Origin: a virus | Taxonomy: Duplodnaviria > Heunggongvirae > Uroviricota > Caudoviricetes | Reading direction: 5' to 3' (one strand) | Virus record (IMG/VR): IMGVR_UViG_3300017917_001353 | Span: 38,545-102,544 of that record | DNA length: 64,000 nt | In this document: piece after piece, positions 1 through 64,000 of the stretch | How positions within the stretch are numbered: position 1 is the first letter of the stretch | How the letters are laid out: each line of letters begins with the position of its first letter | Translations under genes and position numbers: made by a program | Notes under the pieces: model-generated | What the model saw: only the letters and a program-made list of their open reading frames with translations | Database searches by the model: none | What the model was told of the DNA's origin: nothing

Positions 1-226
1 TGCTTAGAAAAGCGAACAGTGGTCTTCTTCTTTTGGAATTCCTTCAGCATCATAACGGCAGGAACTTTGGTTTCCCAACGTTGACTGTGGACAGTCCAAT
101 CGTCGTACCATTCCAGTACGACAGCCTTGTCTGTGACAAGGTAACGAATTGCTTCTTCCCACCCGATAGTGGAAAGTGGAAGCATACTTACTGGAGATGC
201 GTCAGCATTTAGTATTAAACAAGTCA
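1..226 (-). CDS. HNH endonuclease, N-terminal part (gene continues beyond window start)
   Basis: Translation of the minus strand from the ATG at 226 gives MTCLILNADASPVSMLPLSTIGWEEAIRYLVTDKAVVLEW.... This matches the conserved N-terminus of phage HNH endonucleases (LNASYEPL ... W..A). It runs off the window edge. Confidence 0.4.
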
Positions 227-288
227 TGATAATATTTATGGGGGTTGGTTTAACAACATTTCTATTATACTGGCTTTTTACCAATATG

Positions 289-570
289 TCAAGCAATGTT
301 TATATCTGAATCTGCGGAAATATTCCAAAATCTACGCCCTTCTACACCTACACTTTGGGCAAACTTTTTTTGGTCGCAACTATTGCAGACATGTTGATAG
401 CGGTTGCTTAATCGCTTCTTGTCCGTCTTACCTAGATCTCTTTGGAATGTTTGTTGGCATGCGTCACAGAGAAGGATAGCAACCGTCCTGTATCTGCAAT
501 AGGTATGTGACCTCCCATGTTTGCTCAAACGGTTGTATTCAGTTTTGATCTTTTGTATTTCTACAAACAC
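289..570 (-). CDS. Cys-rich zinc-ribbon protein
   Basis: 93 aa ORF with C-x9-C-x2-C ... C-x2-C spacing, adjacent to the HNH fragment. Confidence 0.3.
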   Translation of the reverse strand: MFVEIQKIKTEYNRLSKHGRSHTYCRYRTVAILLCDACQQTFQRDLGKTDKKRLSNRYQHVCNSCDQKKFAQSVGVEGRRFWNISADSDINIA

Positions 571-632
571 AGTGTATTTACATTCGGATTATAAAATGGT
601 GTGCTAAATATGGTAAATTACGGGAAAACAGC

Positions 633-1394
633 ATGACCATTTATTATGTCAACACCGGTTCTAGCCCAAACGCAGGTGATGGCGACAGTCTAAGAGTAGC
701 ATTTACTAAGATTAATAGTAACTTTGCAACATTAGAAAACTCGATTGCCAACATTAACACAGGTACAGGAACAAACTATGTATTACCTGTGGCTACAACC
801 TCAACCCTCGGTGGTATTAAAATTGACGGGCACACGTTATTGATTACAGACGGTGTTGCTCGTGTAGCCGCAGCAGCCAACTTCCATTTTTCTAACAATA
901 TTATTTTAAATGGCAACGGCGCAACTATATCTAACTCACAAGGTTTTGGAACATCAACCGCATTAATATCGATACCTGCATATAATAGTACGGCAACTAT
1001 TAGATTACAAAACCATAGCGGTACAGTTACTATTGACGTTAGGTCTTTAGACGGTATACATAGACATTGGGAATTTGATCAAACAGGTACATTGAATACT
1101 CCGGGCAGTATTGTACCTAAAACAGATTTAGAATACGATCTAGGTAGCCCAACTAATCAATGGCGCAGCCTATATGTAGGAACAAGTACAATTTACATAG
1201 GTGGTGTTCCCTTAAGAATTAATACTGCTAGTAATACCCTAGTTATTGGCGCAGACACTTCTGTAACAACAGCAGTTAATCTCGCTACAGAAACTTACGT
1301 ACAAGAATATGTAACACAAAGAACAGAAATAGATGGAGGTAACGCCTTCACAGTTTATATAGCCGAAATGATCATAGACGGAGGCGGAGCATAA
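633..1394 (+). CDS. putative tail fibre / virion structural protein
   Basis: Gly/Thr/Asn-rich 253 aa protein, immediately upstream of and translationally coupled to the large fibre gene. Confidence 0.4.
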   Translation: MTIYYVNTGSSPNAGDGDSLRVAFTKINSNFATLENSIANINTGTGTNYVLPVATTSTLGGIKIDGHTLLITDGVARVAAAANFHFSNNIILNGNGATISNSQGFGTSTALISIPAYNSTATIRLQNHSGTVTIDVRSLDGIHRHWEFDQTGTLNTPGSIVPKTDLEYDLGSPTNQWRSLYVGTSTIYIGGVPLRINTASNTLVIGADTSVTTAVNLATETYVQEYVTQRTEIDGGNAFTVYIAEMIIDGGGA

Positions 1395-1395
1395 A

Positions 1396-4300
1396 ATGGC
1401 ACAAATTAGATTAAGAAGAGATACATATCAAAATTGGTTCGACGCTAACCCGGTATTAGCCTACGGAGAGCCAGCATACGATGTTACCAATAATAAAATT
1501 AAAGTTGGTAACGGAATAGATAACTGGCAAGATCTGCCTTATCTAACCGATGTAGAGGCTAACGGGATAGCAGGTCCACAAGGAGATCCAGGTCCAGCAG
1601 GTCCACAAGGAGATCCAGGTCCTAAAGGAGACAAGGGAGACCCAGGCGATGTTGGCACACCCTCTATACCAAACACAATAAGAGGTTTCGTCAATCTCGT
1701 AGGCGCTCGTCCTAATAACAGCGACGAACTATGGTTTGAGTCAGTTGTAGTCCGCGGACAGCATGCCTATGTTCTAGGCGGTGATTATTTCACCGACAAT
1801 AACAACAACGAAGTCAAGGTCTACAAGTTTGATCTTGAAACAGGTGCTCAAATTTGGGTCAAACAGATTACAGCAGGCCGCGCCGCACAGTTCAACATCT
1901 CTGTAGGCGAAGGAATGATTGTTATAGATTCTATCGCTTTGGCAGGTGTTGATTATAAGGTAGGGGAAGAACTGGTGTTCTACGGGTGGCAGATCAATGG
2001 TAACGAACTACTTAACAAATTCTTTGTGGTAGTAGACAGCATAGACGAAACCGGTGGAATTCTTACAGCCAGCATCAAACCAGGATACAATGTTGATGGC
2101 TTGTCTGGAACATTTACTAACCTAACTGCTAATATCAACGGAGTGCCCGGAGACACAGTGGCCATTTCCTACGATGACTTTAATAACAAAGTCATTGTTG
2201 TACAAGAGTACAATCCAGAGATAGGCGACAATGTAGACTCATATTGGAACTGGAGCAATGTCTATATAATGGATCCAGGGACTGGTACGATCAATGAAAC
2301 TGTAACATTGACTGACGATGCGGATATCTATCCCAACAGCATCAGTACCTACGACAAAGAATTTGGTGTAGCCATCGTGGGACAAAAACTTGGTGAGTAC
2401 ACTGAGTTTGGAAACCTAACATTGTTAGCAGGTTACAACGGTTACTTTGACATTCTCAAATCTAATCTAGATCCAGAACACTATCCAGGTGCTGATCAGT
2501 ATAATCAATACTATGATTTCTGGATCACTGGTACAGGTATTACTTCGCAAGAAAATGTAGATGCTGTAAACCAATACAACTACATAACTGCCACTACTAG
2601 ACAGGGTTCGGGAGCAACATTCAGTGTAACAGTAGCCATACCTGGTGAAGTCTATGCGGCAGCGTCGCCATTTTCCTTTGGTACTAACTATCGTGTTGGT
2701 CACAAGATCAAACTATCGGGCGCAGACTTAGGTGGAACTACACCAGAAAACGATGTTATTATTACGGTAACCAGTGTAGACGGTGACGGCGGAATCACAG
2801 GTGTTAGTTTTGAAGGAACATCAAACGCCGGTGCTAGTCCTGGCGCAATCTACAATGGTATTTCAGGAACAAACTTCAATGTAGGTTCGGGCGTTGAGTT
2901 CGCTATCTATGTTGATCAAACAACTGGAGCATTTAGTTACGGTGGCTATTATACTGCTGGTTTAAACTATGTACCTGGCGATGTATTGACCATTCCGGGC
3001 ACAGCATTTGCCAACGGCGCATCCCCTGCCAATGATGCTACTATCGTAGTCAACACAGTAGATGGCTCCGGCGGCATCAGCAGCGTGGTCAACGGTGCTG
3101 TCACAGGCACAGCACCAACAGATGCCTTAAGAATCATAGTTAACGGGGTAGACTTCTCAGTTGAAGGTACCTGGGCTATGCGTCAGAATCTAGGTGGCGA
3201 GGCGTTCATCTGGACACCCACTTGGTCAAATGCTATTGGCGGGCCTAGCGGCGATAGATTCTACGATGTTTGCTGGAAGGCAGATGGTACAGCTCTATAT
3301 GCTGTGGGCAATGGTGTGTATGAAGTTCCATATACACAAGCATTGGTTGTCAAGTTTGACGCTACAACAGGTGCCGTGGTATGGAGCAAAGACATCAAGT
3401 TCGCAGAAGCCACAACAGAAAATAGAGAAGCCCGTGCTGTATGTCTAGTACCCGGTAGCACTGACATCATAGTAGCAGGTGCTTGGTATAACAATAACGG
3501 ATCTTTTAATGACGAGATTATCTTAACAAGAATTACAGACGCCGGAGTTGCTGTATGGCAAAAGACCTATCTTGTAAACAACAGTGGCAACAACATAGAT
3601 ATTAATTATGAAATATCCGTCAAACCAGTAGGCGACAATATTTTAGTGACTTTTGAACAAAGCACACCAATACACAGTCGTGGTTATGGATTTATCCTTG
3701 TTGACAGCACAGGCGCAGTAATTCGTCACAGGGTGTTGAGCGCAGACGGTAACTCAAACTACAACTACTACAATACTCCCACTGCCAACTTTGCGGATAT
3801 CTACACTGACGCAGCCGGGGATCACTTAGTTGTCGCCGGTTATACCTATGTGCCCACAGACAACTACTACAATGCTTTGTTGTTGAGAATGCCTGTAGAT
3901 GGACTAGCACCTATTGGAGTAAACCAACCATGGAGTATTGGTGAGCATATCTTAAATCGTTTTGATGTTGCCGTAACCGCAGTAACACCAGAATTTGATT
4001 CCTTTGTCCCAGAAGAACATGTTAACACTATCGTTAATGTCGTAGATGGCAGAAACTATAAGACCAGAGAACCAGATGGTCTACCACAGGTTTGGACACA
4101 TACTATCACTGACGATTCCGCAGGTTATTTAGAGTTTGGTGATGGTAGCAAGCAGAGTTTTGCCACAAACATCATTCCGCAGATTCCTGCTGCCAATGAT
4201 TACATTCTAACCACACAGGATTCGGGAAAGCACATATTCTTTGAACACGAAAGTGGTGTAGTTTATATTCCTCACAGAGATGTTAGATACTTCCCTGTAG

Positions 4301-4563
4301 GATTTACCTTTACTATAGTTAACACCACTGGCAGTGACTGTTACTTAAGAACACAGTCTAGTGAGTCTGAGCGTGCTAGACTAAAACTAGCAGGACGAAA
4401 CATTGACACTATTGATATAGGCATTCCGGATTCGGGTTCGGGATCAATGGTCACAGTGATGAAGATCAAGGACGGTTATGTTTCAACCGGTACTGGAGAG
4501 TCTGGTGATTATCCAGACATATGGATTGTCAGTGGTCCTGGCGATCTATACGACAATGATTAA
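1396..4563 (+). CDS. tail fibre protein with collagen-like repeat
   Basis: 1055 aa. The N-terminus MAQIRLRRDTYQNWFDANPVLAYGEPAYD...IKVGNGIDNWQDLPY resembles the conserved tail-fibre/hyaluronidase-type N-terminal domain. It is followed by GPQGDPGPAGPQGDPGPKGDKGDPGDVG (Gly-X-Y collagen triple-helix repeat) and a long beta-rich Gly/Thr/Asn-rich remainder. Confidence 0.6.
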   Translation: MAQIRLRRDTYQNWFDANPVLAYGEPAYDVTNNKIKVGNGIDNWQDLPYLTDVEANGIAGPQGDPGPAGPQGDPGPKGDKGDPGDVGTPSIPNTIRGFVNLVGARPNNSDELWFESVVVRGQHAYVLGGDYFTDNNNNEVKVYKFDLETGAQIWVKQITAGRAAQFNISVGEGMIVIDSIALAGVDYKVGEELVFYGWQINGNELLNKFFVVVDSIDETGGILTASIKPGYNVDGLSGTFTNLTANINGVPGDTVAISYDDFNNKVIVVQEYNPEIGDNVDSYWNWSNVYIMDPGTGTINETVTLTDDADIYPNSISTYDKEFGVAIVGQKLGEYTEFGNLTLLAGYNGYFDILKSNLDPEHYPGADQYNQYYDFWITGTGITSQENVDAVNQYNYITATTRQGSGATFSVTVAIPGEVYAAASPFSFGTNYRVGHKIKLSGADLGGTTPENDVIITVTSVDGDGGITGVSFEGTSNAGASPGAIYNGISGTNFNVGSGVEFAIYVDQTTGAFSYGGYYTAGLNYVPGDVLTIPGTAFANGASPANDATIVVNTVDGSGGISSVVNGAVTGTAPTDALRIIVNGVDFSVEGTWAMRQNLGGEAFIWTPTWSNAIGGPSGDRFYDVCWKADGTALYAVGNGVYEVPYTQALVVKFDATTGAVVWSKDIKFAEATTENREARAVCLVPGSTDIIVAGAWYNNNGSFNDEIILTRITDAGVAVWQKTYLVNNSGNNIDINYEISVKPVGDNILVTFEQSTPIHSRGYGFILVDSTGAVIRHRVLSADGNSNYNYYNTPTANFADIYTDAAGDHLVVAGYTYVPTDNYYNALLLRMPVDGLAPIGVNQPWSIGEHILNRFDVAVTAVTPEFDSFVPEEHVNTIVNVVDGRNYKTREPDGLPQVWTHTITDDSAGYLEFGDGSKQSFATNIIPQIPAANDYILTTQDSGKHIFFEHESGVVYIPHRDVRYFPVGFTFTIVNTTGSDCYLRTQSSESERARLKLAGRNIDTIDIGIPDSGSGSMVTVMKIKDGYVSTGTGESGDYPDIWIVSGPGDLYDND
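1570..1665 (+). repeat. collagen-like Gly-X-Y coding repeat (two near-identical 27 nt units)
   Basis: ggtccacaaggagatccaggtcc is repeated. Encodes GPQGDPGP twice. Confidence 0.7.
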
Positions 4564-4572
4564 GGAGCAGCC

Positions 4573-5859
4573 GTGAGCATAGTACAAGCAATCATTGGCA
4601 CTAACTTAACAATCTCCGGAGGCGCCGGCGGTGTTCCTTTTATTCAAGTGTATGGATGGTCAAATCCTATGAACGAGGGAGACACTAACACCGCCATCAT
4701 ACAATACGAAAACTATCCTCCTACTACACTCTATTGGCAGATAGTCAATGACACTACTAACGATAGTGATTGGAGTGGTAACATCGCTCCTTCTGGATTT
4801 ATTAATGTGGGAGGCACTGGACAGCAATCGTTTAGTTGGACCACTGCCGCAGACATGGCCACAGAAGGCGGCGAAGGTTATATACTAAGAGTGGGTACTG
4901 CCCCCGGTGCCGGCGATATACAGGAATCTTATCTAAACATCAGCGATACATCGGCAGAGCCTGTGGCTAACTTTACCATTGAATGGTGGCAGAAAGTTGA
5001 AAACAACAACACCAATGCTCGTCCATGGAGTATTGGCCTGTATCCAACACAGGTCATTGCCATTAGTTATGAAAGTATGTCGGCAGACTACTATTGGATC
5101 AACAACAGCATTGTTGGCAATGTTAGTCGCAATCACCTAACGGGTCAATGGGAGCATATGGCCTTTGTACGCAACAATGGTGTAGTCAAAGGTTATATCA
5201 ACGGCCAAGAATACTTCTCAAGTAACACCGGTAATATGTTGATCACAGATACCGTAACACCTTTGTATGTGGGCACAGGTGAAATAGCCGCTGGAACATT
5301 CTGTGGTTATCTCAAAGACCTACACATTATTAAAGGATATGCCAAATATACTGGAAACTTTACGCCTCCTTCGGTGCCTATCATACCTTATGCTGGATCC
5401 AAGTTACTGTTAAATGTTGCCAGCGATCTAAATAAGTTCACAGACAATATAGCCAGCAAGTCTAGCACTATGACCGGTACAGTAACCTACAGTACAGATA
5501 CTCCTTATACAGCATACGGTCCATATACACAGTTTACCAATCAATGGGGCACTGGCGGCAGCGGCAGTTTTGTATTAACATTTGCTGGTGGAACTTATAA
5601 CGCCGATCTTGCTAACGTTACACCGGGCTGGACTGTGTCGGTGGGCGGCAACCCTGTAGCCACAGTCAGCGGAACAACCGGAATCCTTTACGACGGCGGC
5701 AGCAACCCGTATATACAAATTTCTTTAAATGTTGATTTATCAGGATCTGTACCAGGAACATTTACGTTTACACAACCTGATTTAGGTGGTAGTCTATACT
5801 TTAACGGTACTAGTTACCTCAACTTTGGCGGATCTGCTGATTGGGCAATGGATTCATAA
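4573..5859 (+). CDS. tail fibre-associated protein with LamG/concanavalin-like jelly-roll domain
   Basis: 428 aa. Central region W.H.A.V...YINGQ...LYVGTG....F.GY.KDLHIIKGYA is a typical LamG lectin-like fold motif. Confidence 0.5.
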   Translation: MSIVQAIIGTNLTISGGAGGVPFIQVYGWSNPMNEGDTNTAIIQYENYPPTTLYWQIVNDTTNDSDWSGNIAPSGFINVGGTGQQSFSWTTAADMATEGGEGYILRVGTAPGAGDIQESYLNISDTSAEPVANFTIEWWQKVENNNTNARPWSIGLYPTQVIAISYESMSADYYWINNSIVGNVSRNHLTGQWEHMAFVRNNGVVKGYINGQEYFSSNTGNMLITDTVTPLYVGTGEIAAGTFCGYLKDLHIIKGYAKYTGNFTPPSVPIIPYAGSKLLLNVASDLNKFTDNIASKSSTMTGTVTYSTDTPYTAYGPYTQFTNQWGTGGSGSFVLTFAGGTYNADLANVTPGWTVSVGGNPVATVSGTTGILYDGGSNPYIQISLNVDLSGSVPGTFTFTQPDLGGSLYFNGTSYLNFGGSADWAMDS

Positions 5860-5866
5860 AAACCAC

Positions 5867-5895
5867 TTGACAACCCATAAAATTATCGCTATTAT
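5867..5895 (+). promoter_or_regulatory. sigma70-like promoter TTGACA-17-TATTAT
   Basis: TTGACA at 5867-5872, 17 nt spacer, TATTAT at 5890-5895. A 12-bp hairpin in the 5' UTR (5909-5944) follows. Confidence 0.45.
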
Positions 5896-5980
5896 TAAGA
5901 GTCTAGTTAGTAGTTTCACTTTTTTAACACTCAGTGAAACTACTGACTTAAATATTAGACTTTAAAACAAAGGAAATTTT

Positions 5981-6433
5981 ATGAAGAAAATTGCAATTGC
6001 ATCTCTAATCGCTCTAGCCGCTACCGCTGCTTCTGCTATGGAAGTTGGCGTTACTGCTACCCGTGATTACTCTGGCGCTGAAAACCGTAATGGTGGTGGC
6101 ATCACCCTAGGCCAGAAATTTGGTGCGGTTGGTGTTACTGCCGGTTTTGAGCGTACCACCAAAGGATCCAATGATCAAGATCGCTACAGCGTTGTCGCTG
6201 GCTACGATGTTGCTAAGTTGGGCCATGTTACTATTACTCCTAAAGTCGGTGTAGCATATCTTGACAACCAAACCGGTCAAGACGGCTATGCAATGACTGT
6301 CGGAGTTGGTGCTTCTATGCCCATTACTAAGACAGTTAGCGTAGGACTAGACGTTGCACGTCAGTACGGTCAAGATCGTGTCCAAGCGTTTGACGGTAAT
6401 CGTGTTACCGTTGGCGTAAAATACGCATTCTAA
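5981..6433 (+). CDS. outer-membrane beta-barrel protein (OmpX/Ail/Lom-like), secreted
   Basis: Signal peptide MKKIAIASLIALAATAASA. 150 aa with alternating amphipathic beta strands, Gly/Thr-rich. C-terminal ...VGVKYAF ends in Phe as in OM beta-barrels. Own promoter and terminator (moron-like). Confidence 0.55.
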   Translation: MKKIAIASLIALAATAASAMEVGVTATRDYSGAENRNGGGITLGQKFGAVGVTAGFERTTKGSNDQDRYSVVAGYDVAKLGHVTITPKVGVAYLDNQTGQDGYAMTVGVGASMPITKTVSVGLDVARQYGQDRVQAFDGNRVTVGVKYAF

Positions 6434-6456
6434 ACTATTTCCATAGTTTAACCCCT

Positions 6457-6480
6457 AAACCCGCTTCGGCGGGTTTTTTG
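6457..6480 (+). terminator. rho-independent terminator
   Basis: cccgcttcggcggg hairpin followed by TTTTTT. Confidence 0.65.
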
Positions 6481-6512
6481 TTGACTTTAGGTTTTCTCAT
6501 AAATACAACATT

Positions 6513-6818
6513 ATGAGAGCATCAGATATTATTCGCGGAGTACTTGATCTTATAGATCAAATTGACTGTGTACAACAGCAGCAACCACCTGCCGTACAAG
6601 AACTACCCGTTGCAGGAACGTTTAAAGACATATTTTCTAAGTTAGAAGGCAGTACAACATCTGTCTATGATAATAGCCCGGAAGTACACATTCAGGGCGT
6701 ATCCGCAGTAACTACTGATGCCGGACTTGGCGGAACAAACGGGCCTAAGAATCCTGCAGATATTAGGTCAGATAGTGTAAGTATGTTCCCGGCATACCAA
6801 GCAAAGAACAAGGATTAA
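6513..6818 (+). CDS. hypothetical protein
   Basis: 101 aa ORF in the plus-strand operon. No recognisable motif. Confidence 0.3.
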   Translation: MRASDIIRGVLDLIDQIDCVQQQQPPAVQELPVAGTFKDIFSKLEGSTTSVYDNSPEVHIQGVSAVTTDAGLGGTNGPKNPADIRSDSVSMFPAYQAKNKD

Positions 6819-6820
6819 AA

Positions 6821-7108
6821 ATGAGTCGATACCACACCCTATATACCAACGACGGTACACCAAAATTTACAACTTTATTAGTTGGCGGAACTAGTGTTAG
6901 CACACCTTTACAAGGCAGACGTTTAACTGTTACAACAGGCGGACAATCCCCGTTCCTAGCATTTGGAACTAGTACTGTAGTTGCAACAACATCTAGTTGT
7001 GTAATTCCTGCGAACGCTACTGTTGACTTTAACGTAACAGTTGGCACACATGTTGCTTTAATCAGCCCTGCAGGAGCAACCTATGTAACTATTATTGACG
7101 CAGACTAA
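6821..7108 (+). CDS. hypothetical Thr/Val-rich protein
   Basis: 95 aa ORF, translationally coupled to the next gene. Confidence 0.3.
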   Translation: MSRYHTLYTNDGTPKFTTLLVGGTSVSTPLQGRRLTVTTGGQSPFLAFGTSTVVATTSSCVIPANATVDFNVTVGTHVALISPAGATYVTIIDAD

Positions 7109-8415
7109 TGCCAGTAGATCGTTATCAAACGAAGACTAATTACCGTCATCCGCAGGATAGTAACCTGCTCGATGTACATCGCGCTATGGACTACAATAGT
7201 CTTGGCCAACCTGTATTAAGAACGACCTCGGGTGCAGCACCAACATCTAACGATGCATTTGGCAGACTGCGTGTAAGTAACCCTCTTACATTATTTGATA
7301 GTTTTCATCGATATAATGACAACGGCAAAACTAGCACTTATACCAGTGGTACTGCTAGTGCAACACAAAACCCTAATGCAGGACTAATCGAGTGTACAGT
7401 AGGAACAGCCACTGGCGACAAAGTATATCGAGAAAGCAATCGGGTGTTTGCATATCAGCCAGGAAAAAGTCTACAGATACTAACAACATTCTGCATGGCG
7501 GTAGGCAAAGAAAATCTGCGCCAGCGTATTGGATATTTTGACACAGACAATGGTGTGTTCTTGGAACAAGACGGCACACAATTAAGTTTTAAAATTCGTT
7601 CAAGTGTAACAGGCTCTATTGCCTATGAAATAGCAAATCAATCAGATTGGAACGTTGATCCTCTAGATGGTACTGGAATCTCCACAAAGGCAATTGACAT
7701 CACAAAAGCACAGATACTTTTCTTTGACATAGAATGGTTAGGTGTAGGCAGCGTTAGATGCGGATTTGTTATTGACGGGGAATTCGTTCTAGCACACATT
7801 TTTCATCATGCTAATTACACCACCGGAACTTACATGACAACGGCTTGTTTGCCTGTTAGATTAGAAGTAGAAAATACAGGCGCAACTGAAAGCTCGAGTA
7901 CTTACAAACAAATATGTACAACAGTTATTTCTGAGGGAGGTTATGCACTAACAGGTCGCCCGTTAAGTATCGGGCATACACTAAGCAGTCCATATGTGTT
8001 AACTAATCCAAATACAGTTTATCCTGTATTCAGCATGAGATTAAAGAGTAATCGGTTAGGCGGAATTGTTTTACCTAAAAATTATAGTGTAGGCTTAACC
8101 GGTAACAATAATTTTAGATTCATGATAGTTATAGGTGGAGCCACTTCAGGAGGGACTTGGGTCAGTGCGGGTACTGATAGTTCTGTTGAATACAACCTAA
8201 CAGGAACAAGTATTACAGGCGGCCGAATCGCAGAATGGAAGCAGATTATTGGTAGCAATCAGTTTGCCGGAGTAGCAGATGTTGCTGATCCTTTTGCATA
8301 TCAACTAGAAAGAAATACATTTACAGGAACACCAACAGAACTTACTGTTTGTCTAACTACCAATGGTAACAACGTAAACGTTTATGGAGCAGTAAATTGG
8401 GAAGAAATAACATGA
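7108..8415 (+). CDS. hypothetical (likely virion structural) protein
   Basis: 435 aa ORF in a structural-gene neighbourhood. No motif recognised. Confidence 0.35.
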   Translation: MPVDRYQTKTNYRHPQDSNLLDVHRAMDYNSLGQPVLRTTSGAAPTSNDAFGRLRVSNPLTLFDSFHRYNDNGKTSTYTSGTASATQNPNAGLIECTVGTATGDKVYRESNRVFAYQPGKSLQILTTFCMAVGKENLRQRIGYFDTDNGVFLEQDGTQLSFKIRSSVTGSIAYEIANQSDWNVDPLDGTGISTKAIDITKAQILFFDIEWLGVGSVRCGFVIDGEFVLAHIFHHANYTTGTYMTTACLPVRLEVENTGATESSSTYKQICTTVISEGGYALTGRPLSIGHTLSSPYVLTNPNTVYPVFSMRLKSNRLGGIVLPKNYSVGLTGNNNFRFMIVIGGATSGGTWVSAGTDSSVEYNLTGTSITGGRIAEWKQIIGSNQFAGVADVADPFAYQLERNTFTGTPTELTVCLTTNGNNVNVYGAVNWEEIT

Positions 8416-8846
8416 AAAAATTTTTAATCGCATTAGCAATGTTACCAGCATTAGCATTTGCACAAAAAACACCTCAGGGAGTAACCTATGACGCTAAGAT
8501 CGTTCGTGTAAACGACGGTGATACTGTAGTCATAGCGGCGCCTTTTCTACCAGCGCCACTTAAACCCGAATTGGCTGTACGAGTCTTTGGAGTTGATACG
8601 CCCGAAAAAGGATTTAGAGCACAGTGTCCTAGCGAAGATCAACGAGGTCAAGCCGCAACAGCCTTCACTAAAAATGCAGTTGCAACTACACAAAAACATC
8701 AAGTCATCCTTTATGGATGGGATAAGTTCGGTGGCCGTGTATTGGGAGACCTCATTCTAAACGGAGTTAGCCTACGTGCTGAATTGATTCGAAATGGATA
8801 TGCTCGTGAGTACTTCGGAGATGCAAAACAAAGTTGGTGCCAATAA
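8412..8846 (+). CDS. secreted staphylococcal-nuclease (SNase/thermonuclease)-like nuclease
   Basis: Signal peptide MKKFLIALAMLPALAFA from the second ATG. ...DGDTVVI... and VRVFGVDTPEKG match the SNase RL.G.DaPE catalytic motif. Confidence 0.6.
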   Translation: MKKFLIALAMLPALAFAQKTPQGVTYDAKIVRVNDGDTVVIAAPFLPAPLKPELAVRVFGVDTPEKGFRAQCPSEDQRGQAATAFTKNAVATTQKHQVILYGWDKFGGRVLGDLILNGVSLRAELIRNGYAREYFGDAKQSWCQ

Positions 8847-9150
8847 TGAACGAGTATCCGGTATATCCGCCGCAGGAGGGAGAGTGGGATCGCCCACTAA
8901 ATCCCTACAGTCCCGCGATTTACCGTGGTGGTTTGATCTGTATCACAGTTGTTGGGTAATCGTACCTGCAATAGTTTGGTATTTTTTTGGAGCATGGCCT
9001 GTATTACTAATCTTAGCGTTAGCAATAGCAGTATCCATGTGGTTCGGATAACACACCCTTAGGACCGTTAATCTTTACGGGTGTATAGGCGGCTGCTGCC
9101 TGTGTAACTTAACGCCATTCGTTACACAAAGTGAGCACTAAATACATATT

Positions 9151-9816
9151 ATGAGAGCAAAAGAGTTTACATCAGCAGGTGAAAGCAAGGACAGATTTGT
9201 GGAAATGTTCCAGAAATTCTTGCCTTTATGCATGGATGTTCTAAAATTAGAAAGCCTGCCTAAGATGGTATTCCAGATGCATATTAATGACGAGCAACAG
9301 CCTACATTCGGTCGTTATAATGACGAAGAAAAGACACTGCATGTTGCACTAGCCAATCGCCATCCTAACGATATATTGAGAACTATTGCTCACGAATTAC
9401 AGCATTACAAACAGGGCGAAGAACATAGACTAGGACCTGGCGCTGGTGATACAGGCAGTCCTATCGAGAATGAAGCACACGCAATGGCAGGTATTGTTAT
9501 GCGTAACTTTAACAAACGTTATCCGGAATACCTAATGGATCGTCCGATTATAGCAGAAGGCTCCGACAAAGAATACTGCGATGCTTGTGACAGAGTTATA
9601 ACTAAAAAGCCCCATGTATGCCCTGGAACAGAAGTTGACGAAAACTTTGCAGACGGCCGCAATCCGCAGGACAAAGGCGATAGTAAGCGTCACGGTGTGC
9701 CAACAAAGGCTAGTGTAAGTACACTACGAAAAGTAGCCAAACAAGGCGGACGTAAAGGGCAACTAGCCCACTGGATGGCTAATATGAAGGCTGGGAGAGC
9801 CAAGAAAAAGAAATGA
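9151..9816 (+). CDS. putative Zn-metallopeptidase-like protein
   Basis: 221 aa. HELQH (HExxH) motif in IAHELQHYKQGEEH. Basic C-terminus. Confidence 0.3.
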   Translation: MRAKEFTSAGESKDRFVEMFQKFLPLCMDVLKLESLPKMVFQMHINDEQQPTFGRYNDEEKTLHVALANRHPNDILRTIAHELQHYKQGEEHRLGPGAGDTGSPIENEAHAMAGIVMRNFNKRYPEYLMDRPIIAEGSDKEYCDACDRVITKKPHVCPGTEVDENFADGRNPQDKGDSKRHGVPTKASVSTLRKVAKQGGRKGQLAHWMANMKAGRAKKKK

Positions 9817-9931
9817 GTGTCAAGTGCCGATTTATCCTTTCGCCACATTGGCTGTGCCTAGCAAAAACTGGAAAAGTTCTAGACGCAGAATCCTCGGATG
9901 TCCAGTTGACCACTTGACCTAATATTTACCC

Positions 9932-10474
9932 ATGTATAATTTCATAAGACAAATTGCCGAAGGTAAAACTCCTAAAACATTAGAACGCATTAAGTTATCA
10001 TATGCGTTAGATGGGCTCGGACGAAGCCTTAGCAAACGTACTCTTAACTATCATTATGGTAAACTATACAAGGCCTATTGTGATAGATTCAATGAGGGCA
10101 AGGGCGATCTAGACTTCAACGAAGCGGGTGCATTTTTACATGCCAAGTACTTTAGTCAATTTACAAGTCCAAAAAGCAATAATGTACCCTCCGGTGCATG
10201 TCTAGACTTTATACAGCAACACTATAAAGATTTCAACGACTTTAAAGAAAAGTTTTCGAAAGTTGCAATGGGCATACAAGGTAGCGGATGGGCCTACCTC
10301 GCTAGAGACGGTAAGATTAAAACAATTACCAACCATCAAATCAAAAACGATATTGTGTTAATTATTGACTGGTGGGAACATGCCTGGGCACTTGACTACG
10401 AAAGCGATAAAGAAGCCTATCTAAATAACCAGTGGAAAATTATAGACTGGTCCATTATCGAACAGCGCATATAA
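9932..10474 (+). CDS. Fe/Mn superoxide dismutase-like protein
   Basis: N-terminal LSYALDGL...NYHYGKLYKAY resembles SOD LPYAYDALEP...EYHYGKHHQTY. C-terminal IDWWEHAWALDYESDKEAYLNNQWKIIDWSIIEQR matches the SOD D.WEHAYY...N.R..Y...W..VNW motif. The second-shell His-His pair is replaced by L-Y. Confidence 0.6.
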   Translation: MYNFIRQIAEGKTPKTLERIKLSYALDGLGRSLSKRTLNYHYGKLYKAYCDRFNEGKGDLDFNEAGAFLHAKYFSQFTSPKSNNVPSGACLDFIQQHYKDFNDFKEKFSKVAMGIQGSGWAYLARDGKIKTITNHQIKNDIVLIIDWWEHAWALDYESDKEAYLNNQWKIIDWSIIEQRI

Positions 10475-10478
10475 GAAA

Positions 10479-10505
10479 ACCCCGGAGTTACCCGGGGCTT
10501 CTTTC
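10479..10505. terminator. bidirectional hairpin terminator
   Basis: ccccggagttaccgggg hairpin with T-runs on both strands, between convergent genes. Confidence 0.5.
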
Positions 10506-10565
10506 TACTATAATATAATTTTAGGCTACGCCACTAACAATATAATTTATTATAATTTTCAATAT

Positions 10566-10835
10566 TTATTTCTTAGCGCCGGCATTGACAAAGGTATACA
10601 TCTTTTCTGCGGTTTCAAGAACTTTGTCTAGACCAGGAAATTGTGGCATAGCAACTGTAGTAACGATCTGACCAGTCTTTTCGTCACGCTGTGCGCTCAT
10701 TTCCCAACCTTGGAAAGCAACACGATATTCGCTTTCAACTAGATCCTTAGCCATTGCTAGGATGTCTGTACGGATTTCATAACCGTTTTTGTTAAATTTA
10801 ACTTCGGGCATTTTAGGTGTTTCAAAAGTTGACAT
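10566..10835 (-). CDS. hypothetical protein
   Basis: 89 aa ORF in the minus-strand cluster 10566-11493. Confidence 0.35.
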   Translation of the reverse strand: MSTFETPKMPEVKFNKNGYEIRTDILAMAKDLVESEYRVAFQGWEMSAQRDEKTGQIVTTVAMPQFPGLDKVLETAEKMYTFVNAGAKK

Positions 10836-10862
10836 ATTTTTCTCCTTATCTGTGTGTATGTC

Positions 10863-11135
10863 TTATTGAGCGTCAGCAGATGTTTCTGCTTTAGCGGCCT
10901 TAGCTCTGGCTGCTTTAGTTACTTCCACGGGCTGTGGAAATAAAACTTTACCAATGGAGTCGATGCTGTACTTAGAAAGATCAATTGCATTGTTAACTAG
11001 CATTTTTGCAAATGCTGTCTGTGCATTGATATAATCGTGTGCAGCCTTGTTTAGTGTAGGATCTTTGATGATCTGATTTGTGACAGTACGTTTTGTTTCT
11101 TGAAACGTATCTATGAAAAAGTTTGGTCCAAACAT
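10863..11135 (-). CDS. hypothetical protein
   Basis: 90 aa ORF on the minus strand. Confidence 0.35.
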   Translation of the reverse strand: MFGPNFFIDTFQETKRTVTNQIIKDPTLNKAAHDYINAQTAFAKMLVNNAIDLSKYSIDSIGKVLFPQPVEVTKAARAKAAKAETSADAQ

Positions 11136-11646
11136 TTTGTTTTCTCCTGTGTGTGTAATATTATATATCTAAAGTTTAAAAAAAGCAATAAAAATCTGAC
11201 TTATTCGTAGACTTTTTTTGCCTCTTCAACTCTGCCTTGACGTGCTAGTGCAGATGCTGCACGAGCCTGTGCCATAGAAATGAAAAAGTCACCTACTGCT
11301 TTGAAAAAGGTCTTCATAGGAATCTCCCATGTGATTTTAATTCGAACTCTTTTGTGAAGTGCTCGACATCAGCGGCGTTTTGTGGGTATCTGTTAGAAAT
11401 GTAGCGATCTAACTCGCTTTGATAATGTTGACGTGGAAACATCTCTGCTAGTCGCTCTAAGATGTTGAACATTGTTTCTGATATAGTTTTCATATTTTTC
11501 CTCTGTATGTGTGTAGATACTCATGGTTTCTACTGAGTATTTATACATTCTATGTGCGACCGCAGCAAAAGTCAACGTTTTGTTTTGCCAAAAAGTATGC
11601 TATATTTGTTTACTGTAACCACTAAATACATCAAAGGAAAAACATC

Positions 11647-11946
11647 TTGAAAAGATCAACTCGTAGTCTTTTAGAAGAACTAAACTCTATATCTATCAAG
11701 AAGAACAGTGAAGCCGTCATTGAAAGTCGTGCTGCACATGTTATTGATAGTGCCATTAATCTTCTAACCGTAATAAGAGAAAATTACGACCCAGAAGATG
11801 CATACGAGCTAGAGCGTAGACTAATCAACAGTATCAAGGGCGGAGATCCTAGTAAATTTGTTCGCAGTATCCGTAGACTGCGTGATAATAAAGAAACTGC
11901 TAAAAATCTCAAAATAATCAAGGGCGACCTAGATTCTGACGATTAA
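11647..11946 (+). CDS. hypothetical protein
   Basis: 99 aa ORF. Confidence 0.3.
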   Translation: MKRSTRSLLEELNSISIKKNSEAVIESRAAHVIDSAINLLTVIRENYDPEDAYELERRLINSIKGGDPSKFVRSIRRLRDNKETAKNLKIIKGDLDSDD

Positions 11947-12040
11947 TCGGCCATTTGAGCAATATTTTTCCAATTCTGATAAATATCTATACAAAAGCAC
12001 CTCTGAGCGAGGTGAGACATATAGATAAAGGAGAAATATT

Positions 12041-12436
12041 ATGTCAGCAGGAATTACTCGTGTTAATGGTACAGTTGCAGCACCAAGCCAGCGTCCAAGT
12101 ACCCTAAGTTTTTACAAAATCAGTTTCGCTGCTTCCGTAGCAGACCAAGTTGGTGTCGTTGACGGCGCTATCGATCAAGTTGTTCGCGCTTGCTCTTTAT
12201 TCGCAACCGTTGGTATGGTTGGTACAGTTCAGAACCTAGGTACTGGTGCTGGTCGTGACCTACTAGTTGCCCTAGAAGACACAGGCGTTGATGCTCTAAG
12301 CCCAAGCGGTTTAGGTATGGGTGCTCCAGCAAACGAAGCATCTACAGCGGCCGCTCTAGAAACTGCTATTCAAGCTCTAGGCACAGTTAACGGTAAGGCT
12401 CTAGGTAGCGCAACTGTTGCTGCTTGGACATTCTAA
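12041..12436 (+). CDS. hypothetical Ala/Gly-rich small protein (own strong RBS and terminator)
   Basis: RBS AAGGAG 7 nt upstream. 131 aa. Followed by a terminator. Confidence 0.4.
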   Translation: MSAGITRVNGTVAAPSQRPSTLSFYKISFAASVADQVGVVDGAIDQVVRACSLFATVGMVGTVQNLGTGAGRDLLVALEDTGVDALSPSGLGMGAPANEASTAAALETAIQALGTVNGKALGSATVAAWTF

Positions 12437-12462
12437 TCTTAAATTAGAAGTTAACTAGCACA

Positions 12463-12490
12463 GGGGAGTTTTTTAACTCCCCTTTTTCTT
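12463..12490 (+). terminator. rho-independent terminator
   Basis: ggggagtt/aactcccc hairpin plus TTTTT. Confidence 0.6.
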
Positions 12491-12947
12491 GGCCATAAAT
12501 ATATTATATAGGTATATTATGGAAGTTATTGAAATTCAAACCTTGATCGACATTACAAAGACCAAGGCCGTGCGGCCCAATCAAGGCAGTCAATTAGAAT
12601 ACGACCAGAATAGAAATTTCATGACGCTGTGTCAATGCATTGAGATTCGTAGTATTATGGAGTATGACTCTCCTCCCACTGTTGATAATATCGACGTTAA
12701 GGGATTAGGATTTGGCAGCGAGTATAAAGGCAAACATCGTGTTTGGACTTTTAGATTTAGACCCGACCGAGTAGGAGTCTATATCGATGAAGCAGGCAAT
12801 AAAGTTGGAAGTCTATTAGACGATCTTGATCAAGTGCCCGTAATAAAAAATTTAACCGAAACGGTAAATATAGACAGAGCAATGTTTAACTGCAAAGACG
12901 CCTCATCAAAGAATGTGGTAGTCCGTACAGTAGACGGCTCAATATAA
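12489..12947 (+). CDS. hypothetical protein
   Basis: 152 aa ORF. Confidence 0.3.
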   Translation: MAINILYRYIMEVIEIQTLIDITKTKAVRPNQGSQLEYDQNRNFMTLCQCIEIRSIMEYDSPPTVDNIDVKGLGFGSEYKGKHRVWTFRFRPDRVGVYIDEAGNKVGSLLDDLDQVPVIKNLTETVNIDRAMFNCKDASSKNVVVRTVDGSI

Positions 12948-12957
12948 GGAGATATAT

Positions 12958-13200
12958 TTGATGTCGTCTAATCTAGGACCAATTGACGTTGAAAAAGAAA
13001 ACTTAGCAGCACACGTTGATCTTTGTGCTCAAAGATACGCCCAACTAGACGAGCGTCTAACAAATATAGAAGGCAAGTTCTCTGAACTTCAGAAACTAAT
13101 TGAATCTAGCCAGAACAGCATGACTAGAATAATGATAGGAACCGCAGGGACTGTTATAACCGGTATTTTAGGTTTAGTAGTTGTTGTTTTACAAAAATGA
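12958..13200 (+). CDS. small coiled-coil protein with C-terminal transmembrane helix
   Basis: 80 aa. C-terminal IMIGTAGTVITGILGLVVVVL is hydrophobic. Confidence 0.35.
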   Translation: MMSSNLGPIDVEKENLAAHVDLCAQRYAQLDERLTNIEGKFSELQKLIESSQNSMTRIMIGTAGTVITGILGLVVVVLQK

Positions 13201-13517
13201 AAATATTTGAATTATTTGAACAGACTATAGCACCAACACCCCCCGGCCAGGCTCAAACACCGCCACCGGCTCAATCTCCAACAACTCCAGTAACTACTGC
13301 AACCGCAACTACACAGGCTGGCAAAACGCCAATAACTCCTCCTCAGCCAATGGGGCAAAGTCCTGAACAACAACAGCAGCAACAACAGATGCAGCAGTTA
13401 TCACAACAAACTAAGACTAACCTAACAGACTTAGATAAAATTGCCGCACAGATTGTAGGTCTGAAGCAGAAACAGCAACAGATGCAACAACAAATTCAAA
13501 AGACAGTAGGCGTATGA
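13197..13517 (+). CDS. Pro/Thr/Gln-rich low-complexity protein
   Basis: 106 aa with PT-rich and QQQQQQQ tracts. ATGA-overlap coupling. Confidence 0.35.
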   Translation: MKIFELFEQTIAPTPPGQAQTPPPAQSPTTPVTTATATTQAGKTPITPPQPMGQSPEQQQQQQQMQQLSQQTKTNLTDLDKIAAQIVGLKQKQQQMQQQIQKTVGV

Positions 13518-13723
13518 GAATACATCAACTAATTGGCGGCCCTTCCATCTCCCTCACAAACGAGGAAGATTCTTTTGTTAAGAAATATAACACAGAAGTA
13601 AAGATTACTAGTTTAGACGAACACGACCAGTGGTTAGCTCAGAATTTGGTACGCAAGGGTGTATATCAAATAGGTGAAGATAACAACACTTTGATTAGAA
13701 ATCTAAATGAGAAATCTACCTAA
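13514..13723 (+). CDS. hypothetical protein
   Basis: 69 aa coupled ORF. Confidence 0.3.
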   Translation: MRIHQLIGGPSISLTNEEDSFVKKYNTEVKITSLDEHDQWLAQNLVRKGVYQIGEDNNTLIRNLNEKST

Positions 13724-14171
13724 GAACCTATACTATAGAATACAGCAACTTTCCGAAGAGGTTCAAGAAGAACTGAAGAAGAAAGGCGTAGTCGCTCCTG
13801 TAAAGAACAGTGACGGTACAATATCTGTCGGCCGCTATACTATAATTAAAACTCTGCAGGGCTATGAAGTACTAGATGCTCGGGGCGATGTAGTAGTCGA
13901 CGGAATTAATTTACCGCAGACTGCTATACTTGTTGCTAATAATCTAGCACTGGGCAGATTTAAGGACAACAGCATCATTGACAACGATAGAAGATACGGT
14001 TATGCTTTATTTGAGGAAGAACTTCATAACAGAGCGGTGTCAAATAGCAAAAAACGCACCTTAGAATACTTTGATTTAATGTCAACTAAGGCTGCTATTG
14101 CTAAACACAAGAAGGAACAGTACAAGCGAGACCTTCTAAACAAATATGAAAAACTCATTCAACTCGTATAA
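13707..14171 (+). CDS. hypothetical protein
   Basis: 154 aa ORF. Confidence 0.3.
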   Translation: MRNLPKNLYYRIQQLSEEVQEELKKKGVVAPVKNSDGTISVGRYTIIKTLQGYEVLDARGDVVVDGINLPQTAILVANNLALGRFKDNSIIDNDRRYGYALFEEELHNRAVSNSKKRTLEYFDLMSTKAAIAKHKKEQYKRDLLNKYEKLIQLV

Positions 14172-14187
14172 ATAACAATAACCACTT

Positions 14188-15615
14188 TTGGAACTCGTTA
14201 TGAAAACAACAGATTTTAGACCACAGGTTTCTAGTTCTAAACTAAAAGAAAACTTTGCCAAGCAGTTTGGTAAGCACGTTAATTTAGAAAAATATAACCG
14301 TGAACAACTAGAGGATATGCGTAACAAACTTCGCACCCGTGTTTTTCAACACGAAGGATCTTCTAAGTTCAATGATCTATTACACAATGAGTCATACCAA
14401 CAAGACAAAGCAATGCTAGAATTGCTAAACACAAGGATTAAAGAAATGCTAGGCGAAGACATCAAAAAATTACGCGACAAAATGGTCGAACTAAGTGAAG
14501 GTAAAAAGGGCGTCAAGATCGCCAAGCACCCACATGGTAGCAAAAAGGCTACTAAAGATTACGACGGTGACGGCAAAGTAGAAACACCTAAAGACGAAGT
14601 CTGGGGTAGCCGCGCTAAGGCTGCTAAGAAAGCAGGAAAGCCATTTGAAGAAAGCGCAAAGCCAGATTTCTTAGACATGGACAAAGACGGCAATAAGAAA
14701 GAGCCGATGAAGAAAGCCGTTAAGGACAAGAAAGTCAAAGAAGGTTTCCCAACTGTTGCTGACGCCAAGGCTCGTGCAGAAAAGGAAAAGACCACAGGCA
14801 AGTTTGACAAGAAAGAAACTAGCACCGGAACACAGTACACACGTAAGTCTAGCACATTCAGCGATGGCGGTGATGATAAAGATGTAAAGGCAGCAAAGAA
14901 GAAAGCCAAGTCTACTTCTGAAGGTAAGGACGAAGGAAAGCCAGGTAAGAACTTTGCTAAGATTGCTAAGAAGGCCGGAGAGAAGTACGGTAGCAAAGAA
15001 GCAGGCGAGCGTGTAGCAGGAGCAGTTCGTAACAAAATGAAAAAAGCAGGAAAACTAGAAGAAGGCTTTAAACAGCATGTTCGTATCGTTAACGAAAGTC
15101 TAGCGTATCTACTAGCAGAAGATGAAGAAGGTAAGGCTAAGGCAATTACCGCTGCCGGTGATATGGTCAATGACTTTACAAGTTGGATGCAGCGTGTTGG
15201 TCAATACCAGACTAAGACAATGATTGAACTTGCTGACGCAATCAAGGCAGACTTTGGCGCACAAGAAGCAGAACAGTTCAAGCAGGCTGTTGCACCTGCA
15301 CTAAGCCAAACACTTGAAGTTCTAACACAACAGCGTGAAGCAATCAGTGCCGCAGTTGCAGTACTAGCAGGCGAAGCAACTCCTGAGATGCCAATGGGCG
15401 CTGAGCCAGGCGGCGAACTACCTCCTGAGCCAGGAATGGATGCAGCAGGTCCTGACATGATGAATCCTGAGCCAGCAGGCGATGAATTCGCAGCCAGCGA
15501 TGCAGCCGCAGGTGGTCCAGAAGCAGCAGGTCGTGCAATGCGCGAAAGCAAAGAACAGCGCCGCGCTCGTAAACTAGCAGAAGCACACAGCATCATTTCT
15601 AAACTAGCAAAGTAA
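14188..15615 (+). CDS. highly charged Lys/Glu/Ala-rich protein (possible scaffold or internal virion protein)
   Basis: 475 aa with KKAKS-type low complexity. Antisense ORFs inside it are composition artefacts. Confidence 0.35.
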   Translation: MELVMKTTDFRPQVSSSKLKENFAKQFGKHVNLEKYNREQLEDMRNKLRTRVFQHEGSSKFNDLLHNESYQQDKAMLELLNTRIKEMLGEDIKKLRDKMVELSEGKKGVKIAKHPHGSKKATKDYDGDGKVETPKDEVWGSRAKAAKKAGKPFEESAKPDFLDMDKDGNKKEPMKKAVKDKKVKEGFPTVADAKARAEKEKTTGKFDKKETSTGTQYTRKSSTFSDGGDDKDVKAAKKKAKSTSEGKDEGKPGKNFAKIAKKAGEKYGSKEAGERVAGAVRNKMKKAGKLEEGFKQHVRIVNESLAYLLAEDEEGKAKAITAAGDMVNDFTSWMQRVGQYQTKTMIELADAIKADFGAQEAEQFKQAVAPALSQTLEVLTQQREAISAAVAVLAGEATPEMPMGAEPGGELPPEPGMDAAGPDMMNPEPAGDEFAASDAAAGGPEAAGRAMRESKEQRRARKLAEAHSIISKLAK

Positions 15616-15974
15616 TGAGATTATTTGAAGTAGACCTTGGGTCTGCTAGAGATGTCCTAGCAGTCATGCAAGGCCTAGCAGACAAAGAAGGGCAGGAAAG
15701 TAAACTGCCCTTTCCCGTTGTGATGAATATTCTAAAACCTTTTGGTTTAGGAATTAGTACACCGGACGCTCTTATTGCTCTTAAGAATAGTGTAGATCCA
15801 AACGGCGATGTTATCAAAGATGTGGCCGATGACGGCACAGTTACACTGAATACCAAAGTTCAGGGCGCCGAAACTAGCCAAGATCAAATGCAACAACAAC
15901 CGGGCGGCGGTTCTGCTTCTAGCGTAGATCAAATGGCTTCTGCCAATTCTAAAAATCTTTCCCCTAAAATTTGA
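15615..15974 (+). CDS. hypothetical protein
   Basis: 119 aa coupled ORF. Confidence 0.3.
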   Translation: MRLFEVDLGSARDVLAVMQGLADKEGQESKLPFPVVMNILKPFGLGISTPDALIALKNSVDPNGDVIKDVADDGTVTLNTKVQGAETSQDQMQQQPGGGSASSVDQMASANSKNLSPKI

Positions 15975-16732
15975 CATTTAAGAATCAGGTAGTTATAATT
16001 AAGTTTATGACTATCTATTCCCCACCTCCGTTTATTGAACGGTTCCAATATAAAAACTGCGTACAGGTAAATGACCCTGTAACTAGAAAACGTGTTTACC
16101 AAACTCCGGACGGGGAAACACTACCTAGTGTAACTACAATCCTAAGTTCAACTAAGGACATGACTGCCTTAAACGAATGGAGGAAGAGGATTGGTGAAGA
16201 CAAGGCCAACCAAATTACACGAGAAGCGGCAGGCGTTGGTACAGCCATGCACAGCAATCTGGAAAGATTTATTGCAGGCCTGCAACGTCAGCCTGGCAAT
16301 AATCCAGTTCATGTACAGGCCAACAAAATGGCTGACATTATTATTGAAAATGGCCTAAAGGATGTTAACGAAGTATGGGCCATGGAACAGAGCTTATACT
16401 TTCCCGGGCTATATTCGGGTACAACTGACCTAGTAGGTGTTTACAAAGGCAATCCTAGTGTAATGGATTATAAGCAGACTAACAAACCTAAAAAAGAAGA
16501 ATGGATCGATGACTACAAAGTTCAATTGGTAGCATACATCATGGCACATAATGAAGTGTATGGAACAACAATCAATGAAGGCCATGTATTCATGTGTAGT
16601 AGAGATTTACAATATCAACAATTCGATCTTTGGCCGGACGAGTTCGAGCATTGGCAGAACAAATGGTTGGATAAGGTTCAAGAATATTACACCACAGGTA
16701 TGCAAGGTCTTAAGCAAATCCTAACACAATGA
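15971..16732 (+). CDS. PD-(D/E)XK-type nuclease (YqaJ/Cas4-like fold)
   Basis: TDLVGVYKGNPSVMDYKQT gives a D..(D/E).K catalytic arrangement. 253 aa. Confidence 0.4.
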   Translation: MTFKNQVVIIKFMTIYSPPPFIERFQYKNCVQVNDPVTRKRVYQTPDGETLPSVTTILSSTKDMTALNEWRKRIGEDKANQITREAAGVGTAMHSNLERFIAGLQRQPGNNPVHVQANKMADIIIENGLKDVNEVWAMEQSLYFPGLYSGTTDLVGVYKGNPSVMDYKQTNKPKKEEWIDDYKVQLVAYIMAHNEVYGTTINEGHVFMCSRDLQYQQFDLWPDEFEHWQNKWLDKVQEYYTTGMQGLKQILTQ

Positions 16733-17028
16733 TCGGTATAGATATTACTCGAATCTCTCGATTTGAATCTATGTCTTACAGGTTACCTAGATTGAGCGAG
16801 AGATTTGAGACCGTATTGAGTACGCCCTTAGAAGCCGCAAAATGGTGGGCCTGTCATGAGGCAGTGATAAAATGTCTTGGTAGTCCACCTGACTGGAAAA
16901 CTAGCAAAATCGTCTTCAAACAAGGCACTTCTCCGTCATTTATTGGCGAAAAACATATAGCATTGAGCCTAAGTCACGAAGGCGATCTTGTAGTAGCGGT
17001 AGCAGTGCTCAATCCTTACCAAATGTAG
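16729..17028 (+). CDS. acpS: holo-[acyl-carrier-protein] synthase (4'-phosphopantetheinyl transferase, AcpS type)
   Basis: MIGIDITRISRF..., ...ACHEAVIKCLG..., ...LSLSHEGDLVVAVAVL match the AcpS pattern GiDiv.i.R ... KEA..KalG ... lSlSH....a.A.v. Ends in TAG, which is rare in this window. Confidence 0.6.
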   Translation: MIGIDITRISRFESMSYRLPRLSERFETVLSTPLEAAKWWACHEAVIKCLGSPPDWKTSKIVFKQGTSPSFIGEKHIALSLSHEGDLVVAVAVLNPYQM

Positions 17029-17057
17029 CATAAATATCCCATAACAGGGATATTTTT

Positions 17058-18671
17058 ATGGCCGTCATTGAAATTGCTAAGATTCAGGTCCGAAGAGGAC
17101 AAGAAAACGTTACGGGCGTACCCCAACTAGATCCGGGTGAATTTGGATGGGCGCAGGACACACAGCATCTTTACATTGGTAAAAGAATAAGTGAAGGTGC
17201 AAATAGTGACGAAAATGCCAGAGTTCTAACCGATTTAGATCTACGCGATATCCTAGATATCATCGGCGGTGGCGGAAGCGGTGGTAGTACCTCCACCAAT
17301 ACTTATAGATATAGAGCCGATTTAGATTATACTTATTTTAGAAGTACAACAACCACAGTTGCTCGTAAATTAGATTCCCAGGTCAATCTTGCAGACTTCA
17401 GCCAAACTACACTTAGCGGCGATATAACGCAGGTACTAAAAAGGGCAATTACAGATATCTATGCTAATGATTACTACGGTACAGATACTATTAGAACTTT
17501 AAAACTTCCCGCAGGAGATTTCTTTGTATCCGGCGTAGTCGACCTTCCTCCATCAGTTACGCTAATAGGCGAGGGAATAGGTATAACAAGATTAATTTTA
17601 GATAGTTCTGGAACTAGTATGTTTAGAACTGTTGATAAACTAGGAGCACATTTTGAAGAAAGTATGCAGTTTGATGGCCGTGCTTCTAAGAATGTTGAAA
17701 TCTCAAACATGACCATTGCCTACAGCGGAGATTTTCCTAACGATTCTCCGTTGATTGCCCTAGATAATACAGAAAGACCTAAGATTAGAAACGTAGAATT
17801 TACTACTATCAATACGACTACCGGATATGTATCAACTGGTGTAGGTATCGAAGTTAGAGGTTCAATAGGCGATGACGAAAGTACAGTTATTTGTAAAGAT
17901 ATCGAAATTGTAGATTGCAGATTCAATGTGTTAAATGTTGCTATTAAAGAAACAGGATCAGTTTCTAAATCGATAATCGAAGGCAACAGTTTCTCTAATC
18001 TTAACAACGGTATCTATATATCTAGCCCCGGATACTTTGTACCTAATGATATTTTAGTTTCTAAGAATAAATTTAGTTTTGTATTCAACGAAGCAATCTA
18101 TACAACAACTGCTACTAATTCTTCTCGCGTAGTTAGTAACGAAAATCAATACTACTATGTAGGCAACAGATCTTCTACACCTGACCAAATCGGCTATGCG
18201 TCGAAGCCAGTGTTAACATTTAACTCTCCTGGCAATGTTTCTATTAATGACTATTTTAATAGAGCAGACGTCCCCTTTACAACGGACTTCTACTATAACC
18301 CGTTAGTAAATGCAAATGCAAAAGTAATTAATGATAAACCTCGCGAAACTATTATACCTGCAAGCGTCAACGATCAGCATGTTCTAAAGATTCCGCTAAC
18401 GGGCCAGGAACAGTTAGTTGTAGTTGAATATCTGTTAAGTAATAGTGATATGAGTAGAAAAGGAAAGTTAACTCTAAACATTGCAGCAGACGGATATGCT
18501 AGTGTCAGTGATTACTACAACTACTCTGAACTTACTACAGGCGAGTCAGCAAAAATTATTTTTTCAACAGACTATACTTCGGGAAGTTCTAAAAACTATG
18601 TTTGGTTAACTGCATCAAACTTTTCATCGTATCAAACTAATTTACAATATACTTTAGAAATTACGGTTTAA
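17058..18671 (+). CDS. right-handed beta-helix (pectin-lyase fold) protein, tailspike/depolymerase-like
   Basis: Repeated PbH1-like units (NMTIAYSG, IRNVEFTT, IEIVDCRFN, IIEGNSFSNLNNGIYISS). 537 aa. Confidence 0.45.
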   Translation: MAVIEIAKIQVRRGQENVTGVPQLDPGEFGWAQDTQHLYIGKRISEGANSDENARVLTDLDLRDILDIIGGGGSGGSTSTNTYRYRADLDYTYFRSTTTTVARKLDSQVNLADFSQTTLSGDITQVLKRAITDIYANDYYGTDTIRTLKLPAGDFFVSGVVDLPPSVTLIGEGIGITRLILDSSGTSMFRTVDKLGAHFEESMQFDGRASKNVEISNMTIAYSGDFPNDSPLIALDNTERPKIRNVEFTTINTTTGYVSTGVGIEVRGSIGDDESTVICKDIEIVDCRFNVLNVAIKETGSVSKSIIEGNSFSNLNNGIYISSPGYFVPNDILVSKNKFSFVFNEAIYTTTATNSSRVVSNENQYYYVGNRSSTPDQIGYASKPVLTFNSPGNVSINDYFNRADVPFTTDFYYNPLVNANAKVINDKPRETIIPASVNDQHVLKIPLTGQEQLVVVEYLLSNSDMSRKGKLTLNIAADGYASVSDYYNYSELTTGESAKIIFSTDYTSGSSKNYVWLTASNFSSYQTNLQYTLEITV

Positions 18672-19106
18672 ATGTTTCAGAAATCGGTAGACGATAGGCT
18701 GTCTGACTGGGCAGCATTTCGAAAATCTTTAAACACCAGTTTGACTCCCTTTGAGGATACATGTGAATACTGGAGCCATGCTCCCTACATTCCATTTAAT
18801 CACACAATCGATCCATTCAATCAGCGAAGTTGGCCCACACCGTGGGACATTATCGTAGCAAACAAGTACGATGATTTTACCAAGGCTTTGATGATTGCTT
18901 GGACAATAAAGTTAACAGATAAGTTCAAAAGTTCTAAAATTGAAATTAAAACTCTTGTTAATGATCAAAAGAGTTGCTATTATAACGTAGTGTATGTTGA
19001 TGATGAGACAGCATTAAACTACCATGATAATGGTCCGTTTCCGGTGTCTGAGATGCCGGGTTCGTTTTTCATTGAAAATATAATAGAACTAAAGAACACT
19101 TGGTAA
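18672..19106 (+). CDS. hypothetical protein
   Basis: 144 aa ORF. Confidence 0.3.
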   Translation: MFQKSVDDRLSDWAAFRKSLNTSLTPFEDTCEYWSHAPYIPFNHTIDPFNQRSWPTPWDIIVANKYDDFTKALMIAWTIKLTDKFKSSKIEIKTLVNDQKSCYYNVVYVDDETALNYHDNGPFPVSEMPGSFFIENIIELKNTW

Positions 19107-19143
19107 ATATCTGTCTCGGCATCTATAAGGTTACAAAATTAAT

Positions 19144-21489
19144 ATGATTACAGTTGTTAAACGCAACGGGGAGCGTGTTCCTCTTGATATTTCAAAGATT
19201 CAAAGACAGGTAGCACATGCTTGTCGAGGAGTGGACGGAGTGAGTCCGTCCATGGTTGAAATTAAAGCACAAATTGAATTACATGACGGGATTAGCACAC
19301 AGACAATTGATGAACTACTGCTCAAGGCAATGGTTAATCTAATTGACGAAACAGAAAATCCAGAAATCAACAATGTAAATTATCAATACGTTGCCGGTAG
19401 GCAGCGTGTCAGTATGTTACGTAAAGAAGTCTATGGAGAATATGAACCTCCTAAACTTTACGAAATCGTAAAAAAGAATGTCGAACTAGGTATGTACACT
19501 CGAGAACTACTCGAGTGGTACACTGAAGATGAATGGAATATCATTGACCTATTCATCGATCATAGCAAAGACGAACAATACACCTACGCCGCTATTGCAC
19601 AGTTATGCGAAAAGTATCTTGTACAAAATAGAGCCACTGGCAAAATTTTTGAAACTCCTCAGGTACGTTATGCGATTGCTGCTGCTACAGCCTTCCACGC
19701 CGAACCAAAGGAGCAAAGATTAAAGTATGTTAAAGAATATTACGAATGTGCAAGCGACGGTCATTTCACTCTTGCTACCCCTGTGTTGGCTGGCCTCGGC
19801 ACTACTACAAAGCAGTTTTCTTCTTGTGTGCTCATTTCTAGTGACGATACTTTGGATAGCATTTTCGCCGCAGGCGAAATGATGGCCAAGTATGCTAGCA
19901 AACGTGCTGGCATTGGTTTAGAAATTGGTCGCATCCGTCCATTAGGTGCTCCTATTCGTAACGGAGAAATCAAACATACAGGCATGATTCCATTTTTAAA
20001 GAAATGGTTTGCTGACCTACGCAGTTGCAGTCAAGGCGGCATTCGTAATGCTAGTTGCACAGTAACATTCCCTATTTGGCATTATCAATTTGAAGACCTT
20101 ATTGTTCTAAAGAATAACCAAGGTACGGAAGAAACTCGTGTACGTCAAATGGACTATAGTGTTGTAGTTAATGCCATGTTCTGGCGCCGTTACAAGCACG
20201 GAGAAGATATTACATTATTTGATCCGGCAGAAGTTCCTGATCTATACGAAGCATACTACAGAGACAGTAAAGAGTTCGAACGCCTATACTTAAAATATGA
20301 GCAAGATAAGTCAAAAAAGAAAAAAGTTATTTCCGCCGAAGAAGTCTTTAAGAACGGCATACTTAAAGAGCGTACGGATACTGGACGAATCTACCTTGTC
20401 AACATTGACAACGTCATCAACCAAGGCCCGTTCGATACAACTGTTGACCCGATATATCAATCAAATCTCTGCCAAGAAATTCTCTTGCCCACCAGACCTT
20501 TTCAACGCATTGAAGACCCGGAGGGGAGAATTGCTCTTTGCACTCTTGGATCAATCAACTGGGGAGCATTCCGCAATCCGCAAGAGATGAGAAAAGCCTG
20601 TCGTGTGCTAGTTCGTAGTCTAAGCAATCTATTGAACTATCAAGATTTCTTGAGCATACAAAGCAAGTTAGCAAACACAGACTTCGAGCCGCTAGGCGTT
20701 GGTATTACTAACTTGGCCTACTGGCACGCTCGCCGTAATTTCAAATACGGCCAGGATGAAAGTCTTGCAGAAGTTAAGCGTTGGATGGAACACCAGGCAT
20801 ATTACCTAACTGAGATGAGTGTCGAGCTTGCCCAAGAACGTGGGCCATGCGGACGTAGTCAGCACACTTACTATGGTAAAGGTGTATTCCCCTGGGAGCG
20901 CCGCAATGCAGGAGTTAACGAATTAACTGACTTCACTCCTAGTATGGACTGGGAACCATTACGTGAACGTATGAAGAAGTACGGTATTCGTAATGCTACT
21001 CTAATGGCTGTTGCTCCTGTAGAATCTAGCAGTGTTGTTCTTAACAGTACTAATGGTATTGAAATGCCAATGGAGTTAATTAGTGTTAAGGAAAGTAAGG
21101 CAGGAAGTTTTGTTCAGGTTGTCCCAGAGTACAAACGTCTAAAGAATCGTTATCAACTAATGTGGGATCAAACCGACTGTGTTGATTATCTAAAGACTGC
21201 CGCTGTTCTTGCAGCCTATATCGACCAAAGCCTAAGTACTAATACGTTCTATAATCCTGCTTTCTTTAAAGACGGCAAGGTACCTGGAACATTAGTTGCT
21301 AAGAATTTGATGTTGGCTTACAAGTGGGGCATCAAGACAATCTACTACAGCCTAATCAACAAGGTAGGAGCCAAGGTAAGTATCACTAATACCAATGTTG
21401 TTTCTAGTCCTAATACACATGCAATAAACGCAGCAGACAATGCGATTGTTTATGATGAGATCGAAGACTGCGAGGCCTGCAAGTTATGA
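19144..21489 (+). CDS. nrdA: ribonucleoside-diphosphate reductase alpha subunit (class Ia)
   Basis: N-terminal ATP-cone (VVKRNGERVPLDISKIQRQVAHAC). Conserved RNR large-subunit blocks throughout. 781 aa. Confidence 0.9.
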   Translation: MITVVKRNGERVPLDISKIQRQVAHACRGVDGVSPSMVEIKAQIELHDGISTQTIDELLLKAMVNLIDETENPEINNVNYQYVAGRQRVSMLRKEVYGEYEPPKLYEIVKKNVELGMYTRELLEWYTEDEWNIIDLFIDHSKDEQYTYAAIAQLCEKYLVQNRATGKIFETPQVRYAIAAATAFHAEPKEQRLKYVKEYYECASDGHFTLATPVLAGLGTTTKQFSSCVLISSDDTLDSIFAAGEMMAKYASKRAGIGLEIGRIRPLGAPIRNGEIKHTGMIPFLKKWFADLRSCSQGGIRNASCTVTFPIWHYQFEDLIVLKNNQGTEETRVRQMDYSVVVNAMFWRRYKHGEDITLFDPAEVPDLYEAYYRDSKEFERLYLKYEQDKSKKKKVISAEEVFKNGILKERTDTGRIYLVNIDNVINQGPFDTTVDPIYQSNLCQEILLPTRPFQRIEDPEGRIALCTLGSINWGAFRNPQEMRKACRVLVRSLSNLLNYQDFLSIQSKLANTDFEPLGVGITNLAYWHARRNFKYGQDESLAEVKRWMEHQAYYLTEMSVELAQERGPCGRSQHTYYGKGVFPWERRNAGVNELTDFTPSMDWEPLRERMKKYGIRNATLMAVAPVESSSVVLNSTNGIEMPMELISVKESKAGSFVQVVPEYKRLKNRYQLMWDQTDCVDYLKTAAVLAAYIDQSLSTNTFYNPAFFKDGKVPGTLVAKNLMLAYKWGIKTIYYSLINKVGAKVSITNTNVVSSPNTHAINAADNAIVYDEIEDCEACKL

Positions 21490-21677
21490 ACGACCCTGAG
21501 ATCCAGAGCAAAATACTAACGATAAAAGACAGTGTGGATTTAATCAATTCATTGATGGCAGAATTGCACGAAAAGAATGTAGAAATAAGAATCCAATATG
21601 TCGAAGCCTCTAAAGGCGTTGCTCCTGGTATTAGTTTGTGGCGTGCTGTTGAACATGTAGACTATCTTAAGGACTGA
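21486..21677 (+). CDS. hypothetical protein
   Basis: 63 aa coupled ORF. Confidence 0.3.
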   Translation: MNDPEIQSKILTIKDSVDLINSLMAELHEKNVEIRIQYVEASKGVAPGISLWRAVEHVDYLKD

Positions 21678-21679
21678 AC

Positions 21680-22378
21680 ATGTTCAGACGCAAAACCATC
21701 TGGCATAGAGATGAAATACCTATTGGTGATTATCTCATGACCTTTCAAGAAAATCTTAGGAAGGAATTTATGGATGGGTTTGAGTCACTTGAACAAGCGG
21801 CTATTGCATTAGGTCATACTACACTAGACAGGCCAGATCACAATGTTGGAAAAAATACTTACAACAATCTAGTTCAGGCTAAAACTGATAGATGGCGTCC
21901 TGACATCAATGGTTGGAAAAACGTTGCGTTCAAATATACATTAAAAGATGAGCGCAACAACATACTTCGTACAACAGAAGAAACTGATCCTATTGCAGTA
22001 AGATGCCCAACAGCGTTTAAACTGATGCAGGAATATGGCGACGATTGTCCTATCCTTAACTATAGCATTCTAGCACCTAGATCTGCTATACTTAGACATA
22101 CTGGTCCTGAGAACAGGTCGGGAAGATTTATTAGAATACACATACCCTTAATTGTCCCCGAGGGAGATGTATTTTTAGAAGTTGATGGGGAAGAAGTTAC
22201 ATGGAAAGATTTGTTTGGTTTTAATAATCAGTACGCTCATAGTGCATACAATTTGACTGATGAGTGGCGACTGATATTTTTAATCGACATAGACAGACAA
22301 AGAGCTGGACTACCTCCGGGGGAGCCTTATAACCCGAGGTATGTTCCAAAACCACACATGAGAAGAGTACTACAATGA
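21680..22378 (+). CDS. aspartyl/asparaginyl beta-hydroxylase (AspH/LpxO)-family 2OG-Fe(II) oxygenase-like protein
   Basis: HTGPENRSGRFIRIHIPLIVPEGDVFLEVDGEEVTWKDLFGFNNQYAHSAYNLTDEWRLIFLIDI matches the AspH-family H.GP.N.r.R.HL.L..P...c...V.ge...W.eG....FDD...H.a.N.sd..R..L..D. It lies between nrdA and nrdB. Confidence 0.5.
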   Translation: MFRRKTIWHRDEIPIGDYLMTFQENLRKEFMDGFESLEQAAIALGHTTLDRPDHNVGKNTYNNLVQAKTDRWRPDINGWKNVAFKYTLKDERNNILRTTEETDPIAVRCPTAFKLMQEYGDDCPILNYSILAPRSAILRHTGPENRSGRFIRIHIPLIVPEGDVFLEVDGEEVTWKDLFGFNNQYAHSAYNLTDEWRLIFLIDIDRQRAGLPPGEPYNPRYVPKPHMRRVLQ

Positions 22379-23475
22379 GCAAACTACAATACGATTTTAA
22401 AAAACAAACAAACTATCTAAAACGCAAAATGTTTTTAGATCCCGAAGGGCCTGTTACGGTTCAACGATTTGAAGAAGTTAAGTATCCTAAACTGCAAAAG
22501 TTTGAAGAACTAGCCCGCGGCTTTTTCTGGGTTCCAGAAGAAATTAGTCTAACCAAAGACAAGATTGACCATAAGGAAGCAAGCGATGCGGTTAAGCATA
22601 TTTTTACTAGCAATCTACTTCGCCAGACTGCTCTGGATTCCATTCAGGGCCGTGCGCCTTCGCAGGTTTTTGGACCGGTCTGTTCGATCCCGGAACTCGA
22701 AGCGTTAACTCTAACATGGGGATTCTTTGAAACAAGTATCCACAGCAAGAGTTACAGTCACATTATTAGGAACGTATATGGTGTACCTAAAGAAGAATTC
22801 AACAAAATTCACGACACGGCTGAAATTGCTGGCATGGCTGCTAATGTTGGTCGCCACTATGAGAATCTACATATTCTCAACTGCCGTAAAGAGTTGGGCG
22901 AAGAAATTCCAGTCATGGATCACAAGCGAGCCATATGGATGGCCTTACACGCATCTTATGCACTCGAAGCACTACGTTTCATGGTATCCTTTGCCACATC
23001 CTTGGCCATGGTAGAAAATAAGATCTACATCGGTAACGGTAACATTATCAGTCTAATCTTACAAGACGAAATTCTACACGCAGAATGGACTGCTTGGATT
23101 ATCAATAATGTTATTAAGGACGATCCTGACTTTGTCCAAATCGCAGAAGAAACTAAAGATGAAGTGTACGCCCTATATCTAGAAGTTATTAACGAAGAAA
23201 AGGCTTGGGCCGAATATCTGTTTAAGAAGGGTGTAGTTATTGGACTTAATGCACAAATTCTAAAAGACTTTGTCGACTACACTGCATTTGCTAAATTAAA
23301 AGAAATAGGTATCAAATATCTAGAAGAACATCCAAAGTCTAGCCCTATTCCTTGGTTTAACAAACATGTTAACATTAATAAAAAGCAAACCGCATTGCAA
23401 GAAAATGAAAGTACCAACTATGTTATTGGTGTTATGAGCGATGCCGTTACCTATGAAGAATTACCAGATCTATGA
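22375..23475 (+). CDS. nrdB: ribonucleoside-diphosphate reductase beta subunit
   Basis: 366 aa with diiron-tyrosyl radical protein blocks. Gene order matches nrdA-nrdB. Confidence 0.9.
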   Translation: MSKLQYDFKKQTNYLKRKMFLDPEGPVTVQRFEEVKYPKLQKFEELARGFFWVPEEISLTKDKIDHKEASDAVKHIFTSNLLRQTALDSIQGRAPSQVFGPVCSIPELEALTLTWGFFETSIHSKSYSHIIRNVYGVPKEEFNKIHDTAEIAGMAANVGRHYENLHILNCRKELGEEIPVMDHKRAIWMALHASYALEALRFMVSFATSLAMVENKIYIGNGNIISLILQDEILHAEWTAWIINNVIKDDPDFVQIAEETKDEVYALYLEVINEEKAWAEYLFKKGVVIGLNAQILKDFVDYTAFAKLKEIGIKYLEEHPKSSPIPWFNKHVNINKKQTALQENESTNYVIGVMSDAVTYEELPDL

Positions 23476-23484
23476 GAGAACAAA

Positions 23485-23667
23485 ATGGCAAAACTTATTG
23501 AACAATCAATTACAATTAACTTTAGCAAACTAGTCAGAAATGACAGTTTTGATCCTGAAGAAAAATTAGTCAACGAATCCCTGCTTCAAAGTATTGAAGA
23601 AACTCTACAAGGGTTAGTTAGTGAAGTTGTATTAGTAGAGGCAAGTATTGAAGGAGATAAAAAATAA
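23485..23667 (+). CDS. hypothetical protein
   Basis: 60 aa acidic ORF. Confidence 0.3.
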   Translation: MAKLIEQSITINFSKLVRNDSFDPEEKLVNESLLQSIEETLQGLVSEVVLVEASIEGDKK

Positions 23668-23891
23668 TGAACGCTGTTGTATGGAGTAAATATCACTGCC
23701 CCTATTGCGATCAAGCAAAGGCGCTGTTAACACAGAAGGGTATCCCATTCGAAGAAAAGAAAATCGGAGATGGTTATACCAAAGAAGAACTGCTTGAAGC
23801 AGTTCCTAATGCACGAACAGTTCCTCAAATTTTTCTTGACGGGCAATTAATTGGGGGCTTTACTGAACTCAAGGCTCACTTAAATGGATGA
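23667..23891 (+). CDS. nrdC: glutaredoxin (NrdC/NrdH-like)
   Basis: 74 aa. CPYC active site (VVWSKYHCPYCDQAK). Glutaredoxin fold motifs TVPQIF..G..IGG. Confidence 0.7.
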   Translation: MNAVVWSKYHCPYCDQAKALLTQKGIPFEEKKIGDGYTKEELLEAVPNARTVPQIFLDGQLIGGFTELKAHLNG

Positions 23892-24312
23892 TGACGATCT
23901 TAAAATAGATTTATCAGATCTAGATCTTGATCTCGATATCAATATGTCGACTCTTACAATTCCTAGTCCTGCGTACACCGGAAATGTTACTATCAGCGGG
24001 ACCAGCGGCTCTAACTATACCTATACAGTTGGGGCTACTGGTGCAAGTGGATATTTCTATAACACCCCTGGTATGAATGGATCTTCTTTTATATCGGCTA
24101 GCCCTTCTTCGGGACTAACAGTTAAAGGTGATGCAGAGTTTGAGGGTGATGTAAAAATACAAGGACATAGTATTTTACATGTTCTTAAAAAACTTGAAGA
24201 CAGACTTGCGATTTTACAAGAGCCAGATCCTGCCAAACTAGAAAAGTATGCTGCCCTAAAGAAAGCATACGATCATTATAAAACTCTAGAAAGACTGATC
24301 GGTGAAGACTGA
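23884..24312 (+). CDS. hypothetical (structural?) protein
   Basis: 142 aa. Confidence 0.3.
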   Translation: MDDDDLKIDLSDLDLDLDINMSTLTIPSPAYTGNVTISGTSGSNYTYTVGATGASGYFYNTPGMNGSSFISASPSSGLTVKGDAEFEGDVKIQGHSILHVLKKLEDRLAILQEPDPAKLEKYAALKKAYDHYKTLERLIGED

Positions 24313-24790
24313 TGATAACTCCGCAAAAGGCCGTAACAGTTATGATGTAGAAGTAGGCGGCATGGTGGTGCCATTCTTTAATAAGAATGTTACACCTTAT
24401 GCTACTGAGGCCGGCGGAGTTAAGTTTGATCTTGTTCCTGTTGAAAAACAAAAGGACATCATGCTCAATGTTGCGCGAATGCACGCTCAACAAGAATATG
24501 ATAGAATAATGGAACTAGTTGCAGTACTGCAAAAACAGGCAAATCAAATTAAGAGACGATTAGAAATTACAGATGCTGTTCATGCTGCAAAGTATGAGTT
24601 TCAAATTTATCATGGACAGATATATTGGTTAGTGTTTGATAATCGTAAAAATTTTACAAGACTAGTACATCATGGCCCCAACGAGTGGAGTACTGGTGCT
24701 CCTGAAGAATATGAATATATTTGTAGGGTAAAGTGGTTAGGTGACCACAGTTGGGTTGAAATAGATACAGAAGGAAATCATGTTAATTGA
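24302..24790 (+). CDS. hypothetical protein
   Basis: 162 aa. Confidence 0.3.
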   Translation: MKTDDNSAKGRNSYDVEVGGMVVPFFNKNVTPYATEAGGVKFDLVPVEKQKDIMLNVARMHAQQEYDRIMELVAVLQKQANQIKRRLEITDAVHAAKYEFQIYHGQIYWLVFDNRKNFTRLVHHGPNEWSTGAPEEYEYICRVKWLGDHSWVEIDTEGNHVN

Positions 24791-25067
24791 AAAACCAATC
24801 GCTAATGGCGATGTCGTAAGTTTAAAGTTAGTCAACGGTGATGAGATCATTGCTCGCTTTGAGGATGATACAGATTCTACGATCAAGATCACAAAGCCAT
24901 TGGCTATTACTGTTGGGCCACAAGGGCTAGGTATGATGCCTTGGATCTTCTTAGGTGAAAAAGACACTATCACTCTTAAAAAAGAACATGTGTTTGTTAT
25001 GATTCCTAGCAAAAAAGATGCTGCCAACCAGTATATGCAAGGAACCACAGGTATTGCCTTAGGTTAA
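24780..25067 (+). CDS. hypothetical protein
   Basis: 95 aa. Confidence 0.3.
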   Translation: MLIEKPIANGDVVSLKLVNGDEIIARFEDDTDSTIKITKPLAITVGPQGLGMMPWIFLGEKDTITLKKEHVFVMIPSKKDAANQYMQGTTGIALG

Positions 25068-25088
25068 ATAATCTAAAGGATTAAACAT

Positions 25089-25670
25089 ATGGCAGACTCG
25101 ATTAAGACTGAATCAACTGGAACTGGCGGTGGTGGCACAGTTGTAATTAATATACCGGACTACACGCCGCTTTTTAAACAATTGATACAGATAGCAGGTG
25201 ATGTAACAACTGCTACAATAGTCCCGTCTGCAACTTTTAGTACTACAGGTACTTTAGGTTTATTCACTGTTTCAAACACAGTAACTACAATAGGTTCTAT
25301 TTTAGTAGGCATGGTGTTAAACGGAACAGATGTCAAACCCGGCACCGTAGTGCTATCAAAGGCACCTAATGGTCCTACATGGTCTAGTTGGTATGTTAGT
25401 AAGCCACAGAATCTTATATCTACGACTACTACTGGTCTCACTCCGGTAGTATCTATGGCCGCAAATGCTAGTGAAGTTGCAAACAATGTTAGAATACTAA
25501 CTGAGAAAGGTATTACAGCCAATACTTTTAGTTGGACTGATATTGTTAAAACTTATTCTTGGTATATTCAGGACGACCACAAAATTACTCCCGAAAAGTT
25601 TGCCGAAGAATTTGAAAAATTTGTAATTGGTGCAACTTCAGTAACTAATAAACTTCCGAGGTTCTTGTAA
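25089..25670 (+). CDS. hypothetical structural protein
   Basis: 193 aa Thr/Gly-rich protein with RBS AAAGGA. Confidence 0.3.
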   Translation: MADSIKTESTGTGGGGTVVINIPDYTPLFKQLIQIAGDVTTATIVPSATFSTTGTLGLFTVSNTVTTIGSILVGMVLNGTDVKPGTVVLSKAPNGPTWSSWYVSKPQNLISTTTTGLTPVVSMAANASEVANNVRILTEKGITANTFSWTDIVKTYSWYIQDDHKITPEKFAEEFEKFVIGATSVTNKLPRFL

Positions 25671-26548
25671 TGCCCTACGTTCCAGCCGGTGTACCTCAAG
25701 AAAGATCTGGCGACCCCGGAGTCGTTGATGTTTACCGCAGTCCTAACGTCTTTGTTAATAATGTTCCTGTAGCATTATGGCTAGCAGCTCAACCCGGCGC
25801 AGCCGCTGGACTTCCTGAAATTAACAGAGTAAGTCTTACCTTAGTACAACAAGAAGAAATAGTTGCAACAGCATCGAAGGCAACGTCAGAAGCAGAAAAA
25901 GAAGTTGGACTAGCAGGCGTCGGTGAAGTACCACACGAGGGTCCACTTACTCTTACAACTTCTAATGCACAGGTTGCCGGCGGTACTGGAGAAGAACCAA
26001 CTACTTCTACATTTACGGTATCTACTTCGTCCGGTGGATTGTTTATTGAACTGGCTAGAACTATCGATGCATGTCTAGGAGAAGCAAGGCAGGGATTGTG
26101 GAAAGAAACTGGTAACAATCCTAAGATCAATAACTGCTATCGTGCAGTTGGATTTAATGTAACAGGAGACAGCACACCGTGGTGTGCAGCCTTTACGGGC
26201 AATATTTTAAAGGCAGTAGGATTACCTGCATTGAAAACGTTGAGTAGTCTTGCCTACTCTAAATACGGCAAACAGGTACCTTTAAATGATAAGTCGCTTT
26301 GGAGACTGAATGACATTGTAGTATTCAGTAGAGCAGGAGGCGGCCACGTTGGATTCTTTAGAGGCTATAATCCGTCAACTGGATCTGTATTGATCGCCGG
26401 CGGGAACCAGAGCGATAACCTAACAGAGGTTGGATTTAAGTCTAGTGGAATGCCAGTTGTTGCAGTTTGCCGTGGATGGGAAATTCCAAACGAGTACGAT
26501 CGACCAGTTACATATTCTGGTGGTGGTGGCAGCGTCAAAGTCGTTTGA
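25670..26548 (+). CDS. virion-associated peptidoglycan hydrolase (C-terminal TIGR02594/NlpC-P60-like domain)
   Basis: C-terminal ...NNCYRAVGFNVTGDSTPWCAAFTGNILKAVG...DIVVFSRAGGGHVGFFRGY... carries the WCAAF ... GD.VVF ... GHVGF signature of phage cell-wall hydrolases. The N-terminal half looks structural. Confidence 0.5.
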   Translation: MPYVPAGVPQERSGDPGVVDVYRSPNVFVNNVPVALWLAAQPGAAAGLPEINRVSLTLVQQEEIVATASKATSEAEKEVGLAGVGEVPHEGPLTLTTSNAQVAGGTGEEPTTSTFTVSTSSGGLFIELARTIDACLGEARQGLWKETGNNPKINNCYRAVGFNVTGDSTPWCAAFTGNILKAVGLPALKTLSSLAYSKYGKQVPLNDKSLWRLNDIVVFSRAGGGHVGFFRGYNPSTGSVLIAGGNQSDNLTEVGFKSSGMPVVAVCRGWEIPNEYDRPVTYSGGGGSVKVV

Positions 26549-26592
26549 CATATCCAAAAAAATCTGCTATACTATCAACAAGGAGATAGCAA

Positions 26593-26910
26593 ATGGCTAA
26601 TGATTTGGCAAAATACCTAAATTCTCGCCGTCGTTTTAAAGACGAAACTGCGGTTAAGCGGCAATCAAAAATTGCAAAGCAACATAACATTGGTGCTTAC
26701 CAAAGCAAAACAGACAAAGAGCCACATCGTTTGCATAAACGACATGCAATGGACTGTGGCAATCCCAAATGCTATCTTTGCGGCAACCCGAGAAAAACTC
26801 ACAAAGATAAGTTGACAGCCCAGGAAAAGCGTATTTTCCAGGATCTCGAAAAAACCACAGACCGACACAGTAATGGATTGAAAAATGTCGAAGAAGACAA
26901 TCTTTTATAA
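26593..26910 (+). CDS. basic Cys-containing small protein (possible nucleic-acid binding)
   Basis: 105 aa. CGNPKCYLCGNP cluster. Promoter-like TATACT and RBS AAGGAG upstream. Confidence 0.3.
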   Translation: MANDLAKYLNSRRRFKDETAVKRQSKIAKQHNIGAYQSKTDKEPHRLHKRHAMDCGNPKCYLCGNPRKTHKDKLTAQEKRIFQDLEKTTDRHSNGLKNVEEDNLL

Positions 26911-27376
26911 GAAAGAAGGCCGTAAATATGTACCTGTTTACGAATATGATCAAGAACTTTTGGACGGCTTTCCAAAAGGTAGCCACTTGGTTATGGTATA
27001 TCCCGGAGGCAGCAGTCGCAGGTATAATGTTGATCCTGACTATGCGTCTATGATTGCCGCAGGCCGTGTTGCAGAAGATGCAATTAGTCGTGTGATTATG
27101 CAGGCCACAGAAATTCGTCGCAACAGTCGCGGGGACAAGGGCGTACCGCTAACTCCTGGACAAAAGGCTGCATGGGATAAACTAGTTGAAGAATTTGGCG
27201 ACGATGCTAGGCAACTAGAATGGCCCAGCGTTAGAGAATGTGCAGAAGCGGGCGTAAAGGCTATGGAACAAGAAGCAGAAAAGTTGCTAGCCCATCCTTC
27301 GGTGAAAAAAGCCTGGGATCATTTTCACCTTGTTTGCAAACTTGTAAACGAAAACCCCGATTACGGCGTTAAATAA
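26885..27376 (+). CDS. hypothetical protein
   Basis: 163 aa. Confidence 0.3.
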   Translation: MSKKTIFYKKEGRKYVPVYEYDQELLDGFPKGSHLVMVYPGGSSRRYNVDPDYASMIAAGRVAEDAISRVIMQATEIRRNSRGDKGVPLTPGQKAAWDKLVEEFGDDARQLEWPSVRECAEAGVKAMEQEAEKLLAHPSVKKAWDHFHLVCKLVNENPDYGVK

Positions 27377-27473
27377 GTATGCTTTCGCAGGGGCGATCTT
27401 GCATAGCGAGGGGACACAAGGCTCGGCAGAGGCTCCACACGCCCTGGGAAGTCTGCCATTATTGGGGATAACC
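27377..27473 (+). promoter_or_regulatory. GC-rich structured 5' leader (candidate cis-regulatory RNA / riboswitch-like element)
   Basis: 57% GC island in a roughly 40% GC genome. Complementary segments CAGGGGCG (27385-92) with CGCCCTG (27442-48), and GGCAGA (27424-29) with TCTGCC (27452-57). Sits directly upstream of a His-rich secreted protein. Confidence 0.25.
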
Positions 27474-27791
27474 ATGAAAAAGTTTCTAGCAGTAGCAGTT
27501 TTAACGTTAGCCGCTGTACCGGCAATGGCACAACATTATCATCACGGCTACCGTATTCAGCACCACCATCACCACTATAGGGGTCCTAATTGGGGCCATG
27601 TAGTAGGGGGCGCAGTTTTAGGTGCTGTAATCTATGACATTTATAATCGCCCTGTTGTAGTGCAACAACCGCCGGTAATCATACAATCTCCTCCTGTTAT
27701 AAATCAATATCCTGTTCCTAGTTGCACTCCTTGGACAGAAACACAAAATCCTGACGGATCTATTACACGAACCCGTACCTGCAATCAGTAA
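27474..27791 (+). CDS. secreted histidine-rich (metal-binding) protein
   Basis: Start at the internal ATG gives signal peptide MKKFLAVAVLTLAAVPAMA, then QHYHHGYRIQHHHHHYRGPNWGH. Confidence 0.5.
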   Translation: MKKFLAVAVLTLAAVPAMAQHYHHGYRIQHHHHHYRGPNWGHVVGGAVLGAVIYDIYNRPVVVQQPPVIIQSPPVINQYPVPSCTPWTETQNPDGSITRTRTCNQ

Positions 27792-27852
27792 TTTTAAGGA
27801 CCCAGATTAGGCTGGTGCTAAATATGTTTAATAACATTTTGAGAGCACCAAT

Positions 27853-28431
27853 ATGCCAACACCATCTTCGGGTCCTATTTCTTTTGCTGATATAAGAACA
27901 GCGTTCGGAGCATCAAGTCCGCTGTCTTTTAATCAACTCTACCGCTCTGGTAGTCTTGTTCCTAACATTACACCTAATAATGATATCCCTACATCTGGGG
28001 AAATCAACATGCAGGAGATGTATAGTGCTTGGGCAAGCAAAGTTCTTTCTTTTACAATCACTGTAGGTTCTGTCCCAGTTTCTGGCAAAGGATATTACTA
28101 CGGTTTTGGTGCTACTAAAAAGGGCGGATCTTTTGGTAGCATTAGCACAAGAACATTTTTAACATTTTATGGTCCTATTTCTATTGACGGACTATATTTT
28201 AGCACCGGCACTAATGCTTGGCATCTACACCTAAGCGGCGCTTCAGCACCACAAAATACAGACCTTACATTTAGATCAGTTTCTATGTCAGGTTATTCTA
28301 TTAATGGCATTAGAAATAATGCTACATCGACTCAGCCGATTGGAACATCTAGACGCTGGAATTGGGTAGTTAAAAATAACTCACATCCTACATCTGGAAC
28401 AGTCGCCTGCACTCTAAGTTACTACGGTTAA
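27853..28431 (+). CDS. hypothetical structural protein
   Basis: 192 aa Ser/Gly/Thr-rich. Confidence 0.3.
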   Translation: MPTPSSGPISFADIRTAFGASSPLSFNQLYRSGSLVPNITPNNDIPTSGEINMQEMYSAWASKVLSFTITVGSVPVSGKGYYYGFGATKKGGSFGSISTRTFLTFYGPISIDGLYFSTGTNAWHLHLSGASAPQNTDLTFRSVSMSGYSINGIRNNATSTQPIGTSRRWNWVVKNNSHPTSGTVACTLSYYG

Positions 28432-28436
28432 GGAAA

Positions 28437-28979
28437 ATGACACCATTCAAGATGAAAATTTTAGGGTACAATGCAGGAGCATATTCTGTTGAATATATTC
28501 CCGAGAATCCCCTATGTAAACCTATCAAATTAAACATTCAGTTAGATGCAGATACCCTAACTGACAAAGAAGAAATTGTTGAGAGATTAAAAGCATCTTC
28601 TCCTCAAGATTACTGGTACAATCAAGTAATGGCAGGCGAACTAAATCAAATCAACGAAGTTGCATCGAGTCTAGTAAATACGACTCATGCTGTTAGTTCT
28701 GTTAACACAATGCCAGTTAACCCTGTGAACAGTTTTAGTTTTCATCCAAGACGTGCTCCTTTGCGAGGACCTGATATCGAAGCAGTTGCATTACCTGAGT
28801 CTACAGCAAGAGCAATGCAAGAACAACAGCAACCGGCACCTGTTCAAGTGCAGCACGGCAGAGCAGTTCGAGGCAGCAGTAGTCCAGAACAGGTAGCAAG
28901 TCCAGAAGAACAAAATATAATTAAGTTAAAGATTCTTATTCAACAAGTTATTCAAGAAATGGCGGAAGGAACAGTATGA
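28437..28979 (+). CDS. hypothetical protein
   Basis: 180 aa. Confidence 0.3.
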   Translation: MTPFKMKILGYNAGAYSVEYIPENPLCKPIKLNIQLDADTLTDKEEIVERLKASSPQDYWYNQVMAGELNQINEVASSLVNTTHAVSSVNTMPVNPVNSFSFHPRRAPLRGPDIEAVALPESTARAMQEQQQPAPVQVQHGRAVRGSSSPEQVASPEEQNIIKLKILIQQVIQEMAEGTV

Positions 28980-29479
28980 AATTTACACCACATGCGGCAT
29001 TCGGCAAGGTTGTTATTTTGGCTCAGACAAAGGCAGGAGACACTCGTGTGGTGCCCATCGGCGATAACGGCCTAGTTAAAACAGGATGGTATTATTATAC
29101 ACATGGTGTTGCAAAAGTACACGTATTAGAAACAGGCGAACAACTCGACGATAGAACTCCCGGGTGGCTGAACGCAGAACATGCAGGCGCAGGTGCAACA
29201 ACTAGTGGAAACCTGCAACTACATTTCCCAGTCCCCACCGAATGGTTATGTATTCCGCACCAGTATAACAAAGACGGATTGCCTACACTAGAAAGTGCAA
29301 TCTTCCCAGCAGGCGAAACAACTATTATTCCTAACAACAGCAACATCTTTTTAGTTAGGGGTAAGTTGAATGTGAAAGGCAAGGTATTCACTGGACCTTG
29401 CCAAGTTAGAATTCGTTCAGGCGATGCTGAAGCAACTCCTGAAGGACCAGAGACATGTTATGGAGTAAAATTTTTATGA
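28976..29479 (+). CDS. hypothetical protein
   Basis: 167 aa. Confidence 0.3.
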   Translation: MKFTPHAAFGKVVILAQTKAGDTRVVPIGDNGLVKTGWYYYTHGVAKVHVLETGEQLDDRTPGWLNAEHAGAGATTSGNLQLHFPVPTEWLCIPHQYNKDGLPTLESAIFPAGETTIIPNNSNIFLVRGKLNVKGKVFTGPCQVRIRSGDAEATPEGPETCYGVKFL

Positions 29480-30231
29480 AAACTAAAGTATGGCAAAGAT
29501 CCATTGGGGCGTGGATGTTTTTTCCTGTAGCGTACCTAGCATATACATCTGGTGCTAGTCTGCTATGGTTGGTCCCATCTTTCTTATTATATCTAACAAT
29601 CGCACTAACAGTTACAGTTGGCTATCATAGACTGTTTACGCATAATGCATTTGTCTGTTCTAGATTCTGGCATTGGTTCTTTGGACTAACAGGATCTATT
29701 ACATTAAATTCTGCTCCAGTACATTGGAGTAGCGTTCATATCAACCATCATAAGTATAGCGACACTGATAAAGATACTTACGATTCGAACTTCAATCACT
29801 TTTTACGTTTCAAAGAACGTGAAGGAGTTCAAGCAACTAAGAACGAACTTCGAATGATGCGCGATCCTATGCACAAAATGTTAGTAAACCACAGTTTCAG
29901 CATTAGTATGGCATTCGCTGCTCTAATGTTGTTCATCAGTTACGAAGCATTCTTGTTCCTATGGGCATTACCTACAACTACATATCTAGTAACTAGCGGT
30001 CTACATACAATCTTCGCTCACGGCGGCCGCCTAAAGCCAGATGACACTCGTAGATCTTCTGCAAGAAATCTTTGGTTATTAGAATACATTGTTCCTATGG
30101 GCGGAGAATGGCTACACAAGGAACATCATGACAAACCAGGCTTAATGAACTGGGCTACTCGTCCAGGATACTTTGACCTCGGAGCACATTTAATTAGATT
30201 GATTAGCCAGAATGCAAAACAGCCTGCCTGA
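29455..30231 (+). CDS. membrane fatty-acid desaturase (Delta9 acyl-lipid/acyl-CoA desaturase family)
   Basis: Three His boxes: HRLFTH (HxxxxH), HINHHKYSDTDKD (HxxHH), EWLHKEHHD (HxxHH). Hydrophobic N-terminal helices. Confidence 0.7.
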   Translation: MLWSKIFMKTKVWQRSIGAWMFFPVAYLAYTSGASLLWLVPSFLLYLTIALTVTVGYHRLFTHNAFVCSRFWHWFFGLTGSITLNSAPVHWSSVHINHHKYSDTDKDTYDSNFNHFLRFKEREGVQATKNELRMMRDPMHKMLVNHSFSISMAFAALMLFISYEAFLFLWALPTTTYLVTSGLHTIFAHGGRLKPDDTRRSSARNLWLLEYIVPMGGEWLHKEHHDKPGLMNWATRPGYFDLGAHLIRLISQNAKQPA

Positions 30232-30409
30232 TTTAGAAGCCGAAGACGTCCGATATAATCTGCATGTAGGTGCAGAACCTATATCGGACTATAACATCAC
30301 ATTGATTTGGCCAGAATGGAAACCACCGCCAGATCGATTCCCTCAAGTTCCATTACAACCTCCAGAAATTGTAAAATCTAATCTAGCGAAATTAGGGATA
30401 TTCTTCTAA
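30212..30409 (+). CDS. hypothetical small protein
   Basis: 65 aa coupled ORF. Confidence 0.25.
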   Translation: MQNSLPDLEAEDVRYNLHVGAEPISDYNITLIWPEWKPPPDRFPQVPLQPPEIVKSNLAKLGIFF

Positions 30410-31374
30410 TGAAAAAATTCCTTCACCATGCGGGCATGACGCCCATGATGACCACCCCTACTCATATGTATAATGTGTACGATAGAACACAGTCAATGCT
30501 CTATCAGCCACAGATACATTGTATATCTCCTATAGGCAAAGTAGTAGACAAACCTAAAACAATAGAAGAACTATGCTACGAAAGCGCACAGAGGATTATT
30601 TCTAAAGCAGAGTACAATTTTATTTTTGTAACATGGAGCGGAGGTATTGACTCTACTCTTGTGCTATCCGAGTTTTTGAAATATGCACCACATGATCAAA
30701 TCGTCGTAATGATGGACAAGCATAGTATTCAAGAATATCCTAGTTATTATGAGAAGTTTATTAAGAACAAACTAAGAACTACTCATATGGACTTCTATAC
30801 TGATCGTCCGCTAGAAAAAGCAATACAAACAGGCATTGTAGTTACAGGACACTTACTAGATCCAGTGTTCGGATCTAACAACTACTCTGCTATGTCTGAA
30901 CAAAAACTAAGAGAGCCAGTAGAAAGTTTCTTAAAACCGTTAAACGGTTATTCGAGAGAACTTTACCAAAAATTAATAAATGCTTGCCCTAGACCTTTAG
31001 AAAATGTTAAAGATTTATTCTGGTGGTTAGATTATACGTTAAACTATCAGAGCGAAGAACTAATGTGGCTACTAGAAGTCAAAGATATGATTCTGGGCAA
31101 AAACCTTTTTCACTTCGGCATGGGCCCCGATTGGAATAACTATGCTGTAACAACTCCAATTGAAGGCAAGTGGGAAGGATACGATTTTAGAAAATTTAAA
31201 CAGCCTTTGAAAGATCAAATTTATAAATTTACTAAAGATGATTTTTATACAAAGGAAAAAATTAAAATGCCGTCCTGGAGACATTATAGAACAGACGAGC
31301 AGCGATACAGTAAAAAAGCAATCTGGATCGATACAGAATGGAGAAGAGGATGGCAGTGGCAAAATCAAATTTAG
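30409..31374 (+). CDS. PP-loop ATP pyrophosphatase superfamily protein (AsnB-C/PAPS-reductase/QueC-like adenylating enzyme)
   Basis: FIFVTWSGGIDSTLVLSEF carries the SGGxDS PP-loop. 321 aa. Ends with TAG. Confidence 0.55.
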   Translation: MKKFLHHAGMTPMMTTPTHMYNVYDRTQSMLYQPQIHCISPIGKVVDKPKTIEELCYESAQRIISKAEYNFIFVTWSGGIDSTLVLSEFLKYAPHDQIVVMMDKHSIQEYPSYYEKFIKNKLRTTHMDFYTDRPLEKAIQTGIVVTGHLLDPVFGSNNYSAMSEQKLREPVESFLKPLNGYSRELYQKLINACPRPLENVKDLFWWLDYTLNYQSEELMWLLEVKDMILGKNLFHFGMGPDWNNYAVTTPIEGKWEGYDFRKFKQPLKDQIYKFTKDDFYTKEKIKMPSWRHYRTDEQRYSKKAIWIDTEWRRGWQWQNQI

Positions 31375-31811
31375 CAGTAGAAAAAGATAAGTTCGGAGTT
31401 GACGTAGAAATAAAATACTGCCAACTCTTAGGCGGTACTCCGAACATGACATTCTTTCTGTCTCAATTTTTAAAATTAATTCAGAATGGACATGCACATC
31501 CCCATATGGCAGGAAACAACAGGTCAAAGGCCGTGTATGCAACTATTGATAATAGAATAGTTGGTCAAATCACATTTGATATTTTAGATGATTATGCAAA
31601 AACAACGTGGATCGTCTTGAGCTCAGTAGATGAAGAATTTAGGGGCCGAGGCATTTACACAATGTTGCATAAACATTTAGAAACCCTAATGCTCGAGTTG
31701 GGGTCTAGAAAATTGGCAAGTCATGTACACATAGATAATACAGTACGTCAAGCCAGTGCTAGAAAAGTGGGCTTGAAGCCTGTTTATTACAGAATGGAAA
31801 AAGACTTATGA
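31338..31811 (+). CDS. GNAT-family N-acyl/acetyltransferase
   Basis: [15 protein letters not shown] matches GNAT motif A (R/Q-x-x-G-x-G/A). 157 aa. Overlaps the previous gene by 37 nt. Confidence 0.55.
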
Positions 31812-32047
31812 GTGAACAAACTTTAGAACAACAGATTATTAAAATTGTCGCAGAACAACTGGGAATTCCGGAAGAGTCTGTGAAATTAGATTCGGCCTTC
31901 GTAGCCGACCTTGGTGCAGATTCGTTAGACACAGTAGAATTAGTAATGAGCTTAGAAGATCATTTCAATATTGAAATCCCTGACGAAGAAGCAGAAAAAA
32001 TTACAACTCCAAGGAAAGCAATTGAGTATATTGAACAGTTGAAATAA
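31808..32047 (+). CDS. acpP: acyl carrier protein
   Basis: [34 protein letters not shown] is near-identical to the AcpP core, with Ser in DSL as the phosphopantetheine site. Confidence 0.85.
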
Positions 32048-32060
32048 CAAAGGAGTAGAA

Positions 32061-32519
32061 ATGGCGTTAAAATTTCAATGTGAACCGGTCCTAAAAGTTA
32101 AGCCCGAAATGGAACCTATGTTAGAAGACCATTATCAGGAATTAACTTTACACAAAGACAAAATTAAACTTGCACCCGATTGGGAACTTTATGACAAAAT
32201 GGAGAAGGCAGGAACTTTCTATCTTCTCACAGCACGTGACTCTGACACTGAAGAATTGTTAGGTTATAGTGCATGGTTCGTAAAGCCGCATATTCATTAT
32301 AAAGAAACCATTGTTGCAGCCAACGATGTTCTTTTCTTAAGAAAAGACCAGCGAACCGGCATGACGGGCATCAAATTAATTAAATATTCAGAGCAAGAGA
32401 TGAAAAAGTATGCCCATAAAATCACATGGCACGTAAAAGGCGAGCCCGATTTTAGACCAATTCTTCACAGACTGGGCTACGCAGATGAAGACGTTATTGT
32501 AGGAAAAATGTTAGTATGA
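32061..32519 (+). CDS. GNAT-fold acyltransferase-like protein
   Basis: ...ANDVLFLRKDQRTGMTGIKLI... resembles the GNAT acyl-CoA/ACP binding strand-turn. 152 aa. Confidence 0.35.
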   Translation: MALKFQCEPVLKVKPEMEPMLEDHYQELTLHKDKIKLAPDWELYDKMEKAGTFYLLTARDSDTEELLGYSAWFVKPHIHYKETIVAANDVLFLRKDQRTGMTGIKLIKYSEQEMKKYAHKITWHVKGEPDFRPILHRLGYADEDVIVGKMLV

Positions 32520-33172
32520 CGACTAGACCAAGTTACGAGTTTTATAGCAAATTGCATTTTAGGCCCGAGCAACTAGAAGCAATTAAAACGCTATACAAAA
32601 AATACTTCGAACAATTTCTTCCGGAAAAGTACGACGGTACAGCAACTTCTGTACTATGGTACAGAGGTGCTAAGTGGGTCGCGGGCGAAGGCCACGATAA
32701 AAATCACAAAGTAAAAGGCGGGGTTGTTGAAGAAGGTAACGACGATCCATTGTGGAAAGAACACTTTGGGGATCTTCTCCCCTACATGGAACCGGCTGCG
32801 GTTATTACACAGTTACCGCCAGGCGAAACTATGCATCCTCACGTTGACAGATCATGGCGTCCTAAGGCAATTTACTTTCCTATTTCAGGCTGTTCTGATT
32901 TGTGTGTATCTGAATACTACGATCTACCTATTAATCAGGGTGATAAGAATAGACAGAGTCAAACTCAGTTTCCTCCTCCCATTTTTTCGTATGCAATCAA
33001 TACACATGCATATCTAACCAATACTCACGAATGGCACGGTGTAAGAAATTTAAGCGATCAAACACGCACTGCATTTGGTTGGAATTTTAGACAAGGGCTT
33101 AACCTTTCTATGGCTCAGTGCAGAGACATTTTGTTAAAGTTAGGTTACATCAGAGAAGACGACGAAAGATAA
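32516..33172 (+). CDS. cupin-type 2OG-Fe(II) oxygenase-like hydroxylase (paralog family A)
   Basis: HPHVD (HxD) ... HEWHGV (distal His). DPLWKEHFG..LLPYM...YFPI.GC...SEYYDLP is shared with the next gene. Confidence 0.45.
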   Translation: MTTRPSYEFYSKLHFRPEQLEAIKTLYKKYFEQFLPEKYDGTATSVLWYRGAKWVAGEGHDKNHKVKGGVVEEGNDDPLWKEHFGDLLPYMEPAAVITQLPPGETMHPHVDRSWRPKAIYFPISGCSDLCVSEYYDLPINQGDKNRQSQTQFPPPIFSYAINTHAYLTNTHEWHGVRNLSDQTRTAFGWNFRQGLNLSMAQCRDILLKLGYIREDDER

Positions 33173-33817
33173 TTGAGTATGAAAGAAGCCAGGGATCTTT
33201 TTACAAAGTGTTCCTTTACTGAGGCACAGCTCGATGCCATGAGAGAACTATATAGAAAATGGTTCGCTCCCCGGGTCCCTGAACTTTATAACGGAACAGC
33301 AACAGTTGCTATCTGGTATCCAAATGGTAAGTGGGAACAAACCAAGGGCAAAGATGTAAATCATTCCAATTACGGATTTGTTGACCCTGAAATAGGGAAA
33401 GACCCCCTTTGGAAAGAGCACTTCGGGCCCCTTCTACCCTATATGGCAAAAGATGCTGTTATCACTAAATTACCTCCTAATTCTGTAATGCATCCACACA
33501 TTGATAGGTCTTGGAGAGGGCAGGCAATTTACTTTCCTATTGAAGGGTGTACAACTGAATGTTATTCCGAATATTACGATCTACCTAAAGCAGACTCTCC
33601 GAACAGACAGAGTCAGGTAGAGTTTCCGCCAGCAATTTATCAATATGCCATTCATGACAATGCTTATCTAACAAATGTTCACGAGTGGCACGGTGTAAGA
33701 AATACCGCAAACGTTACAAGGATAGCATTTGGTTGGAATTTTAATCCAATAGCAAGGTGGCCCTACGTAAGATGTAGGGATAAGATGATAGAATTAGGAT
33801 ATATTAATGAGCAATAA
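33173..33817 (+). CDS. cupin-type 2OG-Fe(II) oxygenase-like hydroxylase (paralog family A, tandem duplicate)
   Basis: About 55% identical to 32516..33172 (HPHID ... HEWHGVRN). Confidence 0.45.
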   Translation: MSMKEARDLFTKCSFTEAQLDAMRELYRKWFAPRVPELYNGTATVAIWYPNGKWEQTKGKDVNHSNYGFVDPEIGKDPLWKEHFGPLLPYMAKDAVITKLPPNSVMHPHIDRSWRGQAIYFPIEGCTTECYSEYYDLPKADSPNRQSQVEFPPAIYQYAIHDNAYLTNVHEWHGVRNTANVTRIAFGWNFNPIARWPYVRCRDKMIELGYINEQ

Positions 33818-34400
33818 TTTTTGTTATTACCGTTTAAAAATTAAATTAGACAACTTCCTAAATCCAAAATGGAAGTTACCCAAACCCACTGGCCTTTATG
33901 GGATATGGAATCCAATGGCCGAAGAAGTTTTCAGTGGTGCTTGGCTTGAATACATGAAGTCTATAGATATTCCTATCTATAACGCAATGGTTTTTTATAG
34001 AGGCCCCGGAGCAAGTACGAAAGAAGTGCATGTTGACATCAGCAAGACAGATCCTTTAGAATTAACTAATTACGGATTCAATTGGTGTATCGGCGGTACT
34101 GAAAGCAGTATGGTCTGGTATGAGATCCCCGGAGACGGAACGGTCAAAGAGGAAGATGTAATTTGGACTGCTGCTAAAACTCCTTATGTTGCTTGGAAGT
34201 ACGAAGAAGTTAAAGAAATTGAAAGAGCGAATATTGGGCGAGAGATGACACTGGTTAAAACTGATCTCCCACATTCTATACAAATGGGCAAAGAGCCTAG
34301 ATGGTGTATCAGTGCAAGAAGTTCTTCCCTTAACAACCTTAAATGGGACGAAATTCTCGATCATCTTCGTGCAAAAGATTTACTGGTAGAAAGAACATGA
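33807..34400 (+). CDS. cupin-type oxygenase-like protein (paralog family B)
   Basis: NPKWKLPKPTG, VFYRGPGASTKEVHVDIS (HxD), PHSIQMGKEPRWCISARS, LLVER. Confidence 0.4.
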   Translation: MSNNFCYYRLKIKLDNFLNPKWKLPKPTGLYGIWNPMAEEVFSGAWLEYMKSIDIPIYNAMVFYRGPGASTKEVHVDISKTDPLELTNYGFNWCIGGTESSMVWYEIPGDGTVKEEDVIWTAAKTPYVAWKYEEVKEIERANIGREMTLVKTDLPHSIQMGKEPRWCISARSSSLNNLKWDEILDHLRAKDLLVERT

Positions 34401-34984
34401 CCATAGAAAAATGCTGGTATGAATTAAACATACCTTGCGAAAATGCGTTGAACCCTAACTGGAAGTTTCCTGATGTTGAAGGGAAAGACTTTGGTGTTTG
34501 GGATTATAAAGCGCATCAGATTTTTAATCCTAGGTGGGTCTATGATGTTGCACAAAAGGGCCTGCTAATCGCCGAGGCATTAGTATTCTACAGAGGTCCT
34601 AATCATAATACTGATAATGCACACTTAGATATACACAGAAGTCATCCTGTTAAAATTTCCACCTTTGGTTTAAATTTAATCATAGGCGGCCAAGACGCAC
34701 ATATGACCTGGTATAAAACTCCTAGAATTACTAGAAAACCCACACCCGGTGGCGCCGGAACTGTATATTATAATTGGCCTGTTAGTTCTCTAACAGAAAT
34801 TGATAGACATATTCTTGCAGAAAATAAAGTAACAATGGTGCGTGTAGGAATCCCACATACAATTATTATGGGAGATCAACCTCGCTGGTGTATTTCTGCT
34901 AGATGTGCAACTGTAGAAAATATGTACTGGCCGCAGATTACTGAATGGATGAGAAAACGAGATTTATTAGTTGAAAGAGATTAA
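34397..34984 (+). CDS. cupin-type oxygenase-like protein (paralog family B, tandem duplicate)
   Basis: NPNWKFPDVEG, VFYRGPNHNTDNAHLDIH, PHTIIMGDQPRWCISAR, LLVER. Start at the ATGA overlap. Confidence 0.4.
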   Translation: MTIEKCWYELNIPCENALNPNWKFPDVEGKDFGVWDYKAHQIFNPRWVYDVAQKGLLIAEALVFYRGPNHNTDNAHLDIHRSHPVKISTFGLNLIIGGQDAHMTWYKTPRITRKPTPGGAGTVYYNWPVSSLTEIDRHILAENKVTMVRVGIPHTIIMGDQPRWCISARCATVENMYWPQITEWMRKRDLLVERD

Positions 34985-34986
34985 CA

Positions 34987-35547
34987 ATGTTTGAAAAGAT
35001 TAATTTTAAGTTAAAGGATGATATTGATTTTGAAAGACTTAAAGGTTCAATCGTAACCTCTTATGGTAGAGAACCTAGGCCTAGACTAACTTATTATAGA
35101 TTAGGCGATCCTGAATATTTTAGATCTCTTTTACCTGACGAATTGCCCTGGGGAAATATCCCTCCTTTACAAGTACAAGTTGCTGAAATTGTAGATAGTG
35201 TCGGCGGACATTTATTACCTCATATCGATCATAATATTAGTGCCTGTGCAAATTATTATGTAACTACGGGTAATTCTAAAACGCACTTTTATAACCTCAA
35301 AGAAGGCGGTGGAGGATTTGTATATCCTGGACGACAGTCTGCTAACATCTTTACATTAGATCAGGTTGATAAGGTAACAGATTTTACAGCCGCAGACGGT
35401 GATATGTTTCTATTAGACGTGTCATCAATACACAGTGTCGAAACTCCCCAACCAGGAATCAGACGATTCATCACGTGGCAATGGGTAGGTGTTCCATTTG
35501 AAGAAGTGAGAAAATCTTTAAAGCAGAACCAAACTTCTACAGTTTAA
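34987..35547 (+). CDS. AspH-like/cupin 2OG-Fe(II) oxygenase-like protein
   Basis: GGHLLPHIDHN (HxD) ... DGDMFLLDVSSIHSVETP...RRFITWQW. Confidence 0.4.
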   Translation: MFEKINFKLKDDIDFERLKGSIVTSYGREPRPRLTYYRLGDPEYFRSLLPDELPWGNIPPLQVQVAEIVDSVGGHLLPHIDHNISACANYYVTTGNSKTHFYNLKEGGGGFVYPGRQSANIFTLDQVDKVTDFTAADGDMFLLDVSSIHSVETPQPGIRRFITWQWVGVPFEEVRKSLKQNQTSTV

Positions 35548-35550
35548 AAT

Positions 35551-36867
35551 ATGCCTTCTACATACTGTAAAACCGTGTGGAACGGTCTTCACATTCAGCC
35601 TGATGGTTACATCAGGCTTTGTTCTCTCGGAGCCAACTCTGTGCCCGAACTCGATATGCAACGTGCTAGAGATAGAGATGGAAATCTCATGAACATTGCA
35701 ACACACGAAGTTAAGGATATGATTAACAGCGATAAGCATCGGGAAGTTCGTAGGCTAAATGTAGAAAAGCCCGGCGAGTGGAGCCCGCACTGTGTTTGCT
35801 GTGAAAATAGAGAAAAAATTGTTCGAAGAAATGATGACATCGATACCAGCAGAAGACAAGCATTGATGTTCCATGTTAGATCTCCAGGTCTGAATGAGTT
35901 CACGCTAAAAGATAACATGGAGAAAGATGGTTCCGTAAACTGGGGGCCCAGTAGTCTAGATATTCGTTTCGGTAATCTCTGCAATCAAAAATGTATTATG
36001 TGTGGTCCGCACTTTAGTAACCTATGGTACGAAGAATGGGCCGACTTTTATAAAACAGACAAGATAGGATTCATCAATGAAAAAATTCAGATTGTTCGAG
36101 ATCCTGTAAAGAACAAGTTTATAGATCCGGAAGAATTTAAGTGGCACGAAAGTCCGCAATGGTGGGCAAAGTTTGAAGAAATGTGTCCTACTCTTTCTCA
36201 TATCTATATTACAGGCGGCGAACCTATGGTAACTCCGTCTCACGATGTAATGTTAGATAAGTTGATTGCTAACGGTTATGCTAAAAAGATTACATTAGAA
36301 TACGATACAAATCTTAGCGCCATTAACAACAAGATATTAGAACGTTGGCCTAACTTCAAGAAAGTAATTGTACGTGCAAGTATGGACGGCACTGGAGATC
36401 AGTACGAGTTAATTAGATTTGGCGGCAACTGGAACAAGTTTGTCGAGAATGTTAAGCGTCTCAAGGCAGCGACCGCAGAATTTCCGCACATTAAATTTGA
36501 AAGTGTTTCTTCTTGTGTACAGTTATCAACACTCTACGAAATTGAAAAGTCTGAAAAATTCTGTGAAGAAATGGATGTTCCTTTTCATATAAGATTCTTA
36601 GAAGGCCCTGTATTCTTTTCTCTAAATCATATTCCACGAAAATATAAGTTAGAACTAATAGAATACTATAAAACATTATCTGGAACAAAGCCTCCGTTGA
36701 TTATAAAATATCTAGAAAATAACTTAGACTATCCTATTAGAGAAGATTCGATGCAGCGGTGCATAGAGTTCATGGACTTCCTAGATACTACTCGTAATAC
36801 AAATTGGAAAAAAGTTCTTCCAGAGATGTATGCTCTATTAAAGAGAATGGTTGACAACCCAAAGTAA
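35551..36867 (+). CDS. radical SAM enzyme with N-terminal Cys-rich extension
   Basis: FGNLCNQKCIMCG (Cx3Cx2C) and YITGGEPMV (GGE SAM motif). Extra N-terminal cysteines (C..C, CVCC). Confidence 0.65.
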   Translation: MPSTYCKTVWNGLHIQPDGYIRLCSLGANSVPELDMQRARDRDGNLMNIATHEVKDMINSDKHREVRRLNVEKPGEWSPHCVCCENREKIVRRNDDIDTSRRQALMFHVRSPGLNEFTLKDNMEKDGSVNWGPSSLDIRFGNLCNQKCIMCGPHFSNLWYEEWADFYKTDKIGFINEKIQIVRDPVKNKFIDPEEFKWHESPQWWAKFEEMCPTLSHIYITGGEPMVTPSHDVMLDKLIANGYAKKITLEYDTNLSAINNKILERWPNFKKVIVRASMDGTGDQYELIRFGGNWNKFVENVKRLKAATAEFPHIKFESVSSCVQLSTLYEIEKSEKFCEEMDVPFHIRFLEGPVFFSLNHIPRKYKLELIEYYKTLSGTKPPLIIKYLENNLDYPIREDSMQRCIEFMDFLDTTRNTNWKKVLPEMYALLKRMVDNPK

Positions 36868-36885
36868 ATCAAGTACACTTAGTAC

Positions 36886-37479
36886 ATGATAAATTATCAA
36901 GACTTCCTTAGTTGGGTAGATGTGGCAAAATTTGCCACAGCCTGTAACAACATCAGCAATGCACCTGGTACTCAAATTCTAAATGAGCACAGTAACCGTA
37001 TGCTCAAAGAAAAGTTTATCTTAGGAGCATTGGCAATCTGCAACCACAAGAAAAATATCACTTGGGTTGATACGATTGACTACGATTTAATTTTTACAGC
37101 GTGGAATGATGCTACTGTGGAAGTTAAGACTGGCGACGGTCCTATGTTTACCGAAAAGAAGGGCGACCTTAAAGAGCATGTGAGTGTTAAACTAAAAAAC
37201 ATTTACGAAAGTAAGGCTAACACACGCACTACATTGGACAAAACATTTGATCATTTGATGATTATCCAAAATAGCGGAACATTTGCTATCGGATTCGTTC
37301 CGTTTGATGTCGTGAGTCAGCATCTGGTGCAGTTAACTGATGGATGGAAAGCCAAGATTCCTGCCGATAAAGTTACTATTGTATATCAGCAGGATATGCG
37401 ACAACTACCTGTAGACTGGACTGTCGATTTGAACCCTAGAAATTGGGTACTTGACAAACTTACTGAAGCAGGGCTATAA
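36886..37479 (+). CDS. hypothetical protein
   Basis: 197 aa. Confidence 0.3.
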   Translation: MINYQDFLSWVDVAKFATACNNISNAPGTQILNEHSNRMLKEKFILGALAICNHKKNITWVDTIDYDLIFTAWNDATVEVKTGDGPMFTEKKGDLKEHVSVKLKNIYESKANTRTTLDKTFDHLMIIQNSGTFAIGFVPFDVVSQHLVQLTDGWKAKIPADKVTIVYQQDMRQLPVDWTVDLNPRNWVLDKLTEAGL

Positions 37480-37503
37480 TAAATATAGCAAAGGAATAAT
37501 ATT

Positions 37504-37572
37504 ATGGCATATCGAGCAAAACCAAGAAGCGTTAAAGCCGCAGTTCGTAGAGTACTACGTAGAAATAAGTAA
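37504..37572 (+). CDS. very small basic peptide (22 aa)
   Basis: RBS AAAGGA. Encodes MAYRAKPRSVKAAVRRVLRRNK. Confidence 0.2.
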   Translation: MAYRAKPRSVKAAVRRVLRRNK

Positions 37573-37627
37573 TGGACGACGATCTTAAAAGATTCGGAGT
37601 TGGATTTGTTACTGTTGTAATAATCAT

Positions 37628-37969
37628 GCTACTAGTCTTGTAAGTTATTGCTGTAAGAAGCAAAGAGAAAAGTGTTCTGGACGCGGGTTCGACTCCCGCC
37701 ATCTCCACCGAAGCACATTGCGGCACTAGGAGCGCATTTAAACTTAACCTAGTGTGGCTACTTAGGCAGTGTGTTTCGTTGGGGATGTACTGGTTTCGAC
37801 AGGGCAAAGAGTAACAGAGTGGACAGCACGGTAGGCGATGACCGTAAATCAAGCAAAACAAAATAGACGCAAACGACAACGTTTACGCATTAGCAGCCTA
37901 AACACTGCTTAGGGTAACTATACCTCGTAACAGAAAATAGTAATAGGCTCTTCGGAGCCTATTTTTTTG
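37628..37969 (+). ncRNA. ssrA: tmRNA (ssrA), circularly permuted two-piece type
   Basis: Acceptor-piece 3' end GGACGCGGGTTCGACTCCCGCCATCTCCACC (T-arm plus acceptor strand plus CC, 37679-37709) lies upstream of the coding-piece 5' end GGGGATGTACTGGTTTCGACAGG (37781). The GGGGATG/CATCTCC acceptor helix has the G3:U wobble (Ala identity). Tag ORF GCA AAC GAC AAC GTT TAC GCA TTA GCA GCC TAA (37869-37901) encodes ANDNVYALAA. Terminator hairpin aggctcttcggagcct+T7 at 37945-37969. No T-arm follows the tag, so it is not a one-piece gene. The 5' boundary of the acceptor piece is approximate. Confidence 0.6.
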
Positions 37970-38017
37970 ATAAATAGTTAAACAAACGGTATCTGTTTTT
38001 ACAATAAGGAGAAAGCA

Positions 38018-38317
38018 ATGTTTGTCTATAACTCTGTTCAAGAAAAAACTTCAAATTCCACTCCCTGGTTTAAGGACGTTAATCCTGCCGCTTACGAATC
38101 TATTTTAGAAACAGTACGTAATGCACCTGGCTTTGTTAGCGGTAATTGGGAAGTTGACCCATCTAACCCTAACAGGTTCTTAATCACACACTCGTGGAAC
38201 GACAAGGCATCTTGGAAAAATATGTCAAATTCTTTAAAGTCTTTATCTGCAATGCAGATGGGCGAGCTTTATAGAAAGAACAACGAAATCACCACTACAG
38301 TAAATCTAAGTGAGTAA
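38018..38317 (+). CDS. hypothetical small protein
   Basis: 99 aa. RBS AAGGAG. Confidence 0.3.
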   Translation: MFVYNSVQEKTSNSTPWFKDVNPAAYESILETVRNAPGFVSGNWEVDPSNPNRFLITHSWNDKASWKNMSNSLKSLSAMQMGELYRKNNEITTTVNLSE

Positions 38318-38327
38318 ATACTGAATT

Positions 38328-38876
38328 ATGAAATTCAGTATCCCTATTAGTATTCCCGGCTGGGAAAATATCGCAGAAAAATATTCATCTTGGGTCAAGT
38401 TTGGAGAAGAAGGAATGCACTCCAAACTTGTTCCTACAGAAGATTGGGAATTTATACTTTCAATTGTAAACCCGGCCATAAAGAAAATTTCTAGGGTAGA
38501 TCACAAAATCAACGGCTGCATAAACTTCTTCGTCCCTCCAGGAAAAACTAGGGGAATACACGTTGATTGGAGTAGCCCTGATTGGCCCACTAAAGGCAAT
38601 TGGGCGCTGAACATTCCTATTGCAAATTACGAAAACAGTGCAATGGAATGGTATGCAGGAGAATACACTCGAGAAATGTATCATCGCCCTGGGGGATATA
38701 TTTCAGATAAACTGACTTGGAAAACTAAACCAGTTCTTATCGAATCCTGCGTCATCAATCAGCCAACTTTAGTATATGTAGATATACCTCACGATGTTAG
38801 AAACAACGGCAATTCAACAAGAGTACTGATGAGCCTGCGTTTAAGTCCTAATATCCTAACATACATTCCTAAATAA
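38328..38876 (+). CDS. cupin/AspH-like oxygenase-like protein
   Basis: TRGIHVDWSSPDW (HxD) ... VDIPHDVRNNGNSTRVLMSLRL. Confidence 0.4.
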   Translation: MKFSIPISIPGWENIAEKYSSWVKFGEEGMHSKLVPTEDWEFILSIVNPAIKKISRVDHKINGCINFFVPPGKTRGIHVDWSSPDWPTKGNWALNIPIANYENSAMEWYAGEYTREMYHRPGGYISDKLTWKTKPVLIESCVINQPTLVYVDIPHDVRNNGNSTRVLMSLRLSPNILTYIPK

Positions 38877-38966
38877 TTTCTCCAAAACTGTAAACTAATT
38901 TCTTAGTTCGTGCGTTATATATGTACGTAGATAAAGTTTTCTACGCTAACCAAAAAGGAACTTAAA

Positions 38967-39161
38967 ATGAAATTAGTTGCAACCTTGATCGCCGGCTTAT
39001 TTGCCGTTACCGCTTTCGCCGCAGAACCTGCTAAGAAAGAAGCCCCTAAGGCCGAAGCCAAGCCCGCCGCAGCCGCTCCTGCACCCGCAGCCAGCGCACC
39101 TGCTGCTAAGCCTGCTGAAAAGAAAGCAGAGCCTGCCAAAAGCGAACCTGCTAAGAAGTAA
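38967..39161 (+). CDS. secreted Ala/Pro/Lys-rich low-complexity protein
   Basis: Signal peptide MKLVATLIAGLFAVTAFA, then AEPAKKEAPKAEAKPAAAAPAPAA... repeats. Confidence 0.4.
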   Translation: MKLVATLIAGLFAVTAFAAEPAKKEAPKAEAKPAAAAPAPAASAPAAKPAEKKAEPAKSEPAKK

Positions 39162-39402
39162 ACCGACTAGAATTGTCGTTCTTGAGCTCGAAGACAGCGA
39201 ACTCGAGATAGAATTAGAAGATTCTGTTCATAGAGGATATAGCCGCCCTAGAGTTCAAGACGACAATGAAGACGATCCAGATTATGTACCAGAACACATA
39301 CGCTGGAAGTTATTCTTAGCAAGGCAACTTGCATTATTAAAATACCGTGAAGTACACGGACAGAAAAGGGCCTAATAGCCCTTTTCTTGTATAAGTACTA
39401 TT

Positions 39403-40104
39403 ATGTTCGAATTAATTTATACGCTAATAGCGACACACATCACTATAATATGTGTTACAGTTTTTCTACACAGAGGACAGGCACACAAAGGAATTATATT
39501 CCACCCACTACTAAGCCACTTTATGAGATTTTGGCTTTGGCTTACAACAGGAATGGTTACTAAACAATGGGTAGCCATACATCGCAAACATCATAGATTC
39601 AGCGACGAACCCGGAGATCCGCATAGTCCGCATGTATTTGGATTTTGGAAAGTTTTATTCAAGGGTGCTGTACTTTACCACCAGGCTAGTAAAGACAAAG
39701 AGATGATAAATGCCTACGGAGTAGGAACCCCCGACGATTGGATAGAGAAACATATCTATACTCCTCACTCTAGATTAGGCATAGGCCTGTTACTACTTAT
39801 TAATATTCTATTATTCGGAGGATGGGGAGTATTGATATGGGGTATACAAATGATATGGATCCCGTTCTGGGCCGCAGGCGTTATTAACGGAGTAGGACAC
39901 TGGACCGGATATCGAAACGGCGAAACAAAGGATCACAGCCGTAATATAAGTCCTTGGGGGATCGTTATCGGCGGCGAAGAATTACATAACAATCATCACC
40001 TAGATCCTGCAAACCCCCGCCTTAGTAAACGATGGTTCGAATTTGATATAGGTTGGGCCTATATCAACGTTTTTAAATTTTTAAAATTAGCAAGTTTAAA
40101 ATAA
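39403..40104 (+). CDS. Delta9 fatty-acid desaturase (stearoyl-CoA/acyl-lipid desaturase family)
   Basis: HRGQAH (box 1), HRKHHRFSDEPGDPHSP (box 2), ELHNNHHLDP (box 3, like GWHNNHH). TM helices. Confidence 0.7.
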   Translation: MFELIYTLIATHITIICVTVFLHRGQAHKGIIFHPLLSHFMRFWLWLTTGMVTKQWVAIHRKHHRFSDEPGDPHSPHVFGFWKVLFKGAVLYHQASKDKEMINAYGVGTPDDWIEKHIYTPHSRLGIGLLLLINILLFGGWGVLIWGIQMIWIPFWAAGVINGVGHWTGYRNGETKDHSRNISPWGIVIGGEELHNNHHLDPANPRLSKRWFEFDIGWAYINVFKFLKLASLK

Positions 40105-40105
40105 C

Positions 40106-40819
40106 ATGAGTCATATTATTCGATTTAACCGTAATAATTTTCTCGACTATCTTACTGACAACTGGAAACCCATTAGTGACGAATTTTCTTCTTGGTTCCT
40201 TGAGCATGAAAAAACTCACGGTCCTAAGATCAAGGCTAATGTAGCAACTGCCCAGACACAGAGTTTACCGTTGTATACGGGAATGTTTAAATCAGTCGTT
40301 ATAAAAATTGAAGATACATTATTGCTAGAATCTGAAGCACGATCCCTCCACTGGGAAAATTTTGGAAAGACTGGAGCCGTTAAGACTCTGTATAGAGAAC
40401 AATGGTTAGAGCAGATGCCAACTCTACATCAGTGGGTAGTACAACATTATGATATAATAGGATCTGTACAATTTAATACATCAATGCCCGGAAGCCTGCT
40501 GCGCCATCATTTCGGAAACGATCCAAAGTACCTTAGACTGCATCTAACGTTAAAAGAAGCGCCCGGCTGTATGTTTAATATCGAAAACGAAATCTATGAA
40601 TGGAAGGACGGCGACCTTATAGGATTTGACGATGCAATAGTTTATCATGGTACTAAACACACGGGTACTGAAGAAAGAGTAATCCTTGTAATAGATGTAC
40701 TAAAATCTGCTGTTAAAGAACATGCAGTAGATTGGTCGATACGGGAAGGGCTAACTAAAAGAGACAGGTCTCCTGTAGCAATATATAATTGGTATCCGCA
40801 GAAACAAAGACTAACATGA
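40106..40819 (+). CDS. aspartyl/asparaginyl beta-hydroxylase (AspH/LpxO/OlsC)-family 2OG-Fe(II) oxygenase
   Basis: PGSLLRHHFGNDPKYLRLHLTLKEAPGCMFNIENEIYEWKDGDLIGFDDAIVYHGTKHTGTEERVILVIDV matches the Asp_Arg_Hydrox signature. Confidence 0.55.
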   Translation: MSHIIRFNRNNFLDYLTDNWKPISDEFSSWFLEHEKTHGPKIKANVATAQTQSLPLYTGMFKSVVIKIEDTLLLESEARSLHWENFGKTGAVKTLYREQWLEQMPTLHQWVVQHYDIIGSVQFNTSMPGSLLRHHFGNDPKYLRLHLTLKEAPGCMFNIENEIYEWKDGDLIGFDDAIVYHGTKHTGTEERVILVIDVLKSAVKEHAVDWSIREGLTKRDRSPVAIYNWYPQKQRLT

Positions 40820-41532
40820 AGAAAGAAAGCCAATATATCTATTTTAATCGAGGTAATCCTACGTTAGATTACCTAACTAATAACTGGGAAAAAATTAGAG
40901 ATGAATTTTTAGCGTGGTATCCTAATCATATGGGTCCCGGAGGTCTACAAGACCCCGAAGGCATAGGTAAAAAAGCAAACCATTACACGATAAATCAACC
41001 TGGAGCAAATTTAGTATATCACGGAAATTTTAAGTGTATGCCCACGTTCATTCGAGATACTGTACTTGACCCGCAAGAAGCAGATGATCTCTTTTGGCCT
41101 GACTTTCAAAAAGGCGGCCCTACGTATATACTCAGGAGAGAACGAATCAAACAGATGCCCGTGATGGGACAATGGATTATGGAGCATATAGATATTTTGG
41201 GATCAGTACAGTACAACATCAGTATGCCCGGAAGCCAATTAAATCATCATTGGGGATTAGACTACAACTATCTCAGACTACATTTAGTACTAGATTCTGC
41301 TCGGGGATGTTTATTTGATATTGAGGGCGAAAAGCACGAATGGGTTAACGGAGAACTTTTCGGGTTTGATGATAGTATGGTTTTGCATGGTACTAAACAC
41401 ACCGGAACTAAACCTAGATCGATAGTTTTGATCGATATCCTAAAAACTGCTGTTCGTCCGTATGCTAAATCATGGCCAATTAAACCTTGGGTAGATCGTA
41501 AGGATAGACCAAAAATCGAAGTCAAATGGTAA
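40789..41532 (+). CDS. AspH/LpxO/OlsC-family hydroxylase (tandem paralog)
   Basis: PGSQLNHHWGLDYNYLRLHLVLDSARGCLFDIEGEKHEWVNGELFGFDDSMVLHGTKHTGTKPRSIVLIDI. Confidence 0.55.
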   Translation: MVSAETKTNMKKESQYIYFNRGNPTLDYLTNNWEKIRDEFLAWYPNHMGPGGLQDPEGIGKKANHYTINQPGANLVYHGNFKCMPTFIRDTVLDPQEADDLFWPDFQKGGPTYILRRERIKQMPVMGQWIMEHIDILGSVQYNISMPGSQLNHHWGLDYNYLRLHLVLDSARGCLFDIEGEKHEWVNGELFGFDDSMVLHGTKHTGTKPRSIVLIDILKTAVRPYAKSWPIKPWVDRKDRPKIEVKW

Positions 41533-41585
41533 TTTGGTTAAAATAGTTCTTGCTCTTGATTTAGTTTTACCATATAATAGTTACA

Positions 41586-41921
41586 TTGACACGCCGAAAG
41601 GAGAATTTCATGTCTGTCGATAAAACTATTGAATCCATTAAAGAATTTTGCACCAAAAACTCCGGTGATGCGCTAGGCCAAACCTGGCACGGTAATAAGG
41701 CAACTTATCACTGGAATTCTGGAAAACTTGCGGCCGACGGTACACTTAACGGTGTAGTACGAAAGTTAGCAGGCATTGATGCTAGCGGTGCTCAAATTTG
41801 GGTTGTTGCAGGATCTTTCAAAATTAGCCCTAGCGGACAAATTTTGCGATTCACTGGGCTTCCGAAGAAACTTCAAACCCAAGCATTTACTTCTACCGTA
41901 TCCACTACTGTAACTGCCTAA
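41586..41921 (+). CDS. hypothetical protein
   Basis: 111 aa. RBS AAAGGAG. Confidence 0.3.
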   Translation: MTRRKENFMSVDKTIESIKEFCTKNSGDALGQTWHGNKATYHWNSGKLAADGTLNGVVRKLAGIDASGAQIWVVAGSFKISPSGQILRFTGLPKKLQTQAFTSTVSTTVTA

Positions 41922-42013
41922 TGCGCTGGTTAGCGGTATTAGTTTTACTTTGGTACGGCCACTTGCTCTGGGCCCTATTCTTTGCTATAATGTTTATTAT
42001 AACGGAGTAATCT

Positions 42014-42409
42014 ATGACTATGCATCTTGCACATCCTGCCCTAAGTCTTGGCGGCAAGAAAAAAGGTAAACAAAAGTTCCGCAATGCCGAAGAGGCTCGC
42101 AAAAGTCGCGAGCTCGATGCTTCCTGGAAAGAACTCCAAAAGAAGTGGGGTGTTGAACAAGAAGAACGCAAACGCAAACGCGGTCTGTCGGCCCAGCCTC
42201 TTATTACCCAATCCTCAGTATATCGTCGTGACACGGGTCCTCGAATCCCTAGTCTCAACGGCGGTCTCGATATGACTCCTGCGGTGCTAAAACCGGCACC
42301 AGTTTACACAGGCACCAAGATCAAAGGTATTGGTACTATGCACAAATCAAACGCTGTGCCAATCTTCAGCGATGAAGAGGCACAAGATATTGCAAGGATG
42401 CGTCGATGA
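42014..42409 (+). CDS. hypothetical basic protein
   Basis: 131 aa. Confidence 0.3.
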   Translation: MTMHLAHPALSLGGKKKGKQKFRNAEEARKSRELDASWKELQKKWGVEQEERKRKRGLSAQPLITQSSVYRRDTGPRIPSLNGGLDMTPAVLKPAPVYTGTKIKGIGTMHKSNAVPIFSDEEAQDIARMRR

Positions 42410-42900
42410 AAATTCAATCTATTTTTGAAACAAAAGTTTATCAAGAATTTAAAAAAAATCGAGGTGAAAATAGAACACAGTTGATGCGCCGTAATCCTAC
42501 AAAAAAAGAAATTCAAGAGTGGGAATGGCGTCAAGAAGAACTCGAAGACATTAAAAATATTTTAAAATTTCTCGGAGATAACCTTCGCCGTGCGGCGAAT
42601 AGAGGTTCTCTTTCTCAAAAAATCGAAGTCGATCTAGATTATGTGTATAATGTAGGTGCTAGTCAGGATTTTTTTTGCGCCCTTACAGGAGAAGAACTAG
42701 AATTTACTAGAGGCGGCCAGATTTGGTTAGGCAAGTGGTGTAACCCTTATAGTTGTACTATTGATCGAATTGATAGCACTAAAGGGTATGTTGAAGGCAA
42801 TATTCAATTAATTACCTGGAAGGCCAACTGCCTTAAACAGCATCTAGACAACGAGGAATTTATTGATTTTTGTATAGATGTTGCTCGTTGGAACAAATAA
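42406..42900 (+). CDS. HNH homing endonuclease
   Basis: CALTGEELEF...CTIDRIDSTKGYVEGNIQLITWKANCLKQ gives an H-N-(N/H) motif with flanking Cys. Confidence 0.5.
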   Translation: MKIQSIFETKVYQEFKKNRGENRTQLMRRNPTKKEIQEWEWRQEELEDIKNILKFLGDNLRRAANRGSLSQKIEVDLDYVYNVGASQDFFCALTGEELEFTRGGQIWLGKWCNPYSCTIDRIDSTKGYVEGNIQLITWKANCLKQHLDNEEFIDFCIDVARWNK

Positions 42901-42909
42901 ATAATTCTT

Positions 42910-44283
42910 ATGCCAGTAACATTTAACGAAAAATTTTTAGCCTATCTTGCACTTATTAGCGGTCTAGTTATATCTGTTGTAGCAGAATACTACAGCATTT
43001 TAGGACTAACCGCTATTTTTGCCGCCGCGACTATTCCTGTTATCATAATGGGTATCGCTCTAGGCGTTGGCAAGATTACAGCCACCTTATGGCTTAAACA
43101 AAACTGGAACATTGCTCATTGGAGTATTAGGGCATACCTAGTTACTGCTATTGCAGTACTCATGCTAATCACCAGCATGGGTATTTTTGGTTTCTTAAGC
43201 AAAGCACACAGTGAGCAAAGTTTAGTTTCCGGCGATGCTCAAAGCAAGATTGCAGTCTATGATGAAAAGATTAAAACATCAAAAGAGAACATTGAAACTA
43301 ACCGCAAGGCTCTTAAACAAATGGACGAGGCTGTTGATCAAGTCATGGGCCGATCAACAGATGAAAAAGGTGCTGACAAAGCGGTTGCGTTACGCAGAGC
43401 ACAGCAAAAAGAACGATCACGCCTCTTATCTGAAATCGAAGCCGAACAGAAAAAAATTGCTAGCCTTAGTGAAGAACGGGCACCAATAGCCGCAGAAGTT
43501 CGTAAAATTGAGGCAGAGGTTGGACCAATCAAGTATATTGCACAGTTTGTCTACGGAGAGACAGAACAGTCTATTCTGGAAAAGGCTGTTACGTGGGTAA
43601 TTATTATTCTGATTGTAGTTTTCGATCCTCTGGCTTTGATCTTGTTGTTGGCAAGTCAAATCAGTTTCCAAAATTTCAGAGAACGAGAGCGCTGGGACTT
43701 TGAACGTAATCTAGAAGAAGCCGCAGATGCCTTTAATGATGTATTTGCTGACGAACTGGCAAACACTGACAAAACTCCAGACGAGTTAATGGGTGTGAAA
43801 CCCGATGCTTGGGTCGCAGACGTAGGCGAGAAGCCTACTGCCGAGGAGCTCAAAGACGATCTGTTTCCTACCTACGAAGAGATTACGGAGGGTGACAGCC
43901 CAGAGAAGGAATCTGATGTAGTCAGCACAGCCACTGTCACAACATCTACAGTTACGCAAACTGTAGTAGAGGCTGAAATGCCTGTAGTACCTCCTGCAAA
44001 GGAACCTGTTCGAACAGTTATTACAGGTAACAGGCCTACACAGGTAACCAAGGTCTTTAGATCACCAAAGGCGCTGACTACAATTACAGAAGAAATTGTG
44101 CAAGAGGCATTGGAAGAAAAAATTGAACCTACAGTTATCCTTGATAAAGATACCAACTATGTAATTATAGATGGTCAACGCTATCACAGAAATAGTGTGC
44201 CCGCTGTTCTTAGGACTTATGTCCAAAATGAAGAACAAAAAGAAAGTGGTATTTGGAGCAGGGTAAAGAAGGATGAAGAGTAA
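42910..44283 (+). CDS. membrane protein with N-terminal TM helices and coiled coil
   Basis: 457 aa. About 4 predicted TM segments, a charged coiled-coil middle, and a Thr/Val-rich C-terminus. Confidence 0.35.
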   Translation: MPVTFNEKFLAYLALISGLVISVVAEYYSILGLTAIFAAATIPVIIMGIALGVGKITATLWLKQNWNIAHWSIRAYLVTAIAVLMLITSMGIFGFLSKAHSEQSLVSGDAQSKIAVYDEKIKTSKENIETNRKALKQMDEAVDQVMGRSTDEKGADKAVALRRAQQKERSRLLSEIEAEQKKIASLSEERAPIAAEVRKIEAEVGPIKYIAQFVYGETEQSILEKAVTWVIIILIVVFDPLALILLLASQISFQNFRERERWDFERNLEEAADAFNDVFADELANTDKTPDELMGVKPDAWVADVGEKPTAEELKDDLFPTYEEITEGDSPEKESDVVSTATVTTSTVTQTVVEAEMPVVPPAKEPVRTVITGNRPTQVTKVFRSPKALTTITEEIVQEALEEKIEPTVILDKDTNYVIIDGQRYHRNSVPAVLRTYVQNEEQKESGIWSRVKKDEE

Positions 44284-44677
44284 AATAACTCTTATAACAC
44301 CGCCGGATATCTTTGAAAACGCAAACCCTAGCATCTTGTTCTGTCATCTTAGTGATGAAGAGCAAGATGCCGTAAGTAAGTGGTTATCAAAGGCCGATAT
44401 TTCAAACAACATCAATCTCTATGTATATACTGGCGAACCAGCACCGGTTTGGTTTTTGTATGCACTCAACCGATGCGAGTATAAGTATATTAACATTAAC
44501 AGTGTAAACTTACTCACACAGGCTCTTAGTGGTTATGTTCTTAGTAGAAATAATGTTTACTACAGAACAGACGATACAAACTTAGCCGCAATATACAGTC
44601 ATATAAATTCTAATCGAGTAAACACTGTTGAAGAGTTTTTAGAGAGTATTTTAGGTGCCAAAACAAGTGAATCATAA
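44273..44677 (+). CDS. hypothetical protein (upstream partner of clpX)
   Basis: 134 aa. Overlaps the clpX start. Confidence 0.3.
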   Translation: MKSKITLITPPDIFENANPSILFCHLSDEEQDAVSKWLSKADISNNINLYVYTGEPAPVWFLYALNRCEYKYININSVNLLTQALSGYVLSRNNVYYRTDDTNLAAIYSHINSNRVNTVEEFLESILGAKTSES

Positions 44678-45884
44678 TTGCGATTTTTGCGGCAAAAGCA
44701 AAGAAGACGTAGAAAAACTAATAGTCGGCGAACATGCCGCAATTTGTAATGATTGTATAGATTTATGTGTTAGCATTTTAGATGACGAGAAAGTAAAAAA
44801 TTTACCCTCTGATAAAAAGACACTGAATCCTAGTCTAATCAAAGACTACCTTGACGAGTATATTACAGGCCAGGAAGATGCAAAGATAAGCCTTAGTGTT
44901 GCAGTTAGCCAGCACTTTAAGCGTATCAACAATCCCCACAAAGATATTAGTCTAGAAAAGACCAACGTACTATTGTTAGGTCCTACTGGCTGCGGCAAAA
45001 CTGCTCTGGCTAGAAAAATTGCAGAGTATCTAGATCTGCCGTTTGCTATCTGCGATGCTACTAGCATCACTGAAGCAGGCTATGTCGGCGACGATGTTGA
45101 AAGCATTCTGCTACGATTAATTAATGAAGCAGATGGGGACATGGAAAAGGCCAGCCGGGGCATTGTCTACATCGACGAAATTGACAAGATTGCCCGCAAA
45201 GGCGAAAACGTCAGTTTAACTAGAGATGTCAGTGGCGAAGGTGTTCAACAGGCCTTACTCAAAATGGTAGAAGGTAGCATTATGCGTGTTCCATATACCG
45301 GAAAAAGAAAGCACCCCGGATCGGACATGCAGGAAATCGACACCAGCAAGATTCTATTCATTTGCGGTGGTGCGTTTGTAGGACTAGACAAGATTGTACA
45401 GCGTCGAGTAGAAAACAGAGGAATCGGCTTCAATTCTAAACTACCTGATCCTACAAAGAACTCTGAATTTTATCAACAGGTAACACCTAAAGATATCATT
45501 CAGTTTGGATTTATTCCAGAGTTCATTGGACGATTTGGTATTATTACCAGTGTCGAAGAACTTACAGAAGAACAACTAGTAAAGATCCTAGTTGAAAACA
45601 AAAACAGTCTAGTTAGGCAATACAAGTATATGTTTGAACTAGACGGCATTGATCTACATTTTGAAGATAGTGCGTTAAGAGAAGTTGCCCGCAGAGCAAA
45701 AGAATTGAAAACAAATGCTCGTGGTTTAAAAAATATTCTCGAAAAGACACTGCTACCTTATCAATTTGATGCAGTTAATTTATTAGAGCGCGGTTTAACG
45801 AAAATTATTATAAGTAAAGATACCGTAGCCGGAAATCCGGCTGTATTGATATTTGATAAAAAAGTAAAAAATGAGCAAAAATAA
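44655..45884 (+). CDS. clpX: ATP-dependent Clp protease ATP-binding subunit ClpX
   Basis: N-terminal C4 zinc domain (CDFCGK...ICNDCIDLC), Walker A GPTGCGKT, GYVG pore loop, IGF ClpP-docking loop (NRGIGFNS), and sensor/arginine motifs. 409 aa. Confidence 0.9.
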   Translation: MPKQVNHNCDFCGKSKEDVEKLIVGEHAAICNDCIDLCVSILDDEKVKNLPSDKKTLNPSLIKDYLDEYITGQEDAKISLSVAVSQHFKRINNPHKDISLEKTNVLLLGPTGCGKTALARKIAEYLDLPFAICDATSITEAGYVGDDVESILLRLINEADGDMEKASRGIVYIDEIDKIARKGENVSLTRDVSGEGVQQALLKMVEGSIMRVPYTGKRKHPGSDMQEIDTSKILFICGGAFVGLDKIVQRRVENRGIGFNSKLPDPTKNSEFYQQVTPKDIIQFGFIPEFIGRFGIITSVEELTEEQLVKILVENKNSLVRQYKYMFELDGIDLHFEDSALREVARRAKELKTNARGLKNILEKTLLPYQFDAVNLLERGLTKIIISKDTVAGNPAVLIFDKKVKNEQK

Positions 45885-46110
45885 AGAAAGGGGTAGGGGC
45901 ATTAAAGTTATCGTCGGCGAGAATATGCCAATTAACGTAGCCCTGCGTAAGTTCAAACAAAAAGTTGACGATTCGGGCAAACTTGAAGATGTCAAAAAAC
46001 GTATGTTCTACGAAAAGCCAACAACTGAGCGTAAGAGAAAAAAGGGTGCGGCCCGTGCTCGTTGGCTAAAACGAGTAGAAGAACAACAACTACCTAAAAA
46101 ACTATTTTAA
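45871..46110 (+). CDS. rpsU: 30S ribosomal protein bS21
   Basis: IKVIVGENMPINVALRKFKQKV...KKRMFYEKPTTERKRKKGAARARWLKR matches bS21. Confidence 0.8.
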   Translation: MSKNKERGRGIKVIVGENMPINVALRKFKQKVDDSGKLEDVKKRMFYEKPTTERKRKKGAARARWLKRVEEQQLPKKLF

Positions 46111-46718
46111 TTCACACCTTGGGATTTTAAAAATCCCACCAGCATATACCTAGGTTCAAGAGCCCACGGAGTTACAGGAGTAACAAAGTGGGGTACCTGA
46201 CCATCTCGGTGATTCATTATCACTAATTGGTTAAATTGTGGTATAGTAGGGTCGACTTTTCCATCTTCCCCGATACTCATTAAAATGCCGCCCCAATCCC
46301 ATTTCCAGTTTCGTGTAAGATACCATATAAATCCCACATCTGAAATGTATGCATCTCGGTGTACTCTAAAATGGCCACCTTCTATCATTTTATAACAGCG
46401 TAGATCAGCATCAGCAACTTGTTTACCAGTTGTTTCTTCTACTAGAGGTTTGATATACGAGTAATAGCACTCTCTAATAACTGCGTTGCTTTCTAGATAG
46501 TTAGATCTGTGAAATTCCGAACGATAGACTTCATCCTGGTCTGGAACAAAGGGAATATCGTCGGTAAATTCTCTACCGTAGTATCCTCTGCGTTCTTGGG
46601 TAATACGATCATAGTCTGCATTTTTAAATTCATTTCGGGCAGACATTGCTATGTCTACCGGAACTGCATCTTGAATGACTCTTAATGGTTGGAGCATTGT
46701 GATCCTTTTATCTACCAA
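46107..46718 (-). CDS. 2OG-Fe(II) oxygenase (PhyH/prolyl-hydroxylase-like)
   Basis: MIEGGHFRVHRDAY (HxD) ... QVPHFVTPV (distal His). 203 aa. Confidence 0.45.
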   Translation of the reverse strand: MVDKRITMLQPLRVIQDAVPVDIAMSARNEFKNADYDRITQERRGYYGREFTDDIPFVPDQDEVYRSEFHRSNYLESNAVIRECYYSYIKPLVEETTGKQVADADLRCYKMIEGGHFRVHRDAYISDVGFIWYLTRNWKWDWGGILMSIGEDGKVDPTIPQFNQLVIMNHRDGQVPHFVTPVTPWALEPRYMLVGFLKSQGVN

Positions 46719-46780
46719 TATATTTATTGCGGTTGACTTTACTCAAAAACTAAAGTACAATAACATACGAAAGGCATATT

Positions 46781-47311
46781 ATGGCAAAACATTTGATGAT
46801 TGATATGGAGACTATGGCAGTCTCTCCCAGGGCAGTAGTTCTAAGTCTTGGCGCAGTACATTTTAATCCCTGGGGCAACGGTTACGGAGAAAAACTATAT
46901 TTCCGGATTAACCTCGATGACCAAGATGCTCTGGGACGCGAAATTGATCCTAATACGATCGACTGGTGGAGCAAGCAAGATCCTGTGATTATGGAAGAAG
47001 CCTTCAGTCCGGACAATCGTATTAGCCTTGTAGATGCTATGGACCAATTCCATAAGTTTGCCTGGGGTTGTGATGCATTTTGGAGTCACGGTGCTACATT
47101 TGACTTGATGATTATTCAAGATATCTACAGTCAACTAGGTAAGCCCTTGCCCTGGAACTATTGGCAACTGCGTGATACTCGTACACTGTTTGACCTAGGT
47201 TATGATCCGGACATGCCACAGGGTAGCAAACATGATGCTCTGCAGGATGCTATCCGACAGGCCGTGGGTGTACAGAACATCTATACAAAATTAAAGATTA
47301 GACCAAAATGA
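46781..47311 (+). CDS. DEDDh 3'-5' exonuclease (DnaQ-like)
   Basis: IDMETMA (exo I D.E), and C-terminal GSKHDALQDAIRQ (exo III H....D). Promoter TTGACT-17-TACAAT upstream. Confidence 0.5.
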   Translation: MAKHLMIDMETMAVSPRAVVLSLGAVHFNPWGNGYGEKLYFRINLDDQDALGREIDPNTIDWWSKQDPVIMEEAFSPDNRISLVDAMDQFHKFAWGCDAFWSHGATFDLMIIQDIYSQLGKPLPWNYWQLRDTRTLFDLGYDPDMPQGSKHDALQDAIRQAVGVQNIYTKLKIRPK

Positions 47312-47589
47312 TTTCGTTCCACTTTACTCTACGTAATCCCTGGTCAAACACATTTAAGAACTTGTGGTGTAGGGCCTACAAAACTCCATTCGATAATAAG
47401 TTTATCGAACTGGAAATTTATAAGGACTTCACACTGGTATCCTTTATGTTCAATTGGAGTATTCGTCAGAGTCATGCCGGACTAGACTTAGAACTAGGAC
47501 TACTAGGTTACTGTATTCATTTTAATTTTTATGACAGTCGTCATTGGAGTTATGAATTTGATCGGTATTTTAATAAGGGTGAAGAATAA
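47308..47589 (+). CDS. hypothetical protein
   Basis: 93 aa. Confidence 0.3.
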   Translation: MISFHFTLRNPWSNTFKNLWCRAYKTPFDNKFIELEIYKDFTLVSFMFNWSIRQSHAGLDLELGLLGYCIHFNFYDSRHWSYEFDRYFNKGEE

Positions 47590-47813
47590 TGACTAGATAT
47601 TACTGTGTTAGAACTGACGAAGAAGGATATGGTTCTGAACCTTGTGATATTCTACTCGATCATGGACTCAAGAACCCGGATTTTAGGACCTATGTTCTCC
47701 GAAAAGAAAACTGGTCAGGGCGTTCCATTTGTCAAGTGTTAAACGATGCATATGAGGCAGGACGAGCAGAAGCCATGCGGGATCTTCGACGGTTTATCGG
47801 AGCAGAAAAATAA
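47589..47813 (+). CDS. hypothetical protein
   Basis: 74 aa. Confidence 0.3.
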   Translation: MTRYYCVRTDEEGYGSEPCDILLDHGLKNPDFRTYVLRKENWSGRSICQVLNDAYEAGRAEAMRDLRRFIGAEK

Positions 47814-48058
47814 TGCCTAACTACGCAGAATACTTTGAGAAGCACAGACCAAAGCCGGTATGGCATATAGGAGACCGTGTATCTGGCAAGTGGAACAAGA
47901 TTCCATTCATTGGTAGTGTAGGCAATGATAATATGGTCAACGAAACGGAAGGCCCTCGAGTAAGCGTACATCTCGACCTACCTATCAAATATAAAGACAA
48001 AGTCTATACCGTGGTCTTTGTCAAACAGAAAGACATTAAACGGTTAGTTGATTATTGA
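47813..48058 (+). CDS. hypothetical protein
   Basis: 81 aa. Confidence 0.3.
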   Translation: MPNYAEYFEKHRPKPVWHIGDRVSGKWNKIPFIGSVGNDNMVNETEGPRVSVHLDLPIKYKDKVYTVVFVKQKDIKRLVDY

Positions 48059-48196
48059 ATTAAACAATAATCCTCATAGGAATAATTATTGTAAAAACCT
48101 ATTAAAACGCTTGGTCCATAGCGTAAATATATGTACAATAACTATATGCAGAAATAGTTCTGCAGAAAATTTTCATTTTAACACACAGGAGAAATT

Positions 48197-48730
48197 ATGA
48201 AAACAGTTGGTGATAAGTTAGAAGCGTTTGCAGTAGTTGGTGTAAACCCAGGTAGTGATCAATTCTTTGACATTACAGAAAAGAGTTTCGAAGGCAAGTG
48301 GAAGGTAATCGTTTACTATCCAAAGGACTTCACATTCGTTTGTCCTACAGAAATTGTAGCCTACGACAAACTAGCAGGCGACTTCAAAGATCGCGATGCA
48401 GTGTTGTTAACTGGTAGCACAGACAATGAGTTCTGCAAACTTGCATGGCAGAAAGCACATCCTGATCTTGCTAAAATCACGCACGTTCAGTTCGCAGATA
48501 CACAGCGTGGTGAACTAAGCCTGATCAATCAACTAGGCGTGTTCTATGCTCCAGCAGGTGCCGCACTTCGCGCAACTTTCATTGTTGACCCTAACAACGA
48601 AATTCAGCACGTTACAGTCAACAACTTGAACGTTGGTCGTAGCCCAGAGGAAACACTTCGTGTTCTTGACGCTCTACAGACTGGCGAACTATGTGCATGT
48701 AACCGTGCAGTCGGTGGCGAGACTCTGTAA
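48197..48730 (+). CDS. peroxiredoxin (AhpC/TSA family)
   Basis: FTFVCPTEI peroxidatic Cys motif. 177 aa. RBS AGGAG. Confidence 0.8.
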   Translation: MKTVGDKLEAFAVVGVNPGSDQFFDITEKSFEGKWKVIVYYPKDFTFVCPTEIVAYDKLAGDFKDRDAVLLTGSTDNEFCKLAWQKAHPDLAKITHVQFADTQRGELSLINQLGVFYAPAGAALRATFIVDPNNEIQHVTVNNLNVGRSPEETLRVLDALQTGELCACNRAVGGETL

Positions 48731-49065
48731 TGAGATATCACGCACACATCTACTGGCAGAATGAAGACCAGAGGCGTGAAGCATTGAGCCTACGAGAGCC
48801 CCTTCGAGAGATGGGCTCTAAAGTAGGTTCAATACATGAAGACGCAATAGGTCCTCATCCTCATGCTATGTATCAAGTCAACTACAATAGCACTATTGCT
48901 AGAGAAGTTGAGGACTTGTTATACAAGGCAAAATTGCATATCTTGTTGCATGAGGACACCGGAGATGATGTGCGAGATCATACCAAGGGTGCTCGTTGGA
49001 TTGGTAGACCATTAGACTTAAACATCAAATGGCTTGAAGAATACGCAAGGAAGAAACATGCTTGA
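48730..49065 (+). CDS. small DOPA-dioxygenase-like (PF08883-like) protein
   Basis: YHAHIYW ... GPHP ... LHEDTGDDVRDH...ARWIG. Recalled family resemblance only. Confidence 0.3.
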   Translation: MRYHAHIYWQNEDQRREALSLREPLREMGSKVGSIHEDAIGPHPHAMYQVNYNSTIAREVEDLLYKAKLHILLHEDTGDDVRDHTKGARWIGRPLDLNIKWLEEYARKKHA

Positions 49066-49456
49066 TTGCCTTATTCTCGGCGACAGTATTGCAGTAGGCA
49101 CACATCAGCAAAGACCCGAATGCGTGGCTTATGCAAAAGGTGGTTGGAATACTTGGCAATGGAACCGAGATTATCTTAAAAATGATCTAACTGCTAAAAC
49201 AGTCATTATCAGTCTCGGTAGCAACGATCATCCTGGCGTTAGAACTAAGGCAGAGTTACAGCGTATAAGAGAAAAGGTAGGAACTGGTTCAAGAGTGTTC
49301 TGGATTCTACCTGCAATTAAACCTGATATTCAGGAGATTGTAAAACAAATGGCTAAAGACTACGGGGATACCGTTCTTCCAATTACAAAATTGCAAAAGG
49401 ACGGCGTCCATCCTAGTTGGGCCGGGTATAAAATATTAGCGGAGGGTACGAAATGA
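49058..49456 (+). CDS. SGNH/GDSL hydrolase
   Basis: LILGDSIAVG (GDS(I) block I) near the N-terminus. ...DGVHPS... C-terminal catalytic His block. Confidence 0.45.
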   Translation: MLDCLILGDSIAVGTHQQRPECVAYAKGGWNTWQWNRDYLKNDLTAKTVIISLGSNDHPGVRTKAELQRIREKVGTGSRVFWILPAIKPDIQEIVKQMAKDYGDTVLPITKLQKDGVHPSWAGYKILAEGTK

Positions 49457-49526
49457 ACTTTAGAGAACAGTTTGACTATTTAAAGAAGTGGCACTGCCCT
49501 TCTTGCAACACACACAAGGAAACAAA

Positions 49527-50069
49527 ATGACACAATGGGTAGATTTGGTTAAAGAGGCATTACCTGAATATGCCAAGGATACAAAGTTGAATCTAGATGC
49601 AGTGATCAAGCGTTCGACATTAGATCCGGTAGAAGCAGAAGCCTGCGCCTTGGCTGCTCTTGTAGCAACAGGCAATGGTAAGTTGCTTGCATGGGTCTTA
49701 GCAAACACAGACTTAAACATTAAGACAGACACAGTAGATAACATCAAGGAACGAGATGCTGCCATGACTGCCGCAAGCATTATGGCACAGAACAATGTAT
49801 GGTATCCGTTCGTTGAAATGGCAGAGGACGAACAACTCAAAGGTCTTCCTGCACAACTACGCATGAATGCTATCGCCAGCCACGGCGGAACAACTAAGGC
49901 TCGTTTCGAAGCCTATAGTTTGGCTGCTAGTATTGTTGGCAAGTGCCATTTCTGTGTAAAAGCACACTATGACACACTAAAGAAAGAAGGCTACACCGTA
50001 GAACAACTTCGTGATATCGGTCGTATTGCCGCAGTTATGAACAGTTTGGCTAAGGTTCTAAACAGTTAA
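49527..50069 (+). CDS. AhpD-like alkylhydroperoxidase (carboxymuconolactone decarboxylase family)
   Basis: GKCHFCVKAH gives the CxxCxxxH AhpD core motif. Same operon as the peroxiredoxin. Confidence 0.5.
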   Translation: MTQWVDLVKEALPEYAKDTKLNLDAVIKRSTLDPVEAEACALAALVATGNGKLLAWVLANTDLNIKTDTVDNIKERDAAMTAASIMAQNNVWYPFVEMAEDEQLKGLPAQLRMNAIASHGGTTKARFEAYSLAASIVGKCHFCVKAHYDTLKKEGYTVEQLRDIGRIAAVMNSLAKVLNS

Positions 50070-50631
50070 TAACTTCATCCCAGGACCAAGTATCTTTAAT
50101 GGTCCAACTGACGCTAGTCCTATTCTTGTTGTTATCCTTATTATTCACTCTATGTGGAGTCTGGGTATTGACAAGGATAGGACAGTCTTTTAATACATAC
50201 TGATCAACTAACTTTATAGGCGCACCAGGAACTACTCCTGTAATATTTGCGTCTCTTAAAAATACCAGATGCTTGGGATCTACTTCAAAAAACTCTGTCG
50301 GGCACAATTCGTCACAGCCGCTAATTGGGATGTTAATGCTCAATAGTCTCTTACCATTAATTCTTTCTCGTTCCGGCGGGCCGTTATCTAAATGAATCGG
50401 CGTCGATATCCCCGGTGGCATATCAAATACGAATATGTGCTTTGACAGGAACGGATACTTTGCCTGTAGTCGAACCATGAAGTCAAACTTCTCAGAGTCA
50501 TCAGTTTGAAGGACAGAAGAAATGAATAACTTCAATCTGATCGGCAATATTTTTTCCCAAAAAATTTCTTGTATGTCGTTGGCTAATTCAAATGCCTTAG
50601 CACTGGTTAAATGCTGATATCGTTTGTCCAT
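50050..50631 (-). CDS. cupin-type oxygenase-like protein (distant paralog of family A)
   Basis: PIHLDNGPPE...LSINIPISGCDELCPTEFFEV parallels HPHVDRSW...IYFPISGC..SEYYDLP. Confidence 0.4.
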   Translation of the reverse strand: MDKRYQHLTSAKAFELANDIQEIFWEKILPIRLKLFISSVLQTDDSEKFDFMVRLQAKYPFLSKHIFVFDMPPGISTPIHLDNGPPERERINGKRLLSINIPISGCDELCPTEFFEVDPKHLVFLRDANITGVVPGAPIKLVDQYVLKDCPILVNTQTPHRVNNKDNNKNRTSVSWTIKDTWSWDEVINCLEP

Positions 50632-50686
50632 AAAAATATTTATAGACCATTGACGTCACTTAAAATTTTCTATACAATAATTTCAT

Positions 50687-50759
50687 GCGCTAGTCCGCGT
50701 GGAGCGGCAGGAGCCTCTAAAACTCCCAACTGTGGGTTCGATTCCCATCTAGCGCACCA
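50687..50759 (+). tRNA. tRNA with anticodon CUA (amber-suppressor type), non-canonical D-arm
   Basis: Acceptor gcgctag/ctagcgc (7 bp), discriminator A, encoded CCA. T-arm gtggg-TTCGATT-cccat. Anticodon stem ggagc/actcc with a C.A closing pair and loop C-U-CUA-A-A. Only 1 nt between the acceptor and D stems. D-stem ccgc/gcgg with a 5-nt D-loop. 73 nt total. Confidence 0.6.
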
Positions 50760-50768
50760 AGGATTAAT

Positions 50769-50990
50769 ATGCCAAAGAAAAAACAAGCAAAAAAGTTTAA
50801 CTATGCAGTGGGCTTTTATTGGCCCGACGGTGAAGGTTCCGTAGGCTGTTATGCCTACGGCAGTGAAACATTCTTTGGCACAATGGAAGATGCTCGTAAC
50901 TTTCGCACTTACTGTCAAAATCAATCAGACAACAAGGGCAAAGATCGCCGAGAGTACAAAATTTTTCAACTGGTAGAGATTCCGGAATGA
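50769..50990 (+). CDS. hypothetical protein
   Basis: 73 aa ORF just downstream of the tRNA. Confidence 0.3.
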   Translation: MPKKKQAKKFNYAVGFYWPDGEGSVGCYAYGSETFFGTMEDARNFRTYCQNQSDNKGKDRREYKIFQLVEIPE

Positions 50991-51402
50991 TCCCTTATAC
51001 TGATCATGAATGTCGCCTTAAGTTAGATGAACTCTACGAAGGGCATAGTGTTGTTCTTCCTAAGAATATGGAACATGCTCGTTTCATGCTTCGTGTGGCA
51101 CAAATGTATATTGACCAACATCATAACGATCTTATTGATCTAATCAAAAATTCGGACAAAAAATGACTTTAGAAGAAGCAGTTAAGATTAGAGAAAGTTT
51201 AGAAGAACTAATCGCCGATCCAGAAATTGATTTTGGTCCTGCATATGAACATGTAAAACTTCGACAAGCAGAAGCACTACGCATAATCAAAAAAGAAATT
51301 AAGCGTCTAAAAGCAGAATAAATAGAATTGCGGGGATGGTCCCCGCAACCAACCGTCTTTAATTAACATGGCTTTAGACGGTAGCCAGTAAAAGGAAAGA
51401 AA

Positions 51403-52302
51403 ATGATGTATAATCAGAAATTGGTCGCCTCCATCAAAACAAAAGGCAAAATTCTCCGCGAATTTAAAGACACAGTCTATATTCCATTTGGCAGCGAATA
51501 TAGCATTCTACTAAAAAACCTCAATACAGTTCGAGCCGTTGTGAATGTTTTCATCGACGGTGAGAATGCCGTTCCCGGCGGACTAGTCATAGACCCAGGT
51601 CGGAGTGTCGACCTTGAGCGTTGGATTAAGAACGGCAACCTCACAGAAGGCAATCGTTTCAAGTTTATTGAACGCACTGCTAAAATTGAAGAAGGCCCTC
51701 GCGGCATCAAAGAAGAAGATGGATTGATCCGTGTAGAGTATCAGTTTGAACTTCCACGTCCTGTAATCAATATTAACCAAATTATTGGTAACAGTTTTCC
51801 GCAATATCCATCCGGTGTTCGTTCTAGCGAGTACCGGGGCATTGTTGACAAGTATAGCACCACAGGAGGTAACAGTTGGATCCAGGCCAGTGGTGCAACC
51901 TTCAGCCAAGTAAATGTTAACGGTGCTCTACGTGGTGTAGATTACAGTGCAAATGGTGCCGCAATGCAGGCTTCGGCCGCGGCTGCTATTGATAAAGTAG
52001 TACCACAATCTGCCGAATTGCATGATGGCATGGCTACAATGGACTGGTGTCAAAATGAAACAGGCATTACTGTTCCGGGTAGCAAGAGCACACAAAGTTT
52101 TCAGACTACTACGGTAGGTGCATTAGATCCTACAGTTCATAACATTGTGCTACGCATTGTAGGCGACCTTGGACATAACAAGCCTGTAGACAAGCCTGTT
52201 ACAGTTAAACATAAGCCTAAATGTGTAACCTGTGGCAAACAAAACAAAGCCCACGCCAAGTTCTGTACTGAGTGCGGCACGGCATTGGAAATATTTGCCT
52301 AA
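51403..52302 (+). CDS. hypothetical protein with C-terminal zinc ribbon
   Basis: 299 aa. C-terminal CVTCGK...CTECG (2x CxxC). RBS AAAGGAAAG. Confidence 0.35.
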   Translation: MMYNQKLVASIKTKGKILREFKDTVYIPFGSEYSILLKNLNTVRAVVNVFIDGENAVPGGLVIDPGRSVDLERWIKNGNLTEGNRFKFIERTAKIEEGPRGIKEEDGLIRVEYQFELPRPVININQIIGNSFPQYPSGVRSSEYRGIVDKYSTTGGNSWIQASGATFSQVNVNGALRGVDYSANGAAMQASAAAAIDKVVPQSAELHDGMATMDWCQNETGITVPGSKSTQSFQTTTVGALDPTVHNIVLRIVGDLGHNKPVDKPVTVKHKPKCVTCGKQNKAHAKFCTECGTALEIFA

Positions 52303-52304
52303 AA

Positions 52305-52323
52305 GTGTAATCATTTTGTAATC
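52305..52323 (+). promoter_or_regulatory. candidate Pho box (PhoB site) upstream of pstS
   Basis: gTGTAATCatttTGTAATC: two 7-bp direct repeats with 11-bp periodicity resembling the proteobacterial CTGTCAT-N4-CTGTCAT. TAAATA -10-like about 10 nt downstream. Confidence 0.35.
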
Positions 52324-52383
52324 TCTGCGTAGTTAAATAATTGTGTGCAGATGCACATTCACTTAACACACAAGGAGATTACA

Positions 52384-53367
52384 GTGAAAAAACTATTCGT
52401 GACACTACTGGCGGCAATAGCCGTTACAGCACAAGCACAAACCATTACCGGAGCGGGAGCAACATTCCCGGCTCCGGTTTATAGTAAGTGGGCCTCTGAT
52501 TATAACAAAGAAACAAAAGTACAAATTAATTATGGAAGTCTAGGATCTTCCGGCGGCATTAAACAGATGGAAGGCAAGACTGTAAACTTTGCCGCCACTG
52601 ACGATCCAATGAGCCAAGAGGACCTAACCAAGCGTGGATGGCATCAATTTCCTGCTGTCATCGGTGGAGTTGTTCTAGCAGTAAATTTTAAAAATTTTCA
52701 ACCAGGTGAAATTGTACTAGACGGCAAAACTGTAGCAGATATATTTGAAGGCAAGATTACAAACTGGAATGATCCTGCCATTAAGAAACTAAATCCTAAA
52801 CTTACATTTCCTGACCTAACAATTACTGCTATTGTTCGCAGTGACGGATCAGGTACTACCGCAGTCTTTACTAACTATCTAAGCCAAGTTAGTGAAAGTT
52901 TTAAAAAGAATGTAGGCGAAGGTAAAGCCATTGCTTGGAAGAATAAAAATGCTGCCGCCGGTAAAGGCAATGCAGGTGTTGCTGCCAATGTACAAAATAT
53001 TGCAGGTAGTATAGGCTACGTTGAATATGCGTTTGCCAAGCAAGGTAAGATGACCCATGTTGCCATGTTGAATAAAGGTAAGGTTGTGCAACCAGACGAT
53101 TCGACATTTAAACAGGCCGCCGATAGTGCCAATTGGTCTGTGCCCGGCATGGCTGTAAACTTAAACAATAGAGACGGATGGCCGATTACTGCCGCTACCT
53201 TTGTATTAGTTTACAAAGAAGGGCACGATAAGACAAAAGATGTGTTGAAATTCTTTGACTGGGCATTTACTAAAGGAGATCAGGCCGCATTAGATCTCGA
53301 TTATGTACCTTTACCGGATAAAGTAAAGGTACAGGTTAGGGCCGACTGGGCTAAGAATGTAAAATAA
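52384..53367 (+). CDS. pstS: phosphate ABC transporter periplasmic phosphate-binding protein PstS
   Basis: GTG start after RBS AAGGAG. Signal peptide MKKLFVTLLAAIAVTAQA. TGAGATFP...Y.KW, SDGSGTT and other PstS blocks. Confidence 0.85.
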   Translation: MKKLFVTLLAAIAVTAQAQTITGAGATFPAPVYSKWASDYNKETKVQINYGSLGSSGGIKQMEGKTVNFAATDDPMSQEDLTKRGWHQFPAVIGGVVLAVNFKNFQPGEIVLDGKTVADIFEGKITNWNDPAIKKLNPKLTFPDLTITAIVRSDGSGTTAVFTNYLSQVSESFKKNVGEGKAIAWKNKNAAAGKGNAGVAANVQNIAGSIGYVEYAFAKQGKMTHVAMLNKGKVVQPDDSTFKQAADSANWSVPGMAVNLNNRDGWPITAATFVLVYKEGHDKTKDVLKFFDWAFTKGDQAALDLDYVPLPDKVKVQVRADWAKNVK

Positions 53368-53371
53368 AAAT

Positions 53372-53397
53372 AAAGGGCTTTACTAGCCCTTTATTCT
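53372..53397. terminator. hairpin terminator
   Basis: aagggctttactagccctt hairpin between convergent genes. Confidence 0.5.
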
Positions 53398-53565
53398 TTA
53401 CCCCAATTAACTTTCAACCATAGTCGTTCATGTATGTAATGCACAATAGTCATCCATACATTAATTAAAATTGCTCCGCTTAGTCCTGTGAAATATGCAG
53501 TAACTAAAGTTGCTGTGATTCTCCAACTTGCGGCTCTTACTAATGTTCTCTTGTGTGTTTCCATA
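53395..53565 (-). CDS. small membrane protein
   Basis: 57 aa METHKRTLVRAASWRITATLVTAYFTGLSGAILINVWMTIVHYIHERLWLKVNWGKE. Not in the supplied track because it is under 60 aa. Confidence 0.3.
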
Positions 53566-53579
53566 TTTTACTCCAAAAT

Positions 53580-53610
53580 AAAAGCCCCTTTCGGGGCTTT
53601 GTTAATTTTT
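53580..53610. terminator. bidirectional hairpin terminator
   Basis: aaagcccctttcggggcttt followed by T-rich sequence. Confidence 0.55.
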
Positions 53611-54273
53611 CTTTCTAATTTCTGTTCGGTAATACTGTTTAGCAGTAAGAAGAACAGCACCTATTAATGGCAATACATTTTCTATAAAATCGTGTAATGG
53701 ATCAATGTGATTGTCAATGAATGGTTCGTGTACTATCATCTTTCCTGCTACTAGATATAGAACAAATGCACCTAAGTAAATTGTTCTGGGATATTTATCA
53801 AGTATGCGAGAAACTAGTGTGCTACCGAATAAGATGATTGGTACACTAACTAGAAGTCCAATAATGATTAGAATCCAGTTACCGTTTGCGGCACCAGCAA
53901 TAGCCAATGCATTATCAAGGCCCATAACTGCATCTGCCATTACGATTGTGCCCATTGCGCCCCAGAACGTTGTAGCAGCCTTAACATCATGTTCTTTATT
54001 GCCCTGTGTTAGTTTCCAAGCAATATAGATCAATGCAAGTCCGCCTACTAGACGCAGTCCGGGAATCATTAGCAGATAAGTTAGTGCAGCCACACAGGCA
54101 AACCGTACACCTACAGCACCGAAGGTACCCCAGAGTATAGCACGTCGACGCAGATGATCCGGTAGTTGTTTACTGGCCATAGCAATAACCAGTGCGTTTT
54201 CTCCACCTAGCACAACATCAATTAAGATAATGGCCAGCAGAGCCCATAAGAATTGTAAGGATAAAATTTCCAT
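53602..54273 (-). CDS. terC: TerC/Alx-family integral membrane protein
   Basis: Start moved to the internal Met (MEILSLQFLWALLAIILIDVVLGGENALVIAMA) typical of the TerC family. The track ORF extension to 54336 is riboswitch leader. Multiple TM helices with paired DN motifs. Confidence 0.7.
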   Translation of the reverse strand: MEILSLQFLWALLAIILIDVVLGGENALVIAMASKQLPDHLRRRAILWGTFGAVGVRFACVAALTYLLMIPGLRLVGGLALIYIAWKLTQGNKEHDVKAATTFWGAMGTIVMADAVMGLDNALAIAGAANGNWILIIIGLLVSVPIILFGSTLVSRILDKYPRTIYLGAFVLYLVAGKMIVHEPFIDNHIDPLHDFIENVLPLIGAVLLTAKQYYRTEIRKKN

Positions 54274-54417
54274 AATACTTCCGTTTACTTTATGGTCTTG
54301 TCCAGAACCCGTTTCCCGCACTGACCGGGTTTTCACCGTATTGACGATCAGTGTGCCTAGTGTTGCACTAGGGGACTACTCCCCACTGTGATATTTAGTC
54401 TCTTGACAATTTACCAT
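54274..54417 (-). promoter_or_regulatory. yybP-ykoY (manganese) riboswitch-like leader of terC
   Basis: Minus-strand leader contains ...CACAGUGGGGAGUAGUCCCC... (hallmark GGGGAGUAG), a CUAGUG/CACUAG hairpin, and GUCAAUACGGUGAAAACCCGGUCAGUGCGGG. It precedes a TerC gene, the classic yybP-ykoY context. A -10 TATAAT at 54424-29 on the minus strand. Confidence 0.5.
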
Positions 54418-54431
54418 TTTGGTATTATACT
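54403..54431 (+). promoter_or_regulatory. sigma70-like promoter TTGACA-17-TATACT (divergent from terC)
   Basis: TTGACA 54403-08, TATACT 54426-31. RBS AAAGGAG before the 54462 ATG. Confidence 0.5.
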
Positions 54432-54461
54432 GTAAGTACAGTAAATAGAAAGGAGCCCAAA

Positions 54462-54674
54462 ATGCCCAGAATTGAAAGACCCAATGTAGTTGCTTTCAAA
54501 GTTGTTCTAACTGAATATGAACGTGGCTGGGGCCAAAAGCACTGGGATACTTGGTACTTCGATAACGAAGAAGAAGCCCGGCAAGCCGCTATTGCCTACA
54601 ACAGAGAGCACAACAACAAAGATTATGTACCCGATTGGTATGTACGTGCTGATTATGTAGGTTCGGTAAGATAA
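54462..54674 (+). CDS. hypothetical protein
   Basis: 70 aa with promoter, RBS and terminator (acacaccc-ttcg-gggtgtgt at 54682-54701). Confidence 0.4.
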   Translation: MPRIERPNVVAFKVVLTEYERGWGQKHWDTWYFDNEEEARQAAIAYNREHNNKDYVPDWYVRADYVGSVR

Positions 54675-54762
54675 CCACTTTACACACCCTTCGGGGTGTG
54701 TTATACTAAATACATAGACAGCGATAGACGCTGTTCTAGACAAATATACAAAGGAGTTTTGT

Positions 54763-54966
54763 ATGTCAAAAGAAATTCGATCAGTTGAACAAATTGTTCA
54801 ATCTCTAATAAATCTACGCAATGAAATGGTTGCTTGCGGACGATCCGAAATAGCATTTAAAATCAACAGTTGCCTATTCAGCGAATATCCACATGCGCCT
54901 CATTCGGCAGCATGGCGCGAAAAATATGCCGCAGAAAATTGGATCAAAGGAGCGCAAAATGCCTAA
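54763..54966 (+). CDS. hypothetical protein
   Basis: 67 aa. RBS AAAGGAG. Confidence 0.3.
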   Translation: MSKEIRSVEQIVQSLINLRNEMVACGRSEIAFKINSCLFSEYPHAPHSAAWREKYAAENWIKGAQNA

Positions 54967-55978
54967 GCCTTATGGAACACTGGTCCTCGTCGGACGCTTT
55001 CAACCTCTGCACAATGCACACCTCGAGATCATCAAGCGATGCACTGCACTCACCGATCAATTGGTAATCATTGTAGGCAGTGCTAACCAACCTCGTACCT
55101 ACAAGAATCCATTTACGTTCGAAGAGCGCAAGAAGATGATCCTTGATGCTAGTCGCAACCTCAATCTGCGTGTCTATGTCGAACCTAACATTGACACCAT
55201 CTACAACGATCAAGCATGGGCAGTCCGTGTACAGGGGATTCACAGCAAGTATCGAATCCTCGGAACTAAGGACGGTATTATTGGGCACAAGAAAGACGAA
55301 TCTAGTTTCTACCTCGACATGTTCCCTCAATGGGAGTTTGTTGATGTAGAAGAAATTGAGCCCCTTGGTGCTACAGATATTCGAGAACTCTACTTCAAAC
55401 GTGATGCGAACATGCGCTTCATCCAGGGAGTTGTTCCTGAAACTGCATTTAACTTCTTAGAAGAATTTAAAAAGACTGACGCCTACGAGCAGGTTATTCG
55501 TGAGCGCGAGTTTATTGAGGCCTACAAAAAGCAATACGCAAGTCTGCCTTATCCGCCGATTTTCGTTACTGCTGACGCTGTAGTAATTCAAAGCGGCCAT
55601 GTGCTCATGATCAAGCGCCGCAGTGAGCCAGGAAAAGGTCTTTGGGCACTGCCCGGAGGTTTCGTTAACGCCAACACAGATAAGAGTGTAGAAGATGCCG
55701 CAATTAGAGAACTTAGAGAAGAAACAGGAATTAAAGTCCCTGCTCCTGTACTGCGTGGTAGTATTGTTCGCAGTAGGGTGTTTGATGCTGTTAACAGGAG
55801 TGCTAGGGGGCGTACCATTACCCACGCCTACTATATACAACTGCCCGACGGTGATCTGCCTAAAGTAAAAGGACAGGACGATGCCGAGAAGGCTCGCTGG
55901 GTTCCTATCGCCGAAGTTCGTAGTGAAGATTGTTTCGAAGATCACTACGAGATCATTCAACATTTCTTAGGAGCATAA
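54959..55978 (+). CDS. nadM: bifunctional NMN adenylyltransferase / Nudix hydrolase (NadM-Nudix)
   Basis: GTLVLVGRFQPLHNAH (NMNAT (H/T)xGH-type motif). C-terminal Nudix box GGFVNANTDKSVEDAAIRELREETGI. Confidence 0.8.
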   Translation: MPKPYGTLVLVGRFQPLHNAHLEIIKRCTALTDQLVIIVGSANQPRTYKNPFTFEERKKMILDASRNLNLRVYVEPNIDTIYNDQAWAVRVQGIHSKYRILGTKDGIIGHKKDESSFYLDMFPQWEFVDVEEIEPLGATDIRELYFKRDANMRFIQGVVPETAFNFLEEFKKTDAYEQVIREREFIEAYKKQYASLPYPPIFVTADAVVIQSGHVLMIKRRSEPGKGLWALPGGFVNANTDKSVEDAAIRELREETGIKVPAPVLRGSIVRSRVFDAVNRSARGRTITHAYYIQLPDGDLPKVKGQDDAEKARWVPIAEVRSEDCFEDHYEIIQHFLGA

Positions 55979-55979
55979 A

Positions 55980-56255
55980 ATGACTCATTATACAAACACA
56001 AATAATCCTATCGACTTTCCAAAAATGGAATATATTTGGGAAGCCGAACTAGATGGCAAATATCATTGTTCAGTGGTACGTATTAACAAGCGTGGAGGAA
56101 ATCTGCGTCTAGTTGATACTACTACTGGTCGTGAACTGCTTAATCAAGATGTGGGCCTGCTCTACGGAGCACAGTTTGGTCCGGACGTAGAAGACGTTGC
56201 CAAATGGCAAAGTATCTGCGCCGCTGTTGTAGACAGGGACCAAAAAAATGCTTAA
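55980..56255 (+). CDS. hypothetical protein
   Basis: 91 aa. Confidence 0.3.
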   Translation: MTHYTNTNNPIDFPKMEYIWEAELDGKYHCSVVRINKRGGNLRLVDTTTGRELLNQDVGLLYGAQFGPDVEDVAKWQSICAAVVDRDQKNA

Positions 56256-56733
56256 ACATACAAAAGGCGATCTGTTGAAAATGGCTGAACAAGGCCAGTT
56301 CAATATTATCATGCACGGTTGCAACTGCCATAACACAATGGGCAGTGGTATTGCTCGGCAGATTCGTGAGCAGTATCCTCAGGCCTATGAAGCAGACAGT
56401 CTTACCAAGCCTGGCGACAAAACTAAGCTCGGTACAATTACTGTATCTTTGGCTAACAATCAAGTCGGTGGAAAATTTGTAATTGTTAATGCTTATACAC
56501 AGTACGATTTTAATCGAGGCGGTGTTACAAATGATGTATTCGAATACGATGCATTCCAAAACATCCTGAACGGTTTTGCTAGAGATGCAGGACCTAGTAT
56601 GCAAATTGGTCTTCCATATATTGGTATGGGCCTTGCAGGCGGCGACAAAGAAAGAATTTTGGCAATGATTGAAGACTTTGCCAATAAGGTTTCGGCAAAA
56701 GGTGGCAGTGTCACTTTAGTCGAATTTGGTTGA
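56248..56733 (+). CDS. macro-domain (ADP-ribose binding/processing) protein
   Basis: FNIIMHGCNCHNTMGSGIARQIREQYP resembles the macro-domain N(A)AN...GGGV..AI motif. 161 aa. Confidence 0.5.
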   Translation: MLKHTKGDLLKMAEQGQFNIIMHGCNCHNTMGSGIARQIREQYPQAYEADSLTKPGDKTKLGTITVSLANNQVGGKFVIVNAYTQYDFNRGGVTNDVFEYDAFQNILNGFARDAGPSMQIGLPYIGMGLAGGDKERILAMIEDFANKVSAKGGSVTLVEFG

Positions 56734-56812
56734 CATCTAGATGGGCTAGGTGTTATACTATAAACAAGTCCTAGAGATAGACTCCGGGCATAACAAGTAA
56801 AGGAAATTTACT

Positions 56813-58207
56813 ATGAAACTCGCAAAAAACATTCTATTGAACACTGACTCGTACAAAGTGAGTATGTTCAAACAATATCCTGCAGGAACTACAGGTGTAT
56901 ATTCGTATATCGAAAGTCGGGGTGGACGCTACGATAGAACTGTATTCTTCGGACTACAGGCTTTTATCAAAGAATACCTATGCGTACCTATCACGCAGTC
57001 GGACATTGACATTGCTGATGAGATCCTTACCGCACACGGTGAGCCTTTCAACCGAGCAGGATGGCAGTACATTCTTGATAAGCACAATGGATACCTCCCT
57101 GTGGTTATCCGAGCAGTTCCAGAAGGCACCGTGGTTCCTGTCAAAAATGTCCTTGCCACAATCGAAAACACTGATCCAGAATGCTTCTGGCTAACCACTT
57201 GGCTAGAAACTGCTCTGCTTCGTGCTATTTGGTATCCTACTACTGTAGCAACTCAAAGTTGGACTATCCGCCAACTGATCCTAGACTATTTGGAGAAAAC
57301 TGGTGATCCAACTCTTATTGATTTTAAACTTCACGACTTTGGTGCTCGTGGTGTTAGCAGTCTTGAATCTGCTAGTATCGGCGGCGCGGCGCACTTGGTT
57401 AACTTTATGGGCACTGATACTATCTCTGGTATTCTGTTTGCCCGTGAGTATTACGGCGCTGGTGTTGCTGGTTTCTCAATCCCTGCCGCAGAACACAGCA
57501 CCATCACAAGTTGGGGACGAGATAGAGAAGTTGATGCATACCGCAATATGCTCACCAATTTCGCTAAGCCAGGAAGCATTGTGGCTATTGTGTCAGATTC
57601 CTATGACATCTACAACGCCGCCGGAAGACTCTGGGGAGAAGAACTTAGGCAACAGGTTATTGACTCGGGCGCCACTGTTGTAATTCGTCCCGACAGTGGT
57701 GATCCTGTAGAAGTTAACCGCAACCTAATCCAACTGCTGGACAGCAAGTTTGGGAGTACTGTAAATGCCAAAGGCTTCAAAGTCCTCAACAACGTCCGCC
57801 TCATCCAAGGCGACGGAGTCAACGAACTTACTATCCGTTCTATTCTTGGTGCTTTTATGGCCCTTGGCTACAGTGCCGATAATATCGCTTTTGGTATGGG
57901 CGGCGCCCTGCTACAGCAAGTGGATCGCGACACTCAAAAGTTTGCTATGAAGTGTTCGTCTGCACAGGTCAACGGTGAATGGATTGATGTGCAAAAAGAT
58001 CCTGCTACTGACCCTGGCAAAAAGAGTAAGGCAGGTCGTGTTGTTCTTTGGGAATCCGGCGGCGAATATCGTTCGGGTGTTGAACAACCAAAAGGGTGGA
58101 CTGACCGTGGCACGATGTGGAACGAAGTTCTCGAAACTGTTTATTGTGACGGAGAACTCCTTAACGAAATCACATTCGAGCAAGTTCGGGCTAACGCAAA
58201 GGCCTAA
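56813..58207 (+). CDS. nadV: nicotinamide phosphoribosyltransferase (Nampt/NadV)
   Basis: 464 aa. LLNTDSYKVSMFKQYP N-terminus and conserved Nampt blocks (FGARGVSS, GTDT, DSYD). Confidence 0.85.
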   Translation: MKLAKNILLNTDSYKVSMFKQYPAGTTGVYSYIESRGGRYDRTVFFGLQAFIKEYLCVPITQSDIDIADEILTAHGEPFNRAGWQYILDKHNGYLPVVIRAVPEGTVVPVKNVLATIENTDPECFWLTTWLETALLRAIWYPTTVATQSWTIRQLILDYLEKTGDPTLIDFKLHDFGARGVSSLESASIGGAAHLVNFMGTDTISGILFAREYYGAGVAGFSIPAAEHSTITSWGRDREVDAYRNMLTNFAKPGSIVAIVSDSYDIYNAAGRLWGEELRQQVIDSGATVVIRPDSGDPVEVNRNLIQLLDSKFGSTVNAKGFKVLNNVRLIQGDGVNELTIRSILGAFMALGYSADNIAFGMGGALLQQVDRDTQKFAMKCSSAQVNGEWIDVQKDPATDPGKKSKAGRVVLWESGGEYRSGVEQPKGWTDRGTMWNEVLETVYCDGELLNEITFEQVRANAKA

Positions 58208-58214
58208 AAACTAA

Positions 58215-58252
58215 CAAGGGGTCTAGACAACCCCTTGTTTTTATTGTATAAT
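58215..58252 (+). terminator. terminator hairpin carrying a -35 hexamer in its loop, fused to a -10 (TAGACA-17-TATAAT)
   Basis: aagggg-tctagac-aacccctt hairpin plus TTTTT. TAGACA 58224-29, 17 nt, TATAAT 58247-52. Confidence 0.5.
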
Positions 58253-58283
58253 TTTATATATCAACAACACACTGAAGAAACAA

Positions 58284-59381
58284 ATGAGTTACTTTCTTAA
58301 ATCTGGCGCAACTTTCAAGGTAGCAACTAAGGAGAGCATGGATCTCCATGAAGCTCTGCCTGCCGGTAACTATACCGTCAAATTTGACAAGATGGGTGGT
58401 TACTTCTATCTCGAATCCATTGACGGGTTTGAGATCAAAGGTAAGGTCTACGGTGATACTCGCAAGCAGGCACAGCGTATTCTTAATACCTTTGACGACC
58501 GTACAACTTCGACTGGTATTATGCTCACTGGCGAAAAGGGTTCGGGTAAGACTCTGCTGGCTAAGATGCTGAGTATTGAAGCGGCTAAACAAGGTGTTCC
58601 TACTATCGTTATCAATGCACCTTGGTGCGGCGACGAGTTCAATGCATTCCTGCAGATGATCGAGCAGCCTACTGTCATTCTCTTTGACGAGTTTGAAAAG
58701 GTCTATGATCGTGAAGATCAGGAAAAGATGCTGACTCTGCTGGACGGTGTTTACCCTAGCAAGAAACTGTTCATCCTGACCTGTAACGACAAGTGGCGTG
58801 TAAACGAACACATGCGTAACCGTCCTGGTCGTATCTACTACATGATGGATTACAAGGGCCTGGAGCACGACTTCATTGTAGAATACTGCATGGATAATCT
58901 GGATGCTACTGAGCACATTCCTACTATCTGCCGTATTGCTACTCTGTTCGATCAGTTTAACTTTGACATGCTCAAAGCAATGGTTGAAGAAATGAACCGC
59001 TACGATGAGACACCTCAACAGGTTATGAAGATGCTGAATGCTCGTCCTGAGTTCAGTGGAGAAACTCGTTACAAGGTTGACCTGCAGATCAAAGGAATCG
59101 ACATTCCTGAAAAGGATGCAGATACTGAATGGGTTGGCAACCCGCTTACTCAACAGGTCAGTATTGACTACAAGGTTTGGGACACTGAGCCTCCACTAGA
59201 CAGTGATGGCCCCGAGGCTGTAGTCAGTCGTGACTTTGATTGGGAGTGTGCCCGTTTCGTTGGACAAGACCTTAAACAGGTCGACGCCCAAAACGGTAAG
59301 TTCGTGTTCATGAACGAAAGTGGAGATCGTTGCGTACTGCAAAAGGTGCGTGAACGCAGTTACCACTGGGATGCGTTCTAA
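58284..59381 (+). CDS. AAA+ ATPase (MoxR/CobS-like)
   Basis: Walker A GEKGSGKT, Walker B ILFDEFEK, sensor LTCND, Arg motif RPGRIY. 365 aa. Confidence 0.55.
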   Translation: MSYFLKSGATFKVATKESMDLHEALPAGNYTVKFDKMGGYFYLESIDGFEIKGKVYGDTRKQAQRILNTFDDRTTSTGIMLTGEKGSGKTLLAKMLSIEAAKQGVPTIVINAPWCGDEFNAFLQMIEQPTVILFDEFEKVYDREDQEKMLTLLDGVYPSKKLFILTCNDKWRVNEHMRNRPGRIYYMMDYKGLEHDFIVEYCMDNLDATEHIPTICRIATLFDQFNFDMLKAMVEEMNRYDETPQQVMKMLNARPEFSGETRYKVDLQIKGIDIPEKDADTEWVGNPLTQQVSIDYKVWDTEPPLDSDGPEAVVSRDFDWECARFVGQDLKQVDAQNGKFVFMNESGDRCVLQKVRERSYHWDAF

Positions 59382-59403
59382 TCCAAATTTTGGATTAACC
59401 GAA

Positions 59404-59440
59404 ACCGGCTCTTGACAGGGCCGGTTTTTTCTTGTATAAT
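59404..59440 (+). terminator. terminator hairpin carrying TTGACA in its loop, fused to TATAAT (TTGACA-17-TATAAT)
   Basis: aaccggct-cttgaca-gggccggtt plus TTTTTT. TTGACA 59412-17, TATAAT 59435-40. Preceded by palindrome aatccaaattttggatt. Confidence 0.5.
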
Positions 59441-59478
59441 ATATACATACAGACAAACACACTACTGAAAGGTACCAA

Positions 59479-61662
59479 ATGATTCTTAACAATGCTCCTG
59501 CTAACGAAGCCATTGTTTCCAATGTTGGCGAAATCGGCGAATTCCGTATTCGCAACAGTGCCAAAGCGTTTAACATTTTGTCCAGCGGTCTGTACGCTAA
59601 CAAGATCCGCGCAATTATTCGCGAACTGAGTTGCAATGCTGTGGATAGCCACACTGCCGCAGGTCGTGTTGATACTCCGTTTGATGTTCACCTGCCCAAT
59701 ACACTGGAGCCGCATTTCAGCATTCGCGACTATGGTACTGGCTTGAGTCACGCACAGGTTACCAACATCTATACTACTTACTTCGAATCTACCAAAACGG
59801 ACTCTAATTCGTTCATTGGTGCGCTCGGACTGGGCAGTAAGAGTCCGTTCAGTTATACCGACAACTTCACCGTAACCGCTATCCAAAACGGTCGCAAAGG
59901 TATCTACACTGCTTTCATTAACGAGCACGGTGTGCCTAGCATCGCGCTGATGATGGAAGAAGCCACTGACGAGCCTGCAGGTGTTGAAGTTAAATTCGGT
60001 GTTAACGACCGCTATGACTTCAACAAGTTCCGCGAAGAAGCTCGTAATGTCTATAAGCACTTTACTCTGAAGCCGGTGGTTTCTGGCAACAGTGACTTTA
60101 CTTTTGAATTAGTAGACTACGAAAGCAAGGACATCATTCCCGGTGTTCATGCGCTCAAGAGCGGTAGCCACCGTAGCGTGGCTGTTATGGGTAATATTGC
60201 TTACCCAATCGAACTGCCTGCCGGTAGCGACATCGGCGGCCTGAACAACCTGCTGACCTGCGGTCTAGAACTGCACTTTGATATTGGCGAATTGGATTTC
60301 CAGGCTAGCCGTGAAGGTCTGAGCTACATCCCTAGCACGGTCGAAGCCATTAAGCGTAAGTTGGAAGCACTGAACTCTGCATTGTCAGTGGTTATTGCTC
60401 GCGAAGCAAACGCCATCGGCAACCTGTGGGATCGTGCTGTGTTTCTTGCCAAGAAGAAAGAAGTCCGCCTGTGGACCACTGCTGTAGCAGAATATGCTAA
60501 GACTGCTAACCTGCCTACTTACGATGCTACCCACAAATACGGCCCTCGCTGTACTACGTTCAGTCTTAAAGTTGAAGACCTTGCCAAGAACTGGAACATT
60601 CAAATTAAACTGTTGGAACAGAGTCGTGGTAGTAAGAGTATCAAGAACGGTAAGAGTTCTACTGAGTATGCCGATGATCATGCTAAGGACGCCAACGGAC
60701 ATTACATTACTTGGCAGGCATGGAACATCACTGTAGATGCAGACAGCCATTTTATTGTCAACGATACTAAGATCGGTGGCGCAGGTCGTGTTGGCTATCA
60801 CTACCGTGAGGTTGGCTGTACTGCCTACCACCGTAAACTGTGGATTCTGGAAAAGGCCGACAAGTCCAAGGATATGGATCTCAAGGCATTCTTTACTGCC
60901 CTGCACTTTCCTCCTTCGGATCGTTGTTTTGTTGTCAGCGACCTGAAGCAGAAGACTCGCGAAAGTGTTGCTAAGAACGTGACTATTATGAAGTTAGAGC
61001 GCCGCGGCGGCAGTGGATATCGCCGTAGTGACGATGACATGGTGTGGCGTGATGCTGGCGATACTAGCACCTTCGATGCTACTCAGACCTACTACTATGT
61101 TCCGTTGAGTGGCTTCTTTATGGAGAGCAAGAAAGGCTATGGGTCTGGCAAAGAACTCTACGAAGATGTTAAGAGCCTGCCTGGTCTGTTCAATGGTGAG
61201 ATCTATGGTGTCCGTAAAAAGGATATCGAGGATATCAAACTGCGTAAGAATTGGGTAAACTTTGAAGACCATATTACTGCTGTGCTGAATGCCAAAGACA
61301 CTAGCAAGCTCTTGATGGGCATTGTTAAGAGTCGGTTGGACAATGCAGATATTCTGAATATCGAAAGTCATGCTCTGCTGGAACTTATTGAGAACGCTAA
61401 CAGCCCTTACAAGAAGTTGGTAGAAGTTTTCCGTAAGGTCGAAAAGCCTAGCCATAACACTTATCGAGTTGAAAATCTGTTCCGCAAGTTTGCCCCTAAC
61501 GCAAATTTGGATCCGTCTACTTTGGTTACTAAGTATCAAAACGAACTGCGTAGTGTTAACAACCGTTACCCGCTACTGACTCGTTTGAACAGTTATCGTG
61601 TTAACGCACATGATGTGGCCGAGTACATCAACTTGATCGATGCTAAGAAAGGCGTAGAATGA
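59479..61662 (+). CDS. rIIA: rIIA-like protein with N-terminal GHKL (Hsp90/MutL-type Bergerat) ATPase domain
   Basis: LYANKIRAIIRELSCNAVDS (N-box, as in Hsp90 YSNKEIFLRELISNASDA), IRDYGTGLS (G1), IGALGLGSKSPFSY (G2). 727 aa, the size of T4 rIIA (725 aa). Confidence 0.5.
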   Translation: MILNNAPANEAIVSNVGEIGEFRIRNSAKAFNILSSGLYANKIRAIIRELSCNAVDSHTAAGRVDTPFDVHLPNTLEPHFSIRDYGTGLSHAQVTNIYTTYFESTKTDSNSFIGALGLGSKSPFSYTDNFTVTAIQNGRKGIYTAFINEHGVPSIALMMEEATDEPAGVEVKFGVNDRYDFNKFREEARNVYKHFTLKPVVSGNSDFTFELVDYESKDIIPGVHALKSGSHRSVAVMGNIAYPIELPAGSDIGGLNNLLTCGLELHFDIGELDFQASREGLSYIPSTVEAIKRKLEALNSALSVVIAREANAIGNLWDRAVFLAKKKEVRLWTTAVAEYAKTANLPTYDATHKYGPRCTTFSLKVEDLAKNWNIQIKLLEQSRGSKSIKNGKSSTEYADDHAKDANGHYITWQAWNITVDADSHFIVNDTKIGGAGRVGYHYREVGCTAYHRKLWILEKADKSKDMDLKAFFTALHFPPSDRCFVVSDLKQKTRESVAKNVTIMKLERRGGSGYRRSDDDMVWRDAGDTSTFDATQTYYYVPLSGFFMESKKGYGSGKELYEDVKSLPGLFNGEIYGVRKKDIEDIKLRKNWVNFEDHITAVLNAKDTSKLLMGIVKSRLDNADILNIESHALLELIENANSPYKKLVEVFRKVEKPSHNTYRVENLFRKFAPNANLDPSTLVTKYQNELRSVNNRYPLLTRLNSYRVNAHDVAEYINLIDAKKGVE

Positions 61663-62093
61663 GAGAGTATATTAACATTGTAGAAGGCAAAGGAATCACC
61701 GACGAATGGTTCAAGACTGGCGGATTTCAAGCGTTCAAGGTTCCTGCCAAAGAACGCTATGAAATCGCCGGAGTGCCTGGCACCATCGAAACGCTGGAGG
61801 GCCCAGTCAAGTATCCTGCGGGCTACTACATTATGACCGGACCAAAAGGTGAACAGTATCCAATTAGTCCAGAAAAGTTCAAAGAACTCAAAGACGATTT
61901 GGGTAACGGTGTATGCACACCAAAGAAGATTATCAAACTGGCTAAGGTTGCAGATCACTCCGGAACGGTTGACACATCCTGGGGAGAGAAGTTAAACTAT
62001 AATCCTGAAGTCGATGTTATTGTTCGTCACGGTCCAAACGACTATGGCGTAGTCAAGAAAGAAATTTTTCAACAAACTTACGAAAGAATTTAA
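61659..62093 (+). CDS. hypothetical protein
   Basis: 144 aa coupled ORF. Confidence 0.3.
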   Translation: MREYINIVEGKGITDEWFKTGGFQAFKVPAKERYEIAGVPGTIETLEGPVKYPAGYYIMTGPKGEQYPISPEKFKELKDDLGNGVCTPKKIIKLAKVADHSGTVDTSWGEKLNYNPEVDVIVRHGPNDYGVVKKEIFQQTYERI

Positions 62094-62094
62094 A

Positions 62095-63060
62095 ATGAGT
62101 TATCCGTTTATTGTTCAAGGCACCAACGTAACTGTGGTTATCGATGGCAAGCCGCATACCGTTGCTAAAGCCCACCCTACTTACCAAAAGGTAGTCGATG
62201 CCATTAAGGCAGGCGAGTGGGACAAGGTTAAGCAGATCATTGACCCTGTTAAGGTTGTTCTCAACTATGGCAAGGGTAATGTGTCTATCCAAGGCGACAA
62301 ACTGTTTTGGAAAGGCGAGCCCTTTGCAGGCGTACTGGCTACTCGAATGATCGCAATGCTGGAAGATGGATTTAGCATTGAGCCCATGGTTAATTTCATG
62401 GAAAACTTGATGACTAACCCTAGTAAGCGAGCAGTCACTGAGCTCTATGGCTTCTTGGAAAAGAACAACCTGCCGCTGACTCCAGACGGTCACTTCCTGG
62501 CTTACAAGAAAGTGCGTCGTGACTTCAAGGATATCCATTCGGGCACTATGGACAATAGTCCGGGTACCATTGTAGAAATGGAACGTAACCAAGTTGACGA
62601 CAACAAGGACGTTACCTGCTCCACTGGCCTGCACTTTTGTGGTCTGAGCTACCTGCCTCACTTTGGCGGCAGTGATAGCCGAATTGTTATCGTCAAGATC
62701 AACCCCCGAGATGTTGTTAGCATTCCAAGTGACTACAACGGTGCAAAGGGTCGTGCTTGCCGATACGAAGTTATTGGTGAAATGGGCGTTAGTGCAGAAG
62801 ATGCTTTTGACAAGCCTGTTCAAACCAATGCTAATGGTACCACTACAGTGTCGGCCGCAAAGCCCGCAGTTGATCCTCGTGTCGCAGGGCTTCCGCAGGA
62901 ATACGACAAGAACGGTAATCCTCTGAGCATGACTTGGGATGCTGTTCGTAAGCGTCGGGCTCGTAAGGCCGCTCTGGCTAATTTGGAAAAGCGTACCCAA
63001 ACACCGTCGGCTCCTACTGGTAGTGCAGGTGCTTGGCCCTTTCCGACAGGTAACCGATGA
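62095..63060 (+). CDS. possible rIIB-like protein
   Basis: 321 aa (T4 rIIB is 312 aa), positioned directly after the rIIA-like gene. No motif-level support. Confidence 0.25.
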   Translation: MSYPFIVQGTNVTVVIDGKPHTVAKAHPTYQKVVDAIKAGEWDKVKQIIDPVKVVLNYGKGNVSIQGDKLFWKGEPFAGVLATRMIAMLEDGFSIEPMVNFMENLMTNPSKRAVTELYGFLEKNNLPLTPDGHFLAYKKVRRDFKDIHSGTMDNSPGTIVEMERNQVDDNKDVTCSTGLHFCGLSYLPHFGGSDSRIVIVKINPRDVVSIPSDYNGAKGRACRYEVIGEMGVSAEDAFDKPVQTNANGTTTVSAAKPAVDPRVAGLPQEYDKNGNPLSMTWDAVRKRRARKAALANLEKRTQTPSAPTGSAGAWPFPTGNR

Positions 63061-63233
63061 TTAGAGTTGTATTCTTATTCGCCCTGCTGACCGCCCTGAT
63101 TTGGGGCGGTATTCTAGGAGTTCAAAAACTCACAGGAAAACAGGCATTGGACTTGACTAAAGGTTTTGTCTATGCTATAATTAGTTCATCAGTTGCAGTT
63201 GCACTGATGTTTATCTTGGTAGAACTTTTTTAA
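63057..63233 (+). CDS. small two-TM membrane protein
   Basis: 58 aa MIRVVFLFALLTALIWGGILG...VAVALMFILVELF. Confidence 0.3.
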   Translation: MIRVVFLFALLTALIWGGILGVQKLTGKQALDLTKGFVYAIISSSVAVALMFILVELF

Positions 63234-63245
63234 AGGAAATTTGAA

Positions 63246-64000
63246 ATGACGAAGCGTTTTGGTTTTATGGCTGCTGTTCTAGGTATGGCTGTTCTTGCAA
63301 CTGGTTGCACCCGTATTGAAACTGGCGAGGTTGGTGTCCGTGTTGGTTTTGACAAGCAGGTCAAACCGGGCGAACTGCTTCCTGGCTCTTTTAACCAGGT
63401 GCTAATCGGTGACGTTCTTACCTTCCCCGTCAAGGACGTTAATGTAGTTCTGGACAATATGACTCCTGTGGCCAAAGATAACTCAACTATGGCTGATTTG
63501 GATGCTGTGGTTGTTTACAACATCAATCAAAGTCAGGTTGCCGAACTCTACAGTTCCAAGAACAAGAGTTTCCACGCTGAACATAAGGGCGATGTTTACC
63601 TGATGTATAATTATGTCGTACAGAACGCACGTAACGCTATTTACAAGGCCGCACGTAAGTACGAAGCACTGGATATGGCAGACAACCGTACCGAGATGGA
63701 AGCATTCATCAAGGACGAGATTGTGAAGAACCTTGCTGAAGAAAAACTGGACGGCAGTATCAGCATCACGCAAGTTATGATTCGTAATGTTGTGCCTGCG
63801 GCTAGTGTAGTGGCTAGTGCTAATGATCTGGTTCGTGCTAAGAACGAACTCAAGCAGAAGGAAGTCGAAGTGAAGACTGCCGAAGCAGAATCGCGTCGTA
63901 TGGCTGCTCTGGCTAACAACAGTGCAAGTTCTATTGCATTTATGAACGCTCAGGCCGCACTTAACATCAGTGAAGGTATTAAGAACGGCAAGGTCCAGAC
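63246..64000 (+). CDS. SPFH (band-7/HflKC/prohibitin) domain lipoprotein, partial (runs off window)
   Basis: Lipobox LATGC after MTKRFGFMAAVLGMAV. GEVGVRVGFDKQ start of the SPFH domain. Coiled-coil tail. Confidence 0.5.
   Translation, partial: MTKRFGFMAAVLGMAVLATGCTRIETGEVGVRVGFDKQVKPGELLPGSFNQVLIGDVLTFPVKDVNVVLDNMTPVAKDNSTMADLDAVVVYNINQSQVAELYSSKNKSFHAEHKGDVYLMYNYVVQNARNAIYKAARKYEALDMADNRTEMEAFIKDEIVKNLAEEKLDGSISITQVMIRNVVPAASVVASANDLVRAKNELKQKEVEVKTAEAESRRMAALANNSASSIAFMNAQAALNISEGIKNGKVQ

Follow-up and report, generated by a model that had tools for sequence, protein, structure and literature searches.

A candidate natural amber-suppressor tRNA from a lineage conserved in large phages of the standard genetic code

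The only tRNA gene called in the stretch of phage DNA analysed here (64 kb, hereafter the window) encodes a tRNA with anticodon CUA. Our findings favour a model where this locus specifies a functional UAG-decoding tRNA, a natural amber suppressor, from a lineage conserved in large standard-code phages; taken as a whole, with every mechanistic step included, we hold this explanation to be slightly better than an even proposition. That the gene is a selected, genuine CUA tRNA is very likely, and judging from its sequence the tRNA probably acts as a suppressor at UAG during infection. Such tRNAs are not new, a "tRNA-Sup" being annotated in the cultured Xanthomonas jumbo phage XacN1, and the window adds a further member to a family found widely among large phages of freshwater and of Xanthomonas. 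Natural amber suppressors in non-recoded phages have been unexplained since XacN1 (2018), for which no target gene was found. The XacN1 case is no oddity: it belongs to a conserved lineage present in many large aquatic and plant-pathogen phages, with a fixed acceptor end, an A/C mismatch at 31-39, a promoter about 8 nt away, TAG-depleted genomes and linkage to a two-piece tmRNA as its hallmarks. An annotation curiosity may thereby become a testable hypothesis, in which the phage imposes read-through and couples it to the rescue of ribosomes, with XacN1 on Xanthomonas citri as a cultured system, and a compact UAG-reading tRNA, efficiently expressed with no leader, could also serve genetic-code expansion.

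The tRNA-CUA gene and its family

The sole ARAGORN tRNA call in the 64 kb falls exactly at 50687-50759 on the plus strand, with the anticodon cta at position 31, and Rfam RF00005 matches 50687-50756 with 34.3 bits (gathering 29, E=0.0021), its alignment marking C31.A39 as the single non-standard pair. Both programs agree with the original prediction, which had read from the letters a 73-nt tRNA with a perfect 7-bp acceptor stem, a canonical T-arm, an encoded CCA and the anticodon CUA in a C-U-CUA-A-A loop, on a stem closing with C.A. The reduced D-arm that it described (1-nt connector, 5-nt D-loop) is recovered in the ViennaRNA MFE fold, with a 4-bp stem CCGC/GCGG, the loop GUGGA and then 2 nt, and by comparison with relatives. 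ARAGORN draws a weaker, alternative D-arm; the MFE fold is preferred because the D-stem covaries among the window and its nearest relatives (loci L008, L200 and L009), in which the 1-nt connector and the 4-bp stem are kept via compensatory changes (CCUG/CAGG, CCCG/CGGG, GCCG/CGGC). The anticodon loop, CUCUAAA, suits suppression: as in amber suppressors, it has 7 nt, U33 and a purine at 37. It is also the loop of Escherichia coli su7 and of the pyrrolysine tRNA (PylT), and it bears the A36-A37-A38 signal for i6A37 modification. The 31-39 mismatch might reduce decoding efficiency, and a D-arm without the usual A14 and position-9 geometry could impair the molecule.

Table 1. Features of the window discussed in the text
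Feature	Coordinates	Strand	Evidence and remarks
tRNA, anticodon CUA, 73 nt	50687..50759	+	ARAGORN; Rfam RF00005 34.3 bits; MFE fold; family parsing; covariation in three long stems
Acceptor stem of tRNA-CUA	50687-50693 / 50749-50755	+	GCGCUAG/CUAGCGC, 7 perfect pairs
D-region of tRNA-CUA	50694-50709	+	16 nt
Anticodon arm of tRNA-CUA	50710-50726; anticodon 50717-50719	+	loop C-U-CUA-A-A
Variable loop of tRNA-CUA	50727-50731	+	CAACU, 5 nt
T-arm of tRNA-CUA	50732-50748	+	canonical GUGGG-UUCGAUU-CCCAU
Discriminator A73; encoded CCA	50756; 50757-50759	+	sequence
Sigma70-like promoter, TTGACG-17 nt-TACAAT	50650..50678	+	top site of promoter scan, 10/12 matches; -10 box ends 8 nt before tRNA 5' end
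73-aa ORF	50769..50990	+	starts 9 nt past CCA (ATG at +10); AGGA RBS begins directly after CCA; no Pfam match
299-aa protein, C-terminal zinc ribbon	51403..52302	+	conserved downstream neighbour of tRNA-CUA in 28 loci; homologue of XacN1 ORF366
AhpC	48197-48730	+	Pfam
Two unrelated genes between AhpC and AhpD/CMD-like	48730-49065, 49034-49456	+
AhpD/CMD-like gene	49488-50069	+	Pfam
TAG-terminated gene, weak ACPS-family match	16729..17028	+	read-through adds 33 aa, then TAG
TAG-terminated gene, no Pfam match	30409..31374	+	context TAG-CAG-TAG; read-through adds 1 aa, then second TAG
TAG-terminated gene diverging from tRNA promoter region	50050..50631	-	read-through adds 4 aa, then TAA
Permuted (two-piece) tmRNA, tag ANDNVYALAA	37598..37992	+	ARAGORN 37618-37992; RF01850 150.9 bits at 37598-37965; RF04321 144.5 bits at 37649-37901

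The family, as assembled here, comprises 55 distinct tRNA-CUA sequences found on about 85 viral contigs. C.A at 31-39 was built into the first search pattern; the mismatch is also present in an anticodon-independent set, retrieved with the T-arm and 3' acceptor as the only query. That query returned 50 viral contigs with 46 class-I tRNAs carrying CUA, one tRNA-Lys(UUU) and three tRNA-Leu and, since 46 of 50 contigs from an anticodon-blind search carry CUA, the anticodon is a property of the lineage. The acceptor pairs G1-C72, C2-G71 and G3-C70 (GCG/CGC) occur in 49 of the 55 members and A73 in 53; the window tRNA has both, and with its encoded CCA shares the GCG...CGC-A end of the family (GCGCUAG/CUAGCGC-A-CCA). 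U33-C34-U35-A36-A37 is invariant in 47 distinct family cores, and 31-39 is unpaired in 46 of the 47 de-duplicated cores (among the 55 members: C.A 45, A.C 7, C.C 1, U.C 1, C-G 1). Compensatory double changes affect 14 of 17 stem pairs, 93% of stem cells are paired, and none of 500 shuffles reaches the observed pairing and covariation values. The tRNA-CUA is under selection as a tRNA, in a conserved and covarying lineage, and is no relic; with carrier loci that show no sign of TAG recoding either, the earlier suggestion of a relic of, or a tool against, TAG-recoded competitors finds no support. Acceptor pairs 4-7 covary while pairs 1-3 and A73 stay conserved, a pattern that looks constrained in the way expected of synthetase identity elements. 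Members of the family have ordinary D-arms and the window copy is the most reduced, with the shortest D-region at 16 nt (range 16-21, mode 18) and the minimum RF00005 score (34.3 bits; others 41-67). In six relatives a conserved element lies directly 3' of the tRNA; the window lacks this element, and no Rfam family, not even the HDV-like ribozymes, matches it. The carrier phages have 35-45% GC and are apparently aquatic or plant-associated; the window has 42% GC.

That the charged amino acid could not be read from sequence, as originally stated, was borne out. Compared with about 190 phage tRNAs and the 26 canonical tRNAs of XacN1, the tRNA-CUA reaches best values of 0.7-0.8, spread over Lys, Phe, Trp, Ile and Glu, with the top Lys match (L159) biased, as it was picked by the same search pattern. 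Scanning bacterial genomes for the acceptor GCGCTAG...CTAGCGCA gave, among the matches listed, mostly chance hits and no bacterial tRNA-CUA, the real ones being tRNA-Arg (ACG, CCG, GCG) and one tRNA-Gly. We infer Lys, Arg and Gln as leading candidates, with Gly as an outside one. Pfam searches covering 71 of the 81 ORFs that reach 90 aa, all but seven between 55980 and 63773 and three likely spurious ones, found no aminoacyl-tRNA synthetase or Pyl-type protein.

Stop codons and genomic neighbourhood

Among the 81 non-overlapping ORFs of at least 90 aa in the window, 51 end in TAA, 27 in TGA and 3 in TAG; as a trinucleotide TAG is not rare (1051, vs 1036 for TGA). The original prediction was right on the rarity of TAG stops, but its count of two missed the minus-strand gene at 50050-50631, and its genome-wide wording is an extrapolation from 64 kb of what is probably a genome of more than 200 kb. 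Coding density (0.89 under code 11, 0.89 with TAG as sense) and stop counts agree with its picture of a tRNA-CUA in a standard-code phage that avoids TAG stops: the window phage uses the standard code, without sign of TAG recoding. Read-through of the three TAG stops yields no domain and no continuation into the frame of the next gene, and the extensions look non-functional on inspection of their sequences. By eye, the product of the minus-strand gene appears to have HxD / ISGC / HxV motifs in common with the window's hydroxylase-like ORFs; it has a homologue in none of the fetched loci.

In de-duplicated family loci TAG accounts for 44 of 752 stops (~6%), against 69 of 432 (16%) in GC-matched control viral loci (p=3e-8; as the loci are related, the p-values for TAG depletion and for tmRNA linkage overstate independence). 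This depletion is partial, with ~6% left, and might stem from the codon habits of the host or the lineage and not from the tRNA-CUA. Back-up stops after TAG-terminated ORFs are no closer in carriers (median 11 codons, vs 11.5 in controls). Reading TAG as sense shifts coding density in family loci no more than in controls, and in the seven loci with the largest gain the ORFs of at least 280 aa are without in-frame TAG, except in L040, which lies outside the family. TAG-recoded relatives were also sought to reveal the inserted amino acid; the largest density gains proved to be short, probably spurious ORFs.

The promoter layout upstream of the tRNA is conserved across family loci and shared by the window: 27 of 57 distinct loci satisfy a strict regular expression in which a -10 box ends 8-9 nt ahead of the tRNA. 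By eye, several further loci show only a -10-like box. The promoter of the window is predicted to be active and to drive the tRNA-CUA, and the 73-aa ORF is probably co-transcribed with it. A homologue of this ORF (62% identity) lies ~900 nt downstream of the tRNA-CUA in L444, and a tRNA followed directly by AAGGA and ATG is also found in L001, L027, L041, L164 and L191. AhpC and AhpD/CMD-like genes are conserved neighbours of the tRNA-CUA and the tmRNA in related phages, with tblastn matches to AhpC in 34 loci and to CMD in 32, from both tRNA-selected and tmRNA-selected sets, and none in controls; they appear to be a synteny marker, by which a functional partnership with the tRNA-CUA is not implied. 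ClpX (44655-45884), tested as a member of the same neighbourhood, is present in the window only and in none of the related loci. Megablast of INPHARED phages with window positions 48000-54000 gave no match, and an exact-protein lookup of the AhpC gene returned no record.

The linkage of tRNA-CUA and tmRNA is an observation of this analysis. A permuted tmRNA accompanies the tRNA-CUA in 15 of 80 family loci, on its strand in every case, and in none of 121 controls; some relatives have as little as 28-56 nt between the two, a spacing at which co-transcription would be expected. Conversely, a tRNA-CUA is present in 7 of 92 loci selected by their tmRNA; only 19 of the 92 have any tRNA nearby, and these 7 are among them. 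The tmRNA of XacN1, with the tag peptide ANANTFDYALAA, is ~1 kb from its tRNAs. A precedent for the tmRNA link reportedly exists in work by Ueda et al. The tmRNA, the tRNA-CUA and AhpC/AhpD may simply form one inherited island.

Proposed mechanism and competing explanations

As the best reading, we infer an early-expressed general UAG suppressor that is tolerated by a TAG-purged phage. In essence this comes down to the modulation of termination in infected cells that the original prediction had listed as one option. Early in infection, host RNA polymerase would start at the sigma70-type promoter 8 nt upstream and make a tRNA-mRNA transcript that opens with the tRNA-CUA; once processed, the tRNA would presumably be charged by a synthetase of the host, none having been found in the window, and the C32-U33-CUA-A37-A38 loop, to judge from the anticodon, would compete with release factor 1 at UAG. 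Since hardly any phage gene stops at TAG and the extensions available are short, read-through would land mostly on mRNAs of the host or of co-infecting elements. The companion two-piece tmRNA would rescue ribosomes that have read through to the 3' end of an mRNA and mark what they have made for degradation. A host-directed purpose of the tRNA-CUA is, on present sequence data, a tentative proposal. More speculative, and rather unlikely, is that tRNA-CUA and permuted tmRNA constitute a two-part phage module rewiring termination, in which the early suppressor pushes ribosomes through the UAG ends of host or competitor mRNAs, the phage itself being TAG-purged, and the tmRNA rescues them and tags the products for proteolysis; if true, this would mean host shut-off plus recycling of ribosomes and amino acids.

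An unlikely alternative that still deserves weight is a pre-recoding stage, or mutational insurance, as modelled by Borges et al., where TAG becomes rare first and a suppressor is then acquired and kept to tolerate lethal TAG mutations, perhaps as a step toward code 15, with no host-directed function. The window, with TAG depleted and not recoded, fits the published profile of standard-code relatives, depleted TAG plus a suppressor tRNA (10.1101/2021.08.26.457843). Yet this is an old and varied lineage (55 sequences, rich in compensatory changes, from freshwater to Xanthomonas phages), no fetched carrier locus is recoded, which would make for a very long-lived intermediate, the 42% GC of the window departs from the very low GC that the model invokes, and the dedicated strong promoter and the tmRNA linkage are left unexplained.

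Little likelihood attaches to partial TAG recoding beyond the 64 kb, say of capsid or lysis genes, with the tRNA-CUA as an ordinary decoder of code-15 late genes. Recoded phages do keep the standard code in early and replication regions, where the suppressor is encoded (10.1101/2021.08.26.457843), and our analysis spans 64 kb of the genome; against this, late-type genes of the window (a 1055-aa Mtd_N tail fibre, a lectin-fold protein, a pectate-lyase-like protein) are without in-frame TAG, as are long ORFs in 80 carrier loci, TAG as sense adds nothing to the coding density of the window, and in the fully sequenced XacN1 reading through all 18 amber stops uncovers no hidden coding sequence (PMC5852040).

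It is scarcely probable that the window copy is decaying or non-decoding, serving for instance as an RNase P/Z processing signal that sets an mRNA 5' end or as a recombination or integration target. Its low Rfam score and short D-region would fit decay, and tRNA processing would indeed make an mRNA 5' end just ahead of the 73-aa ORF; but the acceptor, anticodon and T arms are called perfect, the D-stem is maintained by compensatory change relative to its nearest relatives, promoter and CCA are intact, and a processing signal alone needs no invariant CUA anticodon across 55 sequences.

Programmed read-through of specific TAG-ended phage genes into C-terminally extended isoforms, which the original prediction had raised, is highly improbable. 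All three TAG stops of the window are TAG-C, a context enriched in carriers (11 of 44, vs 4 of 69 in controls, p=0.005), but the extensions of 33, 1 and 4 aa hold no domain and none is fused to the next gene, and the XacN1 authors saw no conserved extension either (PMC5852040). Nor are the TAG-terminated genes conserved partners of the tRNA-CUA across loci.

The chance that this is a PylT is next to nil. PylT has a 6-bp anticodon stem, a 3-nt variable loop and G73, and is without G18G19 and T54-psi55-C56; despite sharing with it the CUA anticodon, the CUCUAAA loop, the single nucleotide between acceptor and D stems and the 5-nt D-loop, the window tRNA has an anticodon stem of 4 bp plus the C.A mismatch, a 5-nt variable loop (CAACU), a D-loop GUGGA that contains the GG of G18G19, a T-loop GGUUCGA in a T-arm reading GGGUUCGAUUCCC, A73, same-family relatives with ordinary D-arms and, by Pfam over 71 of 81 ORFs, no pylS or pylBCD in the window, whose single radical-SAM protein has a SPASM domain. 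PylT identity is thus refuted on five sequence features, the short D-arm and the loop being the only likeness, and the resemblance originally pointed out is superficial. ARAGORN labels the window tRNA "Pyl", which is its default name for any CUA anticodon, and annotation pipelines currently mislabel such genes as "tRNA-Pyl".

Comparison with known systems

The amber suppressor su7 (supU) of E. coli arose in the laboratory by point mutation of a host tRNA, tRNA-Trp, and its loop, C-U-C-U-A-A-A, is identical to that of the window tRNA. It has G73 and a paired 31-39, whereas the window tRNA comes from a gene that is natural and conserved, and its A73 and GCG acceptor end do not fit bacterial TrpRS rules. 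Elsewhere in IMG/VR the exact anticodon arm of the window, mismatch included, occurs as a tRNA arm only with a CCA anticodon (19 matches, mostly tRNA-Trp).

The OM43 phage Melnitz, an aquatic myophage, has a permuted tmRNA with a proposed early action, possibly tagging host proteins (PMC9004378), and shares with the window the two-piece tmRNA; the words "suppressor" and "amber" are absent from that paper. Code-15 phages (crAss-like, Lak and others) resemble the present case in carrying a CUA tRNA in a phage of a standard-code host (10.1101/2021.08.26.457843; PMC9523058), and TAG depletion in their standard-code relatives is part of the Borges et al. model (10.1101/2021.08.26.457843). They differ in having in-frame TAG in structural and lysis genes, none being detectable in the window or in 80 carrier loci, and the code-15 gut phages are low in GC, vs 35-45% in tRNA-CUA carriers.

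The closest counterpart is XacN1, which has two copies of tRNA-Sup (CUA) (AP018399 36047-36122 and 36130-36205; Yoshikawa et al. 2018, PMC5852040); Xoo-sp13 (MN047793), likewise a cultured Xanthomonas jumbo phage, has an unannotated tRNA-CUA copy at about 36791-36866. XacN1 has 18 amber stops among 592 genes, and its authors, in an analysis conducted in silico only, found no read-through target, with no conserved extension or hidden coding sequence behind the 18 stops (PMC5852040). The two phages differ in several respects: the acceptor stems of XacN1 are GGCCCGU and GCUUUCG, vs GCGCUAG in the window; its D-region is a normal 19 nt, vs 16 nt; and its suppressor is duplicated in tandem, one version having A73 and the other G73, within an array of 29 tRNAs that lies in the terminal repeat, unlike the lone tRNA of our 64 kb. 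Nonetheless, they belong to a related phage clade, the window gene at 51403-52302 being 39.5% identical to XacN1 ORF366, and both use the standard code with few amber stops (3.0% in XacN1) and have a permuted tmRNA nearby on the same strand. The tRNAs themselves are likewise of one kind, class-I molecules with the loop CUCUAAA, C31.A39 and an encoded CCA, and copy a of XacN1 shares A73 as well.

Fold, family, and candidate charging identities of the tRNA

In the 64-kb window a single tRNA was called (ARAGORN; anticodon CTA at position 31), and the Rfam tRNA model matches 50687-50756 with 34.3 bits (gathering 29, E = 0.0021), both bearing out the CUA-reading tRNA of the original prediction. Its acceptor stem (GCGCUAG/CUAGCGC) pairs perfectly over 7 bp, the discriminator is A73, CCA is encoded, the variable loop has 5 nt, and the T-arm is canonical; for the anticodon arm the Rfam alignment reads GGAGC-CUCUAAA-ACUCC, where C31.A39 is the sole nonstandard pair. 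Between the acceptor and anticodon stems there are only 16 nt. The minimum-energy fold of this region (ViennaRNA), U8 / CCGC-GUGGA-GCGG / CA, is identical to the D-arm initially proposed (1-nt connector, 5-nt loop), and the drawing by ARAGORN is weaker. We prefer the former, since the three closest relatives (loci L008, L200, and L009) each keep a single-nucleotide connector and four D-stem pairs (CCUG/CAGG, CCCG/CGGG, and GCCG/CGGC, versus CCGC/GCGG in the window), the differences being compensatory changes.

The exact anticodon arm is present in 45 IMG/VR contigs, 40 of them with a called tRNA-CUA (ARAGORN). Because this query had the anticodon built in, the search was repeated with the T-arm and 3' acceptor alone; the 50 contigs retrieved carry 46 class-I tRNA-CUA, one tRNA-Lys(UUU), and three class-II tRNA-Leu, and thus the CUA anticodon is a property of the lineage, not a query artefact. 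Throughout 55 distinct family sequences (three from cultured phages) the D-region spans 16-21 nt, the anticodon loop is CUCUAAA (46/55) or UUCUAAA (8/55), and position 31-39 is C.A in 45, A.C in 7, C.C in 1, U.C in 1, and paired in one only. This conserved A/C is a family-level observation that we did not find in the searchable literature. The window tRNA, with the shortest D-region, is the most D-arm-reduced member seen; the ordinary D-arms of other members show its compactness to be a late, lineage-specific reduction (18 to 17 to 16 nt). With the acceptor, anticodon, and T arms aligned without gaps (47 distinct rows), pairing holds in 93% of stem cells, and 14 of the 17 stem pairs show changes on both sides; none of 500 shuffles attains any observed measure, and pairing drops to 34-46% when the register is slid. 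The window gene is a genuine CUA-anticodon tRNA maintained by selection, and tRNAs of this kind are already annotated in the cultured Xanthomonas jumbo phage XacN1.

Acceptor pairs 4-7 covary freely; pairs 1-3 (G1-C72/C2-G71/G3-C70 in 49/55) and A73 (53/55) are fixed, a pattern that would be expected with a synthetase reading the acceptor end. Lys, Arg, and Gln are the candidate identities. By E. coli identity rules, U35 with A73 favours LysRS, U35 within a CUA anticodon favours GlnRS, and A20 with A73 allows ArgRS; G1C2G3 is like tRNA-Gly, but U73 is needed. Among the matches listed, bacterial tRNAs sharing the acceptor stem and A73 are tRNA-Arg, plus one tRNA-Gly, and resemblance to other phage tRNAs tells nothing about identity. 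The 71 window ORFs scanned include no synthetase, release factor, or Pyl enzyme. The window tRNA shares its anticodon arm with phage tRNA-Trp genes, but its A73 and G1-C72 are at odds with bacterial TrpRS. Phage tRNA-Trp(CCA) genes at L046, L058, L071, L087, L092, L097, L099, L135, and other loci have the arm GGAGC-CUCCAAA-ACUCC, with the same C31.A39 mismatch, G73, and different acceptor stems; the mismatched arm is thus common to UGG and UAG decoders in phages.

The resemblance to PylT put forward originally holds for the CUA anticodon, loop sequence, single connector nucleotide, and 5-nt D-loop, but not beyond. PylT has a 6-bp anticodon stem, a 3-nt variable loop, and G73, and no G18G19 or TpsiC, whereas the window tRNA has neither that stem nor that variable loop, possesses G18G19 and TpsiC, lacks G73, and has no pyl genes among the 71 ORFs scanned. 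A PylT identity is rejected on all these features.

Flanking elements and the tmRNA

A predicted sigma70-like promoter (TTGACG-17-TACAAT, consensus match) ends 8 nt before the tRNA, and this geometry, the -10 box ending 8-9 nt upstream, is repeated in 27 of 57 distinct family loci (strict regex), several more showing, by eye, a -10-like box only. Transcription would start at, or a couple of nucleotides from, the mature 5' end; this predicted near-leaderless arrangement is again a family-level feature not found in the searchable literature. The ORF beginning just past CCA is conserved in locus L444, and the order tRNA - AAGGA - ATG recurs in other family loci (consensus match). Directly after CCA in L014, L017, L020, L029, L181, and L200 lies a conserved element of ~115 nt (GAGCAGCG...CAGUAUGAGUCGC...GGGCAAGCAAnAGUA...), also found in L018, whose hairpins show compensatory changes. 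It matches nothing in Rfam and the window lacks it; it may serve 3' processing or represent a new structured RNA. The Rfam "freshwater-2" motif scores 72-76 bits in three loci: in L004 and L033 it occupies the opposite strand a short way upstream of tRNA-CUA, and in L200 it sits at a distance of ~1.2 kb upstream. These matches point to a freshwater origin of the phage clade.

Features of the window and of comparison loci
Feature	Sequence	Position	Strand	Details
tRNA-CUA	window	50687-50759	+	
ORF	window	50769-50990	+	starts 9 nt past CCA; AGGA ribosome-binding site (consensus match) directly after CCA
Permuted two-piece tmRNA	window	37598-37992	+	ARAGORN 37618-37992; RF01850 150.9 bits, RF04321 144.5 bits
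ClpX homologue	window	44655-45884		
TAG-terminated ORF	window	16729-17028	+	
TAG-terminated ORF	window	30409-31374	+	stop context TAG-CAG-TAG
TAG-terminated ORF	window	50050-50631	-	
Hydroxylase/oxygenase-like set	window	21680-22378, 32516-35547, 38328-38876, 40106-41532, 46107-46718(-), 50050-50631(-)		
~115-nt element	L018	~5537	-	
freshwater-2	L004	6730-6813	-	
freshwater-2	L033	8604-8684	-	
freshwater-2	L200	6498-6588	-	
Permuted tmRNA, unannotated	XacN1	L323 7025-7469 (AP018399 ~37.2-37.6 kb)		tag ANANTFDYALAA
GOLLD RNA	XacN1	L323 8418-8831 (AP018399 ~38.57-38.98 kb)		RF02032, 227 bits

ANDNVYALAA is the tag peptide encoded by the window tmRNA; the scanned window ORFs show no SmpB domain, and ClpX is not part of the conserved tRNA/tmRNA neighbourhood. 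Among 201 sequences (the window and 200 viral loci), ARAGORN calls a permuted tmRNA in 14, all of them tRNA-CUA carriers; with that of L181 added by Rfam, totals are 15/80 carriers versus 0/121 controls, the loci being interrelated. Both genes share a strand in every carrier with a tmRNA, separated by 28 nt (L029), 56 nt (L181), and up to 12.7 kb (window). In the reverse test, 119 viral loci were picked by tmRNA motif and a tmRNA was called in 92; 7 of these have a tRNA-CUA, and only 19 have any tRNA nearby, CUA being the second most frequent anticodon. Phage genomes are reported to carry a tmRNA in 2.3% of cases, the two-piece forms mostly in aquatic phages (PMC9004378). Both RNA genes have AhpC and an AhpD-like gene as neighbours, so an island inherited as a whole is the simplest reading. 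A link in function is plausible; according to a 2002 paper, as cited in PMC3985003, the SsrA system copes with read-through from suppressor tRNAs. The linkage of tRNA-CUA to a two-piece tmRNA is a further family-level observation that the searchable literature did not yield.

TAG stops and proposed UAG suppression

The plus strand is densely coding in the standard code, with 55.7 of 64 kb taken up by stop-to-stop ORFs of 100 aa or more. The 81 greedy, nonoverlapping ORFs of at least 90 aa end in TAA (51), TGA (27), or TAG (3); the rarity of TAG stops first noted thus stands, the count of two having missed the minus-strand ORF. TAG is as common a trinucleotide as TGA (1051 and 1036), so it is only in stop positions that it is avoided. 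Coding density does not rise with TAG as sense (0.89 both ways), and the late-type genes for a 1055-aa Mtd_N tail fibre, a lectin-fold protein, and a pectate-lyase-like protein have no in-frame TAG. Programmed read-through of TAG-ended genes, also suggested earlier, finds no support: the three extensions gain 33 aa, 1 aa (then a second TAG), and 4 aa, none fusing to the next gene.

Counted over de-duplicated ORF ends (loci with 33-47% GC), TAG accounts for 44/752 stops (5.9%) in carriers versus 69/432 (16.0%) in control viral loci (Fisher p = 3e-8), and is followed by C in 11/44 (25%) versus 4/69 (6%; p = 0.005), as at all three window stops; the p-values treat the loci as more independent than they are, the loci being interrelated. 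Back-up stops are no nearer after carrier TAG stops than in controls, and convincing TAG recoding is absent from carrier loci. Overall, the initial observation is confirmed and its interpretation partly supported. The mechanism with the best support would be UAG suppression of a general kind, which a phage largely rid of TAG in its own stops would impose early; its purpose is inferred.

Apart from this, a 395-kb viral contig (L040) has a tRNA with a 4-base anticodon (aaac; 4601-4675, ARAGORN), a CUA tRNA without encoded CCA, and a 584-aa ORF with four in-frame TAGs, and could be a recoded phage from outside the family. The window also holds many paralogous small proteins resembling Asp/Asn hydroxylases or 2OG-Fe(II) oxygenases, some with Pfam matches and the rest, including 50050-50631, placed by eye, and auxiliary metabolic genes, some with Pfam matches (SOD, AhpC, AhpD-like, fatty-acid desaturase, DOPA dioxygenase, PstS-like, TerC, and NadR-like/NUDIX).

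Comparison with cultured phages

Homologues of the window gene 51403-52302 occur in the jumbo phages XacN1, Xoo-sp13, CM1, and RAS14 (33-40% identity), and this gene is a downstream neighbour of tRNA-CUA in 28 family loci. The family consensus tRNA matches the annotated "tRNA-Sup" of XacN1 and an unannotated site in Xoo-sp13, where ARAGORN calls two tandem and one tRNA-CUA genes, respectively, all with the CUCUAAA loop and C31.A39 mismatch of the window. The XacN1 pair (locus L323, 5895-6053) is identical from D-arm to T-arm, with unrelated acceptor stems and A73 versus G73, which suggests the same decoder with two different charging identities. The XacN1 paper, which describes both suppressors, lists 18 of 592 genes as ending in amber, with no new similarity and no target identified upon in-silico read-through; a tmRNA is unmentioned (PMC5852040). 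The GenBank record has no annotated features over 36561-39052, directly downstream of the two tRNA-Sup genes, yet this gap contains a permuted tmRNA, ~1 kb downstream of the suppressors, and then a GOLLD RNA. Other published work on phage suppressor tRNAs concerns recoded phages, and the proposed route to recoding runs from TAG depletion to suppressor acquisition (preprint 10.1101/2021.08.26.457843).

Follow-up and report, generated by a model that had tools for sequence, protein, structure and literature searches.

A yybP-ykoY-class leader predicted upstream of terC in a T4-like aquatic phage

The class features of the yybP-ykoY (Mn2+) riboswitches have been described in several studies (PMC11087558, PMC6754395, PMC11647493). 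The L1 internal loop has GGAGUA as its 5' strand, with a sarcin-ricin-like turn and an A-minor adenosine named A10 (PMC6754395), and the invariable Mn2+-discriminating adenosine of L3 is A41 in L. lactis and A48 in X. oryzae (PMC6754395, PMC11087558). In the leader of E. coli mntP, the RBS cannot be reached unless Mn2+ is present, which turns translation on (PMC11647493). Riboswitches are a rarity among phages, and most of those described are of the glutamine class (PMC9004378). A literature search returned no report of a metal-ion riboswitch, nor of the yybP-ykoY class, in any phage. Such an element before a phage auxiliary gene would mean that the phage itself senses the Mn2+ status of the infected cell, without host regulators.

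The locus described here lies on the minus strand of a 64,000-nt stretch of phage DNA, referred to as the window. Here a known riboswitch class is met in a phage, an unusual host. The leader is very probably a member of the yybP-ykoY class that is flanked by a phage promoter and by the TerC/YjbE gene of the phage itself. The carrier is a T4-like aquatic phage, which encodes RIIA/RIIB, cyanomyophage-like structural genes and a two-piece tmRNA.

The terC cassette, its start codon and its predicted promoter

Three features frame the leader:

53602 to 54273, minus strand: terC (YjbE-family TerC) coding sequence, 223 aa, with an internal ATG start (Pfam, TIGR03717, homologue starts)
53581 to 53600, minus strand: intrinsic-terminator-like hairpin and T run directly after the terC stop (terminator scan)
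54392 to 54398, minus strand: CTAAATA box, predicted T4-late-like promoter element (fixed spacing, strand enrichment)

The product is a member of the TerC family, YjbE subfamily, as its full-length match exceeds the curated cutoffs of both profiles: PF03741 (E 1e-43, 149 bits, cutoff 27.8 in the Pfam profile search) and TIGR03717, R_switched_YjbE (202.9 bits, cutoff 134.8). The listed ORF is longer, with 244 aa from GTG 54336, and thereby places 21 codons before ATG 54273. More than 100 homologues of about 223 aa (75–91% identity) have their Met start at the internal ATG, and an in-frame stop is found 3–7 codons 5' of the common ATG in 13 of 25 related leaders. Judged by these comparisons, the real terC start is ATG 54273. 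The original prediction had read the 21-codon N-terminal extension as RNA leader with TerC beginning at 54273, and the homologue starts and the upstream stops bear it out.

The terC cassette is oriented opposite to its neighbouring genes. The hairpin after the stop has an 8-bp stem with five GC pairs and is followed by TATTTT in the terminator scan. Since this terminator directly follows terC, promoter, sensor, gene and terminator would make up a self-contained cassette.

A -10 element resembling TATAAATA, some 6 nt ahead of the start, marks T4-type late promoters, which are used with the late sigma factor gp55. The T4-like late promoter has been given as TATAAAT (PMC9004378). In 25 of 26 phage leaders, a TAAATA box stands 5–7 nt ahead of the GGGG. 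The coding strand has 23 copies of [CTA]TAAATA and the opposite strand nine; of the 23, 17 precede an ORF start by at most 150 nt. Relatives devoid of the aptamer (L111, L133, L119) still have the box, immediately ahead of the SD. We infer that the CTAAATA box is the promoter and that transcription begins 6 nt further on, at about G54386, which puts helix P1.1 at the 5' end of the RNA. If the box is the promoter, the leader is probably about 113 nt long from G54386, rather than the roughly 143 nt estimated at first. A sigma-70 scan returned no minus-strand promoter for terC, and a TATAAT at 54432–54427 was rejected as the terC promoter because it is without a -35 element.

Aptamer architecture and class membership

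The aptamer and its parts were placed as follows:

54291 to 54387, minus strand: yybP-ykoY-class aptamer, the entire covariance-model match (R2 57.2 bits, R1 71.8, RF00080 14.4)
54376 to 54384, minus strand: GGGGAGUAG, the P1.1 5' strand, the L1 5' strand and the first P1.2 base (invariance, covariation)
54356 to 54372, minus strand: P2 hairpin CCUAGUG-CAA-CACUAGG (RNAalifold helix 2)
54319 to 54353, minus strand: P3, comprising P3.1, L3 and P3.2 (covariation, loop conservation)
54303 to 54318, minus strand: P4, a short hairpin CGGGA-AACGGG-UUCUG of 4–5 bp (predicted in the window and nine relatives)
54294 to 54303, minus strand: GGACAAGACC, the 3' strands of P1.2 (GGAC), L1 (AAGA) and P1.1 (CC) (AGACCA invariance, P1.2 covariation)

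Two sets of phage leaders were compared, 27 found by a DNA pattern (set A1) and 18 distinct ones found by protein homology alone. From the pattern scan, L084 was excluded as an apparent chance match, being GC-rich and without TerC. When RNAalifold was applied to the 27 leaders, P1.1, P1.2, P2 and P3.1-L3-P3.2 were recovered, with double compensatory changes in 14 of 22 pairs. Among the 27, 96.8% of cells were paired vs 80.9% after shuffling, double-change cells numbered 113 vs 33, and pairing dropped to 26–48% when the partners were slid. The 18 protein-sampled leaders gave 98.7% vs 83.0% pairing and 73 vs 21 double changes. That relatives keep the leader with compensatory changes, which had been proposed as a check, is thus seen in both sets, at 97–99% pairing.

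The four-way junction of P1, P2, P3 and P4 is present, and covariation backs P1.2, P2, P3.1 and P3.2. In the conserved fold, GG pairs with the CC of AGACC (54295–54294) and GUCC (54376–54373) pairs with GGAC (54303–54300). The 5' strand of the switch helix P1.1 is G54384 and G54383; these top pairs with C54294 and C54295 are invariant on both sides, and their register within GGGG is ambiguous, since RNAalifold uses the last two Gs and literature-based threading the first two. The L1 5' strand is GGAGUA, with its A-minor adenosine at 54380, and G54376 is the first base of P1.2. The block GGGGAGUA is invariant in the 18 pattern-independent leaders and also in E. coli and Xanthomonadales. The last G of GGGGAGUAG alternates with A, and its P1.2 partner covaries from C to U (nine vs nine). 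On the 3' side, AGACCA is invariant among the leaders, the P1.2 pairs covary, and the P1.1 3' strand runs on into the start-codon hairpin described below. P1.1 would be very short, at 2–4 bp, if the transcript starts at the proposed site.

The 9-mer GGGGAGTAG (54384–54376, minus strand) is the sole copy in the window and is by itself not significant, as at least one copy appears in 23 of 100 shuffles. The original prediction had placed this hallmark block inside a GGGG...CCCC stem. The block is present, and the stem (54384–54380 with 54375–54371) was rejected as an unconserved local alternative of the unconstrained fold, found in the window and L077. The CUAGUG/CACUAG hairpin that it had also pointed out is real and is helix P2 (54372–54356), where double compensatory changes occur in all four scored pairs; its 'GUCA' elements turn out to be L3 (UCAAUAC, 54344–54338) and the P3.1 3' strand. 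The outer long-range helices AUGGU/ACCAU and UUGUC/GACAA of a 156-nt fold lie partly upstream of the conserved box and were set aside, because they are not seen in the closest relative. The MFE stability of the leader is unremarkable (z -0.59), and z-scores were counted neither way.

Within P3, the strands of P3.1 are CACUGAUCG and CGGUCAGUG, and P3.2 is GGU-GAAA-ACC, with double changes in five of nine and three of three pairs, respectively. The pairs that adjoin the asymmetric loop L3 (U-G, C-G, G-C) are invariant, and every leader keeps the A-minor receptor pairs of P3.1 beside L3, G54345-C54327 and C54346-G54326, unchanged. The discriminator adenosine is 54339, matched to A41/A48 by its position in the loop. 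It is conserved in 17 of the 18 pattern-independent leaders; its presence in 27 of 27 in set A1 is partly forced by the search pattern. The hairpin P4 completes the four-way junction of the window, with limited covariation (stem variants GGGA/UUCU, GGGG/UCCU and GGAA/UUCC). It is missing in 17 of the 27 and 12 of the 18 relatives, where an 8-nt linker, rACrAAGm, takes its place.

The original prediction had named a cmsearch with RF00080 as a check of class membership. No match at the gathering score was obtained in the whole window, and in a 321-nt search the model scored 14.4 bits (E 0.048) at 54396–54260 against a gathering score of 45; the consensus of the Rfam copy used includes neither the P1 helix nor the AGACC 3' strand, and its expected P4 has 7 bp. 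Control searches led us to judge this criterion invalid: the validated E. coli mntP leader scored 41.6 bits, which is also below 45, the alx leader was undetected, and a Xanthomonadales leader (L011) reached 28 bits. The failure of RF00080 is uninformative because validated mntP and alx fail too.

A covariance model made from the phage leaders (R1) gave 71.8 bits for the window element. R1 detected the E. coli leaders of mntP (40.7 bits, E 3e-8) and alx (E 0.013) together with seven Xanthomonadales leaders, and nothing further in 188 kb. The reciprocal search used a bacterial-only model (R2) composed of E. coli mntP, alx and the seven Xanthomonadales leaders. A single match was found in 64 kb on both strands, at 54387–54291, with 57.2 bits and E 1.3e-10; the columns of R2 are not fully independent, as the bacterial sequences were aligned onto the phage model. 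With a single match at E about 1e-10, the whole element is far beyond chance. The match lies in the 5' leader and ends about 20 nt before the TIGR03717 R_switched_YjbE gene, and the same leader position was seen in 21 of 21 metagenomic matches. Taken together, the covariation among phage leaders, the reciprocal model searches and the bacterial-only match uphold the proposal of a yybP-ykoY-type leader upstream of a phage terC. Membership of minus-strand 54387–54291 in the yybP-ykoY (Mn2+) riboswitch class is supported at the level of sequence, and an Mn2+ response is predicted.

Proposed expression platform and competing explanations

One further feature connects the aptamer to the gene:

54270 to 54295, minus strand: proposed start-codon hairpin, the candidate expression platform (MFE, arm covariation)

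The arms of this hairpin are CCAUAA (54295–54290), which overlaps the P1.1 3' strand, and UUAUGG (54275–54270), which has the start codon; the SD GGAAG (54282–54278) is in the loop. The hairpin appears in the unconstrained MFE fold, and enforcing the aptamer lifts the unpaired probability around the AUG from 0.22 to 0.78. Sequestration of the SD was rejected, as its predicted accessibility is equal in both states. The arms covary across leaders, with a mean contiguous pairing of 5.4 vs 4.0 that was matched in none of 5000 permutations. Pairing of the arms was 73% vs 65% in shuffles, and double changes numbered 24 vs 14.8; such AU-rich arms reach 65% even when shuffled, so the hairpin is only moderately supported. 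The CCAU/AUGG core is also conserved for other reasons, namely P1.1 and the Met-Glu/Asp N-terminus.

The folding and the arm covariation make the start-codon hairpin the likely expression platform of a putative translational ON switch. Transcription from the CTAAATA box would start near G54386, so that the RNA begins at the switch helix P1.1. At low Mn2+, P1.1, which has only GG:CC plus U-A and G-U, would not be held; CCAUAA would pair with UUAUGG, the start codon would be buried, and TerC would stay untranslated. At high Mn2+, L1-L3 docking would stabilise P1.1 and GG would take CC; the weak rest of the hairpin would melt, and the start AUG should be freed for TerC to be made. The overall logic would be the translational ON published for E. 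coli mntP, and the TerC membrane protein is probably made only at high Mn2+ in the infected cell.

A true class aptamer could also act mainly at the level of transcription, through Rho in the leader or early ORF or through pausing, with the AUG hairpin being secondary or incidental. Rho termination is known in the riboswitch region of E. coli mntP, where Mn2+ activation restores coupling (PMC11647493), and pausing and NusA act on P1.1 (PMC11087558). Besides the moderate statistics of the AUG hairpin, it is absent from the CCAAU-type subgroup of relatives. However, the terminator scan found no intrinsic terminator in the gap of about 20 nt between aptamer and AUG, and the CC-containing strand is complementary to the start-codon region, with covariation, in 20 of 26 leaders. 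Control that is mainly transcriptional is therefore considered unlikely. As Rho acts downstream of the translational decision, it would be an addition to translational gating more than an alternative.

It is less likely still that the yybP-ykoY fold reads another or a combined signal, such as alkaline pH together with Mn2+, as alx does, or another divalent metal. Cd2+-bound structures are cited in PMC6754395, and the tuning could change in phage elements whose P1.1 is unusually short and which mostly have no P4. Against this, the known Mn2+-site nucleotides (L1 GGAGUA, the L3 discriminator A and the G-C receptor pairs) are all kept, and the regulated TerC-family protein is tied to Mn2+: RefSeq names Alx an 'Mn(2+) exporter', in line with PMC12096827.

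A non-sensing relic that came along when terC was acquired horizontally, or a generic mRNA-stability leader, is very improbable. The aptamer is found at only 18–26% of related phage terC loci, a terC of 91% identity (L111) goes from promoter to SD to ATG without it, and the discriminator position of one leader (L142) is C. Nevertheless, the stems are much diverged, yet 97–99% of pairing is kept and the loop nucleotides are invariant, which argues for purifying selection on the ligand-binding architecture and not for decay. Hardly credible is the idea that the 244-aa ORF from GTG 54336 is the true gene and the riboswitch likeness of a coding region accidental: although the window frame is open for 35 codons 5' of the ATG and has GTG codons at -16 and -21, GTG 54336 sits within the P3.2 hairpin with no SD ahead, the Pfam domain begins only at residue 35 of the long ORF, and the substitutions follow RNA-helix covariation rather than codon conservation, in addition to the homologue starts and upstream stops given above.

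Relatives and comparison with known systems

Near relatives share the promoter and terC with the window and are devoid of the aptamer. Searched with blastn, the region had no match among deposited phages. A tblastn search of the same phages gave distant TerCs only (at most 39% identity), with contexts that include Otagovirus-type TelA-vWA-TerC-TerD clusters, a Rhizobium phage and others, and the aptamer is absent from every one of these distant loci. It is also absent from Hyphomicrobiales and Gammaproteobacteria MAG contigs (L001–L004) whose TerC is 73–75% identical. Some long phage TerCs match TIGR03718 'R_switched_Alx', with 389 bits for L082.

A broader reading is offered tentatively. T4-like phages of aquatic habitats may have made the Mn2+ riboswitch their own as an ultra-compact module, with a late promoter, RNA from the switch helix on, direct start-codon gating and mostly no P4. 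This module appears to be swapped in and out between promoter and RBS of near-identical terC cassettes. If so, the phage would read the metal/pH state of the cell late in infection and dose a membrane metal transporter. The P4-stripped lineages, if true, would be a natural three-way-junction form of a fold described as an obligate four-way junction. Closely related terC cassettes that have or lack the aptamer, and aptamers that have or lack P4, provide natural sets for asking about the roles of P4 and of a long P1.1. Pipelines that rely on the Rfam model used would miss such elements and over-extend the terC ORF into the leader.

The phage glutamine riboswitches (Melnitz, pelagimyophages, cyanophages) are likewise found in aquatic T4-like myophages with two-piece tmRNAs (PMC9004378), but they differ from the window element in class, ligand and target. 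E. coli alx resembles the phage leader in having a TerC-family target, and the same aptamer precedes an Alx-type TerC in other phages (L082). In addition, alx is responsive to alkaline pH (PMC13594968), and the window protein is of the short YjbE type, not Alx.

The crystal structures from L. lactis and X. oryzae share with the phage element the four-way junction, the L1-L3 docking and a discriminator A in a 7-nt L3. In these riboswitches, too, two G:C pairs nucleate P1.1, and its 3' strand is common to the OFF-state helix (PMC11087558, PMC6754395). Among the leaders recovered by the phage model were those that precede TerC homologues in Xanthomonadales. By comparison, P1.1 of the phage is far shorter, and its P4 has a minimal 4–5 bp. 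L. lactis and X. oryzae use transcriptional antitermination: there, an intrinsic terminator is the rival of the P1.1 3' strand, whereas the start-codon hairpin would be its rival in the phage.

E. coli mntP is like the phage leader in its L1 block, UGGGGAGUAGCC, in the order of P2, P3, L3 and P4, and at the 3' end (GGCGAGACCAUA vs GGACAAGACCAUA in the phage). It is unlike the phage in its 229-nt 5' UTR, in an aptamer distant from the RBS and in its target, an exporter of the MntP family. The phage transcript apparently starts at P1.1 and the target is a YjbE-type TerC; about 20 nt separate its aptamer from the AUG, and the competing helix would hide the start codon, not the SD.

The leader of terC and the yybP-ykoY class

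Members of the yybP-ykoY class fold into a four-way junction in which P1 stacks on P2 and P3 on P4, and the docking of L1 with L3 creates the Mg2+ and Mn2+ sites (PMC11087558, PMC6754395). Five phosphates coordinate Mn2+ together with N7 of an L3 adenosine that never varies (A41 of the L. lactis and A48 of the X. oryzae riboswitch) and whose change to U abolishes sensing. [quoted passage not shown] The original prediction placed a leader of this type before the phage terC, and the corresponding elements are listed below.

Aptamer elements in the window
54384/83 with 54294/95, minus: P1.1, GG with CC, plus U54385-A54293 and G54386-U54292
54382-54377 and 54299-54296, minus: L1, GGAGUA and AAGA
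54376-54373 and 54303-54300, minus: P1.2, GUCC/GGAC
54372-54356, minus: P2 hairpin
54353-54345 and 54327-54319, minus: two strands of P3.1
54344-54338, minus: L3, UCAAUAC, with discriminator A at 54339
54337-54328, minus: P3.2, GGU-GAAA-ACC
54318-54303, minus: P4, short hairpin

A Rfam scan with RF00080 (Rfam 15) at the gathering score found no match anywhere in the window. The best match in a permissive scan of 54200-54520 was RF00080 on the correct strand at 54396-54260 (E = 0.048 for that search); it reached 14.4 bits where the threshold is 45, and the significant match that had been anticipated was not obtained. The threshold is unreliable as a membership criterion here, because experimentally validated leaders fall short too: E. 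coli mntP scored 41.6 bits and E. coli alx was not reported at all (loci L100 962-1071 and L101 1377-1499). A textbook-looking Xanthomonadales leader scored 28. The RF00080 consensus structure used leaves the GGGGAGUAG block unpaired and ends after a 7-bp P4 without the 3' strand of P1; therefore, the AGACC end is unrewarded and a short P4 is penalised.

Relatives were collected by protein-guided retrieval, which yielded 31 bacterial loci and 39 viral ones from IMG/VR, some with contigs reaching 364 kb. Five distinct viral leaders had the layout GGGGAGTAG ... TCGTCA(N)YAC ... AGACC in common, with stems that differ yet stay complementary. A DNA search pattern made only of the three unpaired blocks of those five leaders matched 29 viral stretches, nearly all of them 15-30 nt 5' of a TerC gene of the short YjbE or the long Alx type (the latter matching TIGR03718 at 389 bits). 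In an alignment of 27 distinct phage leaders (A1), unguided RNAalifold predicted P1.1, P1.2, the P2 hairpin and P3.1-L3-P3.2, with double compensatory changes in 14 of the 22 pairs. Paired cells amounted to 96.8% against 80.9% when shuffled, and double-change cells to 113 against 32.9, values that 0/500 shuffles reached in either case; sliding the partners by 1-3 columns brought pairing down to 26-48%.

Since the search pattern imposes the invariance of the three motifs in A1, 80 metagenomic loci were chosen by protein only. The aptamer was found by model in 21 of them, its 3' end always ~15-20 nt before the start codon; 18 copies were distinct and 16 new. These 18 pattern-independent leaders all have GGGGAGUA and AGACCA, and 17 retain the L3 discriminator A; the ninth base is G or A in step with C or U as its P1.2 partner (9 vs 9), a compensatory change hidden by the search pattern. 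Pairing was 98.7% against 83.0% when shuffled, with 73 double-change cells against 21.1. Compensatory changes, as the prediction had led one to look for, are present in both the 27-leader and the 18-leader sets. In the metagenomic leader L142 (213-309), the L3 discriminator adenosine is replaced by C (TCAATCC); the copy could be decaying or have a changed specificity, or the base could be a sequencing error.

A covariance model built from phage leaders (R1) found E. coli mntP at 40.7 bits (E = 3e-8) and alx at 20 bits (E = 0.013) and recovered 7/7 Xanthomonadales leaders, with no other match in 188 kb. The reciprocal model (R2), made only from nine bacterial leaders (E. coli mntP and alx and the seven Xanthomonadales), had its sole match in the entire window at 54387-54291, with 57.2 bits (E = 1.3e-10). 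As class features, covariation and reciprocal models agree and only the Rfam threshold failed, we file the window element as a yybP-ykoY class member, for which Mn2+ would be the ligand.

The terC gene and its phage setting

Features around terC and elsewhere in the window
37598-37965, plus: two-piece (permuted) tmRNA gene (beta_tmRNA 150.9 bits, tmRNA_permuted 144.5 bits)
53391-53564, minus: 57-aa hydrophobic ORF (METHKRTLVRAASWRITATLV...), just past the terC terminator
53600-53581, minus: terminator-like hairpin immediately 3' of the terC stop (scan)
54336 (GTG) to 53602, minus: terC ORF as listed, 244 aa (ORF list)
54398-54392, minus: CTAAATA box, the window copy of the TAAATA box
54462-54674, plus: divergent ORF, across a 125-nt gap upstream of the terC ORF (ORF list)

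The product of the 244-aa ORF is assigned to the TerC family (Pfam PF03741, E = 1e-43, domain start at residue 35) and matches NCBIfam TIGR03717 'R_switched_YjbE' at 202.9 bits (cutoff 134.8). More than 100 TerC homologues (75-91% identity) are nearly all 222-224 aa long, and their alignment starts at the internal Met (54273). Of 25 related leaders, 13 have an in-frame stop 3-7 codons 5' of the common ATG and almost none offers an alternative start; GTG 54336 falls within the P3.2 hairpin. On these grounds, the 21-codon N-terminal extension is an accidental open frame; homologue lengths and in-frame stops bear out the internal Met originally proposed as the start.

The divergent ORF has a strong sigma-70-like promoter at 54403-54431. 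Nearly all remaining genes of the window are on the plus strand, which makes terC and the 57-aa ORF behind it a small islet on the minus strand. The 57-aa ORF has no match in Pfam or NCBIfam, and because homologous ORFs lie immediately 5' of terC in two other loci (L053 and L054), the pair travels together in several phages. The window itself is phage DNA, encoding virion and baseplate proteins, RIIA/RIIB, NrdA and NAMPT, and one structural protein is ~50% identical to its T4-like cyanomyophage counterparts. Two-piece tmRNAs have been described in aquatic T4-like myophages (PMC9004378); the related phage contig L068 has one at 6563-6672, a few kb from its terC cassette. The islet is surrounded by a plus-strand block of auxiliary genes (52345-53367, 54893-55978, 56248-56733, 56813-58207 and 59479-61662), made up of a phosphate-binding protein of PstS type, a fusion of NMN-adenylyltransferase and Nudix, an ORF that by eye looks macro-domain-like, NAMPT, and RIIA/RIIB.

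Riboswitches are rare in phages (PMC9004378), and those we found described are glutamine riboswitches. Full-text searches of incomplete coverage returned nothing relevant on yybP-ykoY or manganese riboswitches in phages, and an earlier description is possible. What is unusual about the window element is its carrier; the class itself is known.

Variation among the phage copies

The aptamer occurs in 7/39 IMG/VR terC loci, 21/80 metagenomic terC loci and 0/5 cultured-phage terC loci. The window has a P4, as do a minority of relatives (10/27 and 6/18 leaders in the two sets, A1 and A4). The others (17/27 and 12/18; for example, L082 2607-2685 and L108 497-583) have a conserved 8-nt linker (rACrAAGm) in its place and would be three-way-junction versions of the four-way-junction fold. 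Where P4 would be, all nine aligned bacterial leaders contain additional bases; these form a P4-like hairpin in both leaders that were read through, E. coli mntP and L011. Aptamer type does not follow the protein tree, because L108 is P4-less despite a TerC 92% identical to that of the window.

Other designs were also seen. A CCAAU subgroup (L078, L083, L086, L088, L090, L094) is without the start-codon hairpin; between SD and AUG it has ACUCUC (ACUCC in L090), a complement of the L1 strand GGGAGU that would be a different anti-aptamer design. In L097 (11535-11773), the AUG taken by the 9-bp sequestering hairpin belongs to an upstream 42-aa ORF (11645-11773) overlapping the start of terC (11734), and control may work through translational coupling. 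On a 356-kb viral contig (L079, 7946-7712, minus strand), no TerC follows the aptamer; next come an ORF of 42 aa that is lipoprotein-like (MLRLISLFLLLFTTISC...) and, after it, a 198-aa ORF of no assigned function.

Among aptamer-less loci, L042, L049, L058, L060, L063, L066, L069, L070 and others have terC directly after an ORF ending ...GELCACNR.VGGETL*, situated just upstream of position 3001. By eye, this end looks like a peroxiredoxin (AhpC-like) C-terminus, a neighbour that hints at a link of phage TerC to oxidative stress. Four Hyphomicrobiales or Gammaproteobacteria MAG contigs (L001-L004), also aptamer-less, encode a TerC 73-75% identical to the phage protein and may be mis-binned phage DNA or prophages.

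Proposed promoter and expression platform

In 25/26 phage leaders, GGGG is preceded by a TAAATA box whose end lies 5-7 nt away. The motif [CTA]TAAATA is found 23 times on the coding strand of the window vs 9 on the other, and 17/23 coding-strand boxes lie just 5' of ORF starts; late promoters of T4-like aquatic phages read TATAAAT (PMC9004378). Where close relatives have no aptamer, the box is retained immediately 5' of the SD, as in L111 (TerC 91% identical), which reads TATAAATA-tctcac-GGAAGGA-ttttt-ATGG. Such cassettes (L111 ~560-600, L133, L119, L115, L118; <=91% identical), with TAAATA followed by SD and ATG, provide a natural with/without comparison. From its position, enrichment and retention, we infer that the box acts as promoter, with transcription probably starting near G54386, and view the riboswitch as a module placed between the promoter and the ribosome-binding site.

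The 3' strand of P1.1 runs on as CCAUAA (54295-54290), whose complement, UUAUGG (54275-54270), includes the start codon; the loop of the resulting hairpin contains the SD GGAAG. This hairpin is present in the unconstrained minimum-free-energy fold, and its arms co-vary across leaders (CCAUUUUA/UAAAAUGG, CCAUUAU/AUGAUGG, CCAUAAUAU/AUAUUAUGG). Mean contiguous arm pairing is 5.4 vs 4.0 for mismatched partners (0/5000 permutations reach the observed value). By pair counting, 73% of cells are paired vs 65% in shuffles (1/500), with 24 double changes vs 14.8 (0/500). This support is real but, as the arms are AU-rich, moderate. Thermodynamic ensembles show a start-codon region that is paired while the RNA is free (mean P(unpaired) 0.10 across leaders, 0.22 in the window) and that opens once the aptamer is enforced (0.59 and 0.78; Wilcoxon p = 2e-7), with no change in SD accessibility. 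The aptamer state of the window lies ~3.5 kcal/mol above the free ensemble, which in our judgement is plausibly within reach of ligand-dependent tertiary docking.

The RNA would thus start near G54386, from the CTAAATA box; unless the aptamer is held, CCAUAA would pair with UUAUGG and capture the start codon, and Mn2+ holding the aptamer would open the start-codon region for translation of TerC. Rho-dependent effects, which occur in mntP, are also conceivable at the phage leader. The result would be a Mn2+-ON translational switch, which might benefit the phage by having a potentially toxic membrane protein made only when Mn2+ is high (compare PMC11647493). Two variations merit testing: the compact platform and the P4-less relatives. 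The published logic of the mntP riboswitch is likewise Mn2+-ON and translational (PMC11647493). In L. lactis, the competing helix is a terminator (PMC11087558), whereas in the phage it would be one that captures the start codon.
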